A DNA stretch of 64,000 bases from an uncultured delta proteobacterium. GTDB taxonomy: Bacteria; Myxococcota; Myxococcia; Myxococcales; Myxococcaceae. This document shows, piece by piece, positions 1 to 64,000 of the stretch. The stretch covers positions 32,001-96,000 of the forward strand of contig CAWCKH010000006.1 of assembly GCA_963796055.1 (NCBI GenBank), in the 5' to 3' direction. The translations under genes were made by a program, and so were the position numbers. The first letter of the stretch is position 1, and each line of letters starts with the position of its first letter. The notes under the pieces are model-generated. The model ran no database searches. It was not told the origin of the DNA and was given only the letters and a program-made list of their open reading frames with translations.

Positions 1-317
1 GCGCCCCGGCCTGCGGAGACGTGATGCGGCTGCAGCTGCGAGTCTCCGACGAGGGCATCATCCAGGACGCCAAGTTCAAGACCTTCGGCTGCGGCTCGGC
101 CATTGCCAGCAGCTCGCTGGTCACCGAGTGGGTGAAGGGCAAGACGGTGGACGAGGCGACGGAGATCACCAACAAGGAGATCGCCAAGGAGCTGTCGCTC
201 CCGCCGGTGAAGATCCACTGCTCGGTGCTGGCCGAGGACGCGATCAAGGCCGCCATCGCGGACTTCAAGAAGAAGCGGGCCGAGCGTCAGGCCGCGGCGA
301 AGGCCACTGCGAGTTGA
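1..317 (+). CDS. iscU: Fe-S cluster scaffold IscU (5' truncated by window edge)
   Basis: APACGDVMRLQ, KFKTFGCGSAIASS and LPPVKIHCS motifs; first gene of an ISC gene order. Confidence 0.97.
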   Translation, partial: APACGDVMRLQLRVSDEGIIQDAKFKTFGCGSAIASSSLVTEWVKGKTVDEATEITNKEIAKELSLPPVKIHCSVLAEDAIKAAIADFKKKRAERQAAAKATAS

Positions 318-697
318 TGGACGCTTCCCCCCAGAACGCCGCTCCGGCCGCCGCCCCCCGCCCTGGACTGAAGACCTTCAGCGTCTCCGACGGCGCGGCA
401 GCCCGCATCAAGGTCCTGCTCGCCCAGCGGAACACGCCGGAGGCAGGGCTGCGGGTGGCGGTGCGCGGTGGAGGCTGCTCGGGCCTGTCCTACGTCATCG
501 AGTGGGCCGAGGCTCCCCGGGAGCGGGACAAGATCTTCGAGAAGAACGGGATCCGCGTCTTCGTGGACCCCAAGAGCTACCTCTACCTGATGGGCTCCGA
601 GCTCCGGTACGAGGAGACGCTGATGGCCTCCGGCTTCAAGCTGGAGAACCCCAACGTGAAGACCGCCTGCGGGTGCGGCGAGAGCTTCTCGGTCTAG
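317..697 (+). CDS. iscA: A-type Fe-S carrier IscA/HesB
   Basis: GGGCSG and CGCGESF motifs; ATG overlaps iscU stop (TGATG). Confidence 0.95.
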   Translation: MDASPQNAAPAAAPRPGLKTFSVSDGAAARIKVLLAQRNTPEAGLRVAVRGGGCSGLSYVIEWAEAPRERDKIFEKNGIRVFVDPKSYLYLMGSELRYEETLMASGFKLENPNVKTACGCGESFSV

Positions 698-708
698 GAG
701 CGCCGGCC

Positions 709-1329
709 GTGCGCTGCTGGAACTGCCAGTCCGAGGTGTCCGGCGCCGACGTCTGCCCCGGCTGCGAGAAGGTCCAGCCGGTCGCTCCCGGGACGACGCT
801 CTTCGACGTGCTCGGGCTCCCGCGCGGCGTCGACGTGGACCGCGCGGAGCTGGAGCGCGCCTACCGCGAGCGGTCCCTGCGCCTCCACCCGGACCGTGCG
901 GGGAAAGACGACCCGCGCGAGCGGCGGCTCTCGCTCGAGCGCACCGCGCTCCTGAACGAGGCTTACAAGACGCTGCGCGCCGCCGAGCCGCGGGCCTTCT
1001 ACCTCCTCAAGCTCCACGGGCTCGACCTCCAGAAGGACGAGGCGCGGGCAATCACCGTCCCCCCGAAGGTCCTGGAAGAGGTGCTCGAGATGCGCGAGCA
1101 GCTCGACTCGGCCCGGGCGGCCGGAGACGACGAACAGGTTTCCGCGCTCTCCGACCGGGTGCGGGTCCAGTCGGCGACGACGCTCTCCGCAGCGCAATCC
1201 GCACTCCGCCGGCTGGAGGGCACTCCGGGCGACGCCGGGGCTCGCGACGAGGCGGCGCAAGCGCTCGCCCGGCTCCGGTACCACCACCGGTTCCTCGAGG
1301 CGGCCGAGAACTCCGACGAGGAGGGCTGA
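709..1329 (+). CDS. hscB: Fe-S co-chaperone HscB (J-domain) with N-terminal CxxC..CxxC
   Basis: HPD motif, LNEAYKTL; GTG start at 709 after GGAG; lies between iscA and hscA. Confidence 0.93.
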   Translation: MRCWNCQSEVSGADVCPGCEKVQPVAPGTTLFDVLGLPRGVDVDRAELERAYRERSLRLHPDRAGKDDPRERRLSLERTALLNEAYKTLRAAEPRAFYLLKLHGLDLQKDEARAITVPPKVLEEVLEMREQLDSARAAGDDEQVSALSDRVRVQSATTLSAAQSALRRLEGTPGDAGARDEAAQALARLRYHHRFLEAAENSDEEG

Positions 1330-1332
1330 GCC

Positions 1333-3177
<1,845 letters not shown>

Positions 3178-3178
3178 G

Positions 3179-3556
3179 ATGCCTCGCGTCCGGTTCCGGA
3201 GCCCCTTCGACGACGTGACGGTCGAGGTCCCGGAGGGGACCAGCATCCTGGACGCGGCCGAGAAGTGCGGGGCCACGGTGGGGCATGCTTGCGGCGGGGT
3301 CTGCGCCTGCTCGACCTGTCACGTCTGGGTGCGTCGAGGGCTGGAGTCGCTCTCGGAGCAGGAGGACGCGGAGGCGGACCGGCTGGACCAGGCGTTCGAC
3401 GTGCGCTCCTACTCCCGGCTCTCCTGCCAGTCCCTGGTGGGCAGCGAGGACGTTGACGTGGACATCACCCAGGAGTCGCTCCAGGCCTTCCTCGACGAGA
3501 ATCCGGAGCTGCGGCACCGGCTGGAGTCCGAGGGGAAGTGGCCCTTGAAACGGTGA
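3179..3556 (+). CDS. fdx: ISC-type [2Fe-2S] ferredoxin
   Basis: HACGGVCACSTCH...SRLSCQ adrenodoxin-type motif. Confidence 0.95.
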   Translation: MPRVRFRSPFDDVTVEVPEGTSILDAAEKCGATVGHACGGVCACSTCHVWVRRGLESLSEQEDAEADRLDQAFDVRSYSRLSCQSLVGSEDVDVDITQESLQAFLDENPELRHRLESEGKWPLKR

Positions 3557-3573
3557 GGCACTGCTCCTATAAG
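3545..3573 (+). promoter_or_regulatory. Putative sigma70 promoter for tRNA-Leu
   Basis: TTGAAA (3545-3550), 17 bp spacer, TATAAG (3568-3573), then GC-rich discriminator GCCCGCC; 15 bp upstream of the tRNA. Confidence 0.65.
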
Positions 3574-3588
3574 GCCCGCCTCCGCACC

Positions 3589-3670
3589 GCCCAGGTGGTG
3601 GAATTGGTAGACACACTAGATTCAGGGTCTAGCGCCGCGAGGCATGGAGGTTCGAGTCCTCTCCTGGGCA
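3589..3670 (+). tRNA. tRNA-Leu(CAG), CCA not encoded
   Basis: Acceptor GCCCAGG/CCTGGGC plus A discriminator; D-loop GGAATTGGTAGAC; anticodon arm CTAGA-TTCAGGG-TCTAG; long variable arm; T-loop GGTTCGAGTCC. Confidence 0.97.
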
Positions 3671-3744
3671 CTCAGTCGATGGACACCGCTGGCGTTCCGA
3701 GCCCGCCTCCGCCTCTCCGCCCATGGGGTCTTCGCTGGTAGCAT

Positions 3745-4500
3745 GTGAGGGTGCCGAGCGTCTCTCGTCGGCGGTCACTCGAGGACGGAGTCGTGGACGT
3801 GTGGTTCCTCGATCGTCCGGCGGCCTCGGCCCTCCCCGAGTCTTGGGTTCAGGCCCTCGACCCGGAGGAGCGTGCTCGGGCGAACGCGTTCCGGACTCCG
3901 GAACTCCGCGCCCGGTTCGTGGCCGCGCACGCGCTCGTGCGGACCGCCCTCGCAAGCTACGCGCCGCTCGGGCCCGAGGAGTGGCGCTTCGCCCACGGGC
4001 CGACGGGACGGCCGTCTCTTGTGGATCCACCGATCGATCTGCGGTTCAGCCTGAGCCACGCCGGAGCGCATGCCGCCGTCGCGGTCGCGGTCGGACGGAG
4101 GATCGGGCTGGACCTCGAGGAGATCGACGCAGCCGGGGACGCGCTCGGCATCGCCAGCCGCTTCTTCACCCCGTCCGAGCTGGCGATGCTCCGGGCTTGC
4201 GACGACCCGGAACGCGCGCAGCGCTTCACCACGCTCTGGACGGTCAAGGAGGCGGTGCTGAAGGCGCGAGGAGCGGGTCTGGCCTCGGGGTTGACGACGG
4301 TCGAGGTGCAGCTGGATTCCTCCGGAAACCTTCTCCCGGTGTCCGCTCCCGGCGGGCCGTGGAGCGTCGCTGCCTGGTCTCCCGCGACCCGACTCCGGGC
4401 GGCGCTCGCCGTTCAGGCCGGCACGCTGCTCACGCTGAGGGTCCTCGTGGCCATTCCGCTCGGAGCCGTGCGAGAAGCGCCCGAGCTCGGCCTCGGCTGA
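3745..4500 (+). CDS. Sfp-type 4'-phosphopantetheinyl transferase (start uncertain)
   Basis: GRP, FSLSH, IGLDLE and WTVKEAVLKA motifs. Confidence 0.92.
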   Translation: MRVPSVSRRRSLEDGVVDVWFLDRPAASALPESWVQALDPEERARANAFRTPELRARFVAAHALVRTALASYAPLGPEEWRFAHGPTGRPSLVDPPIDLRFSLSHAGAHAAVAVAVGRRIGLDLEEIDAAGDALGIASRFFTPSELAMLRACDDPERAQRFTTLWTVKEAVLKARGAGLASGLTTVEVQLDSSGNLLPVSAPGGPWSVAAWSPATRLRAALAVQAGTLLTLRVLVAIPLGAVREAPELGLG

Positions 4501-4525
4501 GCCGGCCATGCACCGGCAAGGACCA

Positions 4526-4688
4526 AGCCCTGACTGCGGCCGCCTGGCTCGCCCGGCGGCGGACCCGTGCATCCTCTCTGTCGCTCCGCCCGCGGACGCC
4601 CGACCCAGCCGTAACTGCGGCCGCCTGGCGGGCCCGGCGGCGGACCCGCGCATCCTTTCTGTTGCTCTGCCCGCGGACGCCCTGACCT
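4526..4688. repeat. Imperfect tandem repeat, 2 x ~81 bp, between convergent genes
   Basis: ACTGCGGCCGCCTGGC at 4533 and 4614; both units continue GCCCGGCGGCGGACCCG.GCATCCT.TCTGT.GCTC.GCCCGCGGACGCCC. Confidence 0.85.
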
Positions 4689-6486
4689 AGCGAGCGGCAC
4701 TCCGGCGCATCCCGAGCCCGAGCCGCCGCGACAGCCGCTCGACCACGCGCTCGGTGAGGAGTTCCTGCGCCCACAACTGCTCGAAGGTGTGGGAAGGCCC
4801 CTCTACGACGTCGACCTCGAAGGACGGGGCGCGCGAGAGCTGCCTCAGGACGGGCCCGGCCTCGCGCGCGAGGGCATCCACTCCTTCGTCGTCCGCTCCG
4901 AAGAGGAAATACACGTCGGTTCCACGTTGAACAAGGTCGCGCAGGTGACGGCCGACCTCGGGCTCCTCGCGGCGGAGCCCACCGGCCGCGCGCTCCCGGA
5001 GCCGCCGCCAGCCGCGGGCCACCAGCACCTGGCTCAGGTGGCGCAGCTGGAGCTCGCCCCTGATCGCCCTTCGCCATGTCTCGAGCCGGAGCAGCGCCCT
5101 CCGGTAGTAGCGCATCGACCCCAGCGTCTCCCGCTGACGGACGTCGAGCGAGTCCCCCTCCTTCCAGGTGAAGGTCTGGGGATTCACCGCCACCACGCCC
5201 GTGACGCGGAGGTCCACCACCGCCCCGTGGTATGCGAGGTACGCGCCGGAGCACAGCCCCACCAGGACGAAGCGCCGCGCGCCGGTGCTTTGCTCCAGGG
5301 CGTCCATCACCTCGCGCACCTCGGGAACCGACTCGGTGCCGTAAGCGTGGGTGGGGCTCTCGCCCGGGAGGAGCAAGCTGTCCCCCACGCCGGTCAGGTC
5401 GAAGCGGAGCGTCCGCAGCCCGAGGCCGGAGAGCGCCCGGGCGAGCCGTACCCAGAGGCGGTTCGGCCCGATGTGCTGGTGCGAGGCGGTGGTGAGGAAG
5501 AGCACCGTCGGGAGCACCTCGCTGCGCTCACGTACCGGAGCGCTGAGGACGCCCGCCATCATCCCCTCCTCACCGAGGCAGACCGCCTCCTCGACCACGT
5601 CCCGGGCGGCGACCCAGCGGCGCTCCTCGAGCTCGGCCCCCGAAGGGCGGCGAGGCGCGGAGATCGCCTTGCCCGCGACCTCGGCGAGGAACGCGGCGGT
5701 CCGGCCGAGCACGCCCTCGGGAACGACCGACTTCCGCGGCTGCTGCATCATCTCTTGCCAGCCCCTACCGGCCTCCAGCGTCAGCCGGGCACCGCGCTGC
5801 CTCCAGGCGCCGGCGAGTGCCTCGTCGGGCTCGCCCTCGCGCGAGAGGAGGAGCACCCGCGGCGCGGGCGGCCGGGAGAGCGCACGGAGATCGAGAGCCT
5901 CCAGCTCGCCTACCGTCGACCGGGTGAGGCGGTATCCGGCCGCCTCCTCGTCGGCCGCGGTCGGCGTGCCCCGCGGATCGGCGGACACCGCGTTGAGGAG
6001 CCGGTAGGCCCGAAGCTGCCGGACGTAGGCCCGGCCGGTGACGAGGGGCCCCCAGGCCACCAGCGCCTCCACGTCGGTGCGCTCGGCCGCGGCGTGGGCG
6101 GCGAGCGTCGCGCCCATCTGCAGCCCGGCGAGCGCCACGCGGGGAGCGCCCGACGTCCGCCGGGCCGCCTCCACCGCAGCGTGGACCGAGGCGATCCACG
6201 CCGCAACCCGGGCGGGGTCCTCGTCCGAACCTGGCGCGTCACCGGTGCCGGAGTAGTCGAAGCGGAGCACCGGGAAGCCGGCCGCGGCGAGGAGCTCGGC
6301 CCAGCGCACGAGGGTGAGGTACGTCGCCTCCGCCTCCCAGCCGATCGCCGGGCACAGCACCACCGGCAGCGAGCGAGCGTGGCCGCCCACGGGCGGATGC
6401 CACCAGCCGGGAAGGTGCCCCGCACCACACCCGAAGGCGAGCGGCCAGGGCCCGTCCGGGCGTATCACGTGCAGCCCGGGGGTCAA
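4687..6486 (-). CDS. Fused double alpha/beta-hydrolase-fold protein
   Basis: Two hydrolase folds: LRFDYSGTGD...GLQMG and LRFDLTGVGDS...GLCSG...GPSHTF; probable TTG start overlapping GH2 stop (ORF extends to 6531). Confidence 0.85.
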   Translation of the reverse strand: MTPGLHVIRPDGPWPLAFGCGAGHLPGWWHPPVGGHARSLPVVLCPAIGWEAEATYLTLVRWAELLAAAGFPVLRFDYSGTGDAPGSDEDPARVAAWIASVHAAVEAARRTSGAPRVALAGLQMGATLAAHAAAERTDVEALVAWGPLVTGRAYVRQLRAYRLLNAVSADPRGTPTAADEEAAGYRLTRSTVGELEALDLRALSRPPAPRVLLLSREGEPDEALAGAWRQRGARLTLEAGRGWQEMMQQPRKSVVPEGVLGRTAAFLAEVAGKAISAPRRPSGAELEERRWVAARDVVEEAVCLGEEGMMAGVLSAPVRERSEVLPTVLFLTTASHQHIGPNRLWVRLARALSGLGLRTLRFDLTGVGDSLLLPGESPTHAYGTESVPEVREVMDALEQSTGARRFVLVGLCSGAYLAYHGAVVDLRVTGVVAVNPQTFTWKEGDSLDVRQRETLGSMRYYRRALLRLETWRRAIRGELQLRHLSQVLVARGWRRLRERAAGGLRREEPEVGRHLRDLVQRGTDVYFLFGADDEGVDALAREAGPVLRQLSRAPSFEVDVVEGPSHTFEQLWAQELLTERVVERLSRRLGLGMRRSAAR

Positions 6487-8990
6487 GCCTGGCCTCCGAA
6501 GGGCGTGGGACCCGGGGCGTTGAGCGGCCACGCCGTTCCGCGCGGCGTCCCGCGGCGCGACCCCGCCACGAGCTCGACCCGGTGCGGAACCCCGGGCGCG
6601 AGATGGAAGAAGTCGTCCCGCGCCTCGACTCCCTCAATCTCGAGGGACACCGCCTGCGCGAAGCGATTCGCGGTGAGCTGCAGCGCCGATTGACCGCCGA
6701 GGTCCACGGTCTCCACCCGGAGCCGCAGCTCGGGATCGATGGAGGAGTGACGGCCGAGCGGAAAGTGGAAGGCCGCGGCGGAGAGCGGGCGGTCTCCCTC
6801 GCCGAGCCAATGCGCCACGACCAGGTCGTGGCTGGGAGGACCGAACCGGAAGGCGTACCCCACGTCGACGAACGTTCCGAGGACCTCCTCCGCCCAGACG
6901 CGCAACGACCCGCGCGCCTCGACGCGTACCGCCCGCTCGACGCACTGCAGCAGGAGGTGGCCCTCGCGGAAGAGGGTGATCCGCAGCCGCCCGCCGACCA
7001 GCTCCGGCCCGTCGTTGACGAGGTGGACGGCGATGCCGTTCGTTCCCTCGTCGGTCAGGAAGAGCGCTCGCGGGGCGAAGGCTCGCCGCAGCGCCCAGTA
7101 CGCGGACTTCGGGCGGCCGTGGGCGTCGACCACGCCCCACCCTGCCCCGGCCCAGAGGTCACGGAGGAACCAGACCAGGGCGCCGTTACACGTTGCGCCG
7201 TGGCGCCGCCACTCGCCGATCGTGGCGGTCATCACCTCGACGCTCACCGCCCGGCCGAGCGCGAGGTAGCGCTCGGGGTCCGAGGAGCGGACCTGGCCCG
7301 GCTCCACGCCGAAGAGCTGCTGGAGGTAGGCGTCGCGCACGTCCTCGAAGTCCCACTCCGCACCATTGTCTCGCGGCACGCGCGCCTGCCACAGCGGGTC
7401 CGCCGGGAGGCTCCGGACGTCCCCGAGCAGCTCCCGGACGGTCCGGCGGTCCGGCACGTTGGCAAAGGCGAGGCACTCGCTCGCGAACTTCACCTCCGCG
7501 CGGCGCGCATCCTCGAGCGGACGCCGGTAGGCCCCGACGCCGTAGTAGTGGGCCACGCCCTCGCCCGGCTGGAACGGAAGCGCACCTCCGCTCGGGCTGC
7601 TCGGGACGTAGGGCACGTCGGAGCCGGCCCGGACGCGCCCGGGGAGCACCTCGGCGAAGAGCGGGCCGCGCCAGAGATCCCGCTCGAGCCCGAGCATCGC
7701 GGCCTGCTGCTCGACCTCGCTGTTTCCGCAAAAGACCGCGGTGCTCGGCCGCCACCCGATGCGCGCCACCACCTCGTCGGCCTCGGCAGTCACCGCGCCG
7801 AGGAAGGCCGGATCGTCCCCCGGGTAGTCCAGGTTGGCGAACATGAAGTCCTGCCACACCAGGATGCCGAGGGCGTCGCAGGCGTCGTGGAACGCATCGT
7901 CCTCGTAGGCGAACGGCCCGGCGATGCGGAGCATGTTCATCCCGGCGTCGCGGGCCTGCTCGAGCGCCACCCCGAGCGCACCGGGAGCCGAACAGAGCGA
8001 GAGGACGTCGAGCGGTGTCCACGAGGCGCCGCGGCAGAAGATCCGCGTCCCGTTCACCCGCAGGCCGAAGCCGCCCCCCGCGGTGTCCGCCTCGAGAGAG
8101 CGGAACCCCACCGGCGCGAGCTCCACCTGGCCCACCCCCGGCAGGTGAATCTCGGGGCGGAACAGCACCGGCCGCCCGTGGGTGTGCGGCCACCAGCGCT
8201 CGATGTCGGGGAGCTCGATGCGCCCGGCGAGCTCCACGACGCCGGGCGCGAGCGAGCGGCCGGCGAGGGCGGTCTCCCGGCCGGCGATTCGGAGCTCGGC
8301 GGAGGACACGCGGTGGGCCGGGGCGCGGACGCGGAGCGACACCTCCAGCGTGCCGGTCGTTCCCGAGACCGTGGTCCGCAGCGTGGCTCCGAGCACCTCG
8401 GGCCCACGGCCGTGCTCGAGGAGCACCGGCCGGAAGGGGCCCACCGGCGGCGCGGGCGGCGTCCAGCCCGGGATGCGCCCGAGGAAGGTCGTCCGCCACC
8501 ACCGCAGCTGCTGCTGGGTGACGAGCCGCGTCTTCCAGCGCGGGCGTGGCCGCCTGGCGGCGAGGAGCGGACCGAGCGCGAGGAAGCGCAGGTGCAGCAC
8601 GTTCTCCGCGCGGATCAGCGGCCCCACATCGAGCCGGTGCCGCTGCCACATCGACTCGGAACGGAGGAGCCGCGTCCCGTTGAGCCACACCTCGGCCACC
8701 GTCGCCAGCCCGTCGAGACGGAGGGCGACATTCTCCGCGCCGGCCGGCCCCCGGAAGCGGAGCCGGTACCAGACGTCGGAATCGTCGAGGTCCCCCGCAC
8801 CGGTCGGGTCAACGCCGCGGGCGCGGAGCGCGCTGGCCAGCGTTCCCGGCACCTCGGCCGGCATCCACGGCTCGCCGAGTGCCTCCACCGCCGAGGGCGA
8901 GTCCGCCGCGTCCGGGGCGGTCCGGAGAAGCTCCCAGCCCTCCGCCAGAGCCCAGCGCTCCTGCCATTCGGTTCGCCGGATGCAGGCCAT
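6483..8990 (-). CDS. Glycoside hydrolase family 2 (beta-mannosidase-like)
   Basis: DGLATVAEVWLNG, AGMNMLRI, GILVWQDFMFAN, CGNSE and FASEC motifs. Confidence 0.9.
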   Translation of the reverse strand: MACIRRTEWQERWALAEGWELLRTAPDAADSPSAVEALGEPWMPAEVPGTLASALRARGVDPTGAGDLDDSDVWYRLRFRGPAGAENVALRLDGLATVAEVWLNGTRLLRSESMWQRHRLDVGPLIRAENVLHLRFLALGPLLAARRPRPRWKTRLVTQQQLRWWRTTFLGRIPGWTPPAPPVGPFRPVLLEHGRGPEVLGATLRTTVSGTTGTLEVSLRVRAPAHRVSSAELRIAGRETALAGRSLAPGVVELAGRIELPDIERWWPHTHGRPVLFRPEIHLPGVGQVELAPVGFRSLEADTAGGGFGLRVNGTRIFCRGASWTPLDVLSLCSAPGALGVALEQARDAGMNMLRIAGPFAYEDDAFHDACDALGILVWQDFMFANLDYPGDDPAFLGAVTAEADEVVARIGWRPSTAVFCGNSEVEQQAAMLGLERDLWRGPLFAEVLPGRVRAGSDVPYVPSSPSGGALPFQPGEGVAHYYGVGAYRRPLEDARRAEVKFASECLAFANVPDRRTVRELLGDVRSLPADPLWQARVPRDNGAEWDFEDVRDAYLQQLFGVEPGQVRSSDPERYLALGRAVSVEVMTATIGEWRRHGATCNGALVWFLRDLWAGAGWGVVDAHGRPKSAYWALRRAFAPRALFLTDEGTNGIAVHLVNDGPELVGGRLRITLFREGHLLLQCVERAVRVEARGSLRVWAEEVLGTFVDVGYAFRFGPPSHDLVVAHWLGEGDRPLSAAAFHFPLGRHSSIDPELRLRVETVDLGGQSALQLTANRFAQAVSLEIEGVEARDDFFHLAPGVPHRVELVAGSRRGTPRGTAWPLNAPGPTPFGGQA

Positions 8991-9002
8991 CGACCGCGCG
9001 CC

Positions 9003-9986
9003 TCAGAGCCCCAGCGCGGCGGCAGCGGCGGCGAGCGCCGTGCCCCATCCGCTGGACATCGTGGACAGGAGCGGGCCGAAGTCGGCGCGCTTGCCCGTGG
9101 AGACCGCCCGCGCACCCTTGAGGATGAGCGACTTGGCGGAGAGCGACACCAGGTCCAGCGCCGCAGCGGCTGTTTCGAGCGGGCGCTCGACGGCGGGCTG
9201 GAGCCAGCGGAGGTGGTGCGCCGCGAGATCCGCCGCCGACCCGAGCTGGCGCACGGTGGCGAAGGCGTAGAGGTGGTAGGTGGCCAGCGACTCCGGCCCC
9301 AGGCGGGCGACGGCGTCCGGGAAGCTCACCGCGAAGCGGGCGACCGGGTTCTCGCGGGGACGGCGGCGGAGGTGCGCGCGCGTGCACTCCAGCGCGAGGG
9401 CCATCAGCGCCTCGCGCGGCCGGAGGTGGAGGCTCTCCATGCGGACGAACTCGACGTACAGGGGAAGACGCCCGGGGTCTTCCGGCCCGTCGAGGTGGAA
9501 CAGCCCGCGGAAGTCCGCGCCCTCCAGCTCGAAGTACCCCGCATTGTGGAAGTACCCCAGCCGCTCCCTGCGGAGCTCGATGGCCTGAATTCCGATGGTG
9601 GTCTTGGTGTGCTGGGTCCGGTAGTCGGTTCCAGACGTGTCCGGCAGCCAGTGCGCGTCGACCTCGGCGAGCACCAGTCGTCCGCGGCGGACGAACTCCT
9701 CGATGTGCAGGTGGAGGGGCCGCCAGACGTTGAGCTCCTGAACGTCCACTCCGTGCAGCGCGGCGAGGTCGCCGTAGGTCTGCCTGAAGAAGGTGAACTG
9801 GTCCTCCTCGAAATCGAGGTCCAGGGTGCAGCCCAGTGCCGCCAGCGGGTCGTGGCCGCAGGAGTGAAGCACCTCGATCCACAGGTCCGCGAAGCAGTTC
9901 GTCTCCGGCCAGGGGCGATCACCCTGGTGCAGCGCGTGACGCACGTACGCGCTGGCGGACAGCGGCTGGAGCGCGGTGGCGATCAT
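9003..9986 (-). CDS. DUF1839-family protein (BtrH/papain-like putative acyltransferase)
   Basis: WPETNCFADLWIE, DFEEDQFTFF, EVDAHWLPDTSGTDYRTQHTKTTI, GYFHNAGYF; ATGA overlap with ligase stop. Confidence 0.8.
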   Translation of the reverse strand: MIATALQPLSASAYVRHALHQGDRPWPETNCFADLWIEVLHSCGHDPLAALGCTLDLDFEEDQFTFFRQTYGDLAALHGVDVQELNVWRPLHLHIEEFVRRGRLVLAEVDAHWLPDTSGTDYRTQHTKTTIGIQAIELRRERLGYFHNAGYFELEGADFRGLFHLDGPEDPGRLPLYVEFVRMESLHLRPREALMALALECTRAHLRRRPRENPVARFAVSFPDAVARLGPESLATYHLYAFATVRQLGSAADLAAHHLRWLQPAVERPLETAAAALDLVSLSAKSLILKGARAVSTGKRADFGPLLSTMSSGWGTALAAAAAALGL

Positions 9987-10891
9987 CGGTCCAGCACGGC
10001 CCGGACCGTCACCGGCCACTCCCGCAGATCGAGCCCGTGCCGACGGAACAGAGCCAGCGTCACCCGCTCGAGCCCGAACCCGAGGCAGGCGGTGTGCGCC
10101 GGGCTTCCCTCGGGCAGCGAGATCTCGAACAGCTTTCCGAAGTGTTCCTGGTGGTAGTTGAAGGAGCAGATCGCCGTCGGCTCCTCCGACGCGATCGGCA
10201 CCACGATCTCGAACTTGAAGCCCTGCTCCCGCTGGCTGGCGGCGAGCATCTTCCCCGCCCGGCCGAAGAACGGGTCCGAGGCGTGAACCGCCCGGGCATC
10301 GAGCCCGAGTGAGCCGAGCAGTGCGAGCGAGCGCTCCAGCCACGCCGCGCGCCACTCGAGCACCGCCTCGGGGCGCCCCACCCGGATGACCTCGTGCATC
10401 CGGAACAGCTGCAGGCGCGCCGGATCACCGGACGGCTCGTGGCGGAAGCAGTGGTTCTGCACCTCGAGCGTGCGCCCCCCCTCAGGCAGGACGCCGCGGA
10501 GCGTCGGGTACACCGGGTAGCAGGCGGCCGGAGTGAGCGCGACGTCGGTCGGGGTCTGCAGCTCGGCCCACGGCTCGCCGGCAGTCGCGCGCCGGCTCAG
10601 CTCCCGCGCCTGCGCCTCGGTGCCGGTGAAGGAGAAGACCGTGCCCGCGAGGTGGGGGAACGAGTCCAGGTAGCCGGTGCATTCCAGCAGCCGACGGGGG
10701 ATCACCGGCGGGAAGTGGAGACGCTCGGCGCCGTCCGCCGCGGCGAGCTCGGCCACCCGGGAATCGAACCGCCGGAGCACCGACTCGAACGTCTCGCTCC
10801 GCGCCCACACCCCCGGCACCCCCGAAGGGACGATGAGCCGGGCCCGGACCAGCTCCTCGTGGAACGCCAGCTGCCCGGGGGTGGTGGACAC
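9983..10891 (-). CDS. Amino acid--[acyl-carrier-protein] ligase (truncated atypical SerRS homologue)
   Basis: Class II aaRS motif 2 FRHE and motif 3 GFGLER; putative Zn triad TPAACY / RMHE / HTAC; 302 aa with no tRNA-binding domain; same operon as an ACP. Confidence 0.92.
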   Translation of the reverse strand: MSTTPGQLAFHEELVRARLIVPSGVPGVWARSETFESVLRRFDSRVAELAAADGAERLHFPPVIPRRLLECTGYLDSFPHLAGTVFSFTGTEAQARELSRRATAGEPWAELQTPTDVALTPAACYPVYPTLRGVLPEGGRTLEVQNHCFRHEPSGDPARLQLFRMHEVIRVGRPEAVLEWRAAWLERSLALLGSLGLDARAVHASDPFFGRAGKMLAASQREQGFKFEIVVPIASEEPTAICSFNYHQEHFGKLFEISLPEGSPAHTACLGFGLERVTLALFRRHGLDLREWPVTVRAVLDR

Positions 10892-10894
10892 GCG

Positions 10895-12083
10895 CTAGAA
10901 TCTCCTTCTGGACCAGGAGCACCGAGGCGTTCGCGGCGTAGAGCCGGTCGTTGGCCACCATGAGCGAAGCGCTCAACGCGTCCCGCAGCTGGCGCCCGAC
11001 ACTGAACGGCGAGTCGTTCTTGTAGCCGTTGATCCCGCAGATCTGGAGCCCGGCCTCGACGATGCGAGTGACCGCATGCGAGGCGTTGATCTTGAGATTG
11101 TTGATCCGGAGCGCGAAGGCCATCCCCGACAGCTCGCCCGAGCGGCTCGGGTCTTCGCGCAGCTCCTGGTACTCGGCCGCCATCGCCGAGAGGGAGGCAC
11201 GCATCGCCTGGAGCTCGGCGTGCACCTCGGCCAGCCGCAGGGCGGACGGAGGCGTGGTGCCGGGCTTCTTCCGGGCCTCGCCGCGCACGGAGGCCGCGGC
11301 CCGGTCGACGGCGCTGGTGGCGATGCCGGTCCACACCGCGCCCCACAGGAGATGCGAAACCGGGACCATGGTCTCGGCGCCGATGTCCGCGAAGGGAACC
11401 GGGAGGATCTGCTCCACCGAGGCCACGCCTTCCACCAGCCCACCCGCTGAGCAGGTCCCGCGCATCCCCAGCGCATCCCAGGTCCCCAGCTGCTTCAGCT
11501 GGTAGTCCTCCTTCTGGAAGAGGAGGAGCACCTGGTCACCCGGCGCGGAGTCGGTGCTCGCCCGGGCAGTGACGAGGAGATCGTCGGCCTGCACGCCGTA
11601 GGAGATGGTGGTCGCGTCCTTGGTGAGGCGGAACCGCTCCCGCTGCCGCTCCACCGCGCAGACCGAGGTCCGCAGCCCGCCACCGACCCCCACCTCCGAG
11701 GTGACGGAGGCGATGAGCCGCTGGGAGGCCGAGACTCGGCGCAGGTACGCCGGGAACCAAGGGCTGGCGAGCCCGTGGTGCACCAGGCACGCGACCTCGA
11801 TCTGGTGCATGGCGAAGATCATCGCCGTGGAGGCGCAGTGCTCGGCGAGCACCTCGCACACCTCGATCAGCTCGCGGATCGAGCACCCACCGCCGCCGAG
11901 GCTCGTCGGCACGTACGCCGACAGGAGCCGGGCCTGGCGGAGCGCCCAGATCGCCTCCTCGGGAAAGCGGCCCTCGCGGTCGACGGCGTTGGCGTGGCGC
12001 GAGGCCACCGTTCTTCCGATCTCCTCGGCCCGCTCCCGCAGGGTCGCTTGGTCGGACGTCGCGGTTTCGGCGGCGTGAGGCAC
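10895..12083 (-). CDS. Acyl-CoA dehydrogenase-like flavoprotein (stop displaced by a probable 1-nt insertion)
   Basis: DREGRFPEE, CASTAMIFAMH, WDALGMRGTCS; GAGGAG RBS before GTG 12083; GAG ATT C TAG becomes GAG ATC TAG if one base is removed at 10898-10902. Confidence 0.88.
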
Positions 12084-12121
12084 GGAGTGCTCCTCGAGGT
12101 TTCGGTGGGAGGGCGCCCCTG

Positions 12122-12376
12122 CTACGCGGCCCTGCTGCGCAGCTCGTCGAGCGCTGCCGCGATGGCGGAGATGCTCTCGAAGACGCTGCGGCGGAGCATC
12201 CGATCGGGAAACTCGACGTCGAAGTGCGCCTCCAGGGCGAGCATGACGTTGACACTGGCGTGCGAGGTCATGCCCGCTCGATAGAGGTCGTCTTCGGAAC
12301 GGATCTGCTCGATGGGGAGGGACAGCCTGCCATGCTTGCCGAGGATGGTTCGGATCGCGTCTTCCACGTGTCGCAA
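12122..12376 (-). CDS. Acyl/aminoacyl carrier protein
   Basis: DDLYRAGMTSHASVNVMLALEAHFDVEFPD with the Ppant Ser; 84 aa; first gene of the ligase operon. Confidence 0.92.
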   Translation of the reverse strand: MRHVEDAIRTILGKHGRLSLPIEQIRSEDDLYRAGMTSHASVNVMLALEAHFDVEFPDRMLRRSVFESISAIAAALDELRSRAA

Positions 12377-12493
12377 GATCGTCGCAAGGGAGGAGGGGAC
12401 CGGTCAACCTCTTCACGAGGCCGTGCGACATCCATTCCCGGTAATCCTCGGAGTGGGAGCGTGGCGGGTAATGCCCGACCCGGCGGATGGCAG

Positions 12494-13405
12494 TCAGCGC
12501 GCCCCACCGTCCGCGGTCCGAGACAGCGCGCGATCGAAGAATTCACCGAGCGCTGCATCGAGCCCGGTCGGATCGGCTTGGAAGAATCCACCATGCCCCG
12601 CACGCTGGGCGCGCCAGCGCAGGGAGTTCGGCACCTGGGCGGCGAGCGCGTCGTCGATCGCCGCCGGGGTATCGTCGTCGAGCGCTCCGGAGAGGAAGAG
12701 GAGCGGGCGAGGCGCGATGCGCCGGATCGCCTCCACCGGGCTGACCGCGCCGACGTCGACCCCGGAGAGACGGAAGACGCCGGCGGCCACCAGGGCCGAC
12801 TTCAGATGGGTCAGGGGGAAGCGGTGCCGGAGCTCGTCCCGCAGCGATGGCCATACCGGCCCGAGCGCCACGGCGCGGACGAGTGGATCGGCGGCGGCGC
12901 TCAGGGCCACGGTCGAGGCCCCGACCGAGAAGCCGTAGAGCCCGACGCGGGCCGGATCGACGCCCGGCCGGCTACGGACCCAGCGGAGCGCGGCCCCGAC
13001 GTCTCGCCGCTCCCGGTCTCCCCAGGTGGCCAGCGAGCCCTCGCTCGCACCGCTCGCGCGGGAGTCGAAGAGGAGCACCGAGTGACCGCGGCGAAGAAGG
13101 AGGGCCGCCTCGGGGAGGAGCTCGGCGCGGTTGGCCCCGAGCCCGTGCACCAGCACCACCGCCGAGCCCCTGCTTCCCGGAGCGTACCAGCCGCGGAGCA
13201 CGAGCCCATCCTCGGTGCGAAGCTCGGCCGGCTCGAGCCCCGGAAGGGAGCGGCGCGCCCCGGCGAGGTCCGCGTCCGTCGGCGGGCGGCGCTGCGGATG
13301 GAGGTCGCGGAGCGCCGCAGGGACGGTGTGCCAGGTCACGCTGACGACGAGGAGAATGGCGAACCCGGCCACCCACCCTGCAGCGCGGCTGAGCGGGCCA
13401 CCCAA
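12494..13405 (-). CDS. Membrane-anchored alpha/beta hydrolase
   Basis: N-terminal TM segment, LVHGLG, GFSVG nucleophile elbow, GALDD and AGH triad residues. Confidence 0.85.
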   Translation of the reverse strand: MGGPLSRAAGWVAGFAILLVVSVTWHTVPAALRDLHPQRRPPTDADLAGARRSLPGLEPAELRTEDGLVLRGWYAPGSRGSAVVLVHGLGANRAELLPEAALLLRRGHSVLLFDSRASGASEGSLATWGDRERRDVGAALRWVRSRPGVDPARVGLYGFSVGASTVALSAAADPLVRAVALGPVWPSLRDELRHRFPLTHLKSALVAAGVFRLSGVDVGAVSPVEAIRRIAPRPLLFLSGALDDDTPAAIDDALAAQVPNSLRWRAQRAGHGGFFQADPTGLDAALGEFFDRALSRTADGGAR

Positions 13406-13418
13406 GGCGGCGGAGCGC

Positions 13419-14780
13419 TCAGTGGCTACCGCGGCCGCTCACCACCGCGGGAACGGTCTTCAGGATGAGCCCGATGTCCTGACCCATGCTCCAGTGGTCG
13501 ATGTACTGGAGGTCGAGGTACATCCAGTCGTCGAAGGCGACGTTGTTACGTCCGCTGACCTGCCACAGACAGGTGAGCCCGGGCGGCACGGAGAGTCGGC
13601 GGTGCTGCCACGGCTCGTACTGCGCGACCTCCTGGGGAACGGGCGGACGGGGACCGACCAGGGTCATGTCCCCGCGGAGCACGTTCACCAGCTGCGGTAG
13701 CTCGTCGATGCTGTATTTGCGGAGGATGCGACCCAGCGGGGTGACCCGCGGATCGTGCTTCATCTTGAAGACCGGACCGCTCTGCTCGTTTTGCGCGAGG
13801 AGCTTCGCCTTCAGCTCCTCGGCGTTCGAGACCATGGAGCGAAACTTGAGCATGTTGAACTTCTTGCCGTGCAGCCCGACCCGGACCTGCCGGAAGAAGA
13901 CCGGGCCCCGCGAGGTGAGCTTCACCAGGGCGGCGATCACCAGCAGGAACGGGGAAAGCACCCAGAGCCCCGCCGCCGAGCCGGCGATGTCGAGGAGGCG
14001 CTTCAGCGCACGATGCTCTGGGCGCAGCACTCCGCCGGTCACGTAGTGGAGGAAGCCGTCGGCCACGGCCTTGCTCGCCACCGGCTGAGCCCTGCCGAGA
14101 CGAACGCTGTACGCGGGCAGCGCGAAGGGAACACCGTAGGTCTCGCAGACGTTCACCGCCTCCTGCACCGCGGCCTGCCGGTCGGGGAGACCGCAGAGGT
14201 ACACCTCGTCGAAGGCGCGGCCGTTGAGGACCTGGGGCAGCTCCCGCGCCAGACCGAGCACCTCGCCTCCGAGTGGCTTGGTGACCACCTCTCCCGGCCA
14301 GGTGAGGAAGCTGCAGACGGAGTCCTTGCGGCCGAGATCCTCACCGGTGATCCGGCCGAGGGGGCCCGCGCCGATGATCAGTATCTGCCGCTGCGCGCGT
14401 CCCTGACTCTGGAGAACGCCGTGGGCCGTCAGGCGCAGGAACACGAGGACAGGCAGAGCGACGGCGAGCATCGTCGCCACGCTCGGGGCGTCGCCTCCGA
14501 CGACGCGACCTCCGAGCCCGAGCACGGTCGCGACCGCGAGGAGGATGATGAGGGTGATGAGCAGGTCGTCGAGCAGCGGGCGCTCGCTTGCCGAACCGTA
14601 GTGACGCACCACCGAGCTCGTTCCCCAGAACACGAGCACCGCGCTGGCGACGGAGAGCGCCTGCACCAACCACGCGCCCCGCGTCGCGAGTAGCACCGCA
14701 GCCGAGAGCGCAGCGAGGTCGAGCCCGAGCGCGAGCTTCGCCGCAGGAGTCGGAGCGAATCGATGAATGCTGAGAATCAC
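13419..14780 (-). CDS. Priming polyisoprenyl-phosphate hexose-1-phosphate transferase (WcaJ/WbaP/EpsZ-like)
   Basis: N-terminal TMs, IIGAG domain, KRLLDI, KFRSM, DELPQL, LVGPRP, DLQYID; start 14780 (GTG) or 14807. Confidence 0.95.
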   Translation of the reverse strand: MILSIHRFAPTPAAKLALGLDLAALSAAVLLATRGAWLVQALSVASAVLVFWGTSSVVRHYGSASERPLLDDLLITLIILLAVATVLGLGGRVVGGDAPSVATMLAVALPVLVFLRLTAHGVLQSQGRAQRQILIIGAGPLGRITGEDLGRKDSVCSFLTWPGEVVTKPLGGEVLGLARELPQVLNGRAFDEVYLCGLPDRQAAVQEAVNVCETYGVPFALPAYSVRLGRAQPVASKAVADGFLHYVTGGVLRPEHRALKRLLDIAGSAAGLWVLSPFLLVIAALVKLTSRGPVFFRQVRVGLHGKKFNMLKFRSMVSNAEELKAKLLAQNEQSGPVFKMKHDPRVTPLGRILRKYSIDELPQLVNVLRGDMTLVGPRPPVPQEVAQYEPWQHRRLSVPPGLTCLWQVSGRNNVAFDDWMYLDLQYIDHWSMGQDIGLILKTVPAVVSGRGSH

Positions 14781-15035
14781 TCCTCCTCCACGCGCAGCTC
14801 GTTTCAACGAGCGAGTTGGTCGACCTGTGGTGCCTCAGGCGACGGGCGCGGAGTCTTCCTCACCACCTCACAACACACAAAGGTCTTTTGTGTGTCGCGT
14901 GCATGAGGTTTCGCACACCCAGGGTCGCCGTTGCCCGAGGTCGGAGCACCACGTCCGACCGGGCGTGACGCGATCACAATCCGTCGTGCACGTCGGATCG
15001 ACCGAAAGATCGGGTCGAGAATGACTCGGCAAGCA

Positions 15036-15079
15036 GCAGGTCCACGCTCGCGTTTGCGCAGGTCCACGCTCGCGTTTGC
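15036..15079. repeat. Perfect 22-bp tandem direct repeat in divergent promoter region
   Basis: GCAGGTCCACGCTCGCGTTTGC at 15036-15057 and 15058-15079; partial copy AGGTCCAC....GTTT at 15101. Confidence 0.9.
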
Positions 15080-15130
15080 TCGGCCCGCAGCGCACATGCT
15101 AGGTCCACCCCCGTTTCGAGGGAGGGAACC

Positions 15131-15751
15131 GTGGCGGACCGGGGTTCGGCGAGGCATTCGGAAGTGCTCGCCCTCACAGCACTTCTTGGACTGTGCGTCT
15201 CCACCGCCTGCGCCACGAGCGGCTCGTACACGTGGGTGAACGACTACGAGGAACCTCCAATGACCGGGCAGTCCGAGTACATCATCCAGCCCGGCGACGT
15301 GGTGCAGATCCGGGTCTTCAACCAGCCGGACATGTCGACCAAGGCGCGGGTCCGGGACGACGGAAAGATTTCCATCCCCTTCCTCAATGACGTGGTGGTT
15401 GCCGGTACGGAACCCAACGCCCTCGCGAAGCAGCTGCAGGCAAAGCTCAAAGAATTCATCAATGCGCCGGTGGTCACGGTCTCTCTTGAGGAGGCGCGGC
15501 CCTTCCAGGTCGCGGTGATGGGCGAGCTGGTGAAGCCGGGGCTGTACCAGGTGCCGCCGGGGGCCGGCGTGCTCCAGGCCCTGGCCGCCGCCAGCGGCTT
15601 CAACCAGTACGCGTCCCGGGACCGCATCTTCGTGGTGCGCGACGCGCCAGCGCGAGCCCGGATTCGCTTCACCTATGAGCAGCTGAGCCAGGCCGAGGGA
15701 AAAGCGGCGACCTTCCGGCTCCGGCCGGGAGACAGCGTGGTCGTCGAGTAG
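15131..15751 (+). CDS. Short OPX/Wza-family polysaccharide export protein (EpsY-like)
   Basis: YIIQPGDVVQI, VRDDGKISIPFL (PES motif), one SLBB domain ending LRPGDSVVVE; no C-terminal OM helix. Confidence 0.9.
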   Translation: MADRGSARHSEVLALTALLGLCVSTACATSGSYTWVNDYEEPPMTGQSEYIIQPGDVVQIRVFNQPDMSTKARVRDDGKISIPFLNDVVVAGTEPNALAKQLQAKLKEFINAPVVTVSLEEARPFQVAVMGELVKPGLYQVPPGAGVLQALAAASGFNQYASRDRIFVVRDAPARARIRFTYEQLSQAEGKAATFRLRPGDSVVVE

Positions 15752-15758
15752 AGCCTCG

Positions 15759-17066
15759 ATGGGCGTGGTCTCGTCCGGTCTGTTGGCGCTGGTGTTGCTG
15801 CAGGCCGATCCGGTCCTGAGCACCACTCCGATCGTCGCCCGGGACGCGGAGCTGCCGCCGGAGCCGGTCCGGTTCAGCGCCGGCGTCCGCGCCGAGGTCC
15901 GGTCCGGTCACCCGAACGCGAGCATCCCCTCGGCGACCACTGATCTTGAGATCGATCCGACGGTGGGCGTGCGCCTCCCGGGCTCCACGAGCTCGCTGAC
16001 GGTGAGCTACGACCCTCGCATCTTCATCGTCGCCAGCTCGACCACCGCCGCGCCCGGCTCCACGGCCCGGAAGGTCTCCTATCTCCACCGGGGGTACCTC
16101 TCCGCGGACCACACGATCCGCTCTCGATGGAAGCTCTATTTCAACGGCCGGGGGGCCTACGGGGACTACGACTTCCTGCCGCTGAGCACGGTGGTCCCCG
16201 GCGTTGGCCAGCCCTCCTCCCCCGGCAACCCAGTGCCCGGCTCGCCGACGACGCCGGGGGTCCCCATCCCCGGGGTGGGAAGCCTGCCCGACGTGCGTTT
16301 CCTGAAGGTGGTGGAGCTCGTGGGCGGCGCCGGGGTGGTCCACACCTTCTCGCCCACCCTGTCCTGGCGACTGGCCGGCGGCTACTCGGTCGCCGGCGGC
16401 GCCAACAGCGATGCACAGGCCACCCTGCCGCTGCAGAAGGGTCCGATGGGGAGCACCGGTCCGGAGTGGGCGGTCGGCCCCAACGATTCCGTCACCGCGC
16501 TGCTCAACGCCAGTTACAGCAAGTTCATTGGCCCGCAGTTCAGTACGGCACCGACCGCCACCCTCCTCGACCTGACCGTGGACTGGAGCCACCGCTGGAG
16601 TCCATCCTGGCAGACGGACCTGTTCGCCGGGGCGAGCGGCTTCCACGCCACCGGGCCGGGGCGGCCCGTGAAGAACTCGGTGCTTCCGATCGGCGGGTTC
16701 ATCGTCACCCATGTCCTGTACGGCCATACGGGAAACGTGCGGAACACGCTCCAGGTCCGGGCCGTTCCACTCCCCGACCGCCTCAACGGCATCGTCTATG
16801 AACGGTTGGAGGCCATCCTCATCAGCTCCCTTCCTCTGGTGGAACGGCTCTGGCTGGACACCAGCGGTGGAGCCGCGCTGGCTCCTTCCATCGACCAGGT
16901 GGACATCCGGGTGGAGGCGCGCCTGAGCTACGCTTTCACCCGGCAGCTGGGGGTCTCCATCGGGATGCGAGCCGCCTGGCTCGAGGGGTCCACCCTGCTC
17001 GGCCCCAGTGGCTTCGGCTGGCTGGGCTTCCTCAATCTCACGGCCTTCGCCGTCGGACCCCTGTGA
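15759..17066 (+). CDS. Putative outer-membrane beta-barrel partner of the OPX protein (EpsX/ExoB-like)
   Basis: Signal peptide; alternating aromatic/Gly amphipathic strands; directly after a short OPX gene as in Myxococcus EPS loci. Confidence 0.65.
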   Translation: MGVVSSGLLALVLLQADPVLSTTPIVARDAELPPEPVRFSAGVRAEVRSGHPNASIPSATTDLEIDPTVGVRLPGSTSSLTVSYDPRIFIVASSTTAAPGSTARKVSYLHRGYLSADHTIRSRWKLYFNGRGAYGDYDFLPLSTVVPGVGQPSSPGNPVPGSPTTPGVPIPGVGSLPDVRFLKVVELVGGAGVVHTFSPTLSWRLAGGYSVAGGANSDAQATLPLQKGPMGSTGPEWAVGPNDSVTALLNASYSKFIGPQFSTAPTATLLDLTVDWSHRWSPSWQTDLFAGASGFHATGPGRPVKNSVLPIGGFIVTHVLYGHTGNVRNTLQVRAVPLPDRLNGIVYERLEAILISSLPLVERLWLDTSGGAALAPSIDQVDIRVEARLSYAFTRQLGVSIGMRAAWLEGSTLLGPSGFGWLGFLNLTAFAVGPL

Positions 17067-17566
17067 GCACCACCCCTTCCGGGAATCGCCCGGGCCGACT
17101 GGCACCCGAGGCCGAGGCGTGGTCCGATGGGAGGGAGCGTCGTTTGGCGAGCATGGATGATGGCGTGATCGAGCGTCGAAGGGCCCTGGTCGTCGAGGAC
17201 AATCCCGACGCACGCGCCCTGGTCAGGACCTACCTCCGGAAGATGGACTTCGAGGTGGTCGAGGCGGCCGAGGGCCGTTCGGCCATCCGGGCCCTGGCGA
17301 GCTCGCGCCCGGATCTGGTCTGCCTCGATCTCATGCTGCCGGAGCTGAGCGGGTTCGAGGTCTGCGAGTACATGCGGTCCCAGCCCGAACTCCGGGACGT
17401 TCCGATCCTGGTGATGAGCGCCCGGGCCAAGCCGATGGACCGCGCCTTCGCCGAGGAGGTCGGCGCCACGGCCTACCTCATCAAGCCCTTCAAGCTCAGC
17501 GAGCTCAGCCGGGCGGTGGCGGCGTGCATCGCGCGCGCAACGCCGGCCAACGGGGACTCGACGTGA
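17063..17566 (+). CDS. Single-domain response regulator (EpsW-like); alternative start 17153
   Basis: VVEDN, CLDLMLP (phospho-Asp), MSAR and KPF receiver motifs. Confidence 0.9.
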   Translation: MSTTPSGNRPGRLAPEAEAWSDGRERRLASMDDGVIERRRALVVEDNPDARALVRTYLRKMDFEVVEAAEGRSAIRALASSRPDLVCLDLMLPELSGFEVCEYMRSQPELRDVPILVMSARAKPMDRAFAEEVGATAYLIKPFKLSELSRAVAACIARATPANGDST

Positions 17567-19017
17567 CCGCGCCGGACCCGACCGAGCCCGCGACACCGGC
17601 CGAAGATTTCCAGCTGGTCGACTTCCAGCAGCTGAGGAATCGGATCGGTTTCGCTCTCCGGGCCGTGGGGCGCCGCAGGGGCCTCTTCCTGGTCATCTTC
17701 CTCATCGTGGCCGCGCTCGCCGGGGGCGCGCTCGCCATCATTCCCCGCACCTTCCACGTCGAAACCCAGCTCCTCGCGCTGCGCGTCGCGATGATGCCGG
17801 CGCTCGGGAACCCCGGACGGAAAGTGCCCCTCGACGCGGACAGCCCGACCCGGGCGGCGGCCGAGGCGGTGCTCCGTCGCGACAACCTCATCTCGCTGAT
17901 CAAACAGACCGACCTGATGAGTTACTGGGCGCTGAACCGTCCTCCGGTGCTCCGGCTCAAGGATCGGCTGGTCGCCCTGGTGGATCCGCCCACCGAGGAA
18001 GACAAGCTCAACGCGATGATCGGCTTCCTCGAGGCCCGGCTGAGCGTGGTCACCGGCCCCTCGACGGTGACCATCTCCATCGACTGGCCGGATGCCGAGC
18101 TGGCCTACCGTCTGGTGGAGACCGCTCAGCAGAACTTCCTCGAGCAGCGGCACGCCGAGGAGGTCTCCACCATCGCCGAGACCATCTCCATCCTCGAGGG
18201 TCACGCCGCCACCGTCCGCGAATCGCTCGACGCGGCCATGGACGACCTGCGAAAGACGCACGAGGTCGGTCCCCTCACGCCGAGCAGTCAGGGGACGACA
18301 GCCCAGGTGACTCCCCGGAAGGACCCGGCCCAGGAGGCGCGACGGGCCGAGACCGCGGAGCTCAGGCTGATGCTGGAGGCCAAGCGGCGGGCGATCACCG
18401 AGCTGGAGGAGTTCCGGCGGCGGCGGCTGGCCGAGCTCCAGGCGGACCTGGCGCAGCAGAAGACCGTCTACGCCAGCGCCCATCCGGTGGTCCTGAAGCT
18501 CCAGCAGAGCATCAACGCGATGCAGGAAGACTCGCCCCAGCTCCTCGCCCTACGCAAGGAGGAGTCGGCGTTGTCGGAGGAGCTCGCGGCGAGGATGGCC
18601 AGCGCCCGCGCCGAGGGAAGCCTCGCCCGCGGCCCCCGCCCCGTCGACGCTGCTCCCGCCCGCCGGACGGATGCGCCAGGGCAGGACGTGGCCGGGGAGT
18701 ACGCCCGGACGCGGGTCCGGTTCGCGATGGAGAAGTACGACAACCTCCTCGAGCGCATCGACAGCGCCCAGATCGAGCTGGACACCGCACGGGCTGCCTT
18801 CAAGTACCGCTACAGCGTGGTCCGCCCCCCCATCTTTCCGAAGCGTCCGAGCAAGCCGAAGGTCCCGGTCTTCGTCGCCGGTGCCCTCTTCGCCGCGCTG
18901 ACCTTCGGGTTGGCGGCGGCGGTGCTGGCCGACCTCCGGTCGGGACGGCTCCTGGAACCGTGGCAGGTGGAGCGGCAACTCGGACTCACCATCCTTGGAG
19001 AGCTGCCACGGAGCTGA
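17563..19017 (+). CDS. Polysaccharide co-polymerase 1 (Wzc/GumC-like, no fused kinase)
   Basis: Two TMs flanking a coiled-coil periplasmic region; Pro-rich PPIFPKRPSKPK before TM2; ends LGLTILGELP. Confidence 0.88.
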   Translation: MTAPDPTEPATPAEDFQLVDFQQLRNRIGFALRAVGRRRGLFLVIFLIVAALAGGALAIIPRTFHVETQLLALRVAMMPALGNPGRKVPLDADSPTRAAAEAVLRRDNLISLIKQTDLMSYWALNRPPVLRLKDRLVALVDPPTEEDKLNAMIGFLEARLSVVTGPSTVTISIDWPDAELAYRLVETAQQNFLEQRHAEEVSTIAETISILEGHAATVRESLDAAMDDLRKTHEVGPLTPSSQGTTAQVTPRKDPAQEARRAETAELRLMLEAKRRAITELEEFRRRRLAELQADLAQQKTVYASAHPVVLKLQQSINAMQEDSPQLLALRKEESALSEELAARMASARAEGSLARGPRPVDAAPARRTDAPGQDVAGEYARTRVRFAMEKYDNLLERIDSAQIELDTARAAFKYRYSVVRPPIFPKRPSKPKVPVFVAGALFAALTFGLAAAVLADLRSGRLLEPWQVERQLGLTILGELPRS

Positions 19018-19101
19018 AGCTCCCGTGGCCCGGGCGGGGGGGGGTCACCGGGGCCTGCTTGATCTGTGCGGGCCGGCCCTCTATGTCGCCTCAGGGGACG
19101 A

Positions 19102-19605
19102 GTGGTGGCGCCCGCGACGACCTTCAAGCTTTCGGATGACACCGCCCCGGAGGGCTTGCCACGGGTCGGCACCCCGCCGGTGTCGATCCAGCAGCTCTGG
19201 TTCGCGATCCAGCGGCTGGAATGGTCGAGCATGGTGCTGGTCCCCGCCGGACCCGAGACCTCGGCCCTGGAGGTCGGGAAGTCCCTCCACGAGGTGGGCC
19301 GGCTGGCCATGGGGGACCGGCTCCGGCTGATCGACGGCCGCGGGGTGAAGGTGGACGGGACCGCGTCGCTGATCCTCGACATGACCGGTGACTCCCCGGT
19401 GCGTCCCGCCGGGCCCCAGCTCAGCGAGCGGGTCCTGGTGATGATCGACTCGCCCCTGGAGCAGCCTTCGGGGGTGCCCATCGCCCTCGCCGCCGACGCG
19501 GCCATCCTCTGCATCGAGCTGGGGAAGAACACCACCGCCAGCGCTCGCGAAACCCTGCAGCTCATCGGCTCACAACGCTTTCTGGGCTGCATCACGCTGG
19601 TGTGA
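19102..19605 (+). CDS. Stand-alone BY-kinase-like protein with degenerate P-loop (WzeX-like pseudokinase)
   Basis: Walker-B-like VMIDSP, ADAAILCIELG and FLGCI; no GxxGxGKS at the P-loop position (VPAGPETSA). Confidence 0.7.
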   Translation: MVAPATTFKLSDDTAPEGLPRVGTPPVSIQQLWFAIQRLEWSSMVLVPAGPETSALEVGKSLHEVGRLAMGDRLRLIDGRGVKVDGTASLILDMTGDSPVRPAGPQLSERVLVMIDSPLEQPSGVPIALAADAAILCIELGKNTTASARETLQLIGSQRFLGCITLV

Positions 19606-19607
19606 GG

Positions 19608-21146
19608 ATGGCGTCCAGCATCGGTTCGGCGGCACACCCCGTGCCGGGGAGCGAGTCTCGGTCGTCGGTCGCGCGCAACGCGCTCCATCTGGTGATGGGC
19701 CAGGCGGCCACGATGGTCCTGGGCATCGTCTTCAGCGGAGCGCTGGGCCGGACCCTGGGGGCGACGGACTTCAGCCTCTACTTCCTCATCAGCACCTTCT
19801 CCAGCTTCGCCCTGGTGGTGGTGGACTGGGGCCAGCAGTTCTTCGGGATCCGCGCGGTGGCGCGCTCGCCGGAGCGGGGTGGCGATCTCCTCGGCACCGG
19901 CCTGGTCCTGAGGACCGTGGGGACGGTCCTGGTCTGCGTGCCTACCGGGCTCAGCGCCTGGGCCCTGGGCTATGACACCCGGACCTGCTGGTTCGCCGTG
20001 GCCTTCGTGGCGCTCAGCATGCCGCTGTTCCTGGCCCAGAACTTCGGGGTCGTCTTCCGCGGCCATGACCGGATGGGCCTCGACGCCACCGTCTCGGTGA
20101 CCAACCGGGCCGTCGGCCTGGTCCTCGGCCTCGGTGCCCTGGGGCTCGGGTTCGGGCTGGGGGGGGTGGTGGTCACCCAGGGCCTGGCCGGGCTCGCCGC
20201 CCTGGCGGTGGCGCTCTGGCTGTACCGGCAGGTCGCCCACGGGCCGCTCCACTTCTCCCGGGCCACGGCCTGGGAGATCCTCGCCGGGGGCACCGCCATC
20301 GTGACGATGACACTGGCGGCGAACGTCCAGCCGTACATCGACGCGGTGCTCCTCTCCAAGATGGTGCCCAAGGAAGCCGTGGGCTGGTACGGCGCGGCGA
20401 AGAGCCTGATGGGGACGCTGCTGGCGCCGTCGCTCATCCTCGGGTCCGCGGCCTTTCCCCGGCTCTCCCGCGCCGCCGGCGACGTCCCGCGCTTTCGCCG
20501 GGAGGTCACCCACGCGCAGCGTCCGATGGTCTGGCTGGGGGGCCTGGCGGCGGTGGGAACCTGGACCTTCGCCCCGGTCGCGATCCGGATCGTCTACGGC
20601 GCCCAGCACTTCACGCCGGCGGGGCCGATCCTCCGGATCTTCGGCCTGGCCCTGTTCCTGGTCTTCATCGACGTCCTGCTCGGCAATGCGCTGACCGCGC
20701 TCGGCCGCTCCACGGCGTTCTCGGTGATCAAGATCGGAACGGTGGTGCTGGCCACGGGCCTGGAGCTGTTCCTCATCCCCTACTGCCAGCAGCACTGGGG
20801 AAACGGAGGGCTGGGGGTGGTGAGCTCCTTCGTCCTGGCGGAGGCGGTGCTGTTCTCCGGCTCGCTCCTCCTCATGCCCCGCGGGACAATCGGGGCCTCG
20901 ATCCTGGTCGACGCCTTCCGGGCCCTGGTGGCCTCCGTCCTGACCGGGGCGTTCCTCCACAGCCTTCCGCCGATCGGGCCCTGGGTGGGGATCCCGCTCT
21001 GCATCGCGGTGTTCACCCTGTGCTCGCTGGCCCTGGGGCTCCTGCGGCGCTCGGACCTCCGGTCGCTCCGGGCCCAGCTTCGCCACGAACCGCTGCGGTC
21101 ACCGGCGACACCAGCGAACGACTCCGCCGGCGCTTCGCTCCAATAA
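19608..21146 (+). CDS. wzx: Wzx flippase
   Basis: Many TM segments; VARNALHL, DWGQ, IDAVLLS, VGWYGAA and FPRLSR motifs. Confidence 0.9.
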   Translation: MASSIGSAAHPVPGSESRSSVARNALHLVMGQAATMVLGIVFSGALGRTLGATDFSLYFLISTFSSFALVVVDWGQQFFGIRAVARSPERGGDLLGTGLVLRTVGTVLVCVPTGLSAWALGYDTRTCWFAVAFVALSMPLFLAQNFGVVFRGHDRMGLDATVSVTNRAVGLVLGLGALGLGFGLGGVVVTQGLAGLAALAVALWLYRQVAHGPLHFSRATAWEILAGGTAIVTMTLAANVQPYIDAVLLSKMVPKEAVGWYGAAKSLMGTLLAPSLILGSAAFPRLSRAAGDVPRFRREVTHAQRPMVWLGGLAAVGTWTFAPVAIRIVYGAQHFTPAGPILRIFGLALFLVFIDVLLGNALTALGRSTAFSVIKIGTVVLATGLELFLIPYCQQHWGNGGLGVVSSFVLAEAVLFSGSLLLMPRGTIGASILVDAFRALVASVLTGAFLHSLPPIGPWVGIPLCIAVFTLCSLALGLLRRSDLRSLRAQLRHEPLRSPATPANDSAGASLQ

Positions 21147-21303
21147 CCAAGCGACAAGGTGGGGATCGGCTCCCTCGCGTCGCCACGCAGTCGCTACCCG
21201 GGAGGTGCGGCATTCCGCTACAGTGCGCGCGCGAAACCGGGGGCTGAAATGCCTCGAGCGCCGGCGCTTCATCTCGTGCTGGCAGCGCCGGTGAGGGAGC
21301 GAG

Positions 21304-22344
21304 ATGAGGATCCTGCTGACCGGAAGCCGCGGGTACATCGGAACGGTGATGGCGCCGTTCCTCCTCAAGGCCGGGCACGACGTGACGGGGATCGACACCG
21401 ATCTCTACCGGCGTTCCACCTTCGGTCCGTGGAAGGAATCGATCCCGACCATGGTCAAGGACCTGCGCGCGCTCGAGCCGACGGATCTGCGCGGCTTCGA
21501 CGCCGTCATTCATCTGGCTGCGCTCTCCAACGACCCGCTGGGTGATCTGAACCCCCAGCTCACTTACGACATCAATCATCTGACCTCGGTGCGGCTCGCG
21601 GCGCTGGCGAAGGAAACCGGCGTGTCGCGCTTCGTCTTCGCCTCCTCCTGCAGCAACTACGGCGCCGCCGGCGATGCGCCGGTGAACGAGGAATCGGAGC
21701 TAAACCCGGTCACCGCATACGGAGAGTCCAAGGTCCGGGTGGAGCGGGACGTGATCAAGCTGGCCGACGCGTCCTTCACCCCCACCTTCCTCCGCTGCGC
21801 CACGGCCTACGGCGTCTCCCCCCGCCTGCGGTTCGACATCGTGCTCAACAACCTGGTCGCCTGGGCCTTCACCTCGGGCAAGGTGCTGCTCAAGAGCGAT
21901 GGCAGCCCCTGGCGTCCCATCGTCCACATCGAGGACATCAGCCGCGCCTTCCTCGCCGTGCTGAGCGTCCCCCCCGAGCGGGTCCGGGGGCAGGCCTTCA
22001 ACATCGGCAGGAACGACCAGAACTACCGCATCCGGGAGATCGCAGAGATCGTGAGGGAGACCGTCCCCGGCTGCGAGATCGCCTTCGCCGACGACGCCGG
22101 TCCCGACAAGCGGAACTACCGGGCCGATTTCTCCAAGGTGGCGACGCTGCTCCCCGAGTTCCAGCCGCAGTGGGACGCGCGCCGGGGAGCACGGGAGCTC
22201 TACGACGCCTACCGGGCCATCGGTCTGAAGCTGGAGGACTTCGAGGGCCCACGCTTCCGGCGCATCGACCAACTCAAGCAGCTGATGGCCTCCGGGCACC
22301 TGAGCCCGGACCTGCGATGGAACTCCGAACCGCCGGCAGCCTGA
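21304..22344 (+). CDS. NAD-dependent nucleotide-sugar epimerase/dehydratase (extended SDR)
   Basis: [23 protein letters not shown] and YGESK motifs. Confidence 0.92.
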
Positions 22345-22359
22345 CGGACCGAACGAACC

Positions 22360-22935
22360 GTGATCTTCACCGAGACCAAGCTGAAGGGCGCGTATCTCAT
22401 CGACCTGGAGCGCCGTGAGGACGAGCGGGGCTTCTTCGCCCGCTCCTTCTGCCAGAACGAGTTCGCCGAGCACGGGCTGAAACCGGTGATCGCCCAGGCC
22501 AACCTGGCCTTCAACAAGCGCAAGGGAACTCTGCGGGGGATGCACTTCCAGTTCCCGCCGAAGGCCGAGACCAAGCTGGTGCGTGCCACCCGCGGGGCGA
22601 TCCTGGACATCATCGTGGACCTGCGGCCGGAGAGCCCCACGTACCTCGAGCACGTCTCGGTCGAGCTCAGCGAGGACAACCGCCGCGCGCTCTACGTCCC
22701 GGGGCGATTCGCCCACGGGTACCAGGCCCTGGAGGACGAGACGGAGACCAGCTACCAGGTGGGCGAGTTCTACGCCCCAGGGACCGAGGGCGGACTGTCC
22801 CCCTTCGATCCACGGCTGGGGCTGAAGTGGCCGCTCCCGGTCACGGTCATCTCCCCCAAGGACGCGGCCTGGAAGCCGCTGGAGGAGATCGGCCTCGAGG
22901 TGAGGCGTCGGATGCAGCTGGAGGGCTGGCGATGA
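22360..22935 (+). CDS. RmlC-like NDP-4-keto-hexose 3,5-epimerase
   Basis: DERGFFAR, GTLRGMHFQ, DLRPESPT and FAHGYQ motifs. Confidence 0.92.
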   Translation: MIFTETKLKGAYLIDLERREDERGFFARSFCQNEFAEHGLKPVIAQANLAFNKRKGTLRGMHFQFPPKAETKLVRATRGAILDIIVDLRPESPTYLEHVSVELSEDNRRALYVPGRFAHGYQALEDETETSYQVGEFYAPGTEGGLSPFDPRLGLKWPLPVTVISPKDAAWKPLEEIGLEVRRRMQLEGWR

Positions 22936-24317
22936 TCATCGTCGACCGGGCACTGAGAGAGCGTGAGGAGCAAGGCAGGCCCATCCGGGTGGGGATGGTC
23001 GGCTCGGGATTCATGGGTCAGGGGCTGACCAACCAGATCGAGAACAGCGTCCCCGGGATGCGGATGGCCGCCATCTACAACCGCAAGCCGGAGCGAGCGT
23101 TCGGCGTCTACCGGTACGCGGGTCGGGATCCGGTGGCTGCGGCCGCCCAGTCCGAGGTGGACGAGGCGGTCCGGCGCGGTCGCCCGGTGGTGGTCGAGGA
23201 CCCGATGACCCTCTGCCGCTCGCCGGAGATCGACGTCATCATCGACGTCACCGGCTCGGTCGAGTTCGGGGCGCACGTCATCCTCGAGGCCTTCGCCCAC
23301 CGGAAGCCGGTGGTGCTGATGAACGCCGAGGTGGATGCGACCATCGGCCCCATCCTCCGGGTCCACGGCAAGAAGCAGGGAGCGATCCTCTCCGCCTGCG
23401 ACGGGGACGAGCCCGGCGTGCAGATGAACCTGGTCCGGTGGGTCCAGGGGCTGGGGCTCACCCCGAGGGTGGTGGGAAACGTGAAGGGCCTCCAGGACCC
23501 CTACCGCAACCCCACCACCCAGAAGGGGTGGGCCGAGCGCTGGGGACAGAATGCGGCCATGGTGACCTCGTTCGCCGACGGCTCGAAGATCAGCTTCGAG
23601 CAATCCATCGTCGCCAACGCCACCGGCTTCAAGGTCCGCTCCCGCGGCATGTCCCGAGGCGTCAAGTTCGACGGCTCGATCATGGACATCCACAGGCTGT
23701 ACGACCTGGACGAGATCCGCTCGCTGGGCGGCATCGTCGACTACACGGTGGGCCCGCCGCTCATCAAGGTGTTCGTCCTCGCCGAGCACCACGACCCGAA
23801 GCAGCGGCACTACCTGAACCTGTACAAGATGGGTGAAGGGCCCCTCTATCCCTTCTGGATTCCCTACCACCTGGTTCATTTCGAGACGCCCTTCTCCATC
23901 GCCCGGGTGGTGCTCTTCGGGGACGAGCTCGCCCCGCCGCTGGCCGGGCCGGTGGTGGAGGTCTGCGCGGTCGCCAAGCGGGACCTCAGGGCCGGGGAGA
24001 TCCTCGACGAGTACGGGATGTACACGACCTACGGCGAGGCGGTGAACGTGGAGGAGATGAGCTCCGGGCGATACCTGCCCGAGGGGCTGGTGGAGGGCTG
24101 CCGGCTCCGTCGAGACATCCCCAAGGATCAGGTCCTCACCTACGCCGACGTGGAGCTGCCCGCCGGGCGGATCGCGGACCAGCTCCGCGCCGAGCAGTAC
24201 GAGCATTTCCGTGGCGAGACCTGGCTCCGCGACTGGCTCCGAGCCGAGGCGGAAGAGAGCCACGTCCCGAGTGACATCCGCGTTCCCCGGGGGCAGGCGG
24301 CGGCACCGATCGCCTGA
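22932..24317 (+). CDS. NAD(P)-dependent oxidoreductase, homoserine-dehydrogenase-like with C-terminal SAF domain
   Basis: GSGFMG, NAEVDATIGP, DGDEPG, SFADGSK; SAF VAKRDLRAGEILD. Confidence 0.88.
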   Translation: MIIVDRALREREEQGRPIRVGMVGSGFMGQGLTNQIENSVPGMRMAAIYNRKPERAFGVYRYAGRDPVAAAAQSEVDEAVRRGRPVVVEDPMTLCRSPEIDVIIDVTGSVEFGAHVILEAFAHRKPVVLMNAEVDATIGPILRVHGKKQGAILSACDGDEPGVQMNLVRWVQGLGLTPRVVGNVKGLQDPYRNPTTQKGWAERWGQNAAMVTSFADGSKISFEQSIVANATGFKVRSRGMSRGVKFDGSIMDIHRLYDLDEIRSLGGIVDYTVGPPLIKVFVLAEHHDPKQRHYLNLYKMGEGPLYPFWIPYHLVHFETPFSIARVVLFGDELAPPLAGPVVEVCAVAKRDLRAGEILDEYGMYTTYGEAVNVEEMSSGRYLPEGLVEGCRLRRDIPKDQVLTYADVELPAGRIADQLRAEQYEHFRGETWLRDWLRAEAEESHVPSDIRVPRGQAAAPIA

Positions 24318-24349
24318 GCCGGGGGGAAGCACGTGACCGGAGGCTGCAC

Positions 24350-25165
24350 ATGAAGGTGGTCATCTTCTGCGGTGGGCTGGGCATGCGGCTCCGGGAGTAC
24401 TCGGAGGCCGTGCCCAAGCCGATGGTCCCGGTGGGCTACCGCCCCATCCTCTGGCACCTGATGCGCTACTACGCCCACTTCGGGCACAAGGATTTCATCC
24501 TCTGCCTCGGCTACAAGGGCGACACCATCAAGCGCTACTTCCTCGACTACGAGGAGACCGTCACCAACGACTTCGTGATGCGGGACGGGGGGAAGAAGAT
24601 CGAGCTCCTGGGGAGCGACATCCAGGACTGGAACATCACCTTCGTCGACACGGGGATGAACTCCAACATCGGGCAGCGCCTCAAGGCGGTGCAGCGGCAC
24701 CTCGCCGGCGAGGAGCTGTTCCTCGCCAACTACAGCGACGGGCTCTCCGACCTGCCGCTGCCCGAGGTCATCCACTTCCTCAAGAGCAGGCCGGAGGCGG
24801 TGGCCTGCTTCACCGGGGTTGCTCCCACCAGCAGCTTCCACCTGGTGAACGTGGGCGACGAGGGCGTGGTCCAGAGCATCCGCCACGTCCGGGAAACGGG
24901 CATGCGGGTCAACGGCGGCTTCTTCGTCTTCCGGCCGCAGGTCTTCGACTGGATGAATGACGGTGAGGAGCTGGTCCAGGAGCCGTTCCAGCGGCTGGCC
25001 AAGGCCGGGAAGCTGCTGTCGTACAACTACGACGGGTTCTGGGCCTGCATGGACACCTTCAAGGAGAAGCAGCTCCTCGAGGACCTCTACGCCCGGGGCC
25101 AGGTGCCCTGGGAGGTGTGGAAGGCGCACGCCCAGCATCATCCGACGAGCCGGAGGAGCGCCTAG
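24350..25165 (+). CDS. rfbF: Glucose-1-phosphate cytidylyltransferase
   Basis: FCGGLGMRL, PKPMV, NYSDGL, NGGFF and FWACMDT motifs. Confidence 0.88.
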   Translation: MKVVIFCGGLGMRLREYSEAVPKPMVPVGYRPILWHLMRYYAHFGHKDFILCLGYKGDTIKRYFLDYEETVTNDFVMRDGGKKIELLGSDIQDWNITFVDTGMNSNIGQRLKAVQRHLAGEELFLANYSDGLSDLPLPEVIHFLKSRPEAVACFTGVAPTSSFHLVNVGDEGVVQSIRHVRETGMRVNGGFFVFRPQVFDWMNDGEELVQEPFQRLAKAGKLLSYNYDGFWACMDTFKEKQLLEDLYARGQVPWEVWKAHAQHHPTSRRSA

Positions 25166-25167
25166 GA

Positions 25168-25821
25168 ATGCACCGTCTGTCGCTCGGCGGGCCGGGCGGC
25201 ACGTTCCGCCGCGTCCTGGCGCTGGGAGCGCACGCCGACGACATCGAGATCGGGTGCGGGGGCACCCTGCTCCGGCTGCTCGACGAGCACGACGACCTGG
25301 AGGTCACCTGGGTCGTCTTCTGCTCCACGCCCGAGCGGGCGGGCGAGGCGGGGCGCTCGGCCGAGCGGTTCCTGGTGGGCGCCGGGCGGAAGCGGATCGT
25401 CGTCCACTCCTTCCGGGACGGCTTCCTTCCCACCGAGGCGGCCCGGGCCAAGGAGCAGTTCGAGGTCCTCAAGGGCGAGGTGTCACCCGACCTCATCCTC
25501 ACCCACTACCGCGAGGACCGGCACCAGGATCACCGCACCGTCTCCGAGCTGACCTGGAACACCTGGCGAAACCACCTGATCCTCGAGTTCGAGATCCCCA
25601 AGTACGACGGCGATTTCGGCTCACCGAATCTCTTCGTCCCGCTCTCTCCCTCCACGCTGGAGCGGAAGATCGAGCTCGTGGTGCAGGGGTTCCCCAGCCA
25701 GGTGGGGAAGGCGTGGTTCACGCCCGATCTCTTCCAGGCGGTGGCCCGCATCCGCGGCATGGAGTGCGCCGCGCCGGACCGCTTCGCCGAGGCCTTCTAC
25801 TGCCGGAAGGCGGTACTCTGA
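25168..25821 (+). CDS. PIG-L/LmbE-family deacetylase
   Basis: AHADDIEIGCGG and DRHQDH motifs. Confidence 0.9.
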   Translation: MHRLSLGGPGGTFRRVLALGAHADDIEIGCGGTLLRLLDEHDDLEVTWVVFCSTPERAGEAGRSAERFLVGAGRKRIVVHSFRDGFLPTEAARAKEQFEVLKGEVSPDLILTHYREDRHQDHRTVSELTWNTWRNHLILEFEIPKYDGDFGSPNLFVPLSPSTLERKIELVVQGFPSQVGKAWFTPDLFQAVARIRGMECAAPDRFAEAFYCRKAVL

Positions 25822-25839
25822 GTCGGGGCCGACCGGGCT

Positions 25840-26847
25840 TCAGGCCGGAATCGCGGTCCGGTCCTGGGGAGTCTCCGCCTGGTCTCCGGCCACCACCCGC
25901 TCCAGCCAGCACTCGCGCCAGTAGGGGTAGATGGCGCGGGAGCAGAACCAGCGCCGGAGGCTGTGGTTCCCCGAGCAGACCACCCCGTCCAGGGTGATGG
26001 CCTCGTTCTTGAGCTCGATGAGCTTGCCGTCCTGGTCGTTCACGAAGCGGCTGATCCGCTGCCTCACGCGAAAGACCTGACCGCAGTAGGGCAGCATCTC
26101 CTCGTCGAACCACAGGCCCTTGTTGCGGCCCTCGGAATTGAGCGTCCGGGCAATCTCCTCCCGCGAGCGGACCCGGACCCTCTCCCCCGGCTGGAGGTCG
26201 AGCGTCTCGAAGGCCTGCCCCTTCAGGGCGGTGCCTCGGACGTGGACCTCGTCGAGGAGCCCCAGCTTCCGCATCGGCTCCCGGACCACCGCCCGGGACA
26301 TGACCCGGAGGAAGTGACCGAGCCCGACGTTGCCCGAGGTGTACTCGCGGGTGAAGCCCACCGGGTTCCAGAGCTTCACGTGCTCGGTGCAGGCAGGCAG
26401 CTCGGTGGCCTGGCAGCGAAAGCGCTCCTCCGTCCCCTGCGGGACCTCCACCTGCCGCCGGGTGCCCAGCGCCGCCCGAGCGCGAAGGGCCGCGAGCTCG
26501 GAGACGGGGGACGGCGCTGCTGGGCGATCCTCCGGGCCCACCCGCCGCAGCCAGGCTTCCTTCCAGAAAAGCCTGCACTCGGCCTGACAGCCGGCATGGC
26601 CCGCGCCGTCGCAGCGCAGGTCCTCGAGCAGGACGGCGTCCAGCAAGCGCCGTGTGCCGCTGTAGTGGACCGTGTCGCAGATGCGCTCGGCGCGCCGTTC
26701 CACGGTGAAGCGGCGGCCGCAGAACCCGACCATCTCCGGCATGAAGGGAAGCCCCTCCAGCGAGCCCGTCCCGTCCAGGGTGGCCAGGATCTCCGAGGGG
26801 GCTCTCACCTCGATGAGATTTCCCCGCCGCAAAGCCTCGTTCGACAT
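25840..26847 (-). CDS. Hypothetical protein with two tandem Cys-containing repeat domains
   Basis: Two ~100-aa copies of G..V.VR...EI..TL...G...GL.F..EM...CG..F.V...C.G...C...W.E.WL.RV; GAGGGAG RBS. Confidence 0.8.
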   Translation of the reverse strand: MSNEALRRGNLIEVRAPSEILATLDGTGSLEGLPFMPEMVGFCGRRFTVERRAERICDTVHYSGTRRLLDAVLLEDLRCDGAGHAGCQAECRLFWKEAWLRRVGPEDRPAAPSPVSELAALRARAALGTRRQVEVPQGTEERFRCQATELPACTEHVKLWNPVGFTREYTSGNVGLGHFLRVMSRAVVREPMRKLGLLDEVHVRGTALKGQAFETLDLQPGERVRVRSREEIARTLNSEGRNKGLWFDEEMLPYCGQVFRVRQRISRFVNDQDGKLIELKNEAITLDGVVCSGNHSLRRWFCSRAIYPYWRECWLERVVAGDQAETPQDRTAIPA

Positions 26848-26907
26848 GTCTCCCTCTCGACGCCGACGGGCGCAGAAATAACACGCCCACGTCGGGGGTC
26901 CGAGGCG

Positions 26908-26916
26908 TGATAAAAT
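26908..26916 (+). promoter_or_regulatory. Possible extended -10 element (TGnTAAAAT)
   Basis: TGATAAAAT in a divergent intergenic region 60 bp upstream of the glycosyltransferase; AT-rich in otherwise GC-rich DNA. Confidence 0.4.
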
Positions 26917-26975
26917 GAGGTTTCGTCGCTCGCGGGGGGCTTCCGGCCGGCCCGCGGGTATCCGCAGACACCACC

Positions 26976-28181
26976 ATGACCTTTCCTCTCCGGCGCGGTG
27001 ATGTGGCGGCGCTGGTTCCCGGCTCGGGCGGCGCGGTCCTCCAGCTCTCCATGCGCCGGGTCCACGACCTGGTCGCCTTCTGCGCTCCCTACGAGTTCGA
27101 GGACGTGGTGGCCGAAGTCACCGGCGCCGACCGCGTCGAGATCCTTGACTACCCCGCCGTGGAGCGGGCCCGCCGTGCGTACAAGCTGGGCCGGAAGGCG
27201 CTCCGCTCTCGCCGGGTCGGGCGAGCGTTGACTCCCCGGCTGGCGGTCCCCCGCCTCACGCGGGAGTACGAGCTCTTCTTCCCGGTCTTCAACCACCCCT
27301 TCGAGCTGTTCGCGCTGGCTGCGGTTCCGGACTGGCGCGCTCGATGCCGGGCCGCGGTGTGCTTCGTCAGCGAGGTCTGGATCCAGGACCTGCCCGAGTA
27401 TCTGGTGGAGCTGCTCGCGGACTTCGACCAGGTGTTCCTCGGGGTCCAGCATCCGGTCACGGACCTGGCACGGCTCACCGGGCGACCCTGCAGCTACCTT
27501 CCGCTCGCCGCGGACGTGGTCCGCTTCTCCCCGGAGCCCGGTCCTCCGGCGAGGAGCATCGACGTCTGCAACATCGGCCGCCGGTCGGCGGTGACCCACC
27601 AGGCCCTGCTCCGCCTCGCCGCGGGGGAACGCCTGTTCTATTACTACGACACGGTGCGGGCCAGCGGGCCGGGCGACCGGCAGATGACCTTCCGGGTCGG
27701 TCACCCCGCCGAGCACCGGCTCCTGCTCGCCAGCATCCTGAAGCGAACCCGCTACTACCTCTCGTACCGCGCCCGGGTGAACGACGCCGAGCAGAGCGCG
27801 GGGAGAGAGGAGATCTCCGGTCGCTTCTACGAGGGTGCGGCCGCCGGCGCGATCCTCCTCGGGGAGCCTCCGCGCTCTGCGGAGTTCGCGCGCCAGTTCG
27901 ACTGGCCTGACGCGGTGGTTCCCCTCCCCTTCGACTCACCGGACGTGGGCGACGTCCTCGAGGCGCTGGAGCGCGAACCGCAGCGGCTCGAGCGGGCGAG
28001 CCGCACCAATGCCGAGCAGGCCGCCCTCCGCCACGACTGGCTGTACCGGCTCGAGACCGTCTTCAGCGCAGCGCACCTGCAGCCCACCGACGCGATGCGC
28101 GCTCGCCGGACGCGGCTGGCCGAGCTTGCCCGAATGGCACAGGGTGCGACGCGGGGACCGGTGAGCGCATCCTCCCGCTAG
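26976..28181 (+). CDS. Glycosyltransferase, GT-B (Glyco_trans_1_2/CgeB-like)
   Basis: YLPLAAD, DVCNIGRR, GRFYEGAAAG and HDWLYR motifs. Confidence 0.8.
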   Translation: MTFPLRRGDVAALVPGSGGAVLQLSMRRVHDLVAFCAPYEFEDVVAEVTGADRVEILDYPAVERARRAYKLGRKALRSRRVGRALTPRLAVPRLTREYELFFPVFNHPFELFALAAVPDWRARCRAAVCFVSEVWIQDLPEYLVELLADFDQVFLGVQHPVTDLARLTGRPCSYLPLAADVVRFSPEPGPPARSIDVCNIGRRSAVTHQALLRLAAGERLFYYYDTVRASGPGDRQMTFRVGHPAEHRLLLASILKRTRYYLSYRARVNDAEQSAGREEISGRFYEGAAAGAILLGEPPRSAEFARQFDWPDAVVPLPFDSPDVGDVLEALEREPQRLERASRTNAEQAALRHDWLYRLETVFSAAHLQPTDAMRARRTRLAELARMAQGATRGPVSASSR

Positions 28182-29296
28182 GAGGCCATCGCCGCCACCT
28201 CGTCGGCCAGGGGGAGCGCCGCGGTGAGGCCCGGGGACTCGATGGCGTAGAGATGGACCAGCCCGGGCACGCCGTGCACCGAAGGTCCGTGAACCAGGAA
28301 GTCGGCCGCGGGTTCGCCGGGCCCGGTGACCTTGGGACGGATGCCGGTGTAGCCGGGCTGGAGCGCACCGGCCCGCAGGCCGGGCCAGTACCGCCGGATC
28401 GACGCATAGAAGCCGTCCGCCCGCGACTCGTCGAAGCCGTAGTCGACCGCGTCCACCCACTGCACGTCCGGCCCGAAGCGCGCCCGGCCGGCGAGGTCGA
28501 GCGTCACGTGCGTCCCCAGTCCGCCCGGGACCGGCACCGGGTAGACCAGGTGGCGAAAGGGCGACTTCCCGGAGAGCACGAAGTAGTGCGCCTTGGCATA
28601 GCGCTGGGGGGGGACGGAGTCTGGAGGGAATCCCTCGATCCGGCGCGCAACCTCCGGCGCCCAGAGCCCCGCGCAGTTGACGACCAGTCGGAACCTCACC
28701 CGCGACGGCTCGTCCCCTCCGAGCGAGAGCTCGACGCCGCCGTCGGCGAGGCGGCCGGAGAGCACTGCAGTGCCGAGGACGACCGTCGCTCCGTCGCGCT
28801 CGGCGTCCTCGCGGAGCGCGGTCATCAGCGCGTGGCTGTCGACGATGCCGGTCAGGGGGGACCAGAGGCCGCGCACCGCCGAGACCTCCGGCTCGAGCGC
28901 CCGCACCTCGCCGGCGTCCAGCCACCCGAGCTCCACCCCGTTCGCCGCGGCCGCGCTCCGGATGTGCTCCAGCGCCGCGAGCTCCTCCTCGCAGGTGGCG
29001 ACCACCAGCTTCCCCGTTCGCGCATGCGCAATTCCCCGTTCGGCGCAGTAGGCGTAGAGCGCGTCGCGACCCCGCACGCAGAGCCGCGCCTTGAGCGAGC
29101 CCGGCGGATAGTGGATGCCGGCGTGGATGACCTCCGAGTTCCGAGAGCTGGTGTGGAACCCAACGAAGCGCTCTTTTTCGATCAAGAACACTTCGCGGCC
29201 CGCACGCGCGAGTCGGCGCGCGATCGCCAACCCGATCACGCCTGCACCGATCACTCCCACATCGGCGCTGGTCGTCACCGGATCGCCGCGGTCCAT
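28178..29296 (-). CDS. FAD-dependent oxidoreductase, L-2-hydroxyglutarate oxidase family
   Basis: GAGVIG, TSSRNSEVIHAGIHY, GLGTH, GIRPK and IESPGLT motifs. Confidence 0.9.
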   Translation of the reverse strand: MDRGDPVTTSADVGVIGAGVIGLAIARRLARAGREVFLIEKERFVGFHTSSRNSEVIHAGIHYPPGSLKARLCVRGRDALYAYCAERGIAHARTGKLVVATCEEELAALEHIRSAAAANGVELGWLDAGEVRALEPEVSAVRGLWSPLTGIVDSHALMTALREDAERDGATVVLGTAVLSGRLADGGVELSLGGDEPSRVRFRLVVNCAGLWAPEVARRIEGFPPDSVPPQRYAKAHYFVLSGKSPFRHLVYPVPVPGGLGTHVTLDLAGRARFGPDVQWVDAVDYGFDESRADGFYASIRRYWPGLRAGALQPGYTGIRPKVTGPGEPAADFLVHGPSVHGVPGLVHLYAIESPGLTAALPLADEVAAMAS

Positions 29297-29494
29297 GCGC
29301 GCGCGAGCCTAGCAAGTTCGACCGAGTGCACGGCACGCACGTGTGCAGTGAAGGTCGTGTGACACCGGACATGTGGGGTCACCTGCTGATCTTTTCGCGA
29401 GACATCAAACGTCTTCGATCAGCATCTCGGCAGCCGAACTGCCGAGCCTGCACTTGGCTGCCTCTCACGTGGGTCGCATCTGACCGCTTTCAAT

Positions 29495-32400
29495 GTGGCC
29501 CCAATGCGATCACCCGTCCTTCTCTCCGTCTGGTTCCTCGCTCTCGTCCTCGGCTGCACCGGAGACGTTGCCGGAGCCGGAACTCCCCCTGGCGATCTCG
29601 GTCCGTCGCTGGTCGTCTCTCCGGCCGGCAGCTCGGTTCCGGTGCGGCGATCACTGGGCTTCAGCGCGACGCGGAACGGCGCTCCGGCGGAGGTTCGCTG
29701 GTCGGTGCAGGAGCCGGCCGGAGGAACGATCGACGACTCGGGGATGTATCGCGCGCCGTCCGTGCCGGGCACCTTTCACGTGGTCGCCACGGACATCGCC
29801 AACTCCGCCCTGACCGCCACTGCGGGGGTCACCGTGACCGCCTCGACGATCCAGGTCAGCGTCACCCCGAAGAACGCGACCACGGCGGCGGGAGGCGTGG
29901 CTCAGTTCTCGGCCACGGTGTCCGGCACCTCGACCGGCGACTCCACGGCCGTGACCTGGTCCGTCCAGGAGAGCGGCGGCGGTTCGGTGGACGGCTCGGG
30001 CAGCTACACGGCCCCGGCGGCCACCGGGACCTTCCACGTGGTGGCCACGAGCGTGGCGGACCCCGGGGTGCAGGACGTGGCCACGGTGGTGGTCACCGCG
30101 GCCCCGGACGTCGCGGTGGCCATCGTCCCGGCGAGCGCATCCACGACCCCGGGCGGTGCCCTCACCTTCACTGCCCGGGTGACCGGGACCGGAGCCGGCC
30201 AGTCCACCGCGGTGACCTGGTCGGTCCAGGAGGGCGCGGGGGGCGGGAGCATCGACGCCTCGGGCCACTACATCGCGCCCGCCGGCACCGGCACCTTCCA
30301 CGTCGTGGCCACGAGCGTCGCCGACCCGACCCGGAAGGCCACGGCCGTGGTCCAGGTCGCCGCCGTCCCCGTGGTGACGGTCTCGGTGTCGCCGGATCCC
30401 ATCTCCACCCGGGTGGGAACGAGCGTCGCCTTCACCGCCACCGTCACCGGGCTCTCGGCGGGGCAGTCCTCGGCGGTGACCTGGTCGGTCCAGGAGGGCG
30501 CCTCGGGAGGCACGGTGAGCGCCTCGGGGCAGTACACCGCTCCCGCCACCGCCGGGACGTTCCACGTCGTCGCCACCAGCGTCGCCGACCCGAGCAAGTC
30601 GGACCGGGCGACGGTCACGGTCATCCCGCAGGTCTCCGTCAGCGTCAGCCCGGCCACCGCCGTGGTGCGGGCCGGAGGCTCGGTCCAGTTCTCGGCCACG
30701 GTGCAGGGGACCACGGCGGGCCAGTCCCAGGCGGTGCAATGGACGGTGCGCGAGGCAGGCGGCGGAACCGTCGACGGGACCGGGCGGTACACCGCGCCCG
30801 GCAGCGCCGGCACCTTCCACGTGCGCGCCACCAGCGCCGCCGACCCCTCGCGGAGCGCGGAGGCCACCGTCACCGTCAGCCCGCCCATCTCCGTCTCGGT
30901 GACGCCGGCGACGGCGAGCATCCCCACCGGGGGTCAGGCGACCTTCAGCGCCACCGTGAGCGGCACCGGGTCCGGGGAGTCCACCGCGGTCACCTGGTCG
31001 GTGCGGGAAGGCGCCGGCGGCGGGAGCGTCGACGGCTCGGGGCGCTACACCGCCCCGGGCAACGCCGGAACGTTCCACGTGGTTGCCACCAGCGTCGCCG
31101 ACCCTTCTCGCTCGGGGAGCGCCGTGGTCACCGTCACCGCGCCGCCGGCCATCACCGTCTCGGTGTCCCCGGCGAGCGTGTCCGTCGCCCCGGGGGGCAC
31201 GGCGACCTTCACCGCCACGGTGAGCGGGACCGGGTCCACCGCGGTGACCTGGTCGGTGCAGGAAGGCGCCGCGGGCGGGAGTGTGGACGGCTCGGGCCGC
31301 TACACCGCCCCGGGCAGCGCCGGGACCTTCCACGTGGTCGCCACCAGCGTCGCCGACCCCTCTCGCGCGGGGAGCGCCCTGGTCACGGTCACCGCGCCGC
31401 CGGCGATCACCGTCTCGGTGTCCCCGGCGAGCGTGTCCCTCAGCCCGGGGAGCACGACGACCTTCACCGCCACGGTGAGCGGGACCGGTTCCGGGCAGTC
31501 CACCGCGGTGACCTGGTCGGTGCAGGAAGGCGCGGCGGGCGGGACCATCGACGCCTCGGGCCGCTACACCGCGCCCGGCACGACCGGGACCTTCCACGTG
31601 ATCGCGACGAGCGTCGCCGATCCGTCACGGCGAGGCACGGCGACCGCCGGGGTGACCTCTCCCTCGGGGATCCTCTCCCCCGACCGCCTCACGGTCTGGA
31701 ACCCCGGGGTGTCGGGAGGCATCCCCAACCGGACGACGGTGTGCCGGACGGTGAACTCGCCGGGCAGCTCCGACGCCACCGCCCTCATCCAGGCGGCCAT
31801 CGACGCCTGTCCCGCAGGCCAGGTGGTGCAGCTTGGCCCGGGAACCTTCACCATCGGCACCACCGGGGGCTACCTCCTCATCAACAAGGGCATCACCCTG
31901 CGCGGCGCCGGGCCGGGACAGACCACCCTCCAGAAGACCAACGGCGCCAAGCCGGGGAACGAGCAGCCCGGGCCCAACCCCTCCCCCATCGTCATCATCG
32001 GCGCCGCCCGCTACGACAGCCGCTCCTCCACCTCCACCAACCTCACCACCGACGCCGTCAAGGGCAGCAACTCCGTCACCGTCGCCAACGCCGCCGCCTT
32101 CTCCGCCGGACAGTTCGTCCTCCTCGACGAGCTCTCCGGCTCCGGCTGGCAGACCGACCCCGCCGGGCGTGGGCAGATCTGGGCCTCTCCCGACTTCCAG
32201 GTGGTCTGGCAGCGCCACAACCCGCCCCAGGGCTCCGACGACCCCTTCCCCGACGCCTTCAGCTGGTTCTGCCGCGCCGACCGCCCCACCACCGAAATCA
32301 AGCAAATCGACCACGTCAGCGGAAACACCATTTATTTCAACACGCCCATCCACATCGCCTACCGCATCTCTCACTCCGCCCAGCTCTCCACCTTCAGCTA

Positions 32401-33355
32401 CCCCTTCGTGCAGTACGCCGGCCTCGAGGCCTTGAAGGTCATCGGAGGGGATGACGGCAACGTCCGCTTCCAGTGGACCGCCAATTCCTGGGCCAAGGAC
32501 ATCGACAACGACACCTGGTACGGCGAGGGCTTCGGGCTCGAGCGCTGCTTCCGCGTCGAGATTCGCGAGTCCTACGTCCACGACGCCGCCTGGGCCCAGC
32601 CCGGAGGCGCCGGCTACGCCATCAGCCTCGCCTGGGGCACCTCGGAGGCGCTGGTGGAGAACTCCATCATCGTCAAGGCCAACAAGGTGATGGTGGGCCG
32701 CTCCTCCGGAGCAGCCTCGGTCTTCGGTTACAACTACGTCGACGACGGCTACATCAACACCAACACCGGGTGGATTGAGGTCGGGCTGAACGCCTCACAC
32801 ATGGTGGGGCCGCACCACGTGCTCTTCGAGGGGAACTACGGCTTCAACTGGGACTCGGACCAGACGCACGGCAACTCCATCTACCACACGATTTTCAGGA
32901 ACCACCTCTCGGGTGTGCGGCGTGACTTCACCGACGGTGGGCCGAAGCGCTGCGCAGGCGCGATGTTCTATTCCTACTTCCACAGCTTCGTCGGCAACGT
33001 GATGGGGCGAGCTGGACAGATGGGCGGCTGGGTCTACGAGAGCGGCGACATGGACACCCCGAGCATCTACAAGCTCGGCTGGGACGGTCAGCCGCCCTAC
33101 CCGGTGGACCCGCGGGTCACCGCCACCGCCGTCCGCCACGGCAACTTCGACTACGTCACCAACTCGGTGGTCTGGGACCCGAACATCTCCAGCCGGACCC
33201 TGCCCGACTCGCTGTACCTCAGCGGGCGGCCCGCCTTCTTCGCCGCCGGGCGGGGCTACACCTGGCCCTGGGTGGATCCGGTGGGGACGACGAAGCTCTA
33301 CACGCTTCCAGCCAAGGCTCGCTTCGAGGCCGGTACTCCCTTCGTCCAGCCCTGA
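29495..33355 (+). CDS. Lipoprotein with 8 Ig-like repeats and a C-terminal beta-helix (pectate-lyase-like/GH55-like) domain
   Basis: Lipobox LVLGC; 8 repeats of ~85 aa (VTWSVQE..GG.VD.SG.YTAP...GTFHVVATS.ADP); DATALIQAAIDACPAGQVVQLGPGTF...ITLRGAG beta-helix start. Confidence 0.85.
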   Translation: MAPMRSPVLLSVWFLALVLGCTGDVAGAGTPPGDLGPSLVVSPAGSSVPVRRSLGFSATRNGAPAEVRWSVQEPAGGTIDDSGMYRAPSVPGTFHVVATDIANSALTATAGVTVTASTIQVSVTPKNATTAAGGVAQFSATVSGTSTGDSTAVTWSVQESGGGSVDGSGSYTAPAATGTFHVVATSVADPGVQDVATVVVTAAPDVAVAIVPASASTTPGGALTFTARVTGTGAGQSTAVTWSVQEGAGGGSIDASGHYIAPAGTGTFHVVATSVADPTRKATAVVQVAAVPVVTVSVSPDPISTRVGTSVAFTATVTGLSAGQSSAVTWSVQEGASGGTVSASGQYTAPATAGTFHVVATSVADPSKSDRATVTVIPQVSVSVSPATAVVRAGGSVQFSATVQGTTAGQSQAVQWTVREAGGGTVDGTGRYTAPGSAGTFHVRATSAADPSRSAEATVTVSPPISVSVTPATASIPTGGQATFSATVSGTGSGESTAVTWSVREGAGGGSVDGSGRYTAPGNAGTFHVVATSVADPSRSGSAVVTVTAPPAITVSVSPASVSVAPGGTATFTATVSGTGSTAVTWSVQEGAAGGSVDGSGRYTAPGSAGTFHVVATSVADPSRAGSALVTVTAPPAITVSVSPASVSLSPGSTTTFTATVSGTGSGQSTAVTWSVQEGAAGGTIDASGRYTAPGTTGTFHVIATSVADPSRRGTATAGVTSPSGILSPDRLTVWNPGVSGGIPNRTTVCRTVNSPGSSDATALIQAAIDACPAGQVVQLGPGTFTIGTTGGYLLINKGITLRGAGPGQTTLQKTNGAKPGNEQPGPNPSPIVIIGAARYDSRSSTSTNLTTDAVKGSNSVTVANAAAFSAGQFVLLDELSGSGWQTDPAGRGQIWASPDFQVVWQRHNPPQGSDDPFPDAFSWFCRADRPTTEIKQIDHVSGNTIYFNTPIHIAYRISHSAQLSTFSYPFVQYAGLEALKVIGGDDGNVRFQWTANSWAKDIDNDTWYGEGFGLERCFRVEIRESYVHDAAWAQPGGAGYAISLAWGTSEALVENSIIVKANKVMVGRSSGAASVFGYNYVDDGYINTNTGWIEVGLNASHMVGPHHVLFEGNYGFNWDSDQTHGNSIYHTIFRNHLSGVRRDFTDGGPKRCAGAMFYSYFHSFVGNVMGRAGQMGGWVYESGDMDTPSIYKLGWDGQPPYPVDPRVTATAVRHGNFDYVTNSVVWDPNISSRTLPDSLYLSGRPAFFAAGRGYTWPWVDPVGTTKLYTLPAKARFEAGTPFVQP
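29610..31660 (+). repeat. Eight intragenic ~250-bp Ig-like repeat units
   Basis: TTYCACGT..T.GC.AC (FHV.AT) recurs 8 times; units 6-8 are highly similar at DNA level; boundaries approximate. Confidence 0.85.
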
Positions 33356-33358
33356 TCG
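31679..33358 (+). repeat. 1.68-kb direct repeat, copy 1
   Basis: Near-identical to 52876-54555 at a constant offset of 21197 bp. Confidence 0.97.
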
Positions 33359-34036
33359 GCCGCCCCGGCCGGGAAGCCGGCATAGGCGACGAAGGACTTC
33401 ACCAGCCCGAACATCCGCTCCTCCCAGATGGTGGCGCGGGGAAAGAGCCCGGCGAAGGTCCGCCGATCGAGGAGCTGGACCGACTCGACGATCCGGCGGG
33501 CCTCCGCCGGATTCCGGCGTGCGCGCCATCCACCCGAGGGTGAAGCGGGTGAGGAGCGCCACCCGGGCGCTCACCGGCAGGTGCTGGAAGAAGGGAAAGA
33601 GGAAGTGCGGCTCGAGGGGGAAGTGGCGGTTCGGCGTCTGGACCCAGAAGGCCTTTCCAACCCTCTGGATCTCCTGGGCGACCCTTCGCTGATCCTCGAG
33701 GCCTCCCACGTGCTCGATGAGGGAATTGGAGAAGACCACCTCGAAGGACCCGTCGGCGAAGCGCGAGAGATCGCGGGCGTCCCCCTCGAGGGCGGTGACG
33801 TTGCTGGCCTGGACCGGTCCCGGCGCGTCGATGTTGACGGTGATGATCTGGACGGTCGGATCGTCCGCCAGACCCATGGTCCGCCAGAAGACCTCGGTGC
33901 CACCCACGTCGAGGATCCGGACCGGCCGGGGCAGCGGCGCCAGCAGCGCCCCGAAGAGCTCGAAGCGCCGCCGGCGCATCCGCCTGGCCGGGGAGTCTTC
34001 GCGCTCGAAATCGACCAGCGCCTTGAGAACCGACAT
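33298..34036 (-). CDS. Class I SAM-dependent methyltransferase (frameshift at ~33512, probably a sequencing error)
   Basis: ILDVGG, GDARDL, FSNSLIEHVG, VQTPNRHFPLEPH; removing 1 nt at 33510-33514 restores PDPAEARRIVESVQLL...EERMFGLVKS. Confidence 0.82.
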
Positions 34037-34351
34037 CCGCTCTCCCGGAAGGGCGCGCGAGCGTAGCACCGCTCCCGCCCAGCAACCCCGACACCCCTGC
34101 AACCCGGCCGAGATGAGGCGACGGAAGCCCCGATTCGACCATTCTCACGACAATCACCCGCCGGCGCGGTAACGGCCGCGGGCCCGGTCACTTTGACCCC
34201 ATCGGTCCGCCGTGACCCCGTGGGAATCCCGCTCGCTTCGTCGTCTCGTCTCGGGCAGATTACCTCGCCGCACACGTCCGGCCGAAGTGCGACGCGCGCC
34301 CGCCGTCGGCCGTCCCCGGGGAGTACGTCATGGATTCGAGTCGGGTTCGGG

Positions 34352-37300
34352 ATGGCAGCGCGAGCGGCTTCCTTGCTCGCGCTGGCTTCGCTGCTGCTGG
34401 TCGGATGCGAGCAATCGTCGAAGTCTCCGGACCCGAATCGCCCGCACGAGGGGATGCGCACGAGCGCGCTCACCAGCATCACCTTCGTGCAGGTGGCGTA
34501 CGCCACGCCCCAGACGGACTCCACCACCGTCTCGGTGAAGTGCACCGCCGCTCAGGTCGCCGGAGATCTGAACGTCGTCGCCGTGGGCTGGAACGACTCG
34601 ACGGCCGCGGTCTCCTCGGTCACCGACACCATGGGCAACGCCTACACGCTGGCCGTCGGGCCGACGAGCATCGCCGGCGCCCTCAGCCAGTCCATCTACT
34701 ACGCGAAGAACATCGCCGCGGCGGCGGCGGGCGCGAACACGGTCAAGGTGACCTTCAACCGGGCGGCGGCCTTCGCCGACATCCGCATCCTCGAGTACGG
34801 CGGCATCGACCCGACCAATCCCTTCGATGGCGCCTCCGGGGCCACCGGCATCTCGTCCACCGCGGACAGCGGCCCCATCACCACCACCAACGCCAACGAC
34901 CTGCTCTTCGGGGCGAACATGACCACCGGGGCCACCAGCGGTGCGGGCACCGGGTTCACCAGCCGGGTGATCACCTTCCCGGACAGTGACATCGCCGAGG
35001 ACCAGATCGTGAGCGCCGTGGGCACCTACCGCGCCACCGCCCGGCTGAGCGGCGCGGACTGGGTGATGCAGGTGGTGGCCTTCCGGGGAATGCCCAGCGA
35101 CTCGCAGCCGCCCACCGCTCCCTCCGGCCTCGGAGCCGTGGCGGCCAGCAGCTCGGCGATCAACCTCTCCTGGACCGCGTCCACCGACAACCTCGGCGTC
35201 GCCGGCTACCTCATCGAGCGCTGCACCGGAGCGGGCTGCAGCAACTTCGCCCAAGTCGCCGCACCGGCGGGGACCGGCACCACCTTCGCGGACACCGGGC
35301 AAGCTCCCGGCACCTCCTACAGCTACCAGGTGCGGGCAAAGGACGCGGCAGGGAACCTCAGCCCCTACTCCAACGTCGCCACCGCCACGACCCTGCCCGA
35401 CTCCACCCCCCCACCGCGCCCGGGAGTCTCGTGGCCAACGCGATCAACGGGAGCCGCATCGACCTGACCTGGTCCGCGGCGACGGACAACGTGGCGGTCA
35501 CCGGCTATCTCCTGGAGCGCTGCTCGGGCTCCGGCTGCAACAGCTTCGCGCAGATCGCCACCCCCACCGGCACGACGTTCAGCGACACCGGTCTCACCGC
35601 CGGGGCGAGCTACAGCTACCGGGTCCGCGCCACCGACGCGACGGGGAACCTGGGGCCCTACTCCGGCGTGGCGAGCGCCACCACCCCGGCGCCGGACATC
35701 CAGCCTCCCACCGCACCCTCGAGCCTGAGCGCCACCGCCGGAAGCAACTCGGCGATCAGCCTGTCGTGGACCGCGTCCACCGACAACGTCGCGGTCTCGG
35801 GCTACCTCATCGAGCGCTGCCAGGGCACGGGCTGCAGCAACTTCGCCCAGATTGCCGCCCCCCCCGGGGTGGGCACCAGCTTCGGCGACGTCGGTCTCTC
35901 CTCCAGCACGTCCTACAGCTACCAGGTGCGGGCGACCGACGCCTCGGGGAACCTGAGCGGCTACTCCAACGTCGCGAGCGCCACCACCCTGACCACTCCT
36001 CCGACGCCGGTCATCCCCAACTTCGTCCAGGGCAACTACGCCACGCCGCAGACCAACAAGACGACGGTCACCATTCCCTTCACCGCCGCCCAGAGGTCCG
36101 GTGACTTCAACGTGGTGCTGGTGGGATGGAACGACACCAGCGCCCGGGTGACCTCGGTCACCGACACCAAGGGCAACACCTACGCCCTGGCCATCGGCCC
36201 CACCCAGCGCGCCGGACTGCTCTCGCAGTCCATCTACTACGCGATGAACATCGCCGGCGCGGCGGCGGGAGCGAACACCGTCAGCGTCACCTTCTCTCCC
36301 GCGGCTGCCTTCGCCGACGTTCGCGTGCTCGAGTACGGCGGGGTGGCTCACAGCGGCGCGTTCGACGTGGCGGTGGGAGCAGGCGGAGCGGGGAGCACCG
36401 CGAACAGCGGCACGCTGACCACCACCGGCCCTGGCGACCTCCTGGTGACCGGCGCGATGGTCACCTCGTTCATCAACGGCGTCGGTTCGGGCTACACCCT
36501 GCGCTTCGTCACCAATCCCGATGGCGATCTGGCCGCGGACCGGGTGGCGACGAACGCCGGCTCGTACTCGGCGACCGCGCCGATGAACTCCGGCGACTAC
36601 GTGATGCAGCTCGCCGCCTTCAAGCCCGCCCCGCCCGATACCACCCCACCCACCGTGGCGGTCACCTCACCCGGCGCGGGGGCGACCCTGAGCGGAACGG
36701 TGAACGTGACGGTGACCGCGACCGATCCGGACTCCGGGGTCCAGGCGATCCAGCTCCTGGTGGATGGTGCCATCGTCGGGCTCCTGGCACCCACCAGCCC
36801 CGCGACCTTCTCGCTGAACACCGCGCAGTTCGGCAACGGAGCCCACTCCATCGGCGCCAGCGCCATCAACGGGACGCGGACCAGCGGCTACGCGGCGCCG
36901 GTGTCCGTCACCTTCAACAATCCCAGCCCGGGAAATCCCGCGGCCACCGGCCTCTGGTCCGGGATCACCCCGGTGCCGATCATCTCGGTCCACGTCGCTC
37001 AGCTCCCGGCCTCGAAGATCCTCCTCATCGACGGCCAGTCGCTCGGATGGGACGCGCGGGTCTGGGACACGCTGACCAACAGCTTCATCGCCGCTCCGGT
37101 CCCGGCGAACGTCTTCTGCTCCGCGCACGAGCAGATGGCCGACGGTCGGATCTTCGTCGCCGGCGGAACCAACGGGGGAGCGCACCTCGGGCTCAAGGTG
37201 GGGAACATCTTCGACCCGGTGACCCAGACCTGGAGGGTCCTCCCGAACATGACCTCTCCACGGTGGTACCCCACCGCGACCGAGCTCCCCGATGGACGGC

Positions 37301-38301
37301 AGCTGGTCCTGGCGGGCGAGACCTCCTGCCCCGGATGCGAGGCGCTCATCCCGGAGATCTACAACCCTTCGACCAACACCTGGACTCGTCTCACCGGCGC
37401 CTCGTTCTCGTTCCCCTACTACCCGCACGTCTACGTCCTGCCCGACGGGCGCGTCCTGGTCCCCTCCACCGGCGAGGAGCCCATCGTCAGCCAGGTCCTC
37501 GACATCAACGCCCAGCGGTGGACGCCGGTGGGTGGCTCCACCGCGCTCGAGGGAGGAAGCTCGGTGATGTACCGGCCCTGGAAGATCCTCAAGACCGGCA
37601 AGACGGTCGATCCGGACGACCCGGCCACCCCCTCGACCGCGGTGTCCTACGTGCTCGACATGACCCAGAGCACGCCCACCTGGCGCCAGGTGGCCTCGAT
37701 GGGCTCCGCGCGGACCTACCACAACCTCACCAGCCTCCCCGACGGGAACGTGCTGGTGACCGGCGGCGGGCCCACCACCGCGGCGACTGACACCGCCCAC
37801 GCGATCATGCAGGCCGAGCTCTGGTCTCCCACCAGCGAGACCTGGACCACCCTCTCCTCGATGCACGCGCCCCGCCTCTACCACTCGGAGGCGATTCTCC
37901 TCCCCGACGGGCGGGTGCTGATCATGGGAGGCGGCCGGTTCGAGGACGACACCCTCCCCACCGACCAGTTCAACGCCGAGTACTTCTCGCCACCGTACCT
38001 CTTCAAGGGGCCGCGGCCGGTCATCACCGCCGCCCCCACCAACCTGACCTACGGCCAGGCCTTCACCGTGCAGACGCCGGACGCGGCGCGCATCGCCAGT
38101 GTGGCGCTGATGCGCTTCGGGAGCGTGACCCACGCCATCAACATGGGGCAGCGGTACCTTCCGCTGGCGTTCACCGCGGCGGGCACCTCGCTCACCGTCA
38201 CCGCGCCCGCCGACCGGAACTCAGCCACCCCCGGCAACTACATGCTCTTCCTCGTGGACACCAACGGCGTCCCGTCGGTGGCCGCCGAGCTCCGGCTGTA
38301 G
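34352..38301 (+). CDS. Multidomain lipoprotein: 2 unknown beta-domains, 3 FN3, Ig and AA5 galactose-oxidase-like copper-radical oxidase (frameshift in C7 run at 35406-35412)
   Basis: Lipobox LLVGC; FN3 PTAP..L.A....I.LSW.ASTDN repeats; NVFCS, RWYPT, RLYHS and VTHA catalytic motifs; adding one C fuses ORFs 34193-35467 and 35431-38301. Confidence 0.85.
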
Positions 38302-41300
38302 AGCCCTCGGGGGAGCAGCTCGACCAGCGCGGACAGGTCCAGTCCCGAGGCCTGGGCCCGTCGGAGCTGGCGGGCGCGCCACAGGGTGTAGAGCACCGGC
38401 AGCACCTCGAGGGTGAGGAAGGCGCTGGTGACCAGGCCTCCCAGCATCGGCGCGGCGACCCGCTTCATGATCTCCGCGCCGGCCCCCTTCGCCCAGAGGA
38501 GCGGGAGCAGCCCCGCCCCCATGGTGGTGATGGTCATGATCTTCGGCCGGAGGCGGCGCACCGTCCCTTCCGCGTGCGCCTCCACGATGTCCTCGCGCGT
38601 CCGTAGCCGCCCCTCGGCCAGCCGCCGGTAGAACGCATCGTCGATGTAGACCACCATCACCACGCCGGTCTGCATCGCGAGCCCGGCCACCGAGAGCAGC
38701 CCGACCCAGACCGGGGCCGAGAGCGGATAGCCCAGCCAGTGGAGCGTCCAGACGCTCCCCACCAGCGCGAAGGGCACCGAGACGAGGACGATGAGGGCCT
38801 CGGTCAGGCTGCGGAACTGCCAGTAGAGCAGCCCGAGCATGGAGAGGAGCACCAGCGGGACGATCCAGGCCAGGCGCTGACTCCCCGCGACCAGGAGCGG
38901 GTACTGGCCGATCCAGTCGAGGCGCTCTCCCGGCGCCAGCACGAGCTCCCCGGCGGCCCGGGCGCGGCGAACCGCCTCCTTCGCGCTCTCGACGTACCGG
39001 AGCAGGTCGGTTCCGGCGGACACGTCGACGTGGAGATAGGAGACCCGCTCCTCGCCGTCGGTCCGGACGCTGGCCGCGACCTCCCGATGGACCGGCCTGC
39101 CGAGGAGCGCGAGGGGGACCGGCTGCTCGGGCCTCCCCGAGGAACGAACGGTGATCGCCCGGAGCTGGTCCGCCACCCCGCGCACGGTCCAGTCCTGCGA
39201 GAGCCGCACCGGCACCGCCCGTCCGTCCTTCTCCAGAGTTCCCACCTGGCCACCTCCGAGCACGGTGCGGGTGGTCTCGGTGACGCGCTCCGGGTCGACG
39301 GCGTGCGCGGAAAGCGCGCCCGGATCGGCGGCGAAGGTGAGCCAGGTCTGTCCCTCCGCCGCGTCGAGCACGGCGCTCCGCGTCCCCGGAAGCCCGGCGA
39401 CCACCGCGCGCACCCTCCGTCCGAGCTCCTCCAGTCGAGCGGGGTCGGGCGACACGATGCGCACCCCCACCGGGGTGCGTATTCCGGTGGACACCATGTC
39501 GAGGCGTGCGCGGGCGGGCGCGGTCCAGGCGGACGTCCACCCCGGAAGGCGGGCCCGCCGGTCCAGCCGCTCGATCAGCTCGGTGACGGTGAGCGAAGCC
39601 GTCTCTGGCCAGACGACGCCCAAGGCACGGGTGAGCCACGGCGGCGCCCAGCCCGAGTACCAGCGCCGGACCGGCCGGAGCGGCCACCGCTCACGGGGAA
39701 GCAGGCGGAGCGTGGTCTCCGCCATCGAGAGCGGCGCGGGGTCGGTCGCGGTGTCGGCCCGGCCGACCTTCCCGAAGACCGTCGCCACCTCGGGCAATGC
39801 GCCGAGAGCTGAGTCCTGGAGTCTGAGCTGGACGGCCAGCTCCTCGGGAGGCGCCCCGGGCAGGGTGGTGGGCATGAAGAGCAGGTCCCCCTCGTCGATG
39901 CGAGGCAGGAACTCTCCGCCCAGCCGGGTGGCGATGGGGGCGGCGGACAGGAGCGCGAGCCCGGCCAGGAGCAGGGTCCACACCGGGCGATCCAGGGCGA
40001 GGTGGACGAACGGCCGGTACATCCTCACCAGGGTGCGGGTCAGCGGATTGTCGAACTCGGCCCGGGTGCGTCCCCTGAGGAAGAGCTGTCGGAGGACCGG
40101 GGAGAGCGTCACCGCCACCAGCGCCGCGGCGAGGATGACCAGCGTCTTGGTCAGGGCCAGGGGACGGAGGAGCCGGCCGGTCTCGCCGCTGAAGGCGAGG
40201 ACGGGCAGGAAGCTCAGGGCCGCGATGAGCAACGAGACGAGGACCGCGGGCCCGAAGACTCCGGCGGCGGCGAGGAGCCGGTCTCGCCGCTCGCCCGCGC
40301 CGAGCGCTCCGCCCTCGAGGCCACGGTGTCCGGCCTCCAGCGCGACCACGTCCGCGTCGACCGCGAGGCCGAGGGCGATCCCGATTCCCCCCAGACTCAT
40401 CAGGGTGGAGCGGATTCCCAGGAGCCACATCCCGGCGAAGGTCAGGAGCACGACCACCGTCAAGGTGACCAGCGGGACGAGCGCGCTGCGGAGGTGGAGG
40501 AGGAAGAGGAAGATCACCACTCCCACCACCACCACTTCCTCGCCGAGAGCGCGCCAGAGCGTCCGCTCGATCCGGCTGACGACCTCGGACCGGTCATAGG
40601 CGGTGAGCAGCTCCACCCCCGGGCGCAACTGGGAGCGCTGCTGGGCCAGGACCTTCCGGACGCCGGCGACCACCGTGGGCACGTCGGCTCCGCGCAGGGC
40701 CACCACGATTCCTCCCACGGCCACCGCCCGCCCCCCGACGTCCACCAGTCCGCTGGACATCTCCTGGTCCAGCCGGACCTGCGCCACGTCCCCGAGGCGG
40801 GTCGAGGCCGCACCCGGCGCACCGGTGACGGGCAATTCTTGAAGCTGTCTCACCTTGACTGGAGGGTCGGTGGCAAAGGCGGAGCGGAGCGCCCCGAGCA
40901 CGTCGCCGAAGGCCAGTGCCCGGCTCCGGAGCCGGTCCGACTGCACGTCGACGCGGACCACCTCGAGCTGCCCACCCACCGAGGCCACCTCGGCCACGCC
41001 GGGGAGGGCCGCGAGCGCCGGGCGGAGCACGTCGTCCTGAAAGCGGCGGAGGGTGAACGGCGTCTCGCCGTGGGTCCGGTCGAGGAGCGCGTACTGAAAG
41101 ACCCAGCCGGTGCTGGACGCATCCGGTCCGATCTGAACCTTCGCCTCCGGTGGCAGGGTGGGCCGGATCACCTCGATGCGCTCGCGGAGCTGGCGAAGGC
41201 CCGGTGCGAGATCCGATTCCGACCGGAAGACGACGCTCAGGGAGACCATCCCCTCCATCGACCAGCCCCGGACCTCGGTCGCTCCCGGGAGCCGGCCCAG

Positions 41301-41516
41301 GGTCGCCGCGAGCGGCCGGGCGATCCGGTCCGCCACCTCGCTCGCCGGATGGTCCATCCACTCGACCGCCACGACGAGCTGGGGCTCTCCCAGATCCGGC
41401 AGCAGGTCACGGGGGACCGCGCGCTGGGCGAGGACTCCGGCCAGCGCCAGCAGCGCGGCACCGACCAGCACCCATCGCGGATGGCGCGCGCTCCACGACA
41501 CCAGTCTCGCAATCAC
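38238..41516 (-). CDS. cusA: CusA/CzcA-family heavy-metal RND permease
   Basis: GPDASSTGWVFQY, LGGEFLPRIDEGDLLFMP, DPAPLSM, RLDMVSTG and RLRPKIMT motifs. Confidence 0.85.
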   Translation of the reverse strand: MIARLVSWSARHPRWVLVGAALLALAGVLAQRAVPRDLLPDLGEPQLVVAVEWMDHPASEVADRIARPLAATLGRLPGATEVRGWSMEGMVSLSVVFRSESDLAPGLRQLRERIEVIRPTLPPEAKVQIGPDASSTGWVFQYALLDRTHGETPFTLRRFQDDVLRPALAALPGVAEVASVGGQLEVVRVDVQSDRLRSRALAFGDVLGALRSAFATDPPVKVRQLQELPVTGAPGAASTRLGDVAQVRLDQEMSSGLVDVGGRAVAVGGIVVALRGADVPTVVAGVRKVLAQQRSQLRPGVELLTAYDRSEVVSRIERTLWRALGEEVVVVGVVIFLFLLHLRSALVPLVTLTVVVLLTFAGMWLLGIRSTLMSLGGIGIALGLAVDADVVALEAGHRGLEGGALGAGERRDRLLAAAGVFGPAVLVSLLIAALSFLPVLAFSGETGRLLRPLALTKTLVILAAALVAVTLSPVLRQLFLRGRTRAEFDNPLTRTLVRMYRPFVHLALDRPVWTLLLAGLALLSAAPIATRLGGEFLPRIDEGDLLFMPTTLPGAPPEELAVQLRLQDSALGALPEVATVFGKVGRADTATDPAPLSMAETTLRLLPRERWPLRPVRRWYSGWAPPWLTRALGVVWPETASLTVTELIERLDRRARLPGWTSAWTAPARARLDMVSTGIRTPVGVRIVSPDPARLEELGRRVRAVVAGLPGTRSAVLDAAEGQTWLTFAADPGALSAHAVDPERVTETTRTVLGGGQVGTLEKDGRAVPVRLSQDWTVRGVADQLRAITVRSSGRPEQPVPLALLGRPVHREVAASVRTDGEERVSYLHVDVSAGTDLLRYVESAKEAVRRARAAGELVLAPGERLDWIGQYPLLVAGSQRLAWIVPLVLLSMLGLLYWQFRSLTEALIVLVSVPFALVGSVWTLHWLGYPLSAPVWVGLLSVAGLAMQTGVVMVVYIDDAFYRRLAEGRLRTREDIVEAHAEGTVRRLRPKIMTITTMGAGLLPLLWAKGAGAEIMKRVAAPMLGGLVTSAFLTLEVLPVLYTLWRARQLRRAQASGLDLSALVELLPRGLYSRSSAATDGTPLVSTRKSM

Positions 41517-41520
41517 GCCG

Positions 41521-42312
41521 TCACCGTGCCGGGTCCTCCCCCAGCCGTCGCTCGGCGTCGAGGAAGAAGCCGTCGCGGACGGCGACCCGCTCCCCGGGAC
41601 CGAGGCCCTCCAGGACCGCGGTCAGGCCGAAGTTGGTCCCGCCGACCCGAACCGGGCGACGGGGGAAGTGCCGTCCATCAGGAGACGGGGAGATTACCGC
41701 CGTCTCCTCGCCGGAGAAGAGCAGCGCCGAGGCCGGCAGGATCAGGAGGTCAGCCCGACGCGCCGGCCACTCCACCATCCCCACCGTTCCCGGAGCCAGC
41801 GCCGGCCCACCCTGCTCGACGACGAGAGCGGCACGGGACGTTGTGTCGTCCCAGCGCACGAGGCGGCTCCGGTCGAGTCGCACCCGGATCCGCTCGGCCG
41901 GCCCTGCGGTCGGAGTGAAGGTTCCGCGCTCGCCGTCATGCAAACAGATGAGGTCGTCGTCGTGGATCACCGCCCAGCCGGCCCGGCTCGTCTCGAGCCA
42001 GGCGGCGCCGCTCGGCTCCTGGGCCACCACCTGTCGTCGCGCGACCTCCACGGCCCCGGGTGAAAGCCGGGGAGGCTCGTCCGGCGCAGAATCGGCTCCT
42101 CCTCCGGCGCGTACCAGCGCCATCCCGCACACCGGGCAGGTCCCGGGTGCACGCGCACGAACCTGGGCGTGCATCGGACAGACGAAGCCCGGCGCCCCGT
42201 TCGCCTCGTCCGGCCGGCGGGCCAGGGCGAAGGCGAGCACCACCGCCCCGAGCGCCGCCAGCACGAGCCCGACCCGCGCTGCGGTGACCAGCGACGCCAC
42301 GGACCTGGTCAA
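41521..42312 (-). CDS. Short CusB-like adaptor with heavy-metal-binding domain
   Basis: N-terminal TM; FVCPMH...GTCPVCGMAL; C-terminal LPASAL...VLEGLGPGERVAVRDGFFLDAE; TTG start overlaps asnB stop. Confidence 0.75.
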   Translation of the reverse strand: MTRSVASLVTAARVGLVLAALGAVVLAFALARRPDEANGAPGFVCPMHAQVRARAPGTCPVCGMALVRAGGGADSAPDEPPRLSPGAVEVARRQVVAQEPSGAAWLETSRAGWAVIHDDDLICLHDGERGTFTPTAGPAERIRVRLDRSRLVRWDDTTSRAALVVEQGGPALAPGTVGMVEWPARRADLLILPASALLFSGEETAVISPSPDGRHFPRRPVRVGGTNFGLTAVLEGLGPGERVAVRDGFFLDAERRLGEDPAR

Positions 42313-44246
42313 CGACGAACCCCGTTGCCCTGGCACCAGCGGACCAGGACGTAGAGGGACCAGACCCGGGACCAGTACAGACCTGGCGCCCGGTCGCGGA
42401 ACGCCCGCCACAGCCGGGCCACCGTCCCGGGCTCGAGCCCGGCCGCCCGAACCGCCTCCCCGTCGCGGAGGGTCCGGTCGATCTCCGGACCGAGCCCCTG
42501 GCGGATCCAGCGATCGAAGGGGAGCACGAAGCCGCGCTTGGGGCGCTCGAAGAGGGCCGGGGGGAGCCCGCGCAGGCCCGTGCGCCGCAGCGCCGCCTTC
42601 CGGAGAAGCGGCTCGTAGCGCGGGGCATCGGGAAGCCGGTACACCGCCTCGACGAGACTTGCGTCCACCAGCGGGAGCCGCTGCTCGATGGAGGCGGCCA
42701 TGCTCGCCACGTCGTTGTCCCGGAGCAGTCGCTCGCCCAGGAAGAGCCGCTGCTCGAGCACGCTGATCGCCGCCAGCCGGGAACGGCCATGGATCTCCCG
42801 ATGCAGCCGGGCGCGCACGGCGGGAGGAAGCCCTATCTCGAGCAGGCTCGCCCCCTCCCGTCCGAGGAGCTGCTCCTGGAAGTCGGGCAGGAACTGGGCG
42901 TAGGCGAGCTGGTAGAGCGAGAGCAGATCGTCTCCCCGCCGCACCATCTCCGGGAGCTTGGCCCATCGGGTCTGGCGGGGAACCTCGCCCTGCTGCCGCT
43001 GGAGCGCGGCCACCCCGATCTGCGCGCTGCCCACCAGGGCTCCGCGGGGAACCCAGTCCAGCCGCTGCGACCAGCGGTGGAGCACGGGCAGGTCGCGGAA
43101 GCTGCCGTAGCCGCCGAAGAGCTCGTCCCCTCCGGTGCCCACCAGGGCGACGGTGAACCCCGCCTCCCGTACCGCGCGGGACATGAAGTACGAGTTGAGC
43201 CCGTCGAAGGTGGGCTGATCGAGACTGTCGAGGGCCCTCTCCAGCTCTCCCACGAAGCGGGCCTCGGTCAGGACCACCTCCTGGTGCCGGGTCCCGATGG
43301 CCTGGGCGATCTGGCGGGCGACCTGGCCCTCGTTGAACTCCTCCTCCTCGAACGCGAGGGTGAAGGTGTGGACCGGCCCCCGCTGGGCGCGCTGGGCGAT
43401 GTTGGCAACCGCCGACGAGTCGATGCCGCCGGAGAGGAACACCCCCAGCGGAACGTCGCTGATCAGATGGCCACGGACGCTCTCTTCCAGCACTGCGGCG
43501 AGGTCGTCCTCGGCGATCTCCGGTCCCTGCCCGGGCGCGGGGAGCTGCCAGTACTGCCGCGCGTCCGCGGAACCGTCCTCGCGGACCTCGCGGAGCTCGC
43601 CGGGCAGGAGCGACTCCACTCCCTGCACCGCCGTCCCCGGACCGACCACGAAGCCGTTCCAGACCATCGATGCCGCCGCGACGGGGTCGAGCCGCGGCGT
43701 CCCGAGCAGCCCGGAGGCGAGCAGCGCGCGTATCTCCGAGGCGAAGGCGAACGTCCACCCGCTCGAGGGGTCACCGGAGCGAGCGACGTAGAGCGGCTTG
43801 ATGCCGAGTGGGTCTCGCGCGAGCAGCAGGATCCGGCGGTGCGGGTCCCAGCAGGCCAGGGCGAACATCCCCCGGAACGAGGAGAGCGAGGCCGCGCCCT
43901 CGGTGGCGAGCGCTCGCAGCACCACCGCCGCGTCGCCGGTCGAGCCGAAGGTGTGACCGGCGGCGCCGAGCCGAGCCCGGAGCTCCTGGAAGTTGTAGAC
44001 CTCGCCGTTGAAGAGGAGGACGTGCCCGGTGGTCGGATCGACCATCGGCTGGTGTCCGGCCGGAGAGAGGTCGAGGATCGACAGACGCCGGAAGGCGAGC
44101 AGCGCTCCCTGCTGGTCCGGCCCAGGCGCCGATTCCCAGGTGCCGGAGTCATCCGGTCCGCGGTGCACCATCGCGTCGCTCATCCGCTTCAGGGCGGCGC
44201 GGTTCGCCTCGTCGATGCGGCCCAGGATGCCGGCGATTCCACACAT
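42309..44246 (-). CDS. asnB: Asparagine synthetase B-like glutamine amidotransferase
   Basis: MCGIAG Ntn start; HRGPD, RRLSILD, FNGEVYN, LSGGIDSS and GGDELFGGY motifs. Confidence 0.92.
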   Translation of the reverse strand: MCGIAGILGRIDEANRAALKRMSDAMVHRGPDDSGTWESAPGPDQQGALLAFRRLSILDLSPAGHQPMVDPTTGHVLLFNGEVYNFQELRARLGAAGHTFGSTGDAAVVLRALATEGAASLSSFRGMFALACWDPHRRILLLARDPLGIKPLYVARSGDPSSGWTFAFASEIRALLASGLLGTPRLDPVAAASMVWNGFVVGPGTAVQGVESLLPGELREVREDGSADARQYWQLPAPGQGPEIAEDDLAAVLEESVRGHLISDVPLGVFLSGGIDSSAVANIAQRAQRGPVHTFTLAFEEEEFNEGQVARQIAQAIGTRHQEVVLTEARFVGELERALDSLDQPTFDGLNSYFMSRAVREAGFTVALVGTGGDELFGGYGSFRDLPVLHRWSQRLDWVPRGALVGSAQIGVAALQRQQGEVPRQTRWAKLPEMVRRGDDLLSLYQLAYAQFLPDFQEQLLGREGASLLEIGLPPAVRARLHREIHGRSRLAAISVLEQRLFLGERLLRDNDVASMAASIEQRLPLVDASLVEAVYRLPDAPRYEPLLRKAALRRTGLRGLPPALFERPKRGFVLPFDRWIRQGLGPEIDRTLRDGEAVRAAGLEPGTVARLWRAFRDRAPGLYWSRVWSLYVLVRWCQGNGVRR

Positions 44247-44305
44247 GGGAGGGTGCGCGACCAAACTACGGATCGGCCATCACAGTCACCTGGACGGCCC
44301 CTGGG

Positions 44306-45874
44306 TCACGGGCGCACCGGTCTCGCCTCGCCTCGGCGCGAAGGCGCGTCGATCAGGAGCACCCAGTCATCGAGTCCGGACAGGTTTCTTCCGCGCACCT
44401 GGAATTCGATCTGTCGGGCGTCGGGCAGCGCCATCTCCGCGCCGAAGGTCCCGGCGGATGGATCGAACCAGCGCGCCCGGGCCGGGCGGTGGAGCCTGGA
44501 GAGCTCGAGGGTGAAGCGGCGCCGCTCCGCTCCTGTGGGGGGGACGTAGACCACCAGGAGATCCCCCTCGGGGGAGGCGGCAGCCGCGATGTGCCCTTGC
44601 CCGGACTGCTGACCGGCCCTGACCAGGTCGGGGCGCCCCGCCGACGGGCCGGCGGGGACGAGGCGCTCCCAGGCCAGGCCCTCGAAGAAGGCATGCAGGT
44701 GCATCACCTCCCCGGTCCCGGGGGAGCTCAGCTCCGCCGCCCACGAGGAGACGGCGTGGTCGGTCTCGCCGTAGCTGGCCTCGTACCGGCCGCGCGCGGA
44801 CTCGCACCTCCAGAGGAAGTGATTGCTCCAGATGACCCCCGAGGCGCCGGAGAGCATCGCCCACCACCAGGCCTTCCGGAACGGCTGGAGCTGGCCCCCG
44901 GGATGCTCGTGCTCGTAGGCGGATTCCAGCAGGTAGACGGGCCGGGGCGGCCGGGCGTCGAAGGCGCGCGCCGTGAACCTCCAGGGGGAGGCGTACTGGT
45001 AGACGCCGTTCAGCTCCATGGCCGGGGCGAACAGGGCCTCGTCGGTGGAGATCCCGCCCTGGTGCCCGAAGTTCCAGTGTCCGCTCCAGGGCTGGGTGGC
45101 CCCCGCCGCGCGGATCCCCTCGAGCAGCGCGAGATGGCGCGCTTCTCCTTCCGAGCCGGGCGGGGGCGCGAAGTCGCCGCCGGCGAGCCAGAGCACGTTG
45201 GAGCGATCGCGGAAGCGGGTCCCGAGGTAGCGGCCGTAGCCCGTGCACACCGCACGGGTGTTGGTGGAGGAGTTCAGCTCCTCCCACCACCCTTCCTGGC
45301 CGCCGTCGAAGCCGAGGTAGAGCGGCGCCAGGAGCACCGCCATCCCGTGCGCGGCGGCGCGGTCCACGAACGCCACCGCCCGGTCGAAGTAGGCATCGTT
45401 CGGCGTGGAGAAGTCGCCGCGGCGGAGGAAGGGTTGCTCTCCCCGCCGATTGGAGGGCGGCTCGGGGTTGGGCGGACCCGTGTAGTCGTGGTTGGTGAGC
45501 ATCACCTCCACGAGGTTGAACCCGCGGCGGGCGCGGTCCGCGAGGTAGCGCTCCTGCTCCTCCTCGGTGAGGTTCGCCAGGGCCAGCCAGGCCGTCTCGC
45601 CCTTGATGAGGAACGGCACGCCGCGCTGGTCCTCGAGGTGTCGCCCACCGCGGGAAACTTGAAGGGGAAAGACGGCGGGAAGTGGCCGCGCGAGCCGGCC
45701 GGTGCCAGGGAGGCCGCCGAGCGGTGAGGTGCGGCGCTCGGCGTGGGGGGCCGCGGCCACGACCGCCGGAGCACCGCCGTCCGCCGGCGTCTCCGGCGGC
45801 TTGGGCGAGGGACGGCAGGCGAGGAGCAGGGCGACGGCTGCGAGGGCCGAGGCCCGGCTCCGCCGCTCAGCCAT
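44306..45874 (-). CDS. Lipoprotein, GH140/DUF4038 apiosidase-like with C-terminal collagen-binding-like domain
   Basis: Lipobox LLAC; PFLIKGETAW, RGFNLV, NVLWLAGGD, ESAYE, RWFDP and DDWVLLI motifs. Confidence 0.8.
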   Translation of the reverse strand: MAERRSRASALAAVALLLACRPSPKPPETPADGGAPAVVAAAPHAERRTSPLGGLPGTGRLARPLPAVFPLQVSRGGRHLEDQRGVPFLIKGETAWLALANLTEEEQERYLADRARRGFNLVEVMLTNHDYTGPPNPEPPSNRRGEQPFLRRGDFSTPNDAYFDRAVAFVDRAAAHGMAVLLAPLYLGFDGGQEGWWEELNSSTNTRAVCTGYGRYLGTRFRDRSNVLWLAGGDFAPPPGSEGEARHLALLEGIRAAGATQPWSGHWNFGHQGGISTDEALFAPAMELNGVYQYASPWRFTARAFDARPPRPVYLLESAYEHEHPGGQLQPFRKAWWWAMLSGASGVIWSNHFLWRCESARGRYEASYGETDHAVSSWAAELSSPGTGEVMHLHAFFEGLAWERLVPAGPSAGRPDLVRAGQQSGQGHIAAAASPEGDLLVVYVPPTGAERRRFTLELSRLHRPARARWFDPSAGTFGAEMALPDARQIEFQVRGRNLSGLDDWVLLIDAPSRRGEARPVRP

Positions 45875-47025
45875 TGCCGGCGAAGTGGCGGCGGATCGCC
45901 TGAACGATGCGCCCGGCCGCCTGTCCGTCGCCGTACGGGTTTCGCGCCTGGGACATCGCCGAGTAGGCCTCGGGGTCGGTGAGGAGCCGGGTGGCATGGC
46001 GGCTGATCTCGCTCGCCCGGGGACCGGTGAGGATGGCCGTCCCGGCGGCCACTCCTTCCGGGCGCTCGGTGGTATCGCGCATCACCAGCACCGGCTTGCC
46101 CAGCGAGGGCGCCTCCTCCTGGACGCCGCCGGAGTCGGTGAGCACCAGCCGGCAGCGATCGAGCAGCGCCACGAAGGTCCGGTAGCCCTGCGGAGGAATG
46201 AGCCGGACGTTGCTCAGCCCACCGAGGAGGGCGTTCACGTGGGTGTGCACGTTGGGGTTCAGGTGAACGGGATAGACGAACCGGTGGTCGGGAAAGGTCG
46301 CGGCCAGGGTGGCGATCGCCTCGCAGAATCTGGGCGATGCCGTCGCCGAAGTTCTCCCGGCGGTGGCCGGTGATGAGGACCAGGGGCACCCGCGCCCAGT
46401 CCGGGCCCACCAGCGTGCGCAGCTCGGCGTCGATGCCGGCGCGGAGCCGCTCGTCGGCCTTCTGGGCGGCGACCTCCACCAGCAGCGCATCTATGACCGT
46501 GTTGCCGGTGACGGTGATGCTGGTGTCGGGAATGCTTTCCCGGAGCAGCGCCGAGCGTGCCGCCTCGGTGGGCGCGAAGTGGAGCGCCATCAACGGGGTG
46601 GCGAGCTTGCGGTTCACCTCTTCCGGGAAGGGAGACCAGATATTGCCGGTGCGCAGCCCGGCCTCCACGTGCCCGATCGGGATGCGGCGGTAGAAGCAGG
46701 CCAGGGCGGCCACCAGCACCGTCGTGGTGTCGCCCTGCACCAGCGCGAGGTCGGGGCGGGACGAGCCGAGCCAGCCGTCGATCCCCTCCATCAGCCGCGA
46801 GGTGAGCCCGGCCAGCGTCTGGTTGGGGCGCATCACGTCCAGGTCGGCGTCCACGGTGAAGCCAAAGGTCTCGGTCACCTGCCAGAACATCTCCTTGTGC
46901 TGTCCGGTGGCGACAACGGTGCAGCGGAGATCCTCGGTGCGACGGAGGGCCGCCACGACCGGCGCGAGCTTGATGGCCTCGGGCCGGGTCCCCATGAAGA
47001 CAACGATGTTGCGGGGAGCGCTCAC
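45867..47025 (-). CDS. wecB: UDP-N-acetylglucosamine 2-epimerase (frameshift at ~46328, probably a sequencing error)
   Basis: GTRPEAIK, QGDTTT, HVEAGLRT, HRRENFG, then (other frame) VHLNP, DSGGVQEEA, TERPEG, NPYGDG. Confidence 0.92.
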
Positions 47026-47823
47026 GAGGCGGATGCGCCGAGACGGCGGCGGAGGGCCTCGCGGCCGGCCGCCCAGAGGAACTCGGTGTTGGTGGTGAGG
47101 TAGCGCTTCCACATCTTCCGGGGCTCCATCAGGAGGCGCCAGGACCACTCCATCCCGGTGGCGCGGAGCCAGCGAGGAGCCCGGGGGACCTCTCCGGCGA
47201 GCACGTCGAAGCTCCCGCCGACCCCCATCAGCACCGGGATCTGTAGGAGCTCCCGGTACCGCTGGCAGAAGACTTCCTTGAAGGGCGATGGCATTCCGAC
47301 GAAGAGGAGGTGCGGAGCGCGCTCGCGGATCTCCTCCGCCACCGACGCCTGCTCGCTCTTCGAGAAGTACCCGTTGCGCGCGCCGGCCACCACCAGGCCC
47401 GGGTAGGAGGTCGCGCAGCGCTGGAGGAGCTTCCGGATGACCTCCTCGCGGGCACCGAGGAGGTAGATCCGGAGGTGCCGGGCCGAGGCAGCCTCGAGGA
47501 GCCGGGTCATGAGAATCCACGCCGGTGACGCGCCCGGGGACCGGCGTCCGGGCCAGTCCCATCGCCCACACCACCGACATCCCGTCGGCGAGGACCAGAT
47601 CCCCGGCGCGGCAGGCCTCCGACAGCTCGGGGTCCCGCCGCATCATGCAGAGCACCCCGGCATTGGCAGTGATGACCGTGTGCGGAGCGCGGGGGCCCTC
47701 GCACCAGGCCAGGCAGCGCGCCAGCGCCGAGTCCATCGTCTCGGGGTCGAAGGACAGGCCCATCAGCTGGGGCCGCACCGTGGACTCAGGCACAGCCGGC
47801 TCCGGACCCGCGGTGGGTTGCAT
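47022..47823 (-). CDS. WecG/TagA/CpsF glycosyltransferase (frameshift at ~47515, probably a sequencing error)
   Basis: LADGMSVVW, RVTGVD, then (other frame) LMTRLL, YLLGA, GVGGSFD, RAP.W....GMEW..RL..EP. Confidence 0.9.
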
Positions 47824-48745
47824 CCCAGACCGCGGCGCGCTCGGCGTTCACCTTCCGGGTCGCCTTCCGCTTCCCGACCAGCAACGCCAGATGCTGGTAG
47901 CTGCGGACGAAGCGCCGGAACTCGGGATCGTCGTACCGCTGCGCACCGCGGACCGCGCTGGAGAAGTAGCCCCAGAGCATCGCCGCGCTCCCGTACACCG
48001 GCGGGTGCTGCGCCACCCGCGAGGCAGCGACGGCCAGGTAATAGAGAGGAGACGTCCCCATGAAGTACTGGCCGAATCCGGCCCGGACGCGCCCGGTCCA
48101 GATGCCCTTCTGACTGGCGCCCTGGGGACGGAGATGGACGAAGCGCAGCCCCTCCTCGTCCACGCTCTCGGCCAGCCAGCCCAGCATCCGCGCGCGGTGA
48201 CAGTCGATGCCGTCCCACATCACCTGGCGGACGAAGCCGCCAATCTCCCGGAAGCAGGCGACCCGGTAGAACTTGGTCATGCCCACCGACATCTCGTCGC
48301 CGCACACCTCCGGCACCAGCTGACCGGTCCGTGGGTGCACGAACCAGGGCTTGCCGGACGAGGTGCCGAGGCGCGGCTCCGCCTCCATGCGCTGGACCAG
48401 CCGCTCGAAGTATCCGGGCGGGAGGTCGAGATCCATGTCCAGCTTGCAGAGGTAGTCGAAGCCGTCGAGGTCCACGCTCTCCAGTCCGGCGTAGAACGCC
48501 TCGACGACGCCGGGCCCGACGCTCCGCCGCCCGCGATCGTCCCGGCGGAGCACGCGGAGGTACGGAAGCTTCCGCGAGAACTCCTCGAGGATGGCGGGCG
48601 TCTCGTCGGTCGAGCCGTCGTCGACCACGACCCACAGCGCCGGCCCCAGCGTCTGCGCCGCGACGCTCTCCAGGGTCCGGCGCAGGTACGCGGCCTCGTC
48701 GCGACAGGGCGAGATGAGGAGATAGCGACGGCCCACCGCGTTCAC
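47786..48745 (-). CDS. Glycosyltransferase family 2
   Basis: ISPCRDE, VVDDGSTD and KLDMD motifs; GGAGG RBS. Confidence 0.92.
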   Translation of the reverse strand: MNAVGRRYLLISPCRDEAAYLRRTLESVAAQTLGPALWVVVDDGSTDETPAILEEFSRKLPYLRVLRRDDRGRRSVGPGVVEAFYAGLESVDLDGFDYLCKLDMDLDLPPGYFERLVQRMEAEPRLGTSSGKPWFVHPRTGQLVPEVCGDEMSVGMTKFYRVACFREIGGFVRQVMWDGIDCHRARMLGWLAESVDEEGLRFVHLRPQGASQKGIWTGRVRAGFGQYFMGTSPLYYLAVAASRVAQHPPVYGSAAMLWGYFSSAVRGAQRYDDPEFRRFVRSYQHLALLVGKRKATRKVNAERAAVWDATHRGSGAGCA

Positions 48746-48939
48746 GACGTGACCTCCCGGACCACGACCGGAACCAGGCACGTATCACGACACCGTTCCG
48801 ACGTCGTGAACTCCGGCAGTGGCCGCGCGACCCTGCACCTTGGGTCCAGGGGGGGTTGGGGCTCACCCACCGCGACTGGGGCGTGGAGGGTGGTAGAAGG
48901 CGCAGGCCCCGACGTTCGGCGCTTCCAGCACTGCGCGAG

Positions 48940-50232
48940 ATGAATCGAGAGCGCCTCAGCATCCTGTACCTCGCCCCGTTTCCCCCGAGCCCGCCGCGGT
49001 TCGGGGCCCAGGCCCGGATGCACGGACTGGTGACCGCGCTCGCCCGCCGCCACGACATCACCCTGGTGTCGCTGCTCGACGAGCAGGTCGATGCCGAGGA
49101 GTCCCGCCGGGCGATGAGCGGGTACTGCCGCGAGGTGGTGCTGATCCCCAACCGACGCGGCCGGAGCGGTCTGTCGAAGCGGGCGAATCAGCTTCGCTCG
49201 CTCGTCTCGCTGCACAGCTTCGAGCACCTGCGCCATGCGCTTCCCGAGCTCCAGGCGACGCTCGACCGACTGGAAGCACGGTCGCGGTTCGACCTGGTCA
49301 ACGTCGTGTTCCCGCACCTCGCCCATTTCCGGTTGCGGCAGGCTCCGGCCGGCGCGCCGCCCCCCCGGGTGGTCGTCGACTCGCACGAGGTCAGCTACCA
49401 GCTGGGACGGCAGTTCGCCCGGAGCGCCCCCACGCTCGCGCGGCGGATCTACGGAGAATGGAACTGGCGCAAGCTGCGGGGGGAGGAACTCGCCGCCTAC
49501 CGCCATGCCGACGGCAGCTACTTCTGCAGTCGCGACGACCAGGAGCGGGTCCTGGCCGAGGTGCCCGAGGCCCGCACGGCGGTCGTCCCCAACGCCGCCG
49601 ACGTGGATTTCTACCGGCGTCGGACCGAGGACCCTCCACCGGACGGGCGGACGATGGTCTTCTTCGGCCTTCTGTCTACCGTCCCGAACATCGACGGCAT
49701 CCGGTGGTTCGTCCAGGCGATCTGGCCGCGGGTGGTTCGCGCGCGGCCGGACGCCCGGCTGCTCGTCCTGGGGAAGGATCCGCCCCTGGCGGTCCGGGAG
49801 CTCGCCGGACCGGGCGTGGAGGTGGCCGGCTTCGTCGCGGATCTGCGGCCGTCTCTCGCCGCGGCGGCGGCGGTGGCCGTGCCCCTGCGGCTGGGCGGAG
49901 GAACCCGGCTGAAGATCGTGGAGGCCATGGCGATGGGACGGCCGGTGGTCTCCACCACCCTCGGCGCCGAAGGACTCGACGTGGTCTCCGGTCGGGACCT
50001 CCTCATCGCCGACGAGCCGGAGACCTTCGCCGCGGCGCTGCTTCGCGTGCTCGACGACCGGGAGCTCGGCGACCGGCTCGGAACTGCGGCACGGCAGCTC
50101 GCAGTCGCCCGTTACGCCTGGACCGCAGCCGCCGACACCTTGGAGTCTTTCTTCAAAGAGATCCTGGAGGACCGTCGCGGAGACGCGCGAGCGACCGCCG
50201 GGCGACTGGGGGCCGGAGGGAGCACCTCGTGA
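48940..50232 (+). CDS. Glycosyltransferase family 4
   Basis: VPNAAD, PNIDG, GGGTRLKIVEAMAMGRPVVST motifs. Confidence 0.92.
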   Translation: MNRERLSILYLAPFPPSPPRFGAQARMHGLVTALARRHDITLVSLLDEQVDAEESRRAMSGYCREVVLIPNRRGRSGLSKRANQLRSLVSLHSFEHLRHALPELQATLDRLEARSRFDLVNVVFPHLAHFRLRQAPAGAPPPRVVVDSHEVSYQLGRQFARSAPTLARRIYGEWNWRKLRGEELAAYRHADGSYFCSRDDQERVLAEVPEARTAVVPNAADVDFYRRRTEDPPPDGRTMVFFGLLSTVPNIDGIRWFVQAIWPRVVRARPDARLLVLGKDPPLAVRELAGPGVEVAGFVADLRPSLAAAAAVAVPLRLGGGTRLKIVEAMAMGRPVVSTTLGAEGLDVVSGRDLLIADEPETFAAALLRVLDDRELGDRLGTAARQLAVARYAWTAAADTLESFFKEILEDRRGDARATAGRLGAGGSTS

Positions 50233-51281
50233 GAGCAGCGCTGATCGGAGCCGGTCAGATCGCCCGGCAGCACCTGACCTGCCTGACCGGGCTGCCCGGG
50301 CTGGAGGTCGCCGCGGTGTGCGACCTCTCCCCGGCAACGGCGGAATGCGCCGCCGAGCGGCACGGGATTCCCGCCTGGTTCACCGATCACCGGGAGATGC
50401 TGCGCGAGGTCCGTCCCGACGTGGTCCACGTCACCACCCCTCCCGCCTCCCATTTCCGTCTCGCCCAGGATGCGCTGGCGGCGCACGCGCACGTCATCGT
50501 CGAGAAGCCGGCCACCTCCACCCTGGAGGAGGTGGAGGGCCTGGCCCGGCAGGCCCGCGAGCAAGGCCGGGCGCTGATCGAGGACTACAACTACCTCTTC
50601 AACCGCGGGCCGCTGGAGATCCTCCGGCGGGTCGAGTCAGGGGAGTTCGGGGCGGTGGTCCACGTCGAGGCGACCATCTGCCTCGCCATCCTCGGCCCGG
50701 AGGGATTCGCCGACCCCAACCTCTCGCACCCTGCCCTGGCGCTCGCCGGCGGAGCCATCTCCGACTTCCTGCCGCACCTCGCCTCGCTGGCCCACCGCTT
50801 CGTCGGTCCGCACCGCCGGGCGTGGCCGGTCTGGACGAAGCGCACGCCATCGGTCCTTCCGTTCGACGAGTTCCACGCCATCGTCGAGGCCGAGCGTGGC
50901 ACCGCCGCGCTGGCCTTCAGCGCCACCGCCCAGCCGGACGCCTTCTGGCTCCGGGTCTACGGCGAGAAGATGCAGGCGAGCACCAACCTCTTCGAGACCC
51001 GATTGACCTTCGAGAGGGTGCGCCCGGGGCCGAAGCCGCTCCAGCCGCTCTTCAACGGCCTGGAGGAAGGCGCCGCCATTCGCCGGGCCGCACGGGCCAC
51101 ACTGATGCGGAAGTTCAAGGGAGGGCCGGGCGGGTACGAGGGGCTCTTCGAGCTGCTGGCCCGATGCTACCGCGCGTTCGGCGACAGCTCGCCGCCCCCG
51201 GTCTCGCTGCAGCAGCTGCTGGAGGTGAACCGGCTGGTGGATGCGCTCAAGCCCCAGCGTGCGGAAGGAGCTCGGGTGTGA
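50229..51281 (+). CDS. Gfo/Idh/MocA-family oxidoreductase
   Basis: IGAGQIA, VTTPP..H and VEKP motifs; GTGA overlap. Confidence 0.9.
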   Translation: MRAALIGAGQIARQHLTCLTGLPGLEVAAVCDLSPATAECAAERHGIPAWFTDHREMLREVRPDVVHVTTPPASHFRLAQDALAAHAHVIVEKPATSTLEEVEGLARQAREQGRALIEDYNYLFNRGPLEILRRVESGEFGAVVHVEATICLAILGPEGFADPNLSHPALALAGGAISDFLPHLASLAHRFVGPHRRAWPVWTKRTPSVLPFDEFHAIVEAERGTAALAFSATAQPDAFWLRVYGEKMQASTNLFETRLTFERVRPGPKPLQPLFNGLEEGAAIRRAARATLMRKFKGGPGGYEGLFELLARCYRAFGDSSPPPVSLQQLLEVNRLVDALKPQRAEGARV

Positions 51282-52309
51282 AGGCACTGGTCACCGGGGC
51301 CAACGGATTCCTCGGCCGTCACGTGGTCCAGGCCCTGCTCGCTCGCGGGGTGGAGGTCCGCGCCCTGGTCCGGCCGGCAGCCCGGCTGGACGCGCTGGGA
51401 TGGACGTCGGAGGTGCAGGTGGACCGGGCGGACCTCCGCGGAGCCCTGGACCTCCACCGCTCCCTCGAAGGCGTCGACGTGGTGGTGCACCTCGCCGCGG
51501 CCGTCACCGGCGGCGAGGACGCCCAGTTCGCCTCGACCGTGGGCGGAACGGAGAAGCTTCTCCAGGCGATGGCCCGGAGCTCCTGCCCGCGTCTCGTCCT
51601 CGCCAGCAGCTTCTCGGTCTACGACTGGAGCGCCATCCACGGAGAGCTGGACGAGCAGTCCCCTCTGGAAGCCGGGGAGGATCTCTACGCCCGTGACGGG
51701 TACTCCATCGCCAAGTCGTGGCAGGAACGCATCGTCCGGCGCGCTGCGGCCGAGCATGGCTGGGAGCTGACCGTGCTCCGGCCGGGGTTCATCTGGGGCC
51801 GCGACCACGCCACCCTGGCCGCGATGGGACAGCGGGTCGGCCCGGTCCACCTGGTCATCGGTCCGCTGGCGCGCATGCCGATGACCCACGTCGAGAACTG
51901 CGCGGACCTCTTCGCCCTGGCCACCGTCGACCGGCGCGCGGTGGGCGAGACGTTCAACGTGGTCGACGGGCCGGGCGAGCGGATCTGGCCCTTCCTCGGG
52001 GAGTACCTCCGCCGGACCGGGGCGCGCAGCGTCCGCATCCCCATCCCCTACGACCTCGCGCATGGGGTGGTGAGCGCGGCGTTCGCCACCGTCTTTCGCC
52101 GCAACCTCAAGCTTCCGCAGATCCTCATCCCTTGCCGCTTCGAATCGCGCCTCAAGCCCCTGAACTACGACTGCCGGCGAGCGCGCGAGGTCCTCGGCTG
52201 GCAGCCGCCGTTCGATCTCGCCCGCTGCCTGGAGAAGACCTTCGGCCCACCGCCGTCCGCCGCCTCCCGCGAGGAGGACCCGCCGCGGCTGGCGCGCGCC
52301 TCCGGGTGA
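51278..52309 (+). CDS. NAD-dependent epimerase/dehydratase
   Basis: VTGANGFLG, HLAA, SSFSVY, YSIAK and LRPG motifs; GTGA overlap. Confidence 0.9.
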   Translation: MKALVTGANGFLGRHVVQALLARGVEVRALVRPAARLDALGWTSEVQVDRADLRGALDLHRSLEGVDVVVHLAAAVTGGEDAQFASTVGGTEKLLQAMARSSCPRLVLASSFSVYDWSAIHGELDEQSPLEAGEDLYARDGYSIAKSWQERIVRRAAAEHGWELTVLRPGFIWGRDHATLAAMGQRVGPVHLVIGPLARMPMTHVENCADLFALATVDRRAVGETFNVVDGPGERIWPFLGEYLRRTGARSVRIPIPYDLAHGVVSAAFATVFRRNLKLPQILIPCRFESRLKPLNYDCRRAREVLGWQPPFDLARCLEKTFGPPPSAASREEDPPRLARASG

Positions 52310-52482
52310 TGGGTCGCCCGGACCCCACCGCAACGGGCCGCCTCGACACGTCCCGACCGCGGCGTTGCACGACCTGGAAAATGAGAGCCTGAATAGAAGC
52401 AACATTCTGGTGAGGAGTTGCGCCACACCGGCGCCTCTGGCGTCGCGGTATATCGAGCAGCCTCCAGCTCGCCGGGGCGGCC

Positions 52483-54552
52483 ATGGACGCGAATCCTTCG
52501 ATCTCGAGACTGAAGTTCCTGCTTCTCGGGGTCGGCCTGTCGGCCTGCTCGTGCTTCGGAACGGTGGGCCTGGCCACCAGCACGACTGACGGCGGCGGTG
52601 GTGGTGGCGGAGGAGTGGTCTCCATCGCCGTCAACCCGACCTCGGTGGCGGTCGCCCCGGGAGCGACGTTCAGCTTCTCCGCCGTCGTGAGCGGCGGCAG
52701 CTCCAGCGCGGTCACCTGGGCGGTCCAGGAGGCCGGGGGCGGCACCATCGACCCGGGCGGCAAGTACACCGCTCCGGCCACCGAGGGTAACTACCACGTG
52801 GTCGCGACCAGCGTGGCGGACACCTCGAAGAGCGCCGCGTCCTCGGTCGCGGTCACCGTGCTCACCGCGCTCGGGCCCGACCGCCTCACGGTGTGGAACC
52901 CCGGGGTGTCGGGAGGCATCCCCAACCGGACGACGGTGTGCCGGACGGTGAACTCGCCGGGCAGCTCCGACGCCACCGCCCTCATCCAGGCGGCCATCGA
53001 CGCCTGTCCCGCAGGCCAGGTGGTGCAGCTTGGCCCGGGAACCTTCACCATCGGCACCACCGGCGGCTACCTCCTCATCAACAAGGGCATCACCCTCCGC
53101 GGCGCCGGGCCGGGGCAGACCACCCTGCAGAAGACCAACGGCGCCAGGCCCAACACCGAGACCCCCGGACCCAACCCCTCGCCCATCGTCATCATCGGCG
53201 CCGCCCGCTACGACAGCCTCTCCTCCAGCTCCACCGACCTCACCGCCGACGCCGTCAAGGGCAGCAACTCCGTCACCGTCGCCAACGCCTCCGCCTTCTC
53301 CGCCGGACAGTTCGTCCTCCTCGACGAGCTCTCCGGCTCCGGCTGGCAGACCGACCCCGCCGGGCGCGGGCAGATCTGGGCCTCTCCCGACTTCCAGGTG
53401 GTCTGGCAGCGCCACAACCCGCCCCAGGGCTCCGACGACCCCTTCCCCGACGCCTTCAGCTGGTTCTGCCGCGCCGACCGCCCCACCACCGAAATCAAGC
53501 AAATCGACCACGTCAGCGGAAACACCATTTTCTTCAACACGCCCATCCACATCGCCTACCGCACCTCTCACTCCGCCCAGCTCACCACCTTCAGCTACCC
53601 CTTCGTCCAGCACGCCGGCCTCGAGGCCTTGAAGGTCATCGGAGGGGATGACGGCAACGTCCGCTTCCAGTGGACCGCCAACTCCTGGGCCAAGGACATC
53701 GACAACGACACCTGGTTCGGCGAGGGCTTCGCCCTCGAGCGCTGCTTCCGCGTCGAGATTCGCGAGTCCTACGTCCACGACGCCGCCTGGGCCCAGCCCG
53801 GAGGCGCCGGCTACGCCATCAGCCTCGCCTGGGGCACCTCGGAGGCGCTGGTGGAGAACTCCATCATCGTCAAGGCCAACAAGGTGATGGTCGGCCGCTC
53901 CTCCGGAGCTGCCTCGGTCTTCGGTTACAACTACGTCGACGACGGCTACATCAACACCAACACCGGGTGGATCGAGGTCGGGCTGAACGCCTCACACATG
54001 GTGGGGCCGCACCACGTGCTCTTCGAGGGGAACTACGGCTTCAACTGGGACTCGGACCAGACGCACGGCAACTCCATCTACCACACGATTTTCAGGAACC
54101 ACCTCTCCGGCGTGCGGCGTGACTTCACCGACGGCGGGCCGAAGCGCTGCGCAGGCGCGATGTTCTATTCCTACTTCCACAGCTTCATCGGCAACGTGAT
54201 GGGGCGAGCTGGACAGATGGGCGGCTGGGTCTACGAGAGCGGCGACATGGACACCCCGAGCATCTACAAGCTCGGCTGGGACGGTCAGCCGCCCTACCCG
54301 GTGGACCCGCGGGTCACCGCCACCGCCGTCCGCCACGGCAACTTCGACTACGTCACCAGCTCGGTGAAGTGGGAGCCCACTGTTCCGGAGCAGAGCCTGC
54401 CGAGCTCGCTCTACCTCACTCACAAGCCTGCGTTCTTCGACGCCGGCCGAGGCTACACCTGGCCCTGGGTGGACCCGGTGGGGACGACGAAGCTCTACAC
54501 CCTTCCGGCGAAGGCCCGCTTCGAGGCCGGCACCCCATTCGTCCAGCCCTGA
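52483..54552 (+). CDS. Lipoprotein paralogue: one Ig-like repeat plus the beta-helix domain
   Basis: Lipobox LSAC; poly-Gly linker; one Ig unit; C-terminal ~558 aa nearly identical to the 29495-33355 product. Confidence 0.85.
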   Translation: MDANPSISRLKFLLLGVGLSACSCFGTVGLATSTTDGGGGGGGGVVSIAVNPTSVAVAPGATFSFSAVVSGGSSSAVTWAVQEAGGGTIDPGGKYTAPATEGNYHVVATSVADTSKSAASSVAVTVLTALGPDRLTVWNPGVSGGIPNRTTVCRTVNSPGSSDATALIQAAIDACPAGQVVQLGPGTFTIGTTGGYLLINKGITLRGAGPGQTTLQKTNGARPNTETPGPNPSPIVIIGAARYDSLSSSSTDLTADAVKGSNSVTVANASAFSAGQFVLLDELSGSGWQTDPAGRGQIWASPDFQVVWQRHNPPQGSDDPFPDAFSWFCRADRPTTEIKQIDHVSGNTIFFNTPIHIAYRTSHSAQLTTFSYPFVQHAGLEALKVIGGDDGNVRFQWTANSWAKDIDNDTWFGEGFALERCFRVEIRESYVHDAAWAQPGGAGYAISLAWGTSEALVENSIIVKANKVMVGRSSGAASVFGYNYVDDGYINTNTGWIEVGLNASHMVGPHHVLFEGNYGFNWDSDQTHGNSIYHTIFRNHLSGVRRDFTDGGPKRCAGAMFYSYFHSFIGNVMGRAGQMGGWVYESGDMDTPSIYKLGWDGQPPYPVDPRVTATAVRHGNFDYVTSSVKWEPTVPEQSLPSSLYLTHKPAFFDAGRGYTWPWVDPVGTTKLYTLPAKARFEAGTPFVQP

Positions 54553-54555
54553 TCG
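52876..54555 (+). repeat. 1.68-kb direct repeat, copy 2
   Basis: Near-identical to 31679-33358. Confidence 0.97.
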
Positions 54556-54569
54556 AGCACCCCGACCGG

Positions 54570-56450
54570 ATGAGACGTCGCTGGACACGCTGGCACGTAC
54601 TCGGCGCCGTCGCGCTCGTTCTCGTGCTGGCGGTGGAGGGCCGAGCCCGCATCAAGAAGGCCGCCAGATCGGCCGTCGGATGGTGGTCGAGCCGCGCGCG
54701 CAGCAAGCAGGCCGTCCCCGAGCGTCCCTTCGGGCTGCTGGCCGCGTCGCAGGTCGGCTACGGGCCCGCGATGCAGAAGCGTTTCAGCTCGCCCCGACCG
54801 TTCCAGTCCTTCCAGGTGGTCCGGGACCCGGACGGCGCCGTCGTCCTCTCGGGCGGACCGCTGTGCGAGCTGCCCACGCCGGGGCTCGGCCCGGTGGCGA
54901 CGGTGACCCTCGGCGACTTCTCCGCGCTGGACGCGCCGGGCCGCTACCACCTGGTCGCCGGCGAGCTGAGCAGCCACTCCTTCCAGGTGGGCGCCGAGGT
55001 GTTCGACCGGCCGGTCCGCGCGGCCCAGCGCGCCTTCTACTTCCAGCGTGCATTCACCGCCATCGACCCTGCCCACGCCGAGGGCCCGTGGATCCACGGG
55101 AGCGATGCGCCGCTCGCCCCGCCGGGAGTGCGGGCCGGATGGCACGACGCCGGCGACTTCTCCATCTACAGCGCGTCGCTCAACACCGCGCTCTACTGGA
55201 TGCTCGAGGCCTACGAGGACTTCGCCCCGTCGGCCGACGACACCAACATCCCCGAGTCGGGGAACGGCATCCCCGACCTCCTCGACGAGGCCCGCTGGGG
55301 GCTGGAGTGGCTGCTCTCGACGCAGGACCCCTCGGGGGGATTCCGCAACTCGACCTGCGAGGAACGCTACGGGCCCTACGGCACGAACTGGCCGGAGCGG
55401 ATGCCGCCCTACCGGGCCGGCGAGGTGGGGACGCTGGCCACGGCGCGGGCGGTGGGCCTCCTCGCCTACGGCTCGACGGTGTGGCGGCGCTTCGACGCGG
55501 CCTTCGCCAATCGGGCGCTGCAGGCCGCGCTCGCCGGGGACCGCTACCTCCAGCAGCATCCCGAGTCCTCCGACGGCCCCACCTGTCCGCCCTACCGCGC
55601 CGACGGGGACGAGAACATCGGCCGGCACACCCGCATGCTCGCCGCCGCCGGGCTCCTCCTCGCCACCGGGGAGGCCCGCTACCGCGACGACTTCGAGCGG
55701 AGCTTCCTCCCCCTGGACCACGACCCGAGCTACATGCACACCAACGGCTTCGCCGCCCAGATCTACCTGCGCGCTCCGGGCGGCAGCCCCTCGCGCAAGG
55801 CGGCGGTCCGCGCGAGCCTGCGGGGGCGCGCCGAGTGGAGCATCGTCGAGGGACGAAGGAACGCCTTCGAGCACTCGGCCCCCACCTTCTGGGGGTCGAT
55901 CGGCGCCGGGTTCACCCGGACCGGCTCCTACAACGTCAAGCGCTGCCTCGAGCGCGGCATGCTTGCGGACTGCGACCAGGCCGCGGCCAACGTCCACTAC
56001 GCGCTCGGCCGGAACTACCTACACCTGGCGTACGTGAGCGGCCTCCCAGGAGTGACCCACGGGCGGGTCAGGGCCTTCCACCACTGGCTCGCGGCGCTCC
56101 GGGCCGAGCCCTTCCTCCCGCCGGGGCTGGTCGCCGGAGGTCCCAACGACTCTCCGGAGGCGCTCGACACCTCGAATCCTCGCGCCCGCCCGATTCCCAT
56201 CTGGGGCTACTGGGGAGATCCGGCGTTCCCCCGCAAGGCCGACACCCCCTTCGAGATGCGCTACACGGACAACGACAGCTGGTCGACGAACGAGGTCTCG
56301 CTCGACTGGCAGGCGTCGACGCTCTACAGCCTGTACTTCGCGCAGTGGGTCGCACGAAACCCCCTCACGCGGCGAGGACCGGCTCCACTTGAGCCGCCCC
56401 TCCCCGACGGTAAAGTGCCCCGGTGCGACGAGAGACCGGATCCCCGCTGA
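54570..56450 (+). CDS. Glycoside hydrolase family 9 with N-terminal membrane anchor
   Basis: SQVGY, DFS....PGRY, GWHDAGD, IPDLLDEARW, LGRN and STNEVSLD motifs. Confidence 0.88.
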   Translation: MRRRWTRWHVLGAVALVLVLAVEGRARIKKAARSAVGWWSSRARSKQAVPERPFGLLAASQVGYGPAMQKRFSSPRPFQSFQVVRDPDGAVVLSGGPLCELPTPGLGPVATVTLGDFSALDAPGRYHLVAGELSSHSFQVGAEVFDRPVRAAQRAFYFQRAFTAIDPAHAEGPWIHGSDAPLAPPGVRAGWHDAGDFSIYSASLNTALYWMLEAYEDFAPSADDTNIPESGNGIPDLLDEARWGLEWLLSTQDPSGGFRNSTCEERYGPYGTNWPERMPPYRAGEVGTLATARAVGLLAYGSTVWRRFDAAFANRALQAALAGDRYLQQHPESSDGPTCPPYRADGDENIGRHTRMLAAAGLLLATGEARYRDDFERSFLPLDHDPSYMHTNGFAAQIYLRAPGGSPSRKAAVRASLRGRAEWSIVEGRRNAFEHSAPTFWGSIGAGFTRTGSYNVKRCLERGMLADCDQAAANVHYALGRNYLHLAYVSGLPGVTHGRVRAFHHWLAALRAEPFLPPGLVAGGPNDSPEALDTSNPRARPIPIWGYWGDPAFPRKADTPFEMRYTDNDSWSTNEVSLDWQASTLYSLYFAQWVARNPLTRRGPAPLEPPLPDGKVPRCDERPDPR

Positions 56451-57625
56451 CCGGCCACATCGCGGGCCTGGATGGCGTTCGAGGGCTGGCGATCCTGCTG
56501 GTGATGGCGTCGCACTTCCTCGGAGAGGCCACCTTCGAGACTCCGGTCCAGAAGTTCCTGGTGCGCTCGGCCAGCTACGGCGTGGTCGGCGTGGATCTGT
56601 TCTTTGTCCTTTCCGGGTTCCTGATCACCGGCCTCCTCCTCGACGCCCGGGGAACGCCGCACTACTTCAGGAATTTCTACGCGCGCCGGACGCTCCGCAT
56701 CTTCCCGCTCTACTACTTCGCGCTCGCCGTCCTGTTCTTCGTGACGCCCCTCTTCCTCAGCCCCACCCCGCTGATGGAGGCGTCCCGCGAGCATCAGATC
56801 TGGGCCTGGACGTACACCACCAACTTCTACCTCGCCCACCGGGGCACCTGGGCCTCGGTGGCCTACGTCAGCCACTTCTGGTCGCTGGCCATCGAGGAGC
56901 AGTTCTATCTGTTCTGGCCGGTGGTCGTGCTCACCTTCGGGACCACGGCGCTGCGGAGGATCTGCCTCGGCGTGGTGGCCGGTGCCCTCGCCCTCAGGCT
57001 CACCCTGGCACTGCTGGGAACGAGCCAGCTCTCCATCTCCGTGCTCACGCCCTGCCGGATGGACGCCCTCTGCATCGGCGCGCTGCTGGCGCTCCTCGTC
57101 CGGCAGCCGGAGGGGCTCCCGAAGCTCCTCCGCTCACCGGGCCGGGCGGCGCTGCTCCTCGGCGCCCTGAGCCTCGGGCTCACCCTCTTCCGGATCCGCA
57201 CCCAGCTGGCGGTGCCGGTCGTCCACCAGCTGGTGATGGCGCTGAACGCGCTGCTCTTCGGAGCGCTGATCCTCCTCGCGCTCGACGGGGCCAGCAGGGT
57301 GAGCCGAGTCTTCCGGACGCCGGTCCTCCGGTTCCTGGGCAGGTACAGCTACGGCCTCTACGTCTACCACGTGATCTTCCACTGGGGGCTCAAGGAGCGA
57401 CACGTGCTCCGCCGGCTCGACGAGCTGCTCGGAGGACATGCGCTGGCAATGGCCGCCCTGGTGCTGATCGGCTTCACCCTCTCGCTCGGCGTGGCGATCC
57501 TTAGCTACGAGCTGCTGGAGAAGCGCTTCCTGGAGCTGAAGCGGTTCTTCCCCGCCGGAGGTCAGCGCGAGGCGAGGACGGCCCCGATGAGCCTCTCCCG
57601 TCCCACCATCTCGACGATCCGCTGA
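56423..57625 (+). CDS. Acyltransferase-3 (OafA-like O-acyltransferase)
   Basis: LDGVRGLAI, GVDLFFVLSGFLI, RRTLRIFP, HFWSLAIEEQFY and LGRYSYGLY motifs. Confidence 0.93.
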   Translation: MRRETGSPLTGHIAGLDGVRGLAILLVMASHFLGEATFETPVQKFLVRSASYGVVGVDLFFVLSGFLITGLLLDARGTPHYFRNFYARRTLRIFPLYYFALAVLFFVTPLFLSPTPLMEASREHQIWAWTYTTNFYLAHRGTWASVAYVSHFWSLAIEEQFYLFWPVVVLTFGTTALRRICLGVVAGALALRLTLALLGTSQLSISVLTPCRMDALCIGALLALLVRQPEGLPKLLRSPGRAALLLGALSLGLTLFRIRTQLAVPVVHQLVMALNALLFGALILLALDGASRVSRVFRTPVLRFLGRYSYGLYVYHVIFHWGLKERHVLRRLDELLGGHALAMAALVLIGFTLSLGVAILSYELLEKRFLELKRFFPAGGQREARTAPMSLSRPTISTIR

Positions 57626-58083
57626 GATTCCGGGATCGAGCTCCTCCCCTTCTCCAGCACGAGGAGCACCGCGTCGCAGACCGCGAGGATGCGGAGGGCC
57701 ATCGGGTTCTGGAGGGGGCTGTCGATGGCGATGACGAACCGCTTCCGCTCTCCGAGCGAGCTCACCTTGCTCACCGCGTTGGCCACCGCCGAGACCCGCT
57801 CCGGACTGAGCTCGAGGATGTTGACCGGCCTCAGGGCTCCGTACTGGGCCTGCCTGGCCACCTCCACCAGCTTCTCCACCAGGCGCCAGGACCGGCGCCC
57901 GTCGTCGGCGGAGATGACCGCCAGGCTGGTCCAGGGCCGGACGATGAGCAGGTGCCAGAGCGCGGTGACGCTGTAGCTCGGTGCCGGCGCCTCCTCGCGG
58001 GCGAGCCGGGCCGCGGCGTCTGCCACCGCTTCTTGTATCGGCAGCGGCGTCGGGGAACCGCTCTCTGAAGACTTGCTCGACAT
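57562..58083 (-). CDS. Second BY-kinase-like pseudokinase
   Basis: Paralogue of 19102-19605: LW..L....W.SL..., VIAIDSPL, CDAVLLVLEKG, RLIGAVL; no Walker A. Confidence 0.7.
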   Translation of the reverse strand: MSSKSSESGSPTPLPIQEAVADAAARLAREEAPAPSYSVTALWHLLIVRPWTSLAVISADDGRRSWRLVEKLVEVARQAQYGALRPVNILELSPERVSAVANAVSKVSSLGERKRFVIAIDSPLQNPMALRILAVCDAVLLVLEKGRSSIPESQRIVEMVGRERLIGAVLASR

Positions 58084-58143
58084 CGACCGGTGGATGGGCT
58101 CGATACCACGGACCGGCGGCGGGCCGCAGCGTCCGTGGCTTCC

Positions 58144-59589
58144 TCAGAGCTCCCGGAACTCACCCAGGAGCGGGACACCGATGACGTGCTCGACCTGCCA
58201 GTCCTCGAGCACCTTCCGGGAGGCGAGGTCCAGGAGGGCCACCCCGATGACGCCGAGGACGAAGCCGGCCACGATGCTAGCGATGATGATCAGCCCCGGC
58301 TTGGGCTTGATCGGGCCCCTCGGCAGCTGCGGCGGCTTGATCACGCTGTACCGGTACTTGAAGGCGGCCTGAGCACTGTCCTGCTGGAGGCGCGCGCCGT
58401 CGATGCGATCGAGCAGACCGTTGTAGCGGGCGATGGCATGCCGGACCTGGGTCTTGACGTACTCGATCTCCGGATCTTCAGCCTCCCGCGCGTCCTCGGG
58501 ATCCAGACCCGCCGCCAGGTCGCGGGTTCGCGCAGCCTTCAGCGCCACCTCGTCGAGGAGGCCCCGCTGCTTGAGCTCCGATTCCAGGGGCAGCAGCTCC
58601 TTCTGGAGGGCCGCCACCTGTGGCGACTCCCTCCGCAGCGCTTCCAGGCTCCCTTTCAGGTCGACCACCGCCGGATAGGTGTCGGAATAGAGCGCCTTCT
58701 GTTCCTGGAGCTTGCCTTCCAGCTCGGTGATCCGCCGACGCCGGGCGTCCTCGAGATCGGCGATCGCCCGTCGCCTGCTCTCCACCTGCACCGCCAGCTG
58801 GGAGGCCTTCGGATCGAGCGGGGTGACGGTGGGGGTCTCGACCGGTCGTCGGACGCGCTTCCCCAGCTTGAGCGCGCGCGCCGAGCGGAGCTCCTCCAGC
58901 TTCCGGCGCGACTCGTCCAGCGCCTCCTTCGCGATGGAGGCCCGGTTCTCGAGGATGGCGATGGCGTCGCCGATGCTGGAGATCTCGGCGACGTGACGCG
59001 CCTCGAGGAAGTTGTCCAGCGCCGACTCCATCAGGTTGAAGGCCAGCTGCTTGTCCGGGAAGTGGATGCCGATGGTCACCGTGCCTTCCCCGGTGGCGAC
59101 CCACATCTGCTTCTCCAGATAGCCGACGAAGGACTCGATCTTCTCGTCCCGGGTGGGGCGGCGGAAGAGCTTTTCCCAGATCGCGTCCTTCACCCTGAGG
59201 GCCGGCGCGCGCCGGAGCGGCCAGCGGTCCAACAGAGCGGTCTGGTCGATCAGGGCCACCAGGTTGTCGTGCCGGAGCACGGTCTCGGCGGCCTGCTTGG
59301 TGGGTGCATCCAGACCGCCCGGAACGGCGCGATCGGTCAACGCGGCGATCGTCTCCGCCTTCTGGGCCTGGAGGGTCGTCATCACCTCGAAGGTCTTGGG
59401 AAGCACCGCCAGGAGCGCGACGACGATCGCCACCACCCCGAGCCAGACCGACGCCAGCAGCAGCCGGTGCCGCCTCATGGCGTGGACCACCAGGAGCGCG
59501 AACCGGCCGATGGCCGACCAGTCGAAGAGGTCGACGGGGAGGGTCTCCAGCTTCCGGTTCTTGGCCCCTGGCCGGGTGGGATGCCTCAT
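58144..59589 (-). CDS. Polysaccharide co-polymerase 2 (paralogue of 17563-19017)
   Basis: Shared AAE.VLR.DNL..LI.QT, NFLE.RH..E.S.I and AAFKYRYSV..PP; start 59589 assumed (ORF extends to 59631). Confidence 0.88.
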   Translation of the reverse strand: MRHPTRPGAKNRKLETLPVDLFDWSAIGRFALLVVHAMRRHRLLLASVWLGVVAIVVALLAVLPKTFEVMTTLQAQKAETIAALTDRAVPGGLDAPTKQAAETVLRHDNLVALIDQTALLDRWPLRRAPALRVKDAIWEKLFRRPTRDEKIESFVGYLEKQMWVATGEGTVTIGIHFPDKQLAFNLMESALDNFLEARHVAEISSIGDAIAILENRASIAKEALDESRRKLEELRSARALKLGKRVRRPVETPTVTPLDPKASQLAVQVESRRRAIADLEDARRRRITELEGKLQEQKALYSDTYPAVVDLKGSLEALRRESPQVAALQKELLPLESELKQRGLLDEVALKAARTRDLAAGLDPEDAREAEDPEIEYVKTQVRHAIARYNGLLDRIDGARLQQDSAQAAFKYRYSVIKPPQLPRGPIKPKPGLIIIASIVAGFVLGVIGVALLDLASRKVLEDWQVEHVIGVPLLGEFREL

Positions 59590-59633
59590 GGCCCAGGGCT
59601 CTCCATCGGCAGGGAGTGTATCATCCGCCACCG

Positions 59634-59810
59634 GTGAAGGCGTTCCTCCTTCTCTCCATCCTGCTGGCGACGTTCATCCTGCCGAGCCTGGTGGCGCGAG
59701 CACGCGAGCCTCGGCGCGCCCTGTGGTCGATGCTCGGAGCGCTGTTCCTGTTCGAGCTGGGCTACGGCACCTTCCTCTATTTCGTCTACCTCAAGCTCGG
59801 TTTCGGTTGA
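59634..59810 (+). CDS. Small 58-aa two-TM membrane protein upstream of wzy
   Basis: GTG start; MKAFLLLSILLATFILP...AREPRRAL...LGALFLFELGYGTFLYFVYLKLGFG; GC3-rich codons; stop 1 nt before wzy start. Confidence 0.72.
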   Translation: MKAFLLLSILLATFILPSLVARAREPRRALWSMLGALFLFELGYGTFLYFVYLKLGFG

Positions 59811-59811
59811 T

Positions 59812-61404
59812 GTGGTCATGAAGGTCCTCGAGCTGCAGCGAGAGAGGAATCCGGTGGGGTGGAGGACTCTCCTCCTCGTGGCGGTGCTCGCCGTGGCGAC
59901 GGTGGTGCTGGTCTTCGTGGGGAACGGAAACCTGGCGATCGCCCTCGCGCCCTGTCTGGCCCTCGTCCTGGTGTGCGGGATCTGGTTTCTTCCGCTGCGC
60001 ATCCCGATGCTGATGCTCTTCGTCATGGCCTGGGCGGTGGAGGCCCCGGGCGACGCGTTCGCCAGCGGGATCATCGAGACACCCTGGCGCATGGTGGGTC
60101 AGCTCCTCTGGGGAAAGCTGAACCTGGTCTTCCCCGTCGGAGCGCTGGTCATCACCGGCTTCGACCTGGTCGCTCTACTCCTCTTCGCGACCATCATTCA
60201 CCGGCACAGCCGCCACGCGACGATCGACCAGGACGGCTGGGTGGAGTCTCCGATCCCCATCGCCATCTTCGCCTGTCTCTCGCTGGTGGCGGTGGGCTGG
60301 ATGTCCTTCTACGGGCTGGCACGCGGGGGAAGCTTCCGCTTCATCCTCTGGCAGTCGATCCGCTGGCTCTACCTTCCCATCGTCTACCTCCTGATGAACC
60401 AGGCGCTCCGCGGGCCCCGGGACGCGGCGCTGGTGGGAAAGCTGCTCCTGGGAGTCGGCGTCTTCCGGGCGGGGGAGGCGATCTCCTTCCGCCTCGCGTT
60501 CCCGGTCGAGGTCCTCCCCCACTGCACGACCCACGCCGACTCGGTCCTCTTCGCCACCTGCGTCTCGGTCCTGGCAGCGATGGTCCTGGAGATGCCCGGC
60601 AAGCGCACCTATCTGCTCTGCGCCGGGCTCCTCCCGCTCTACTTGTGGGCGATGAAGGCCAACAACCGGCGGCTGGTCTGGGCAGAGCTCGGGCTGGTCG
60701 CCCTCATCTTCTGGATGATGAGCCCCTGGCGTCCGTGGAAGAAGAAGCTGGCCCGCGCCGCGGTGAGCCTCTCCCTTCCCCTGCTGCTCTACGGAGTGGT
60801 GGGGTGGAACAGCCAGAGCGCCATCTTCTCCCCGGTGAGGAAGGTCCGGTCGATGACCGACTCCAAGTCGAACACCTCGACCCTCTGGCGCGAGCTGGAG
60901 GACTACAACCTGGTCTACACCTTCCAGCAGAGCCCGGTGGTCGGTTCGGGCTTCGGCCATCCGTTCATCATGGCGATCAAGCTGCCGGACGTGGAGAACG
61001 TCTACGAGCTGGAGCGGTACATCCCCCACAACAGCGTGCTGGGCCTCTGGGCGTTCGGCGGGCTCCTGGGGTTCGCGTTGATCTGGGCGGTGTTCCCGGT
61101 GGGGATCTTCTTCACCGTCCGGGCCTACCACTGGTCCCGGACCCCGATGGAACGGGTCACCGCCCTCGGCGCCGCGGCGGTGCAGGTCTGCTACGTCGCC
61201 CAGGGGTACGGCGATCTCGGGTTCGGAAGCTGGGGGTCCATCTTCACCGTTGCCACGAGCTACGTGCTGATCGGGAAGATCTGCGTCGCCAACAAGGCCT
61301 GGGGGTCGCGCCGCGCGCTGCGCGAGGCCGCGGAGGAGGACAGCCGGAATTTCCCGGTCCGCTCCCCGGTCGAGGTCTTGACCGGGCTGCCACCGGGCTC
61401 CTGA
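59812..61404 (+). CDS. wzy: Wzy polymerase / O-antigen-ligase-like membrane protein
   Basis: Multiple TMs; NNRR, WRELED, GSGFG and PHNSVLG Wzy_C motifs. Confidence 0.82.
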   Translation: MVMKVLELQRERNPVGWRTLLLVAVLAVATVVLVFVGNGNLAIALAPCLALVLVCGIWFLPLRIPMLMLFVMAWAVEAPGDAFASGIIETPWRMVGQLLWGKLNLVFPVGALVITGFDLVALLLFATIIHRHSRHATIDQDGWVESPIPIAIFACLSLVAVGWMSFYGLARGGSFRFILWQSIRWLYLPIVYLLMNQALRGPRDAALVGKLLLGVGVFRAGEAISFRLAFPVEVLPHCTTHADSVLFATCVSVLAAMVLEMPGKRTYLLCAGLLPLYLWAMKANNRRLVWAELGLVALIFWMMSPWRPWKKKLARAAVSLSLPLLLYGVVGWNSQSAIFSPVRKVRSMTDSKSNTSTLWRELEDYNLVYTFQQSPVVGSGFGHPFIMAIKLPDVENVYELERYIPHNSVLGLWAFGGLLGFALIWAVFPVGIFFTVRAYHWSRTPMERVTALGAAAVQVCYVAQGYGDLGFGSWGSIFTVATSYVLIGKICVANKAWGSRRALREAAEEDSRNFPVRSPVEVLTGLPPGS

Positions 61405-61412
61405 CCGCCCGC

Positions 61413-62198
61413 TCAGTGACCGCGCGCCCACCGGCGGACCGTCCGGGCGATCCGGCGGACGGTCAGCATGGGCTCGTGGAAGTAGAGGCTGTTCCAGGTG
61501 CTGTGCGCGCTCACCGCGAGCCGCTCGGGCAGGCTCATCGGGTAGTCCACGGAGGAGTGGACGTAGAAGTCGTCGGGATCGGCGACGCGCACCAGCCGGT
61601 ACCCCTCCTTCAGGAGCCTGGCCCGGAGCTTGTCGTAGGAGCGGCCGCCCCGCTCGATGGTCATGCAGAGGATCCGGAACTCGCCGAAGGGAAAGTCCTT
61701 CAGCGCGACCCACTCCGCCCCCTCGATGTCCAGGCTCAGGTAATCGATGACCGCGGGAAAGCGGTGGCGCCGGAGCAGCTCCCAGAGCGGAACCGTCGGC
61801 ATCCGGATCCGTTCCAGGGCGTGCGGGGGCGGCAGCCCGGGAACGAGCACGTACCCCTGGTTCCCGAAGCCGGCGGCGATGAAGTTGGGCTCGGAGAGGT
61901 GCTCGGTGATGCTGCTCAGCTCGGGGTGGGCGTTGAGAACGAACTCCACCTCGCCGGCGGAGTCGGTGAGACAGCACTGCTCCACGATGGCCGAGCGGTT
62001 GCGCTTGACCTGCTCGAAGCAGACGGGGTGTGGCTCCACGAGGAGCCCCTTCCAGCCGTACTCGCTCTCCAGCGCGTAGGAGTTCGAGCCCCGGATCCCG
62101 TCCGGACCAGCACCGGAATCGATGAACCAGCCTCCCCGCTTTCCCTTGAGCACCCGCTCGATGACCCAGCGGTCCTGGCCTTGATGGGAGTGGAACAT
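61413..62198 (-). CDS. FkbM-family methyltransferase
   Basis: SHQGQD, FIDSGAGPDG..SNSY.LE..YGW.GLLVEP and IDYLSLDIEGAE motifs; GGAGG RBS. Confidence 0.9.
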   Translation of the reverse strand: MFHSHQGQDRWVIERVLKGKRGGWFIDSGAGPDGIRGSNSYALESEYGWKGLLVEPHPVCFEQVKRNRSAIVEQCCLTDSAGEVEFVLNAHPELSSITEHLSEPNFIAAGFGNQGYVLVPGLPPPHALERIRMPTVPLWELLRRHRFPAVIDYLSLDIEGAEWVALKDFPFGEFRILCMTIERGGRSYDKLRARLLKEGYRLVRVADPDDFYVHSSVDYPMSLPERLAVSAHSTWNSLYFHEPMLTVRRIARTVRRWARGH

Positions 62199-62326
62199 TC
62201 CCTCCTGCGCCCCCTGTCGCCGACCGAGCTTGCCACAGCTCCTGTGCACCGGCGGTCGCGATGGCCATTCCGACGAGGGCGGATGTGCGGGCCGATTCGA
62301 CCCACCGTGCATACGTTGCAAGTCCA

Positions 62327-63670
62327 GTGCACATCCTCCTGCTCGCCCTGTTCGCCCAGGTCCCCGAGTTCCGTGCGGCGCCCCCGGCCGAACCCGCCCT
62401 CGCGCCCGCCCCGGCGGCCTCCGCTCCGGCAGAGACCCGTTCCGAGGAACCCCCCTCCCCGGTCCGTCCCGAGGACTTCTCCCTCGCCCAGCCCGGGGGT
62501 CACGCCCGCCAGGGAACGGCGCCGGGCGGGTTCTCCCTCGCCGCACCCGATCCGGAGGCGTTCAAGGTCGGGGCAAAGGACAGCGGCTTCGACTTCGTGC
62601 CCATCCCGGTCGCCTCGTTCAACTCGGACACCGGCTTCGGCTTTGGGCTGGTCCTTCTGGCGTACTTCTACGCCAAGGACTACCGCCCCTATCGGCACGG
62701 GTTCACCGCCCAGTTCTTCGCCACCACCACCGGCTTCCAGGGCCACTACATCACCTGGGACGCGCCCCACCTGCTCGGGCCGGTGCGGGTGGAGGCCCGT
62801 CTCGAGTTCCACAAGGACCTGTACGCGCCCTACTACGGCCCCGGGAACCACACCTTCCCCGGGCAGTTCCTGAACGGGCCGGACAAGTTCTTCGGCTACG
62901 AGAGCGTCTGGACCTCGGACTGGCTCCGCTTCCGGATCAAGCCGCTCGGGGACGCCGCGCCGCTGACGCTCTACGCCGGCTATCAGTACCGCTACTTCTG
63001 GATCACCCCCTACCCGGGCTCGAACCTCGACCAGGAGCGCCCGAACGGCGTCACCGGAGGCCGCAACGGCGCTGCCGTCGCCGGCATCCTCTTCGACACC
63101 CGCGACGACGAGCAGAACACCCACTCCGGCGTGCTGGTGCAGGCCGCGGCGCGCGTGGCCCGTCCCTGGACCGGCAGCCAGTTCAGTTACCAGGGCGTCA
63201 CCTTCGGGACCCGTGTCTTCTTTCCCCTCGGGACGCCGCGACTGGTGCTCGCGCTCCATGGCGAGGCGGACCATCTCTGGGGCGACGTCCCCTTCTGGGA
63301 GTGGAACCAGCTGGGGGGCATCTCCAGCGTGGAGGGCCTGGGCGGGCTGGACACGGTGCGCGGGGTGCCCCGGAACCGCTACGGCGGGAACACCAAGGTC
63401 CTGGGCAACGTCGAGCTGCGCTGGGCCGCGGTGGAGATTCCCTGGGGCCCCGCGCCGCTGCAGATCGGACTCTCGGGCTTCTTCGACACCGGCCGGGTCT
63501 GGCAACCGGGGCAGCCGAACGGGAAGTTCTTCGACCCGGACCAGTGGCACAGCGGCGCCGGAGGCGGTCTACGCCTGATGCGCCGGGCCGCGGTCATCCG
63601 CGCAGACTTCGGCGTGGACTGGGCGCTGAAGCGGACCGGGGTCTACATCGCGTTCGGTCAGCTCTTCTGA
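62327..63670 (+). CDS. Omp85/BamA-TamA-family outer-membrane beta-barrel without evident POTRA domains
   Basis: FDTRD, VRG..RNRY.G, NVELRW, FFDTGRVW; terminal YIAFGQLF beta-signal. Confidence 0.82.
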   Translation: MHILLLALFAQVPEFRAAPPAEPALAPAPAASAPAETRSEEPPSPVRPEDFSLAQPGGHARQGTAPGGFSLAAPDPEAFKVGAKDSGFDFVPIPVASFNSDTGFGFGLVLLAYFYAKDYRPYRHGFTAQFFATTTGFQGHYITWDAPHLLGPVRVEARLEFHKDLYAPYYGPGNHTFPGQFLNGPDKFFGYESVWTSDWLRFRIKPLGDAAPLTLYAGYQYRYFWITPYPGSNLDQERPNGVTGGRNGAAVAGILFDTRDDEQNTHSGVLVQAAARVARPWTGSQFSYQGVTFGTRVFFPLGTPRLVLALHGEADHLWGDVPFWEWNQLGGISSVEGLGGLDTVRGVPRNRYGGNTKVLGNVELRWAAVEIPWGPAPLQIGLSGFFDTGRVWQPGQPNGKFFDPDQWHSGAGGGLRLMRRAAVIRADFGVDWALKRTGVYIAFGQLF

Positions 63671-63692
63671 GAGCGCGGGGCCCGGGGCGTGC

Positions 63693-64000
63693 TCAGGCCG
63701 TGAGCCAGGCGCGGAGCTCGGCCGGCACCGAGCTCTCGGCCCGCACCCCGGGCTCGATCGACAGCGGCACCGCGACGAAGCCCCGGTGGGCGAGCGCGGA
63801 CATCAGCGCCCGGCGGGCCTCCTCGTCGGGCGAGAAGAGGACGCACCCGTCCCCACCGCCGGCCCCGCTCACCTTCCCGGTGCTTCCCGCGGTGCGCGCC
63901 AGGGCGAGGATGCGGGTCGTACCCGGGGTGGCCACTCCCGGCAGCGACTCGAGGAGCTGCTCCAGCCCCTGGCACACCTCGTCCACCTGGGCGAAGCGCG
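63693..64000 (-). CDS. GHMP kinase, probably phosphomevalonate kinase (3' part only)
   Basis: GKVSGAGGGDG GHMP C-terminal motif; ORF runs off the window. Confidence 0.75.
   Translation of the reverse strand, partial: RFAQVDEVCQGLEQLLESLPGVATPGTTRILALARTAGSTGKVSGAGGGDGCVLFSPDEEARRALMSALAHRGFVAVPLSIEPGVRAESSVPAELRAWLTA

Follow-up and report, generated by a model that had tools for sequence, protein, structure and literature searches.

A predicted amino acid:carrier protein cassette is variably present between tRNA-Leu and epsZ within one genus of the Myxococcaceae, with a possible role in sugar decoration

At the head of an exopolysaccharide (EPS) locus of an uncultured member of the Myxococcaceae lies a set of genes predicted to load a small amino acid onto a carrier protein, which raises the question of where that amino acid ends up. 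The original prediction was that it decorates the polysaccharide. The analyzed window comprised 64,000 nucleotides (contig CAWCKH010000006.1, positions 32,001 to 96,000). Genes were called by GC3 frame analysis and family scans (Pfam, NCBIfam); the relevant features, in window coordinates, are as follows:

3589–3671, plus strand: tRNA-Leu(CAG), found by ARAGORN
3745–4500, plus strand: Sfp/HetI-type 4'-phosphopantetheinyl transferase (PPTase), PF01648
4687–6531 (alternative start 6486), minus strand: fused double alpha/beta hydrolase, related to TIGR03101 and TIGR03100, both below cut-off
6483–8990, minus strand: GH2 beta-mannosidase-like protein, matching beta-mannosidases in the PDB
9003–9986, minus strand: DUF1839 protein, PF08893, E = 4.7e-103
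9983–10891, minus strand: amino acid:[carrier protein] ligase, NF005479, 404.5 bits
about 10895–12125, minus strand: acyl-CoA dehydrogenase (ACAD)-fold flavoenzyme, Pfam Acyl-CoA_dh_N, Acyl-CoA_dh_1 and Acyl-CoA_dh_2
12122–12376, minus strand: carrier protein (ACP), NF005480, 109.9 bits
12494–13405, minus strand: membrane-anchored alpha/beta hydrolase, Pfam Abhydrolase_1, Peptidase_S15 and Peptidase_S9
13419–14807, minus strand: EpsZ-like polyprenyl-phosphate sugar-phosphate transferase, TIGR03025, 350.5 bits (cut-off 295.55)

The operon described earlier, running from the ACP gene through the ACAD-like, ligase, DUF1839 and GH2 genes to the double hydrolase, was recovered with all genes intact and tightly packed. 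According to the coordinates, its junctions are 4-base overlaps or 3–13-base gaps, except for 117 bases preceding the ACP gene. The PPTase gene converging on the double-hydrolase gene from the opposite strand and the upstream same-strand priming transferase were both confirmed; the best match of the latter was EpsZ (E = 1.6e-156, under the equivalog cut-off). The window genes that were scanned included no NRPS or PKS, in line with the earlier statement. All genes named previously were found, but the list had left out the membrane-anchored hydrolase between epsZ and the ACP gene. This protein has a hydrophobic N-terminal segment, and its gene, which belongs to the insert described below, lies 13 bases downstream of epsZ and is present in the sister genomes G004 and G005 and missing from G010. 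When the best 80 out of 597 related loci were examined, relatives adjoined the cassette in 3.

The loading logic proposed for the PPTase, carrier and ligase was supported by the family assignments. The ligase exceeded the curated NCBIfam cut-off of the Bll0957-type amino acid:[carrier protein] ligase family (404.5 against 357 bits), the ACP that of the carrier of Bll0957-type systems (109.9 against 72 bits), and the Bll0957 structures PDB 4h2w and 3mey matched the ligase with E = 8e-82. The ligase, encoded by a single-copy gene, is a SerRS catalytic core without the tRNA-binding domain, as SerRS models align at positions 306–503 of 518 only. Ser38 of the ACP, which lies inside the motif G-M-T-S-H and is invariant (45/45), is the predicted phosphopantetheine site. 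The PPTase matched PF01648 (E = 2e-20), with HetI as the top NCBIfam match below cut-off (E = 1.8e-34); it is missing at the tRNA-Leu/epsZ site in four cassette-less sister genomes, and the genome has three PF01648 matches compared with one, one and two in three such sisters. Judging from these families, the PPTase would turn the apo-ACP into its holo form at Ser38, and the ligase would form an aminoacyl-adenylate and then a thioester on the phosphopantetheine arm. Bll0957 with its carrier (Bradyrhizobium) and Atu2573 (Agrobacterium; PDB 3mey, 4h2s–4h2y) belong to the same ligase and ACP families; Bll0957, Bll6282 and Atu2573 are cited in reviews as loading Gly or Ala. The neighbor of bll0957 is an ACAD gene, bll0958 (table in PMC10888616), and such a gene is also part of the cassette studied here. 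However, only the loading step was studied in the Bll0957 and Atu2573 systems, which have an AcpS-type rather than an Sfp-type PPTase, whereas here epsZ directly precedes the cassette and a membrane-anchored hydrolase is added.

In the assembled sequence, the ACAD-like frame runs on without a stop codon as far as 10482. The surplus base at 10899 (10899/10900) is missing in the otherwise identical contigs of two public runs (X1 and X3); dropping it restores the end "...VQKEI-stop," and the relatives in G005 and G010 end alike. The gene is therefore most likely intact and the additional base an assembly error. The N- and C-terminal ACAD domains of Pfam were both matched. The oxidation on the carrier proposed earlier is less well supported than was stated. 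The flavoprotein lacks the base typical of acyl-CoA dehydrogenases, its homologues showing no conserved Glu there, and the scores against N-oxygenases and other flavin monooxygenases equaled those against dehydrogenases. With this catalytic Glu absent, and with Gly lacking a beta carbon, amine oxidation or N-oxygenation of the carrier-bound amino acid appears to fit better than alpha,beta-dehydrogenation. The flavoenzyme would, in either case, alter the amino acid while it is held on the carrier.

The DUF1839 protein consists of a papain-like N-terminal domain and a helical C-terminal domain. Cys31, invariant in 45/45 sequences, opens helix 31–42 in the structural model (pLDDT 94.7), whose fold neighbors were CcbD, AziU3/U2 and CtaG (Foldseek, VIA-align). 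The closest language-model clusters were of BtrH_N+DUF4872 type, with a weak sequence link to BtrH_N (4 of 45 members, best E = 0.0084; hhalign probability 49.7%). On this structural basis, DUF1839 is predicted to be a carrier-protein:amine acyltransferase with Cys31 as the nucleophile, and to hand its cargo to a sugar amine. The acyl group would pass onto Cys31 and then to the amine in a ping-pong manner, like CcbD with an amino sugar. The two-part architecture is common to the papain-like thiotemplated ligases CtaG, AsbE, BtrH and MllDE, although the sequence links are weak and these enzymes act in antibiotic or siderophore pathways, none of them with a SerRS-like ligase. In the butirosin pathway, an amino acid is modified on a carrier and then moved to an amino sugar. 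The lincosamide condensation enzymes CcbD and LmbD share about 15% sequence identity with DUF1839; their donor carrier is part of an NRPS-like protein and is loaded by an adenylation domain. The DUF6005 protein, at the AsbE position of its operon, is a reported remote homologue of DUF1839. Besides the weak sequence link to BtrH_N, two points count against the acyltransferase reading: AziU3/U2, among the three best structural neighbors, forms an aziridine and is no transferase, and the authors of a JBC paper (2023) described a non-canonical C(T/S)H site in DUF1839, as opposed to the Cys-His-Glu triad of CcbD.

The GH2-like protein matched PDB beta-mannosidases over residues 18–808 (E = 5e-51), with GNSE aligned on GNNE and ASEC on SEY. 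Both catalytic Glu residues are kept, and E425 and E505 are found in at least 97% of 50 homologues. It has no signal peptide and no hydrophobic N-terminus, and no signal or membrane segments were detected in any of the six core proteins; this would place the acceptor at the cytoplasmic face, as a nucleotide sugar or as a repeat unit linked to a lipid. In the double hydrolase, modeled as two alpha/beta domains (pLDDT 88.1), the Cys nucleophile noted earlier proved real, in the motif G-L-C-S-G, and confined to the second domain. There, Cys427, Asp/Glu548 and His581 are conserved in 47, 46 and 46 of 47 homologues, respectively, while domain 1 lacks a nucleophile (elbow Arg in 28/47, Gly in 15/47). 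The structural neighbors were generic esterases, lipases and thioesterases only. The GH2-like and double-hydrolase proteins might ready the sugar acceptor, trim it, or free wrongly loaded carrier of its cargo, which is the weakest step of the scheme.

The order of the six genes recurs in at least six phyla among the 80 best of 597 related loci, many of which are cut by contig ends. In these 80, the ligase was present in 80, DUF1839 and ACAD in 76 each, the ACP in 71, GH2 in 69 and the double hydrolase in 58; the order was constant in most, with the GH2, ACP or hydrolase gene displaced or inverted in a few. The neighborhood had already been printed in the 2023 JBC supplement, and our literature search found no experiments on cassette members downstream of the ligase. 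Among the 49 long loci, strong polysaccharide markers were found in 11 and any marker in 19, against 13 (2.5%) and 31 (6%) of 520 windows of this genome; for the 30 loci outside panel construction, the counts were 5 and 9. Strong markers occurred in 11 of 28 taxon labels. On the other hand, 30 of the 49 had no marker within 10 kb, and a Pfam scan of the flanks found no polysaccharide marker at 8 of 19 loci. Either the genes for the acceptor can lie elsewhere, then, or the acceptor can be something other than a polymer. The predicted linkage to polysaccharide loci is thus recurrent in many lineages, yet not obligatory.

Within the genus, the PPTase-to-hydrolase segment is a 9.7-kb presence/absence insert between tRNA-Leu and epsZ, the first gene of the EPS locus, which lies outside the insert and was found in every sister genome searched. 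The variable block starts immediately past the tRNA-Leu 3' end; the order fdx, tRNA-Leu is common to sisters with and without it, and in four block-less genomes fdx-tRNA directly adjoins epsZ. The cassette goes with one of two EPS-locus types in the genus. The two cassette-carrying sisters compared, G010 and G004, have the type of the window, with seven extra genes, and in this comparison of three genomes against three, the sugar-modifying genes were much closer among carriers (84–88% against 57–58% for the nucleotidyltransferase), whereas HscA was equally close in both groups. Physical linkage alone could lie behind this co-variation. Moreover, the position beside epsZ could be partly circumstantial, because the site is tRNA-adjacent and variable, with other, unrelated inserts in G006 and G008. 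Decoration of a polysaccharide is partly supported, with the marker linkage and the co-variation in its favor and the non-obligatory link and the variable insertion site against it.

Taken together, we tentatively favor, at a little below an even chance, a complete and widespread cassette, here an optional block between tRNA-Leu and epsZ, in which a small amino acid is predicted to be loaded, likely oxidized and likely passed via Cys31 to a sugar amine, possibly of an EPS repeat unit. A comparable fate is known from the Dlt system of teichoic acid D-alanylation, where the amino acid ends on a cell-surface glycopolymer. Dlt (DltA, DltC, DltB, DltD) resembles the cassette in its tRNA-independent loading on a small carrier; it differs in using an adenylation-domain ligase and an MBOAT protein that transfers across the membrane, whereas the core studied here has a flavoenzyme and no membrane protein.

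A less probable but serious alternative is that the cassette makes a soluble product on its own, be it an aminoacyl- or oxoacyl-sugar or a different small metabolite, with DUF1839 moving the cargo to a free amine, GH2 supplying or releasing the sugar part, and the adjacency to epsZ reflecting a tRNA-adjacent insertion hotspot without a role in EPS. In its favor, a glycosidase is encoded within the cassette, and 43 of the 80 loci have a PPTase gene close by, mostly directly upstream of the ACP gene. Apart from these, no family of flanking genes occurred in more than 8 of the 80. The marker-less long loci, which include all 6 from Undibacterium, 4 from Ramlibacter and 5 from Azospirillum, where the cassette stands alone, the unrelated inserts in G006 and G008, and the small-molecule pathways of BtrH, CcbD, AsbE and CtaG point the same way. 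Against it stand the several-fold excess of polysaccharide markers over the genome background, their presence in 11 of 28 taxon labels, the 13-base, same-strand junction with epsZ, the co-variation with EPS-locus type, and the finding that no transporter or regulator is conserved alongside the cassette in the 80 loci.

It is unlikely that the Cys-type double hydrolase takes and transfers the cargo, with DUF1839 performing other on-carrier chemistry, as AziU3/U2 does, or editing. The conserved catalytic residues of domain 2 and the AziU3/U2 fold match are consistent with such a role. In 3 of the 80 loci (L029, L047 and L068), ACP, ligase and hydrolase are kept without DUF1839, ACAD and GH2; off-loading may thus at base be the task of the hydrolase, which also counts against the favored reading. 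In EPS loci, exosortase A (XrtA)-associated hydrolases occur together with a ligase and an ACP. Both halves of the fused protein (residues 43–254 and 342–601) gave their best, sub-cut-off NCBIfam matches to hydrolases 2 and 1 of this system (TIGR03101 and TIGR03100); the set TIGR03098–03101 (ligase, ACP, decarboxylase, hydrolases 1 and 2) has another ligase type and lacks DUF1839, GH2 and ACAD. Transfer to a lipid or peptidoglycan is very improbable: for DUF1839, the 2023 JBC table gives fatty acid/phospholipid protein processing as the predicted role, the text of that paper suggests cell-wall glycan processing, and a class A PBP lies near one locus (L019), but no gene for lipid synthesis consistently accompanies the cassette, and the substrates of the characterized homologous ligases are Gly or Ala rather than fatty acids, according to the reviews.

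In conclusion, what is new here is that 11 of 49 long loci are flanked by genes for polysaccharide assembly, against 2.5% of windows in this genome, and that the block is a within-genus presence/absence insert traveling with one of two EPS-locus types. The cassette itself is of a known and ordinary kind; its setting at the head of one EPS-locus variant is unusually telling.

The six genes of the cassette (ACP, ACAD-like flavoenzyme, ligase, DUF1839, GH2 and double alpha/beta hydrolase) are flanked by an isc operon and by EPS genes in a window with a G+C content of approximately 71%. Genes were called by third-position G+C and then confirmed with family scans, which gave the following features:

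Before tRNA-Leu(CAG), plus strand: end of the isc operon (NifU, IscA, HscB, HscA, ferredoxin)
3589-3671, plus strand: tRNA-Leu(CAG)
3745-4500, plus strand: Sfp/HetI-type PPTase
6531-4687, minus strand: fused double alpha/beta hydrolase
8990-6483, minus strand: GH2-like protein
9986-9003, minus strand: DUF1839 protein
10891-9983, minus strand: amino acid:[carrier protein] ligase
12125 to approximately 10895, minus strand: ACAD-like flavoenzyme
12376-12122, minus strand: ACP
13405-12494, minus strand: alpha/beta hydrolase with a hydrophobic N-terminus
14807-13419, minus strand: EpsZ-like priming transferase

The minus-strand genes are joined by 4-base overlaps or by gaps of 3–13 bases, the exception being the 117 bases located 5' of the ACP gene. 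On the plus strand past epsZ, the best matches were EpsY, EpsX, EpsW, EpsV, and Wzx, followed by sugar-nucleotide genes and, farther along the locus, by glycosyltransferases, a second PCP, and Wzy. The best NCBIfam matches (EpsZ, 1.6e-156; EpsY, 6e-76; EpsV, 2.5e-110; Wzy_EPS, 2.6e-98) all scored below the equivalog cut-offs, as expected for a distant genus, and the EpsZ-like transferase passed the subfamily model TIGR03025. The block thus heads an EPS locus, in agreement with the original prediction, and this locus is probably of the Myxococcus type. At 58144-61404, some 40 kb away from the first PCP gene, lie the second EpsV-like PCP gene and the Wzy_EPS-like polymerase gene; the polysaccharide region thus covers most of the window.

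Within the genus, a ligase scoring above the family cut-off was detected in 4 of the 13 genomes (G000, G004, G005, and G010) and not in the other nine, several of which are only 66–89% complete; the cut-off was not reached in any of 28 genomes taken from other genera of this family and order. The other three carriers were syntenic with the window from hscA through the EPS genes. Four genomes that lack the cassette have epsZ as the immediate neighbor of fdx and tRNA-Leu: the site between the tRNA and epsZ is empty in G007 (~180 bases) and G003 (~190 bases), and it holds ~0.9 kb of other DNA in G006 and ~3.4 kb with an ORF for a membrane protein of ~1000 aa in G008. Comparison with these sites showed that the region spanning the PPTase gene through the gene of the membrane-anchored hydrolase (3672-13418, 9.7 kb) is an insert at a tRNA-adjacent variable site. 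The sister loci showing this variable site after tRNA-Leu(CAG) are L095–L098. No repeat of the tRNA end was found, its last 22 bases having a single occurrence in the window when up to 3 mismatches were allowed, and no integrase was seen within the block.

The EPS side was compared over approximately 55–60 kb in two carriers and three non-carriers. The export and priming genes were about equally distant in both groups, and HscA was 90–93% identical in both, except for the frameshift-ridden copy of G004. The nucleotidyltransferase, however, was 84–88% identical in carriers and 57–58% in non-carriers, and the PIG-L deacetylase 76–78% and 53–56%, respectively. Seven genes were found in carriers only, including a DRL/SAF oxidoreductase, a GFO/IDH/MocA oxidoreductase, an SDR, and a partial UDP-GlcNAc 2-epimerase. 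The closer sugar-modifying genes and the carrier-only genes thus define two types of EPS locus (window 15164-61404), with one of which the cassette goes, although few genomes were compared and linkage by itself could produce such an association. An asparagine synthase-like amidotransferase at 42309-44246, which resembles the XrtA/PEP-CTERM amidotransferase TIGR03108 below its cut-off, occurs in both types.

The ligase matched NF005479 (Bll0957 type) with 404.5 bits (cut-off 357), and the ACP, encoded two genes upstream in the same operon and with an invariant Ser38, matched NF005480 with 109.9 bits (cut-off 72). The 302-aa ligase aligned with SerRS models only over model positions 306–503 of 518, and with a type-2 SerRS from the PDB only over chain residues 299–506; judged by these alignments, it is a SerRS catalytic core without the tRNA-binding domain. 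Its residues 15–300 aligned to Bll0957 structures (E 8e-82), and C124, E152, and C269, invariant in 12 of 12 aligned sequences, are candidate counterparts of the Cys/Glu/Cys ligands of the Bll0957 active-site zinc. Structures and kinetics of the loading step have been available for such ligases since 2010. Two reviews describe Bll0957-type ligases as placing Gly or Ala onto the phosphopantetheine arm of the adjacent carrier and leaving tRNA uncharged (PMC9437257; PMC5370406). A literature search for the product of these ligases found no paper naming one. The loading steps of the cassette can be predicted from family membership, and the loading logic of PPTase, ACP, and SerRS-like ligase proposed originally is supported at this level, both ligase and ACP passing curated cut-offs. 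Distant ligase-like genes, 33–36% identical to that of the window, were present at L012–L014 (longer stretches around L005–L007; genomes G001, G019, and G007), and a second, distant match was present in the carrier G004 (L008). All of the genes at L005–L008 scored below the NF005479 cut-off; their genomes belong to the genus and the family, and one of them lacks the cassette.

The flavoenzyme carries N- and C-terminal ACAD domains (PF02771, 3.6e-12; PF00441, 1.9e-9; PF08028, 7.7e-7). A catalytic Glu was sought in 58 sequences after the conserved Arg-Asp of the C-terminal domain (R381-D382), but no conserved Glu was found there, the conserved residues being M389, N392, and R394. In the alignment to PDB 7p98, the usual base position, which we take from MCAD, falls on V390; it is possible that the base lies elsewhere in the enzyme. 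Besides dehydrogenases, the enzyme matched N-oxygenases (KijD3, DnmZ) and several flavin monooxygenases (DszC, SfnB, HsaA). A flavin reductase was considered as a regular partner; however, its gene adjoined the cassette in only 3 of the 80 best loci (L040, 3655-4701; L078, 17084-17749; L030, ~13660), too few to decide on a two-component monooxygenase. These loci hint that the enzyme may act in this way in some lineages.

The ACAD-like frame lacks a stop where its coding signal ends and runs for 137 out-of-frame codons into the ligase gene. In the relatives G005 and G010, the protein ends with VQKEI and a stop at the corresponding point. The window and G004 share an extra T at the 3' end of the gene (window 10899-10900), where intact relatives read GATC, and contigs from two public soil runs lack one base at 10899 and are otherwise identical to the window; their depth is ~3, and they come from one study and possibly from the source sample of the window. 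The surplus base is most likely an error of assembly, and we regard the gene as intact; a pseudogene or a fusion was rejected in view of the stop of the relatives and of the contigs without the extra base. At the G004 locus (L009), hscA, fdx, DUF1839, and the hydrolase carry further frameshifts that appear to stem from faulty assembly and not from decay. The occurrence of the same surplus T in the window and in the few-contig assembly of G004 suggests a systematic long-read error.

The DUF1839 protein combines a papain-like N-terminal domain with a helical C-terminal domain, as in CcbD, CtaG, BtrH, and AsbE. Cys31, at the start of helix 31–42 in the predicted model, was invariant in 45 of 45 sequences, as were H147, D158, and E108, with H126 conserved in at least 90%; these are triad candidates by conservation. 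DUF1839 has been classed as papain-like with a rearranged C(T/S)H active site, and a role in glycan, fatty-acid, or phospholipid processing was guessed in that survey (Ozhelvaci and Steczkiewicz, JBC 2023, PMC10318531). Only 4 of the 45 sequences matched BtrH_N (PF14399), all weakly (best E 0.0084), and hhalign against four BtrH_N proteins gave a probability of 49.7%; the closest language-model clusters outside DUF1839 were those of BtrH_N+DUF4872. The likeness to BtrH is thus one of fold, not of sequence family. No PDB chain matched the DUF1839 sequence up to E 1, and a search for DUF1839 fused into longer proteins returned only two hits (880 and 894 aa), with no informative partner domain. 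In lincosamide biosynthesis, CcbD and LmbD accept carrier-tethered proline on their own Cys before transferring it to the amine of the amino sugar (PMC12945683), and CtaG, AsbE, and BtrH are described as one class of papain-like ligases using carrier-bound donors (PMC12865890). The supplement of the CtaG paper does not mention DUF1839, seryl, glycoside hydrolase, or acyl-CoA dehydrogenase. The fold gives a strong argument that DUF1839 would move the cargo to a sugar amine. Stopping just short of calling it probable, we favor the reading that in this genus a carrier-borne, probably oxidized small amino acid passes via DUF1839 to a sugar amine of the EPS pathway, where the transfer step is predicted from fold and we infer the acceptor from genomic context.

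A scan with one genome per species revealed 597 ligase relatives, of which the 80 best loci were retained; these are distributed over Myxococcota, Pseudomonadota (alpha, beta, and gamma), Actinomycetota, Chloroflexota, Gemmatimonadota, and Acidobacteriota. With the proteins of the window as queries, tblastn detected DUF1839 and ACAD in 76 each of these 80, ACP in 71, the double hydrolase in 58, and GH2 in 69, with many loci cut by contig ends, and the gene order was mostly that of the window. A small AcpS-type PPTase adjoined the cassette in 43 of the 80, mostly directly upstream of the ACP gene, and a methyltransferase was nearby in nine; no other flanking family recurred in more than eight of these loci. 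Three loci (L029, L047, and L068) were minimal variants with ACP, ligase, and double hydrolase and without DUF1839, ACAD, and GH2; L029 has a DAO-family FAD oxidase upstream and GT4 genes downstream. Cultured carriers include Mesorhizobium, Kaistia, Azospirillum, and Bradyrhizobium. Polysaccharide genes adjoin the cassette in Mesorhizobium (L032) and Kaistia (L041), and it stands by itself in Azospirillum, Undibacterium, and Bradyrhizobium (bll0957 region). The neighborhood of GH2, DUF1839, ligase, ACAD, and ACP already appears in the supplement of Ozhelvaci and Steczkiewicz (JBC 2023, PMC10318531), and the gene adjoining bll0957, bll0958, carries an acyl-CoA dehydrogenase annotation (table in PMC10888616).

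The proposed co-occurrence with polysaccharide loci was explored in two ways. Pfam analysis of 156 flank proteins from 19 diverse loci revealed clear assembly genes (a priming transferase, flippase, polymerase, export or chain-length protein with glycosyltransferases) in six, a lone glycosyltransferase or acyltransferase-3 in five, and no polysaccharide gene in eight. A tblastn marker panel applied to 49 loci of at least 17 kb, with the same-genus locus left out, found strong markers in 11 (in 11 of 28 taxon labels) and any marker in 19; in the 30 loci outside panel construction, the counts were 5 and 9. As a background, the same panel was run over this genome in 520 half-overlapping windows, of which 13 (2.5%) had strong markers and 31 (6%) any marker; the comparison involves non-independent loci, a single-genome background, and a crude panel. 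The enrichment near the cassette looks real; however, the link is partial and not obligatory. It is possible, if on the doubtful side, that identical chemistry serves a soluble product and that the EPS neighborhood is circumstantial; the loci with no polysaccharide gene would fit this alternative, and the excess of strong markers would favor the transfer to an EPS sugar amine.

The GH2 protein aligned end to end with beta-mannosidases, its GNSE and ASEC lying opposite GNNE and SEY of PDB 6bye. E425 and E505, conserved in at least 97% of 50 homologs, are taken here to be the acid/base and nucleophile pair of GH2 beta-mannosidases. Cys, Asp/Glu, and His are conserved in domain 2 of the fused hydrolase, and domain 1 lacks a nucleophile. 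The protein scored below cut-off with TIGR03100 (111.6 bits, cut-off 168.45) and TIGR03101 (90.7 bits, cut-off 202.75), and by these scores it is related to exosortase A-associated hydrolases 1 and 2 and not a member. ESM Atlas with domain 2 and Foldseek with the hydrolase model returned only generic alpha/beta hydrolases. That this hydrolase, and not DUF1839, is the off-loading enzyme would suit the conserved residues of domain 2; we consider it unlikely. A lipid or cell-wall target for the cargo, which would accord with the phospholipid role guessed for DUF1839, is very unlikely. A simple hydropathy screen found no hydrophobic N-terminus or membrane segment in the six core proteins.

The copy in the window is typical of a known cassette and brings no gene of a new kind. 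What makes it valuable is the natural contrast between presence and absence inside an EPS locus, together with the fold evidence for DUF1839; a further usable fact is the measured, partial enrichment of the cassette beside polysaccharide genes. Extending the transfer to an EPS sugar amine, we propose as a speculative and rather unlikely model that the cassette attaches an oxidized glycyl or alanyl group, as an N-acyl substituent, to an amino sugar of the EPS repeat unit at the cytoplasmic face, without tRNA, and that the presence or absence of the cassette and a few linked sugar-modifying genes define two chemically distinct EPS types in this genus, to which the window organism, an uncultured soil bacterium, belongs. 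If true, this would be the first biological product for the amino acid:[carrier protein] ligases, orphan since 2010. To our knowledge, amide-linked amino acids decorate many surface polysaccharides of bacteria without a known enzyme for their installation; if the cassette installs them, part of that surface chemistry would be explained.
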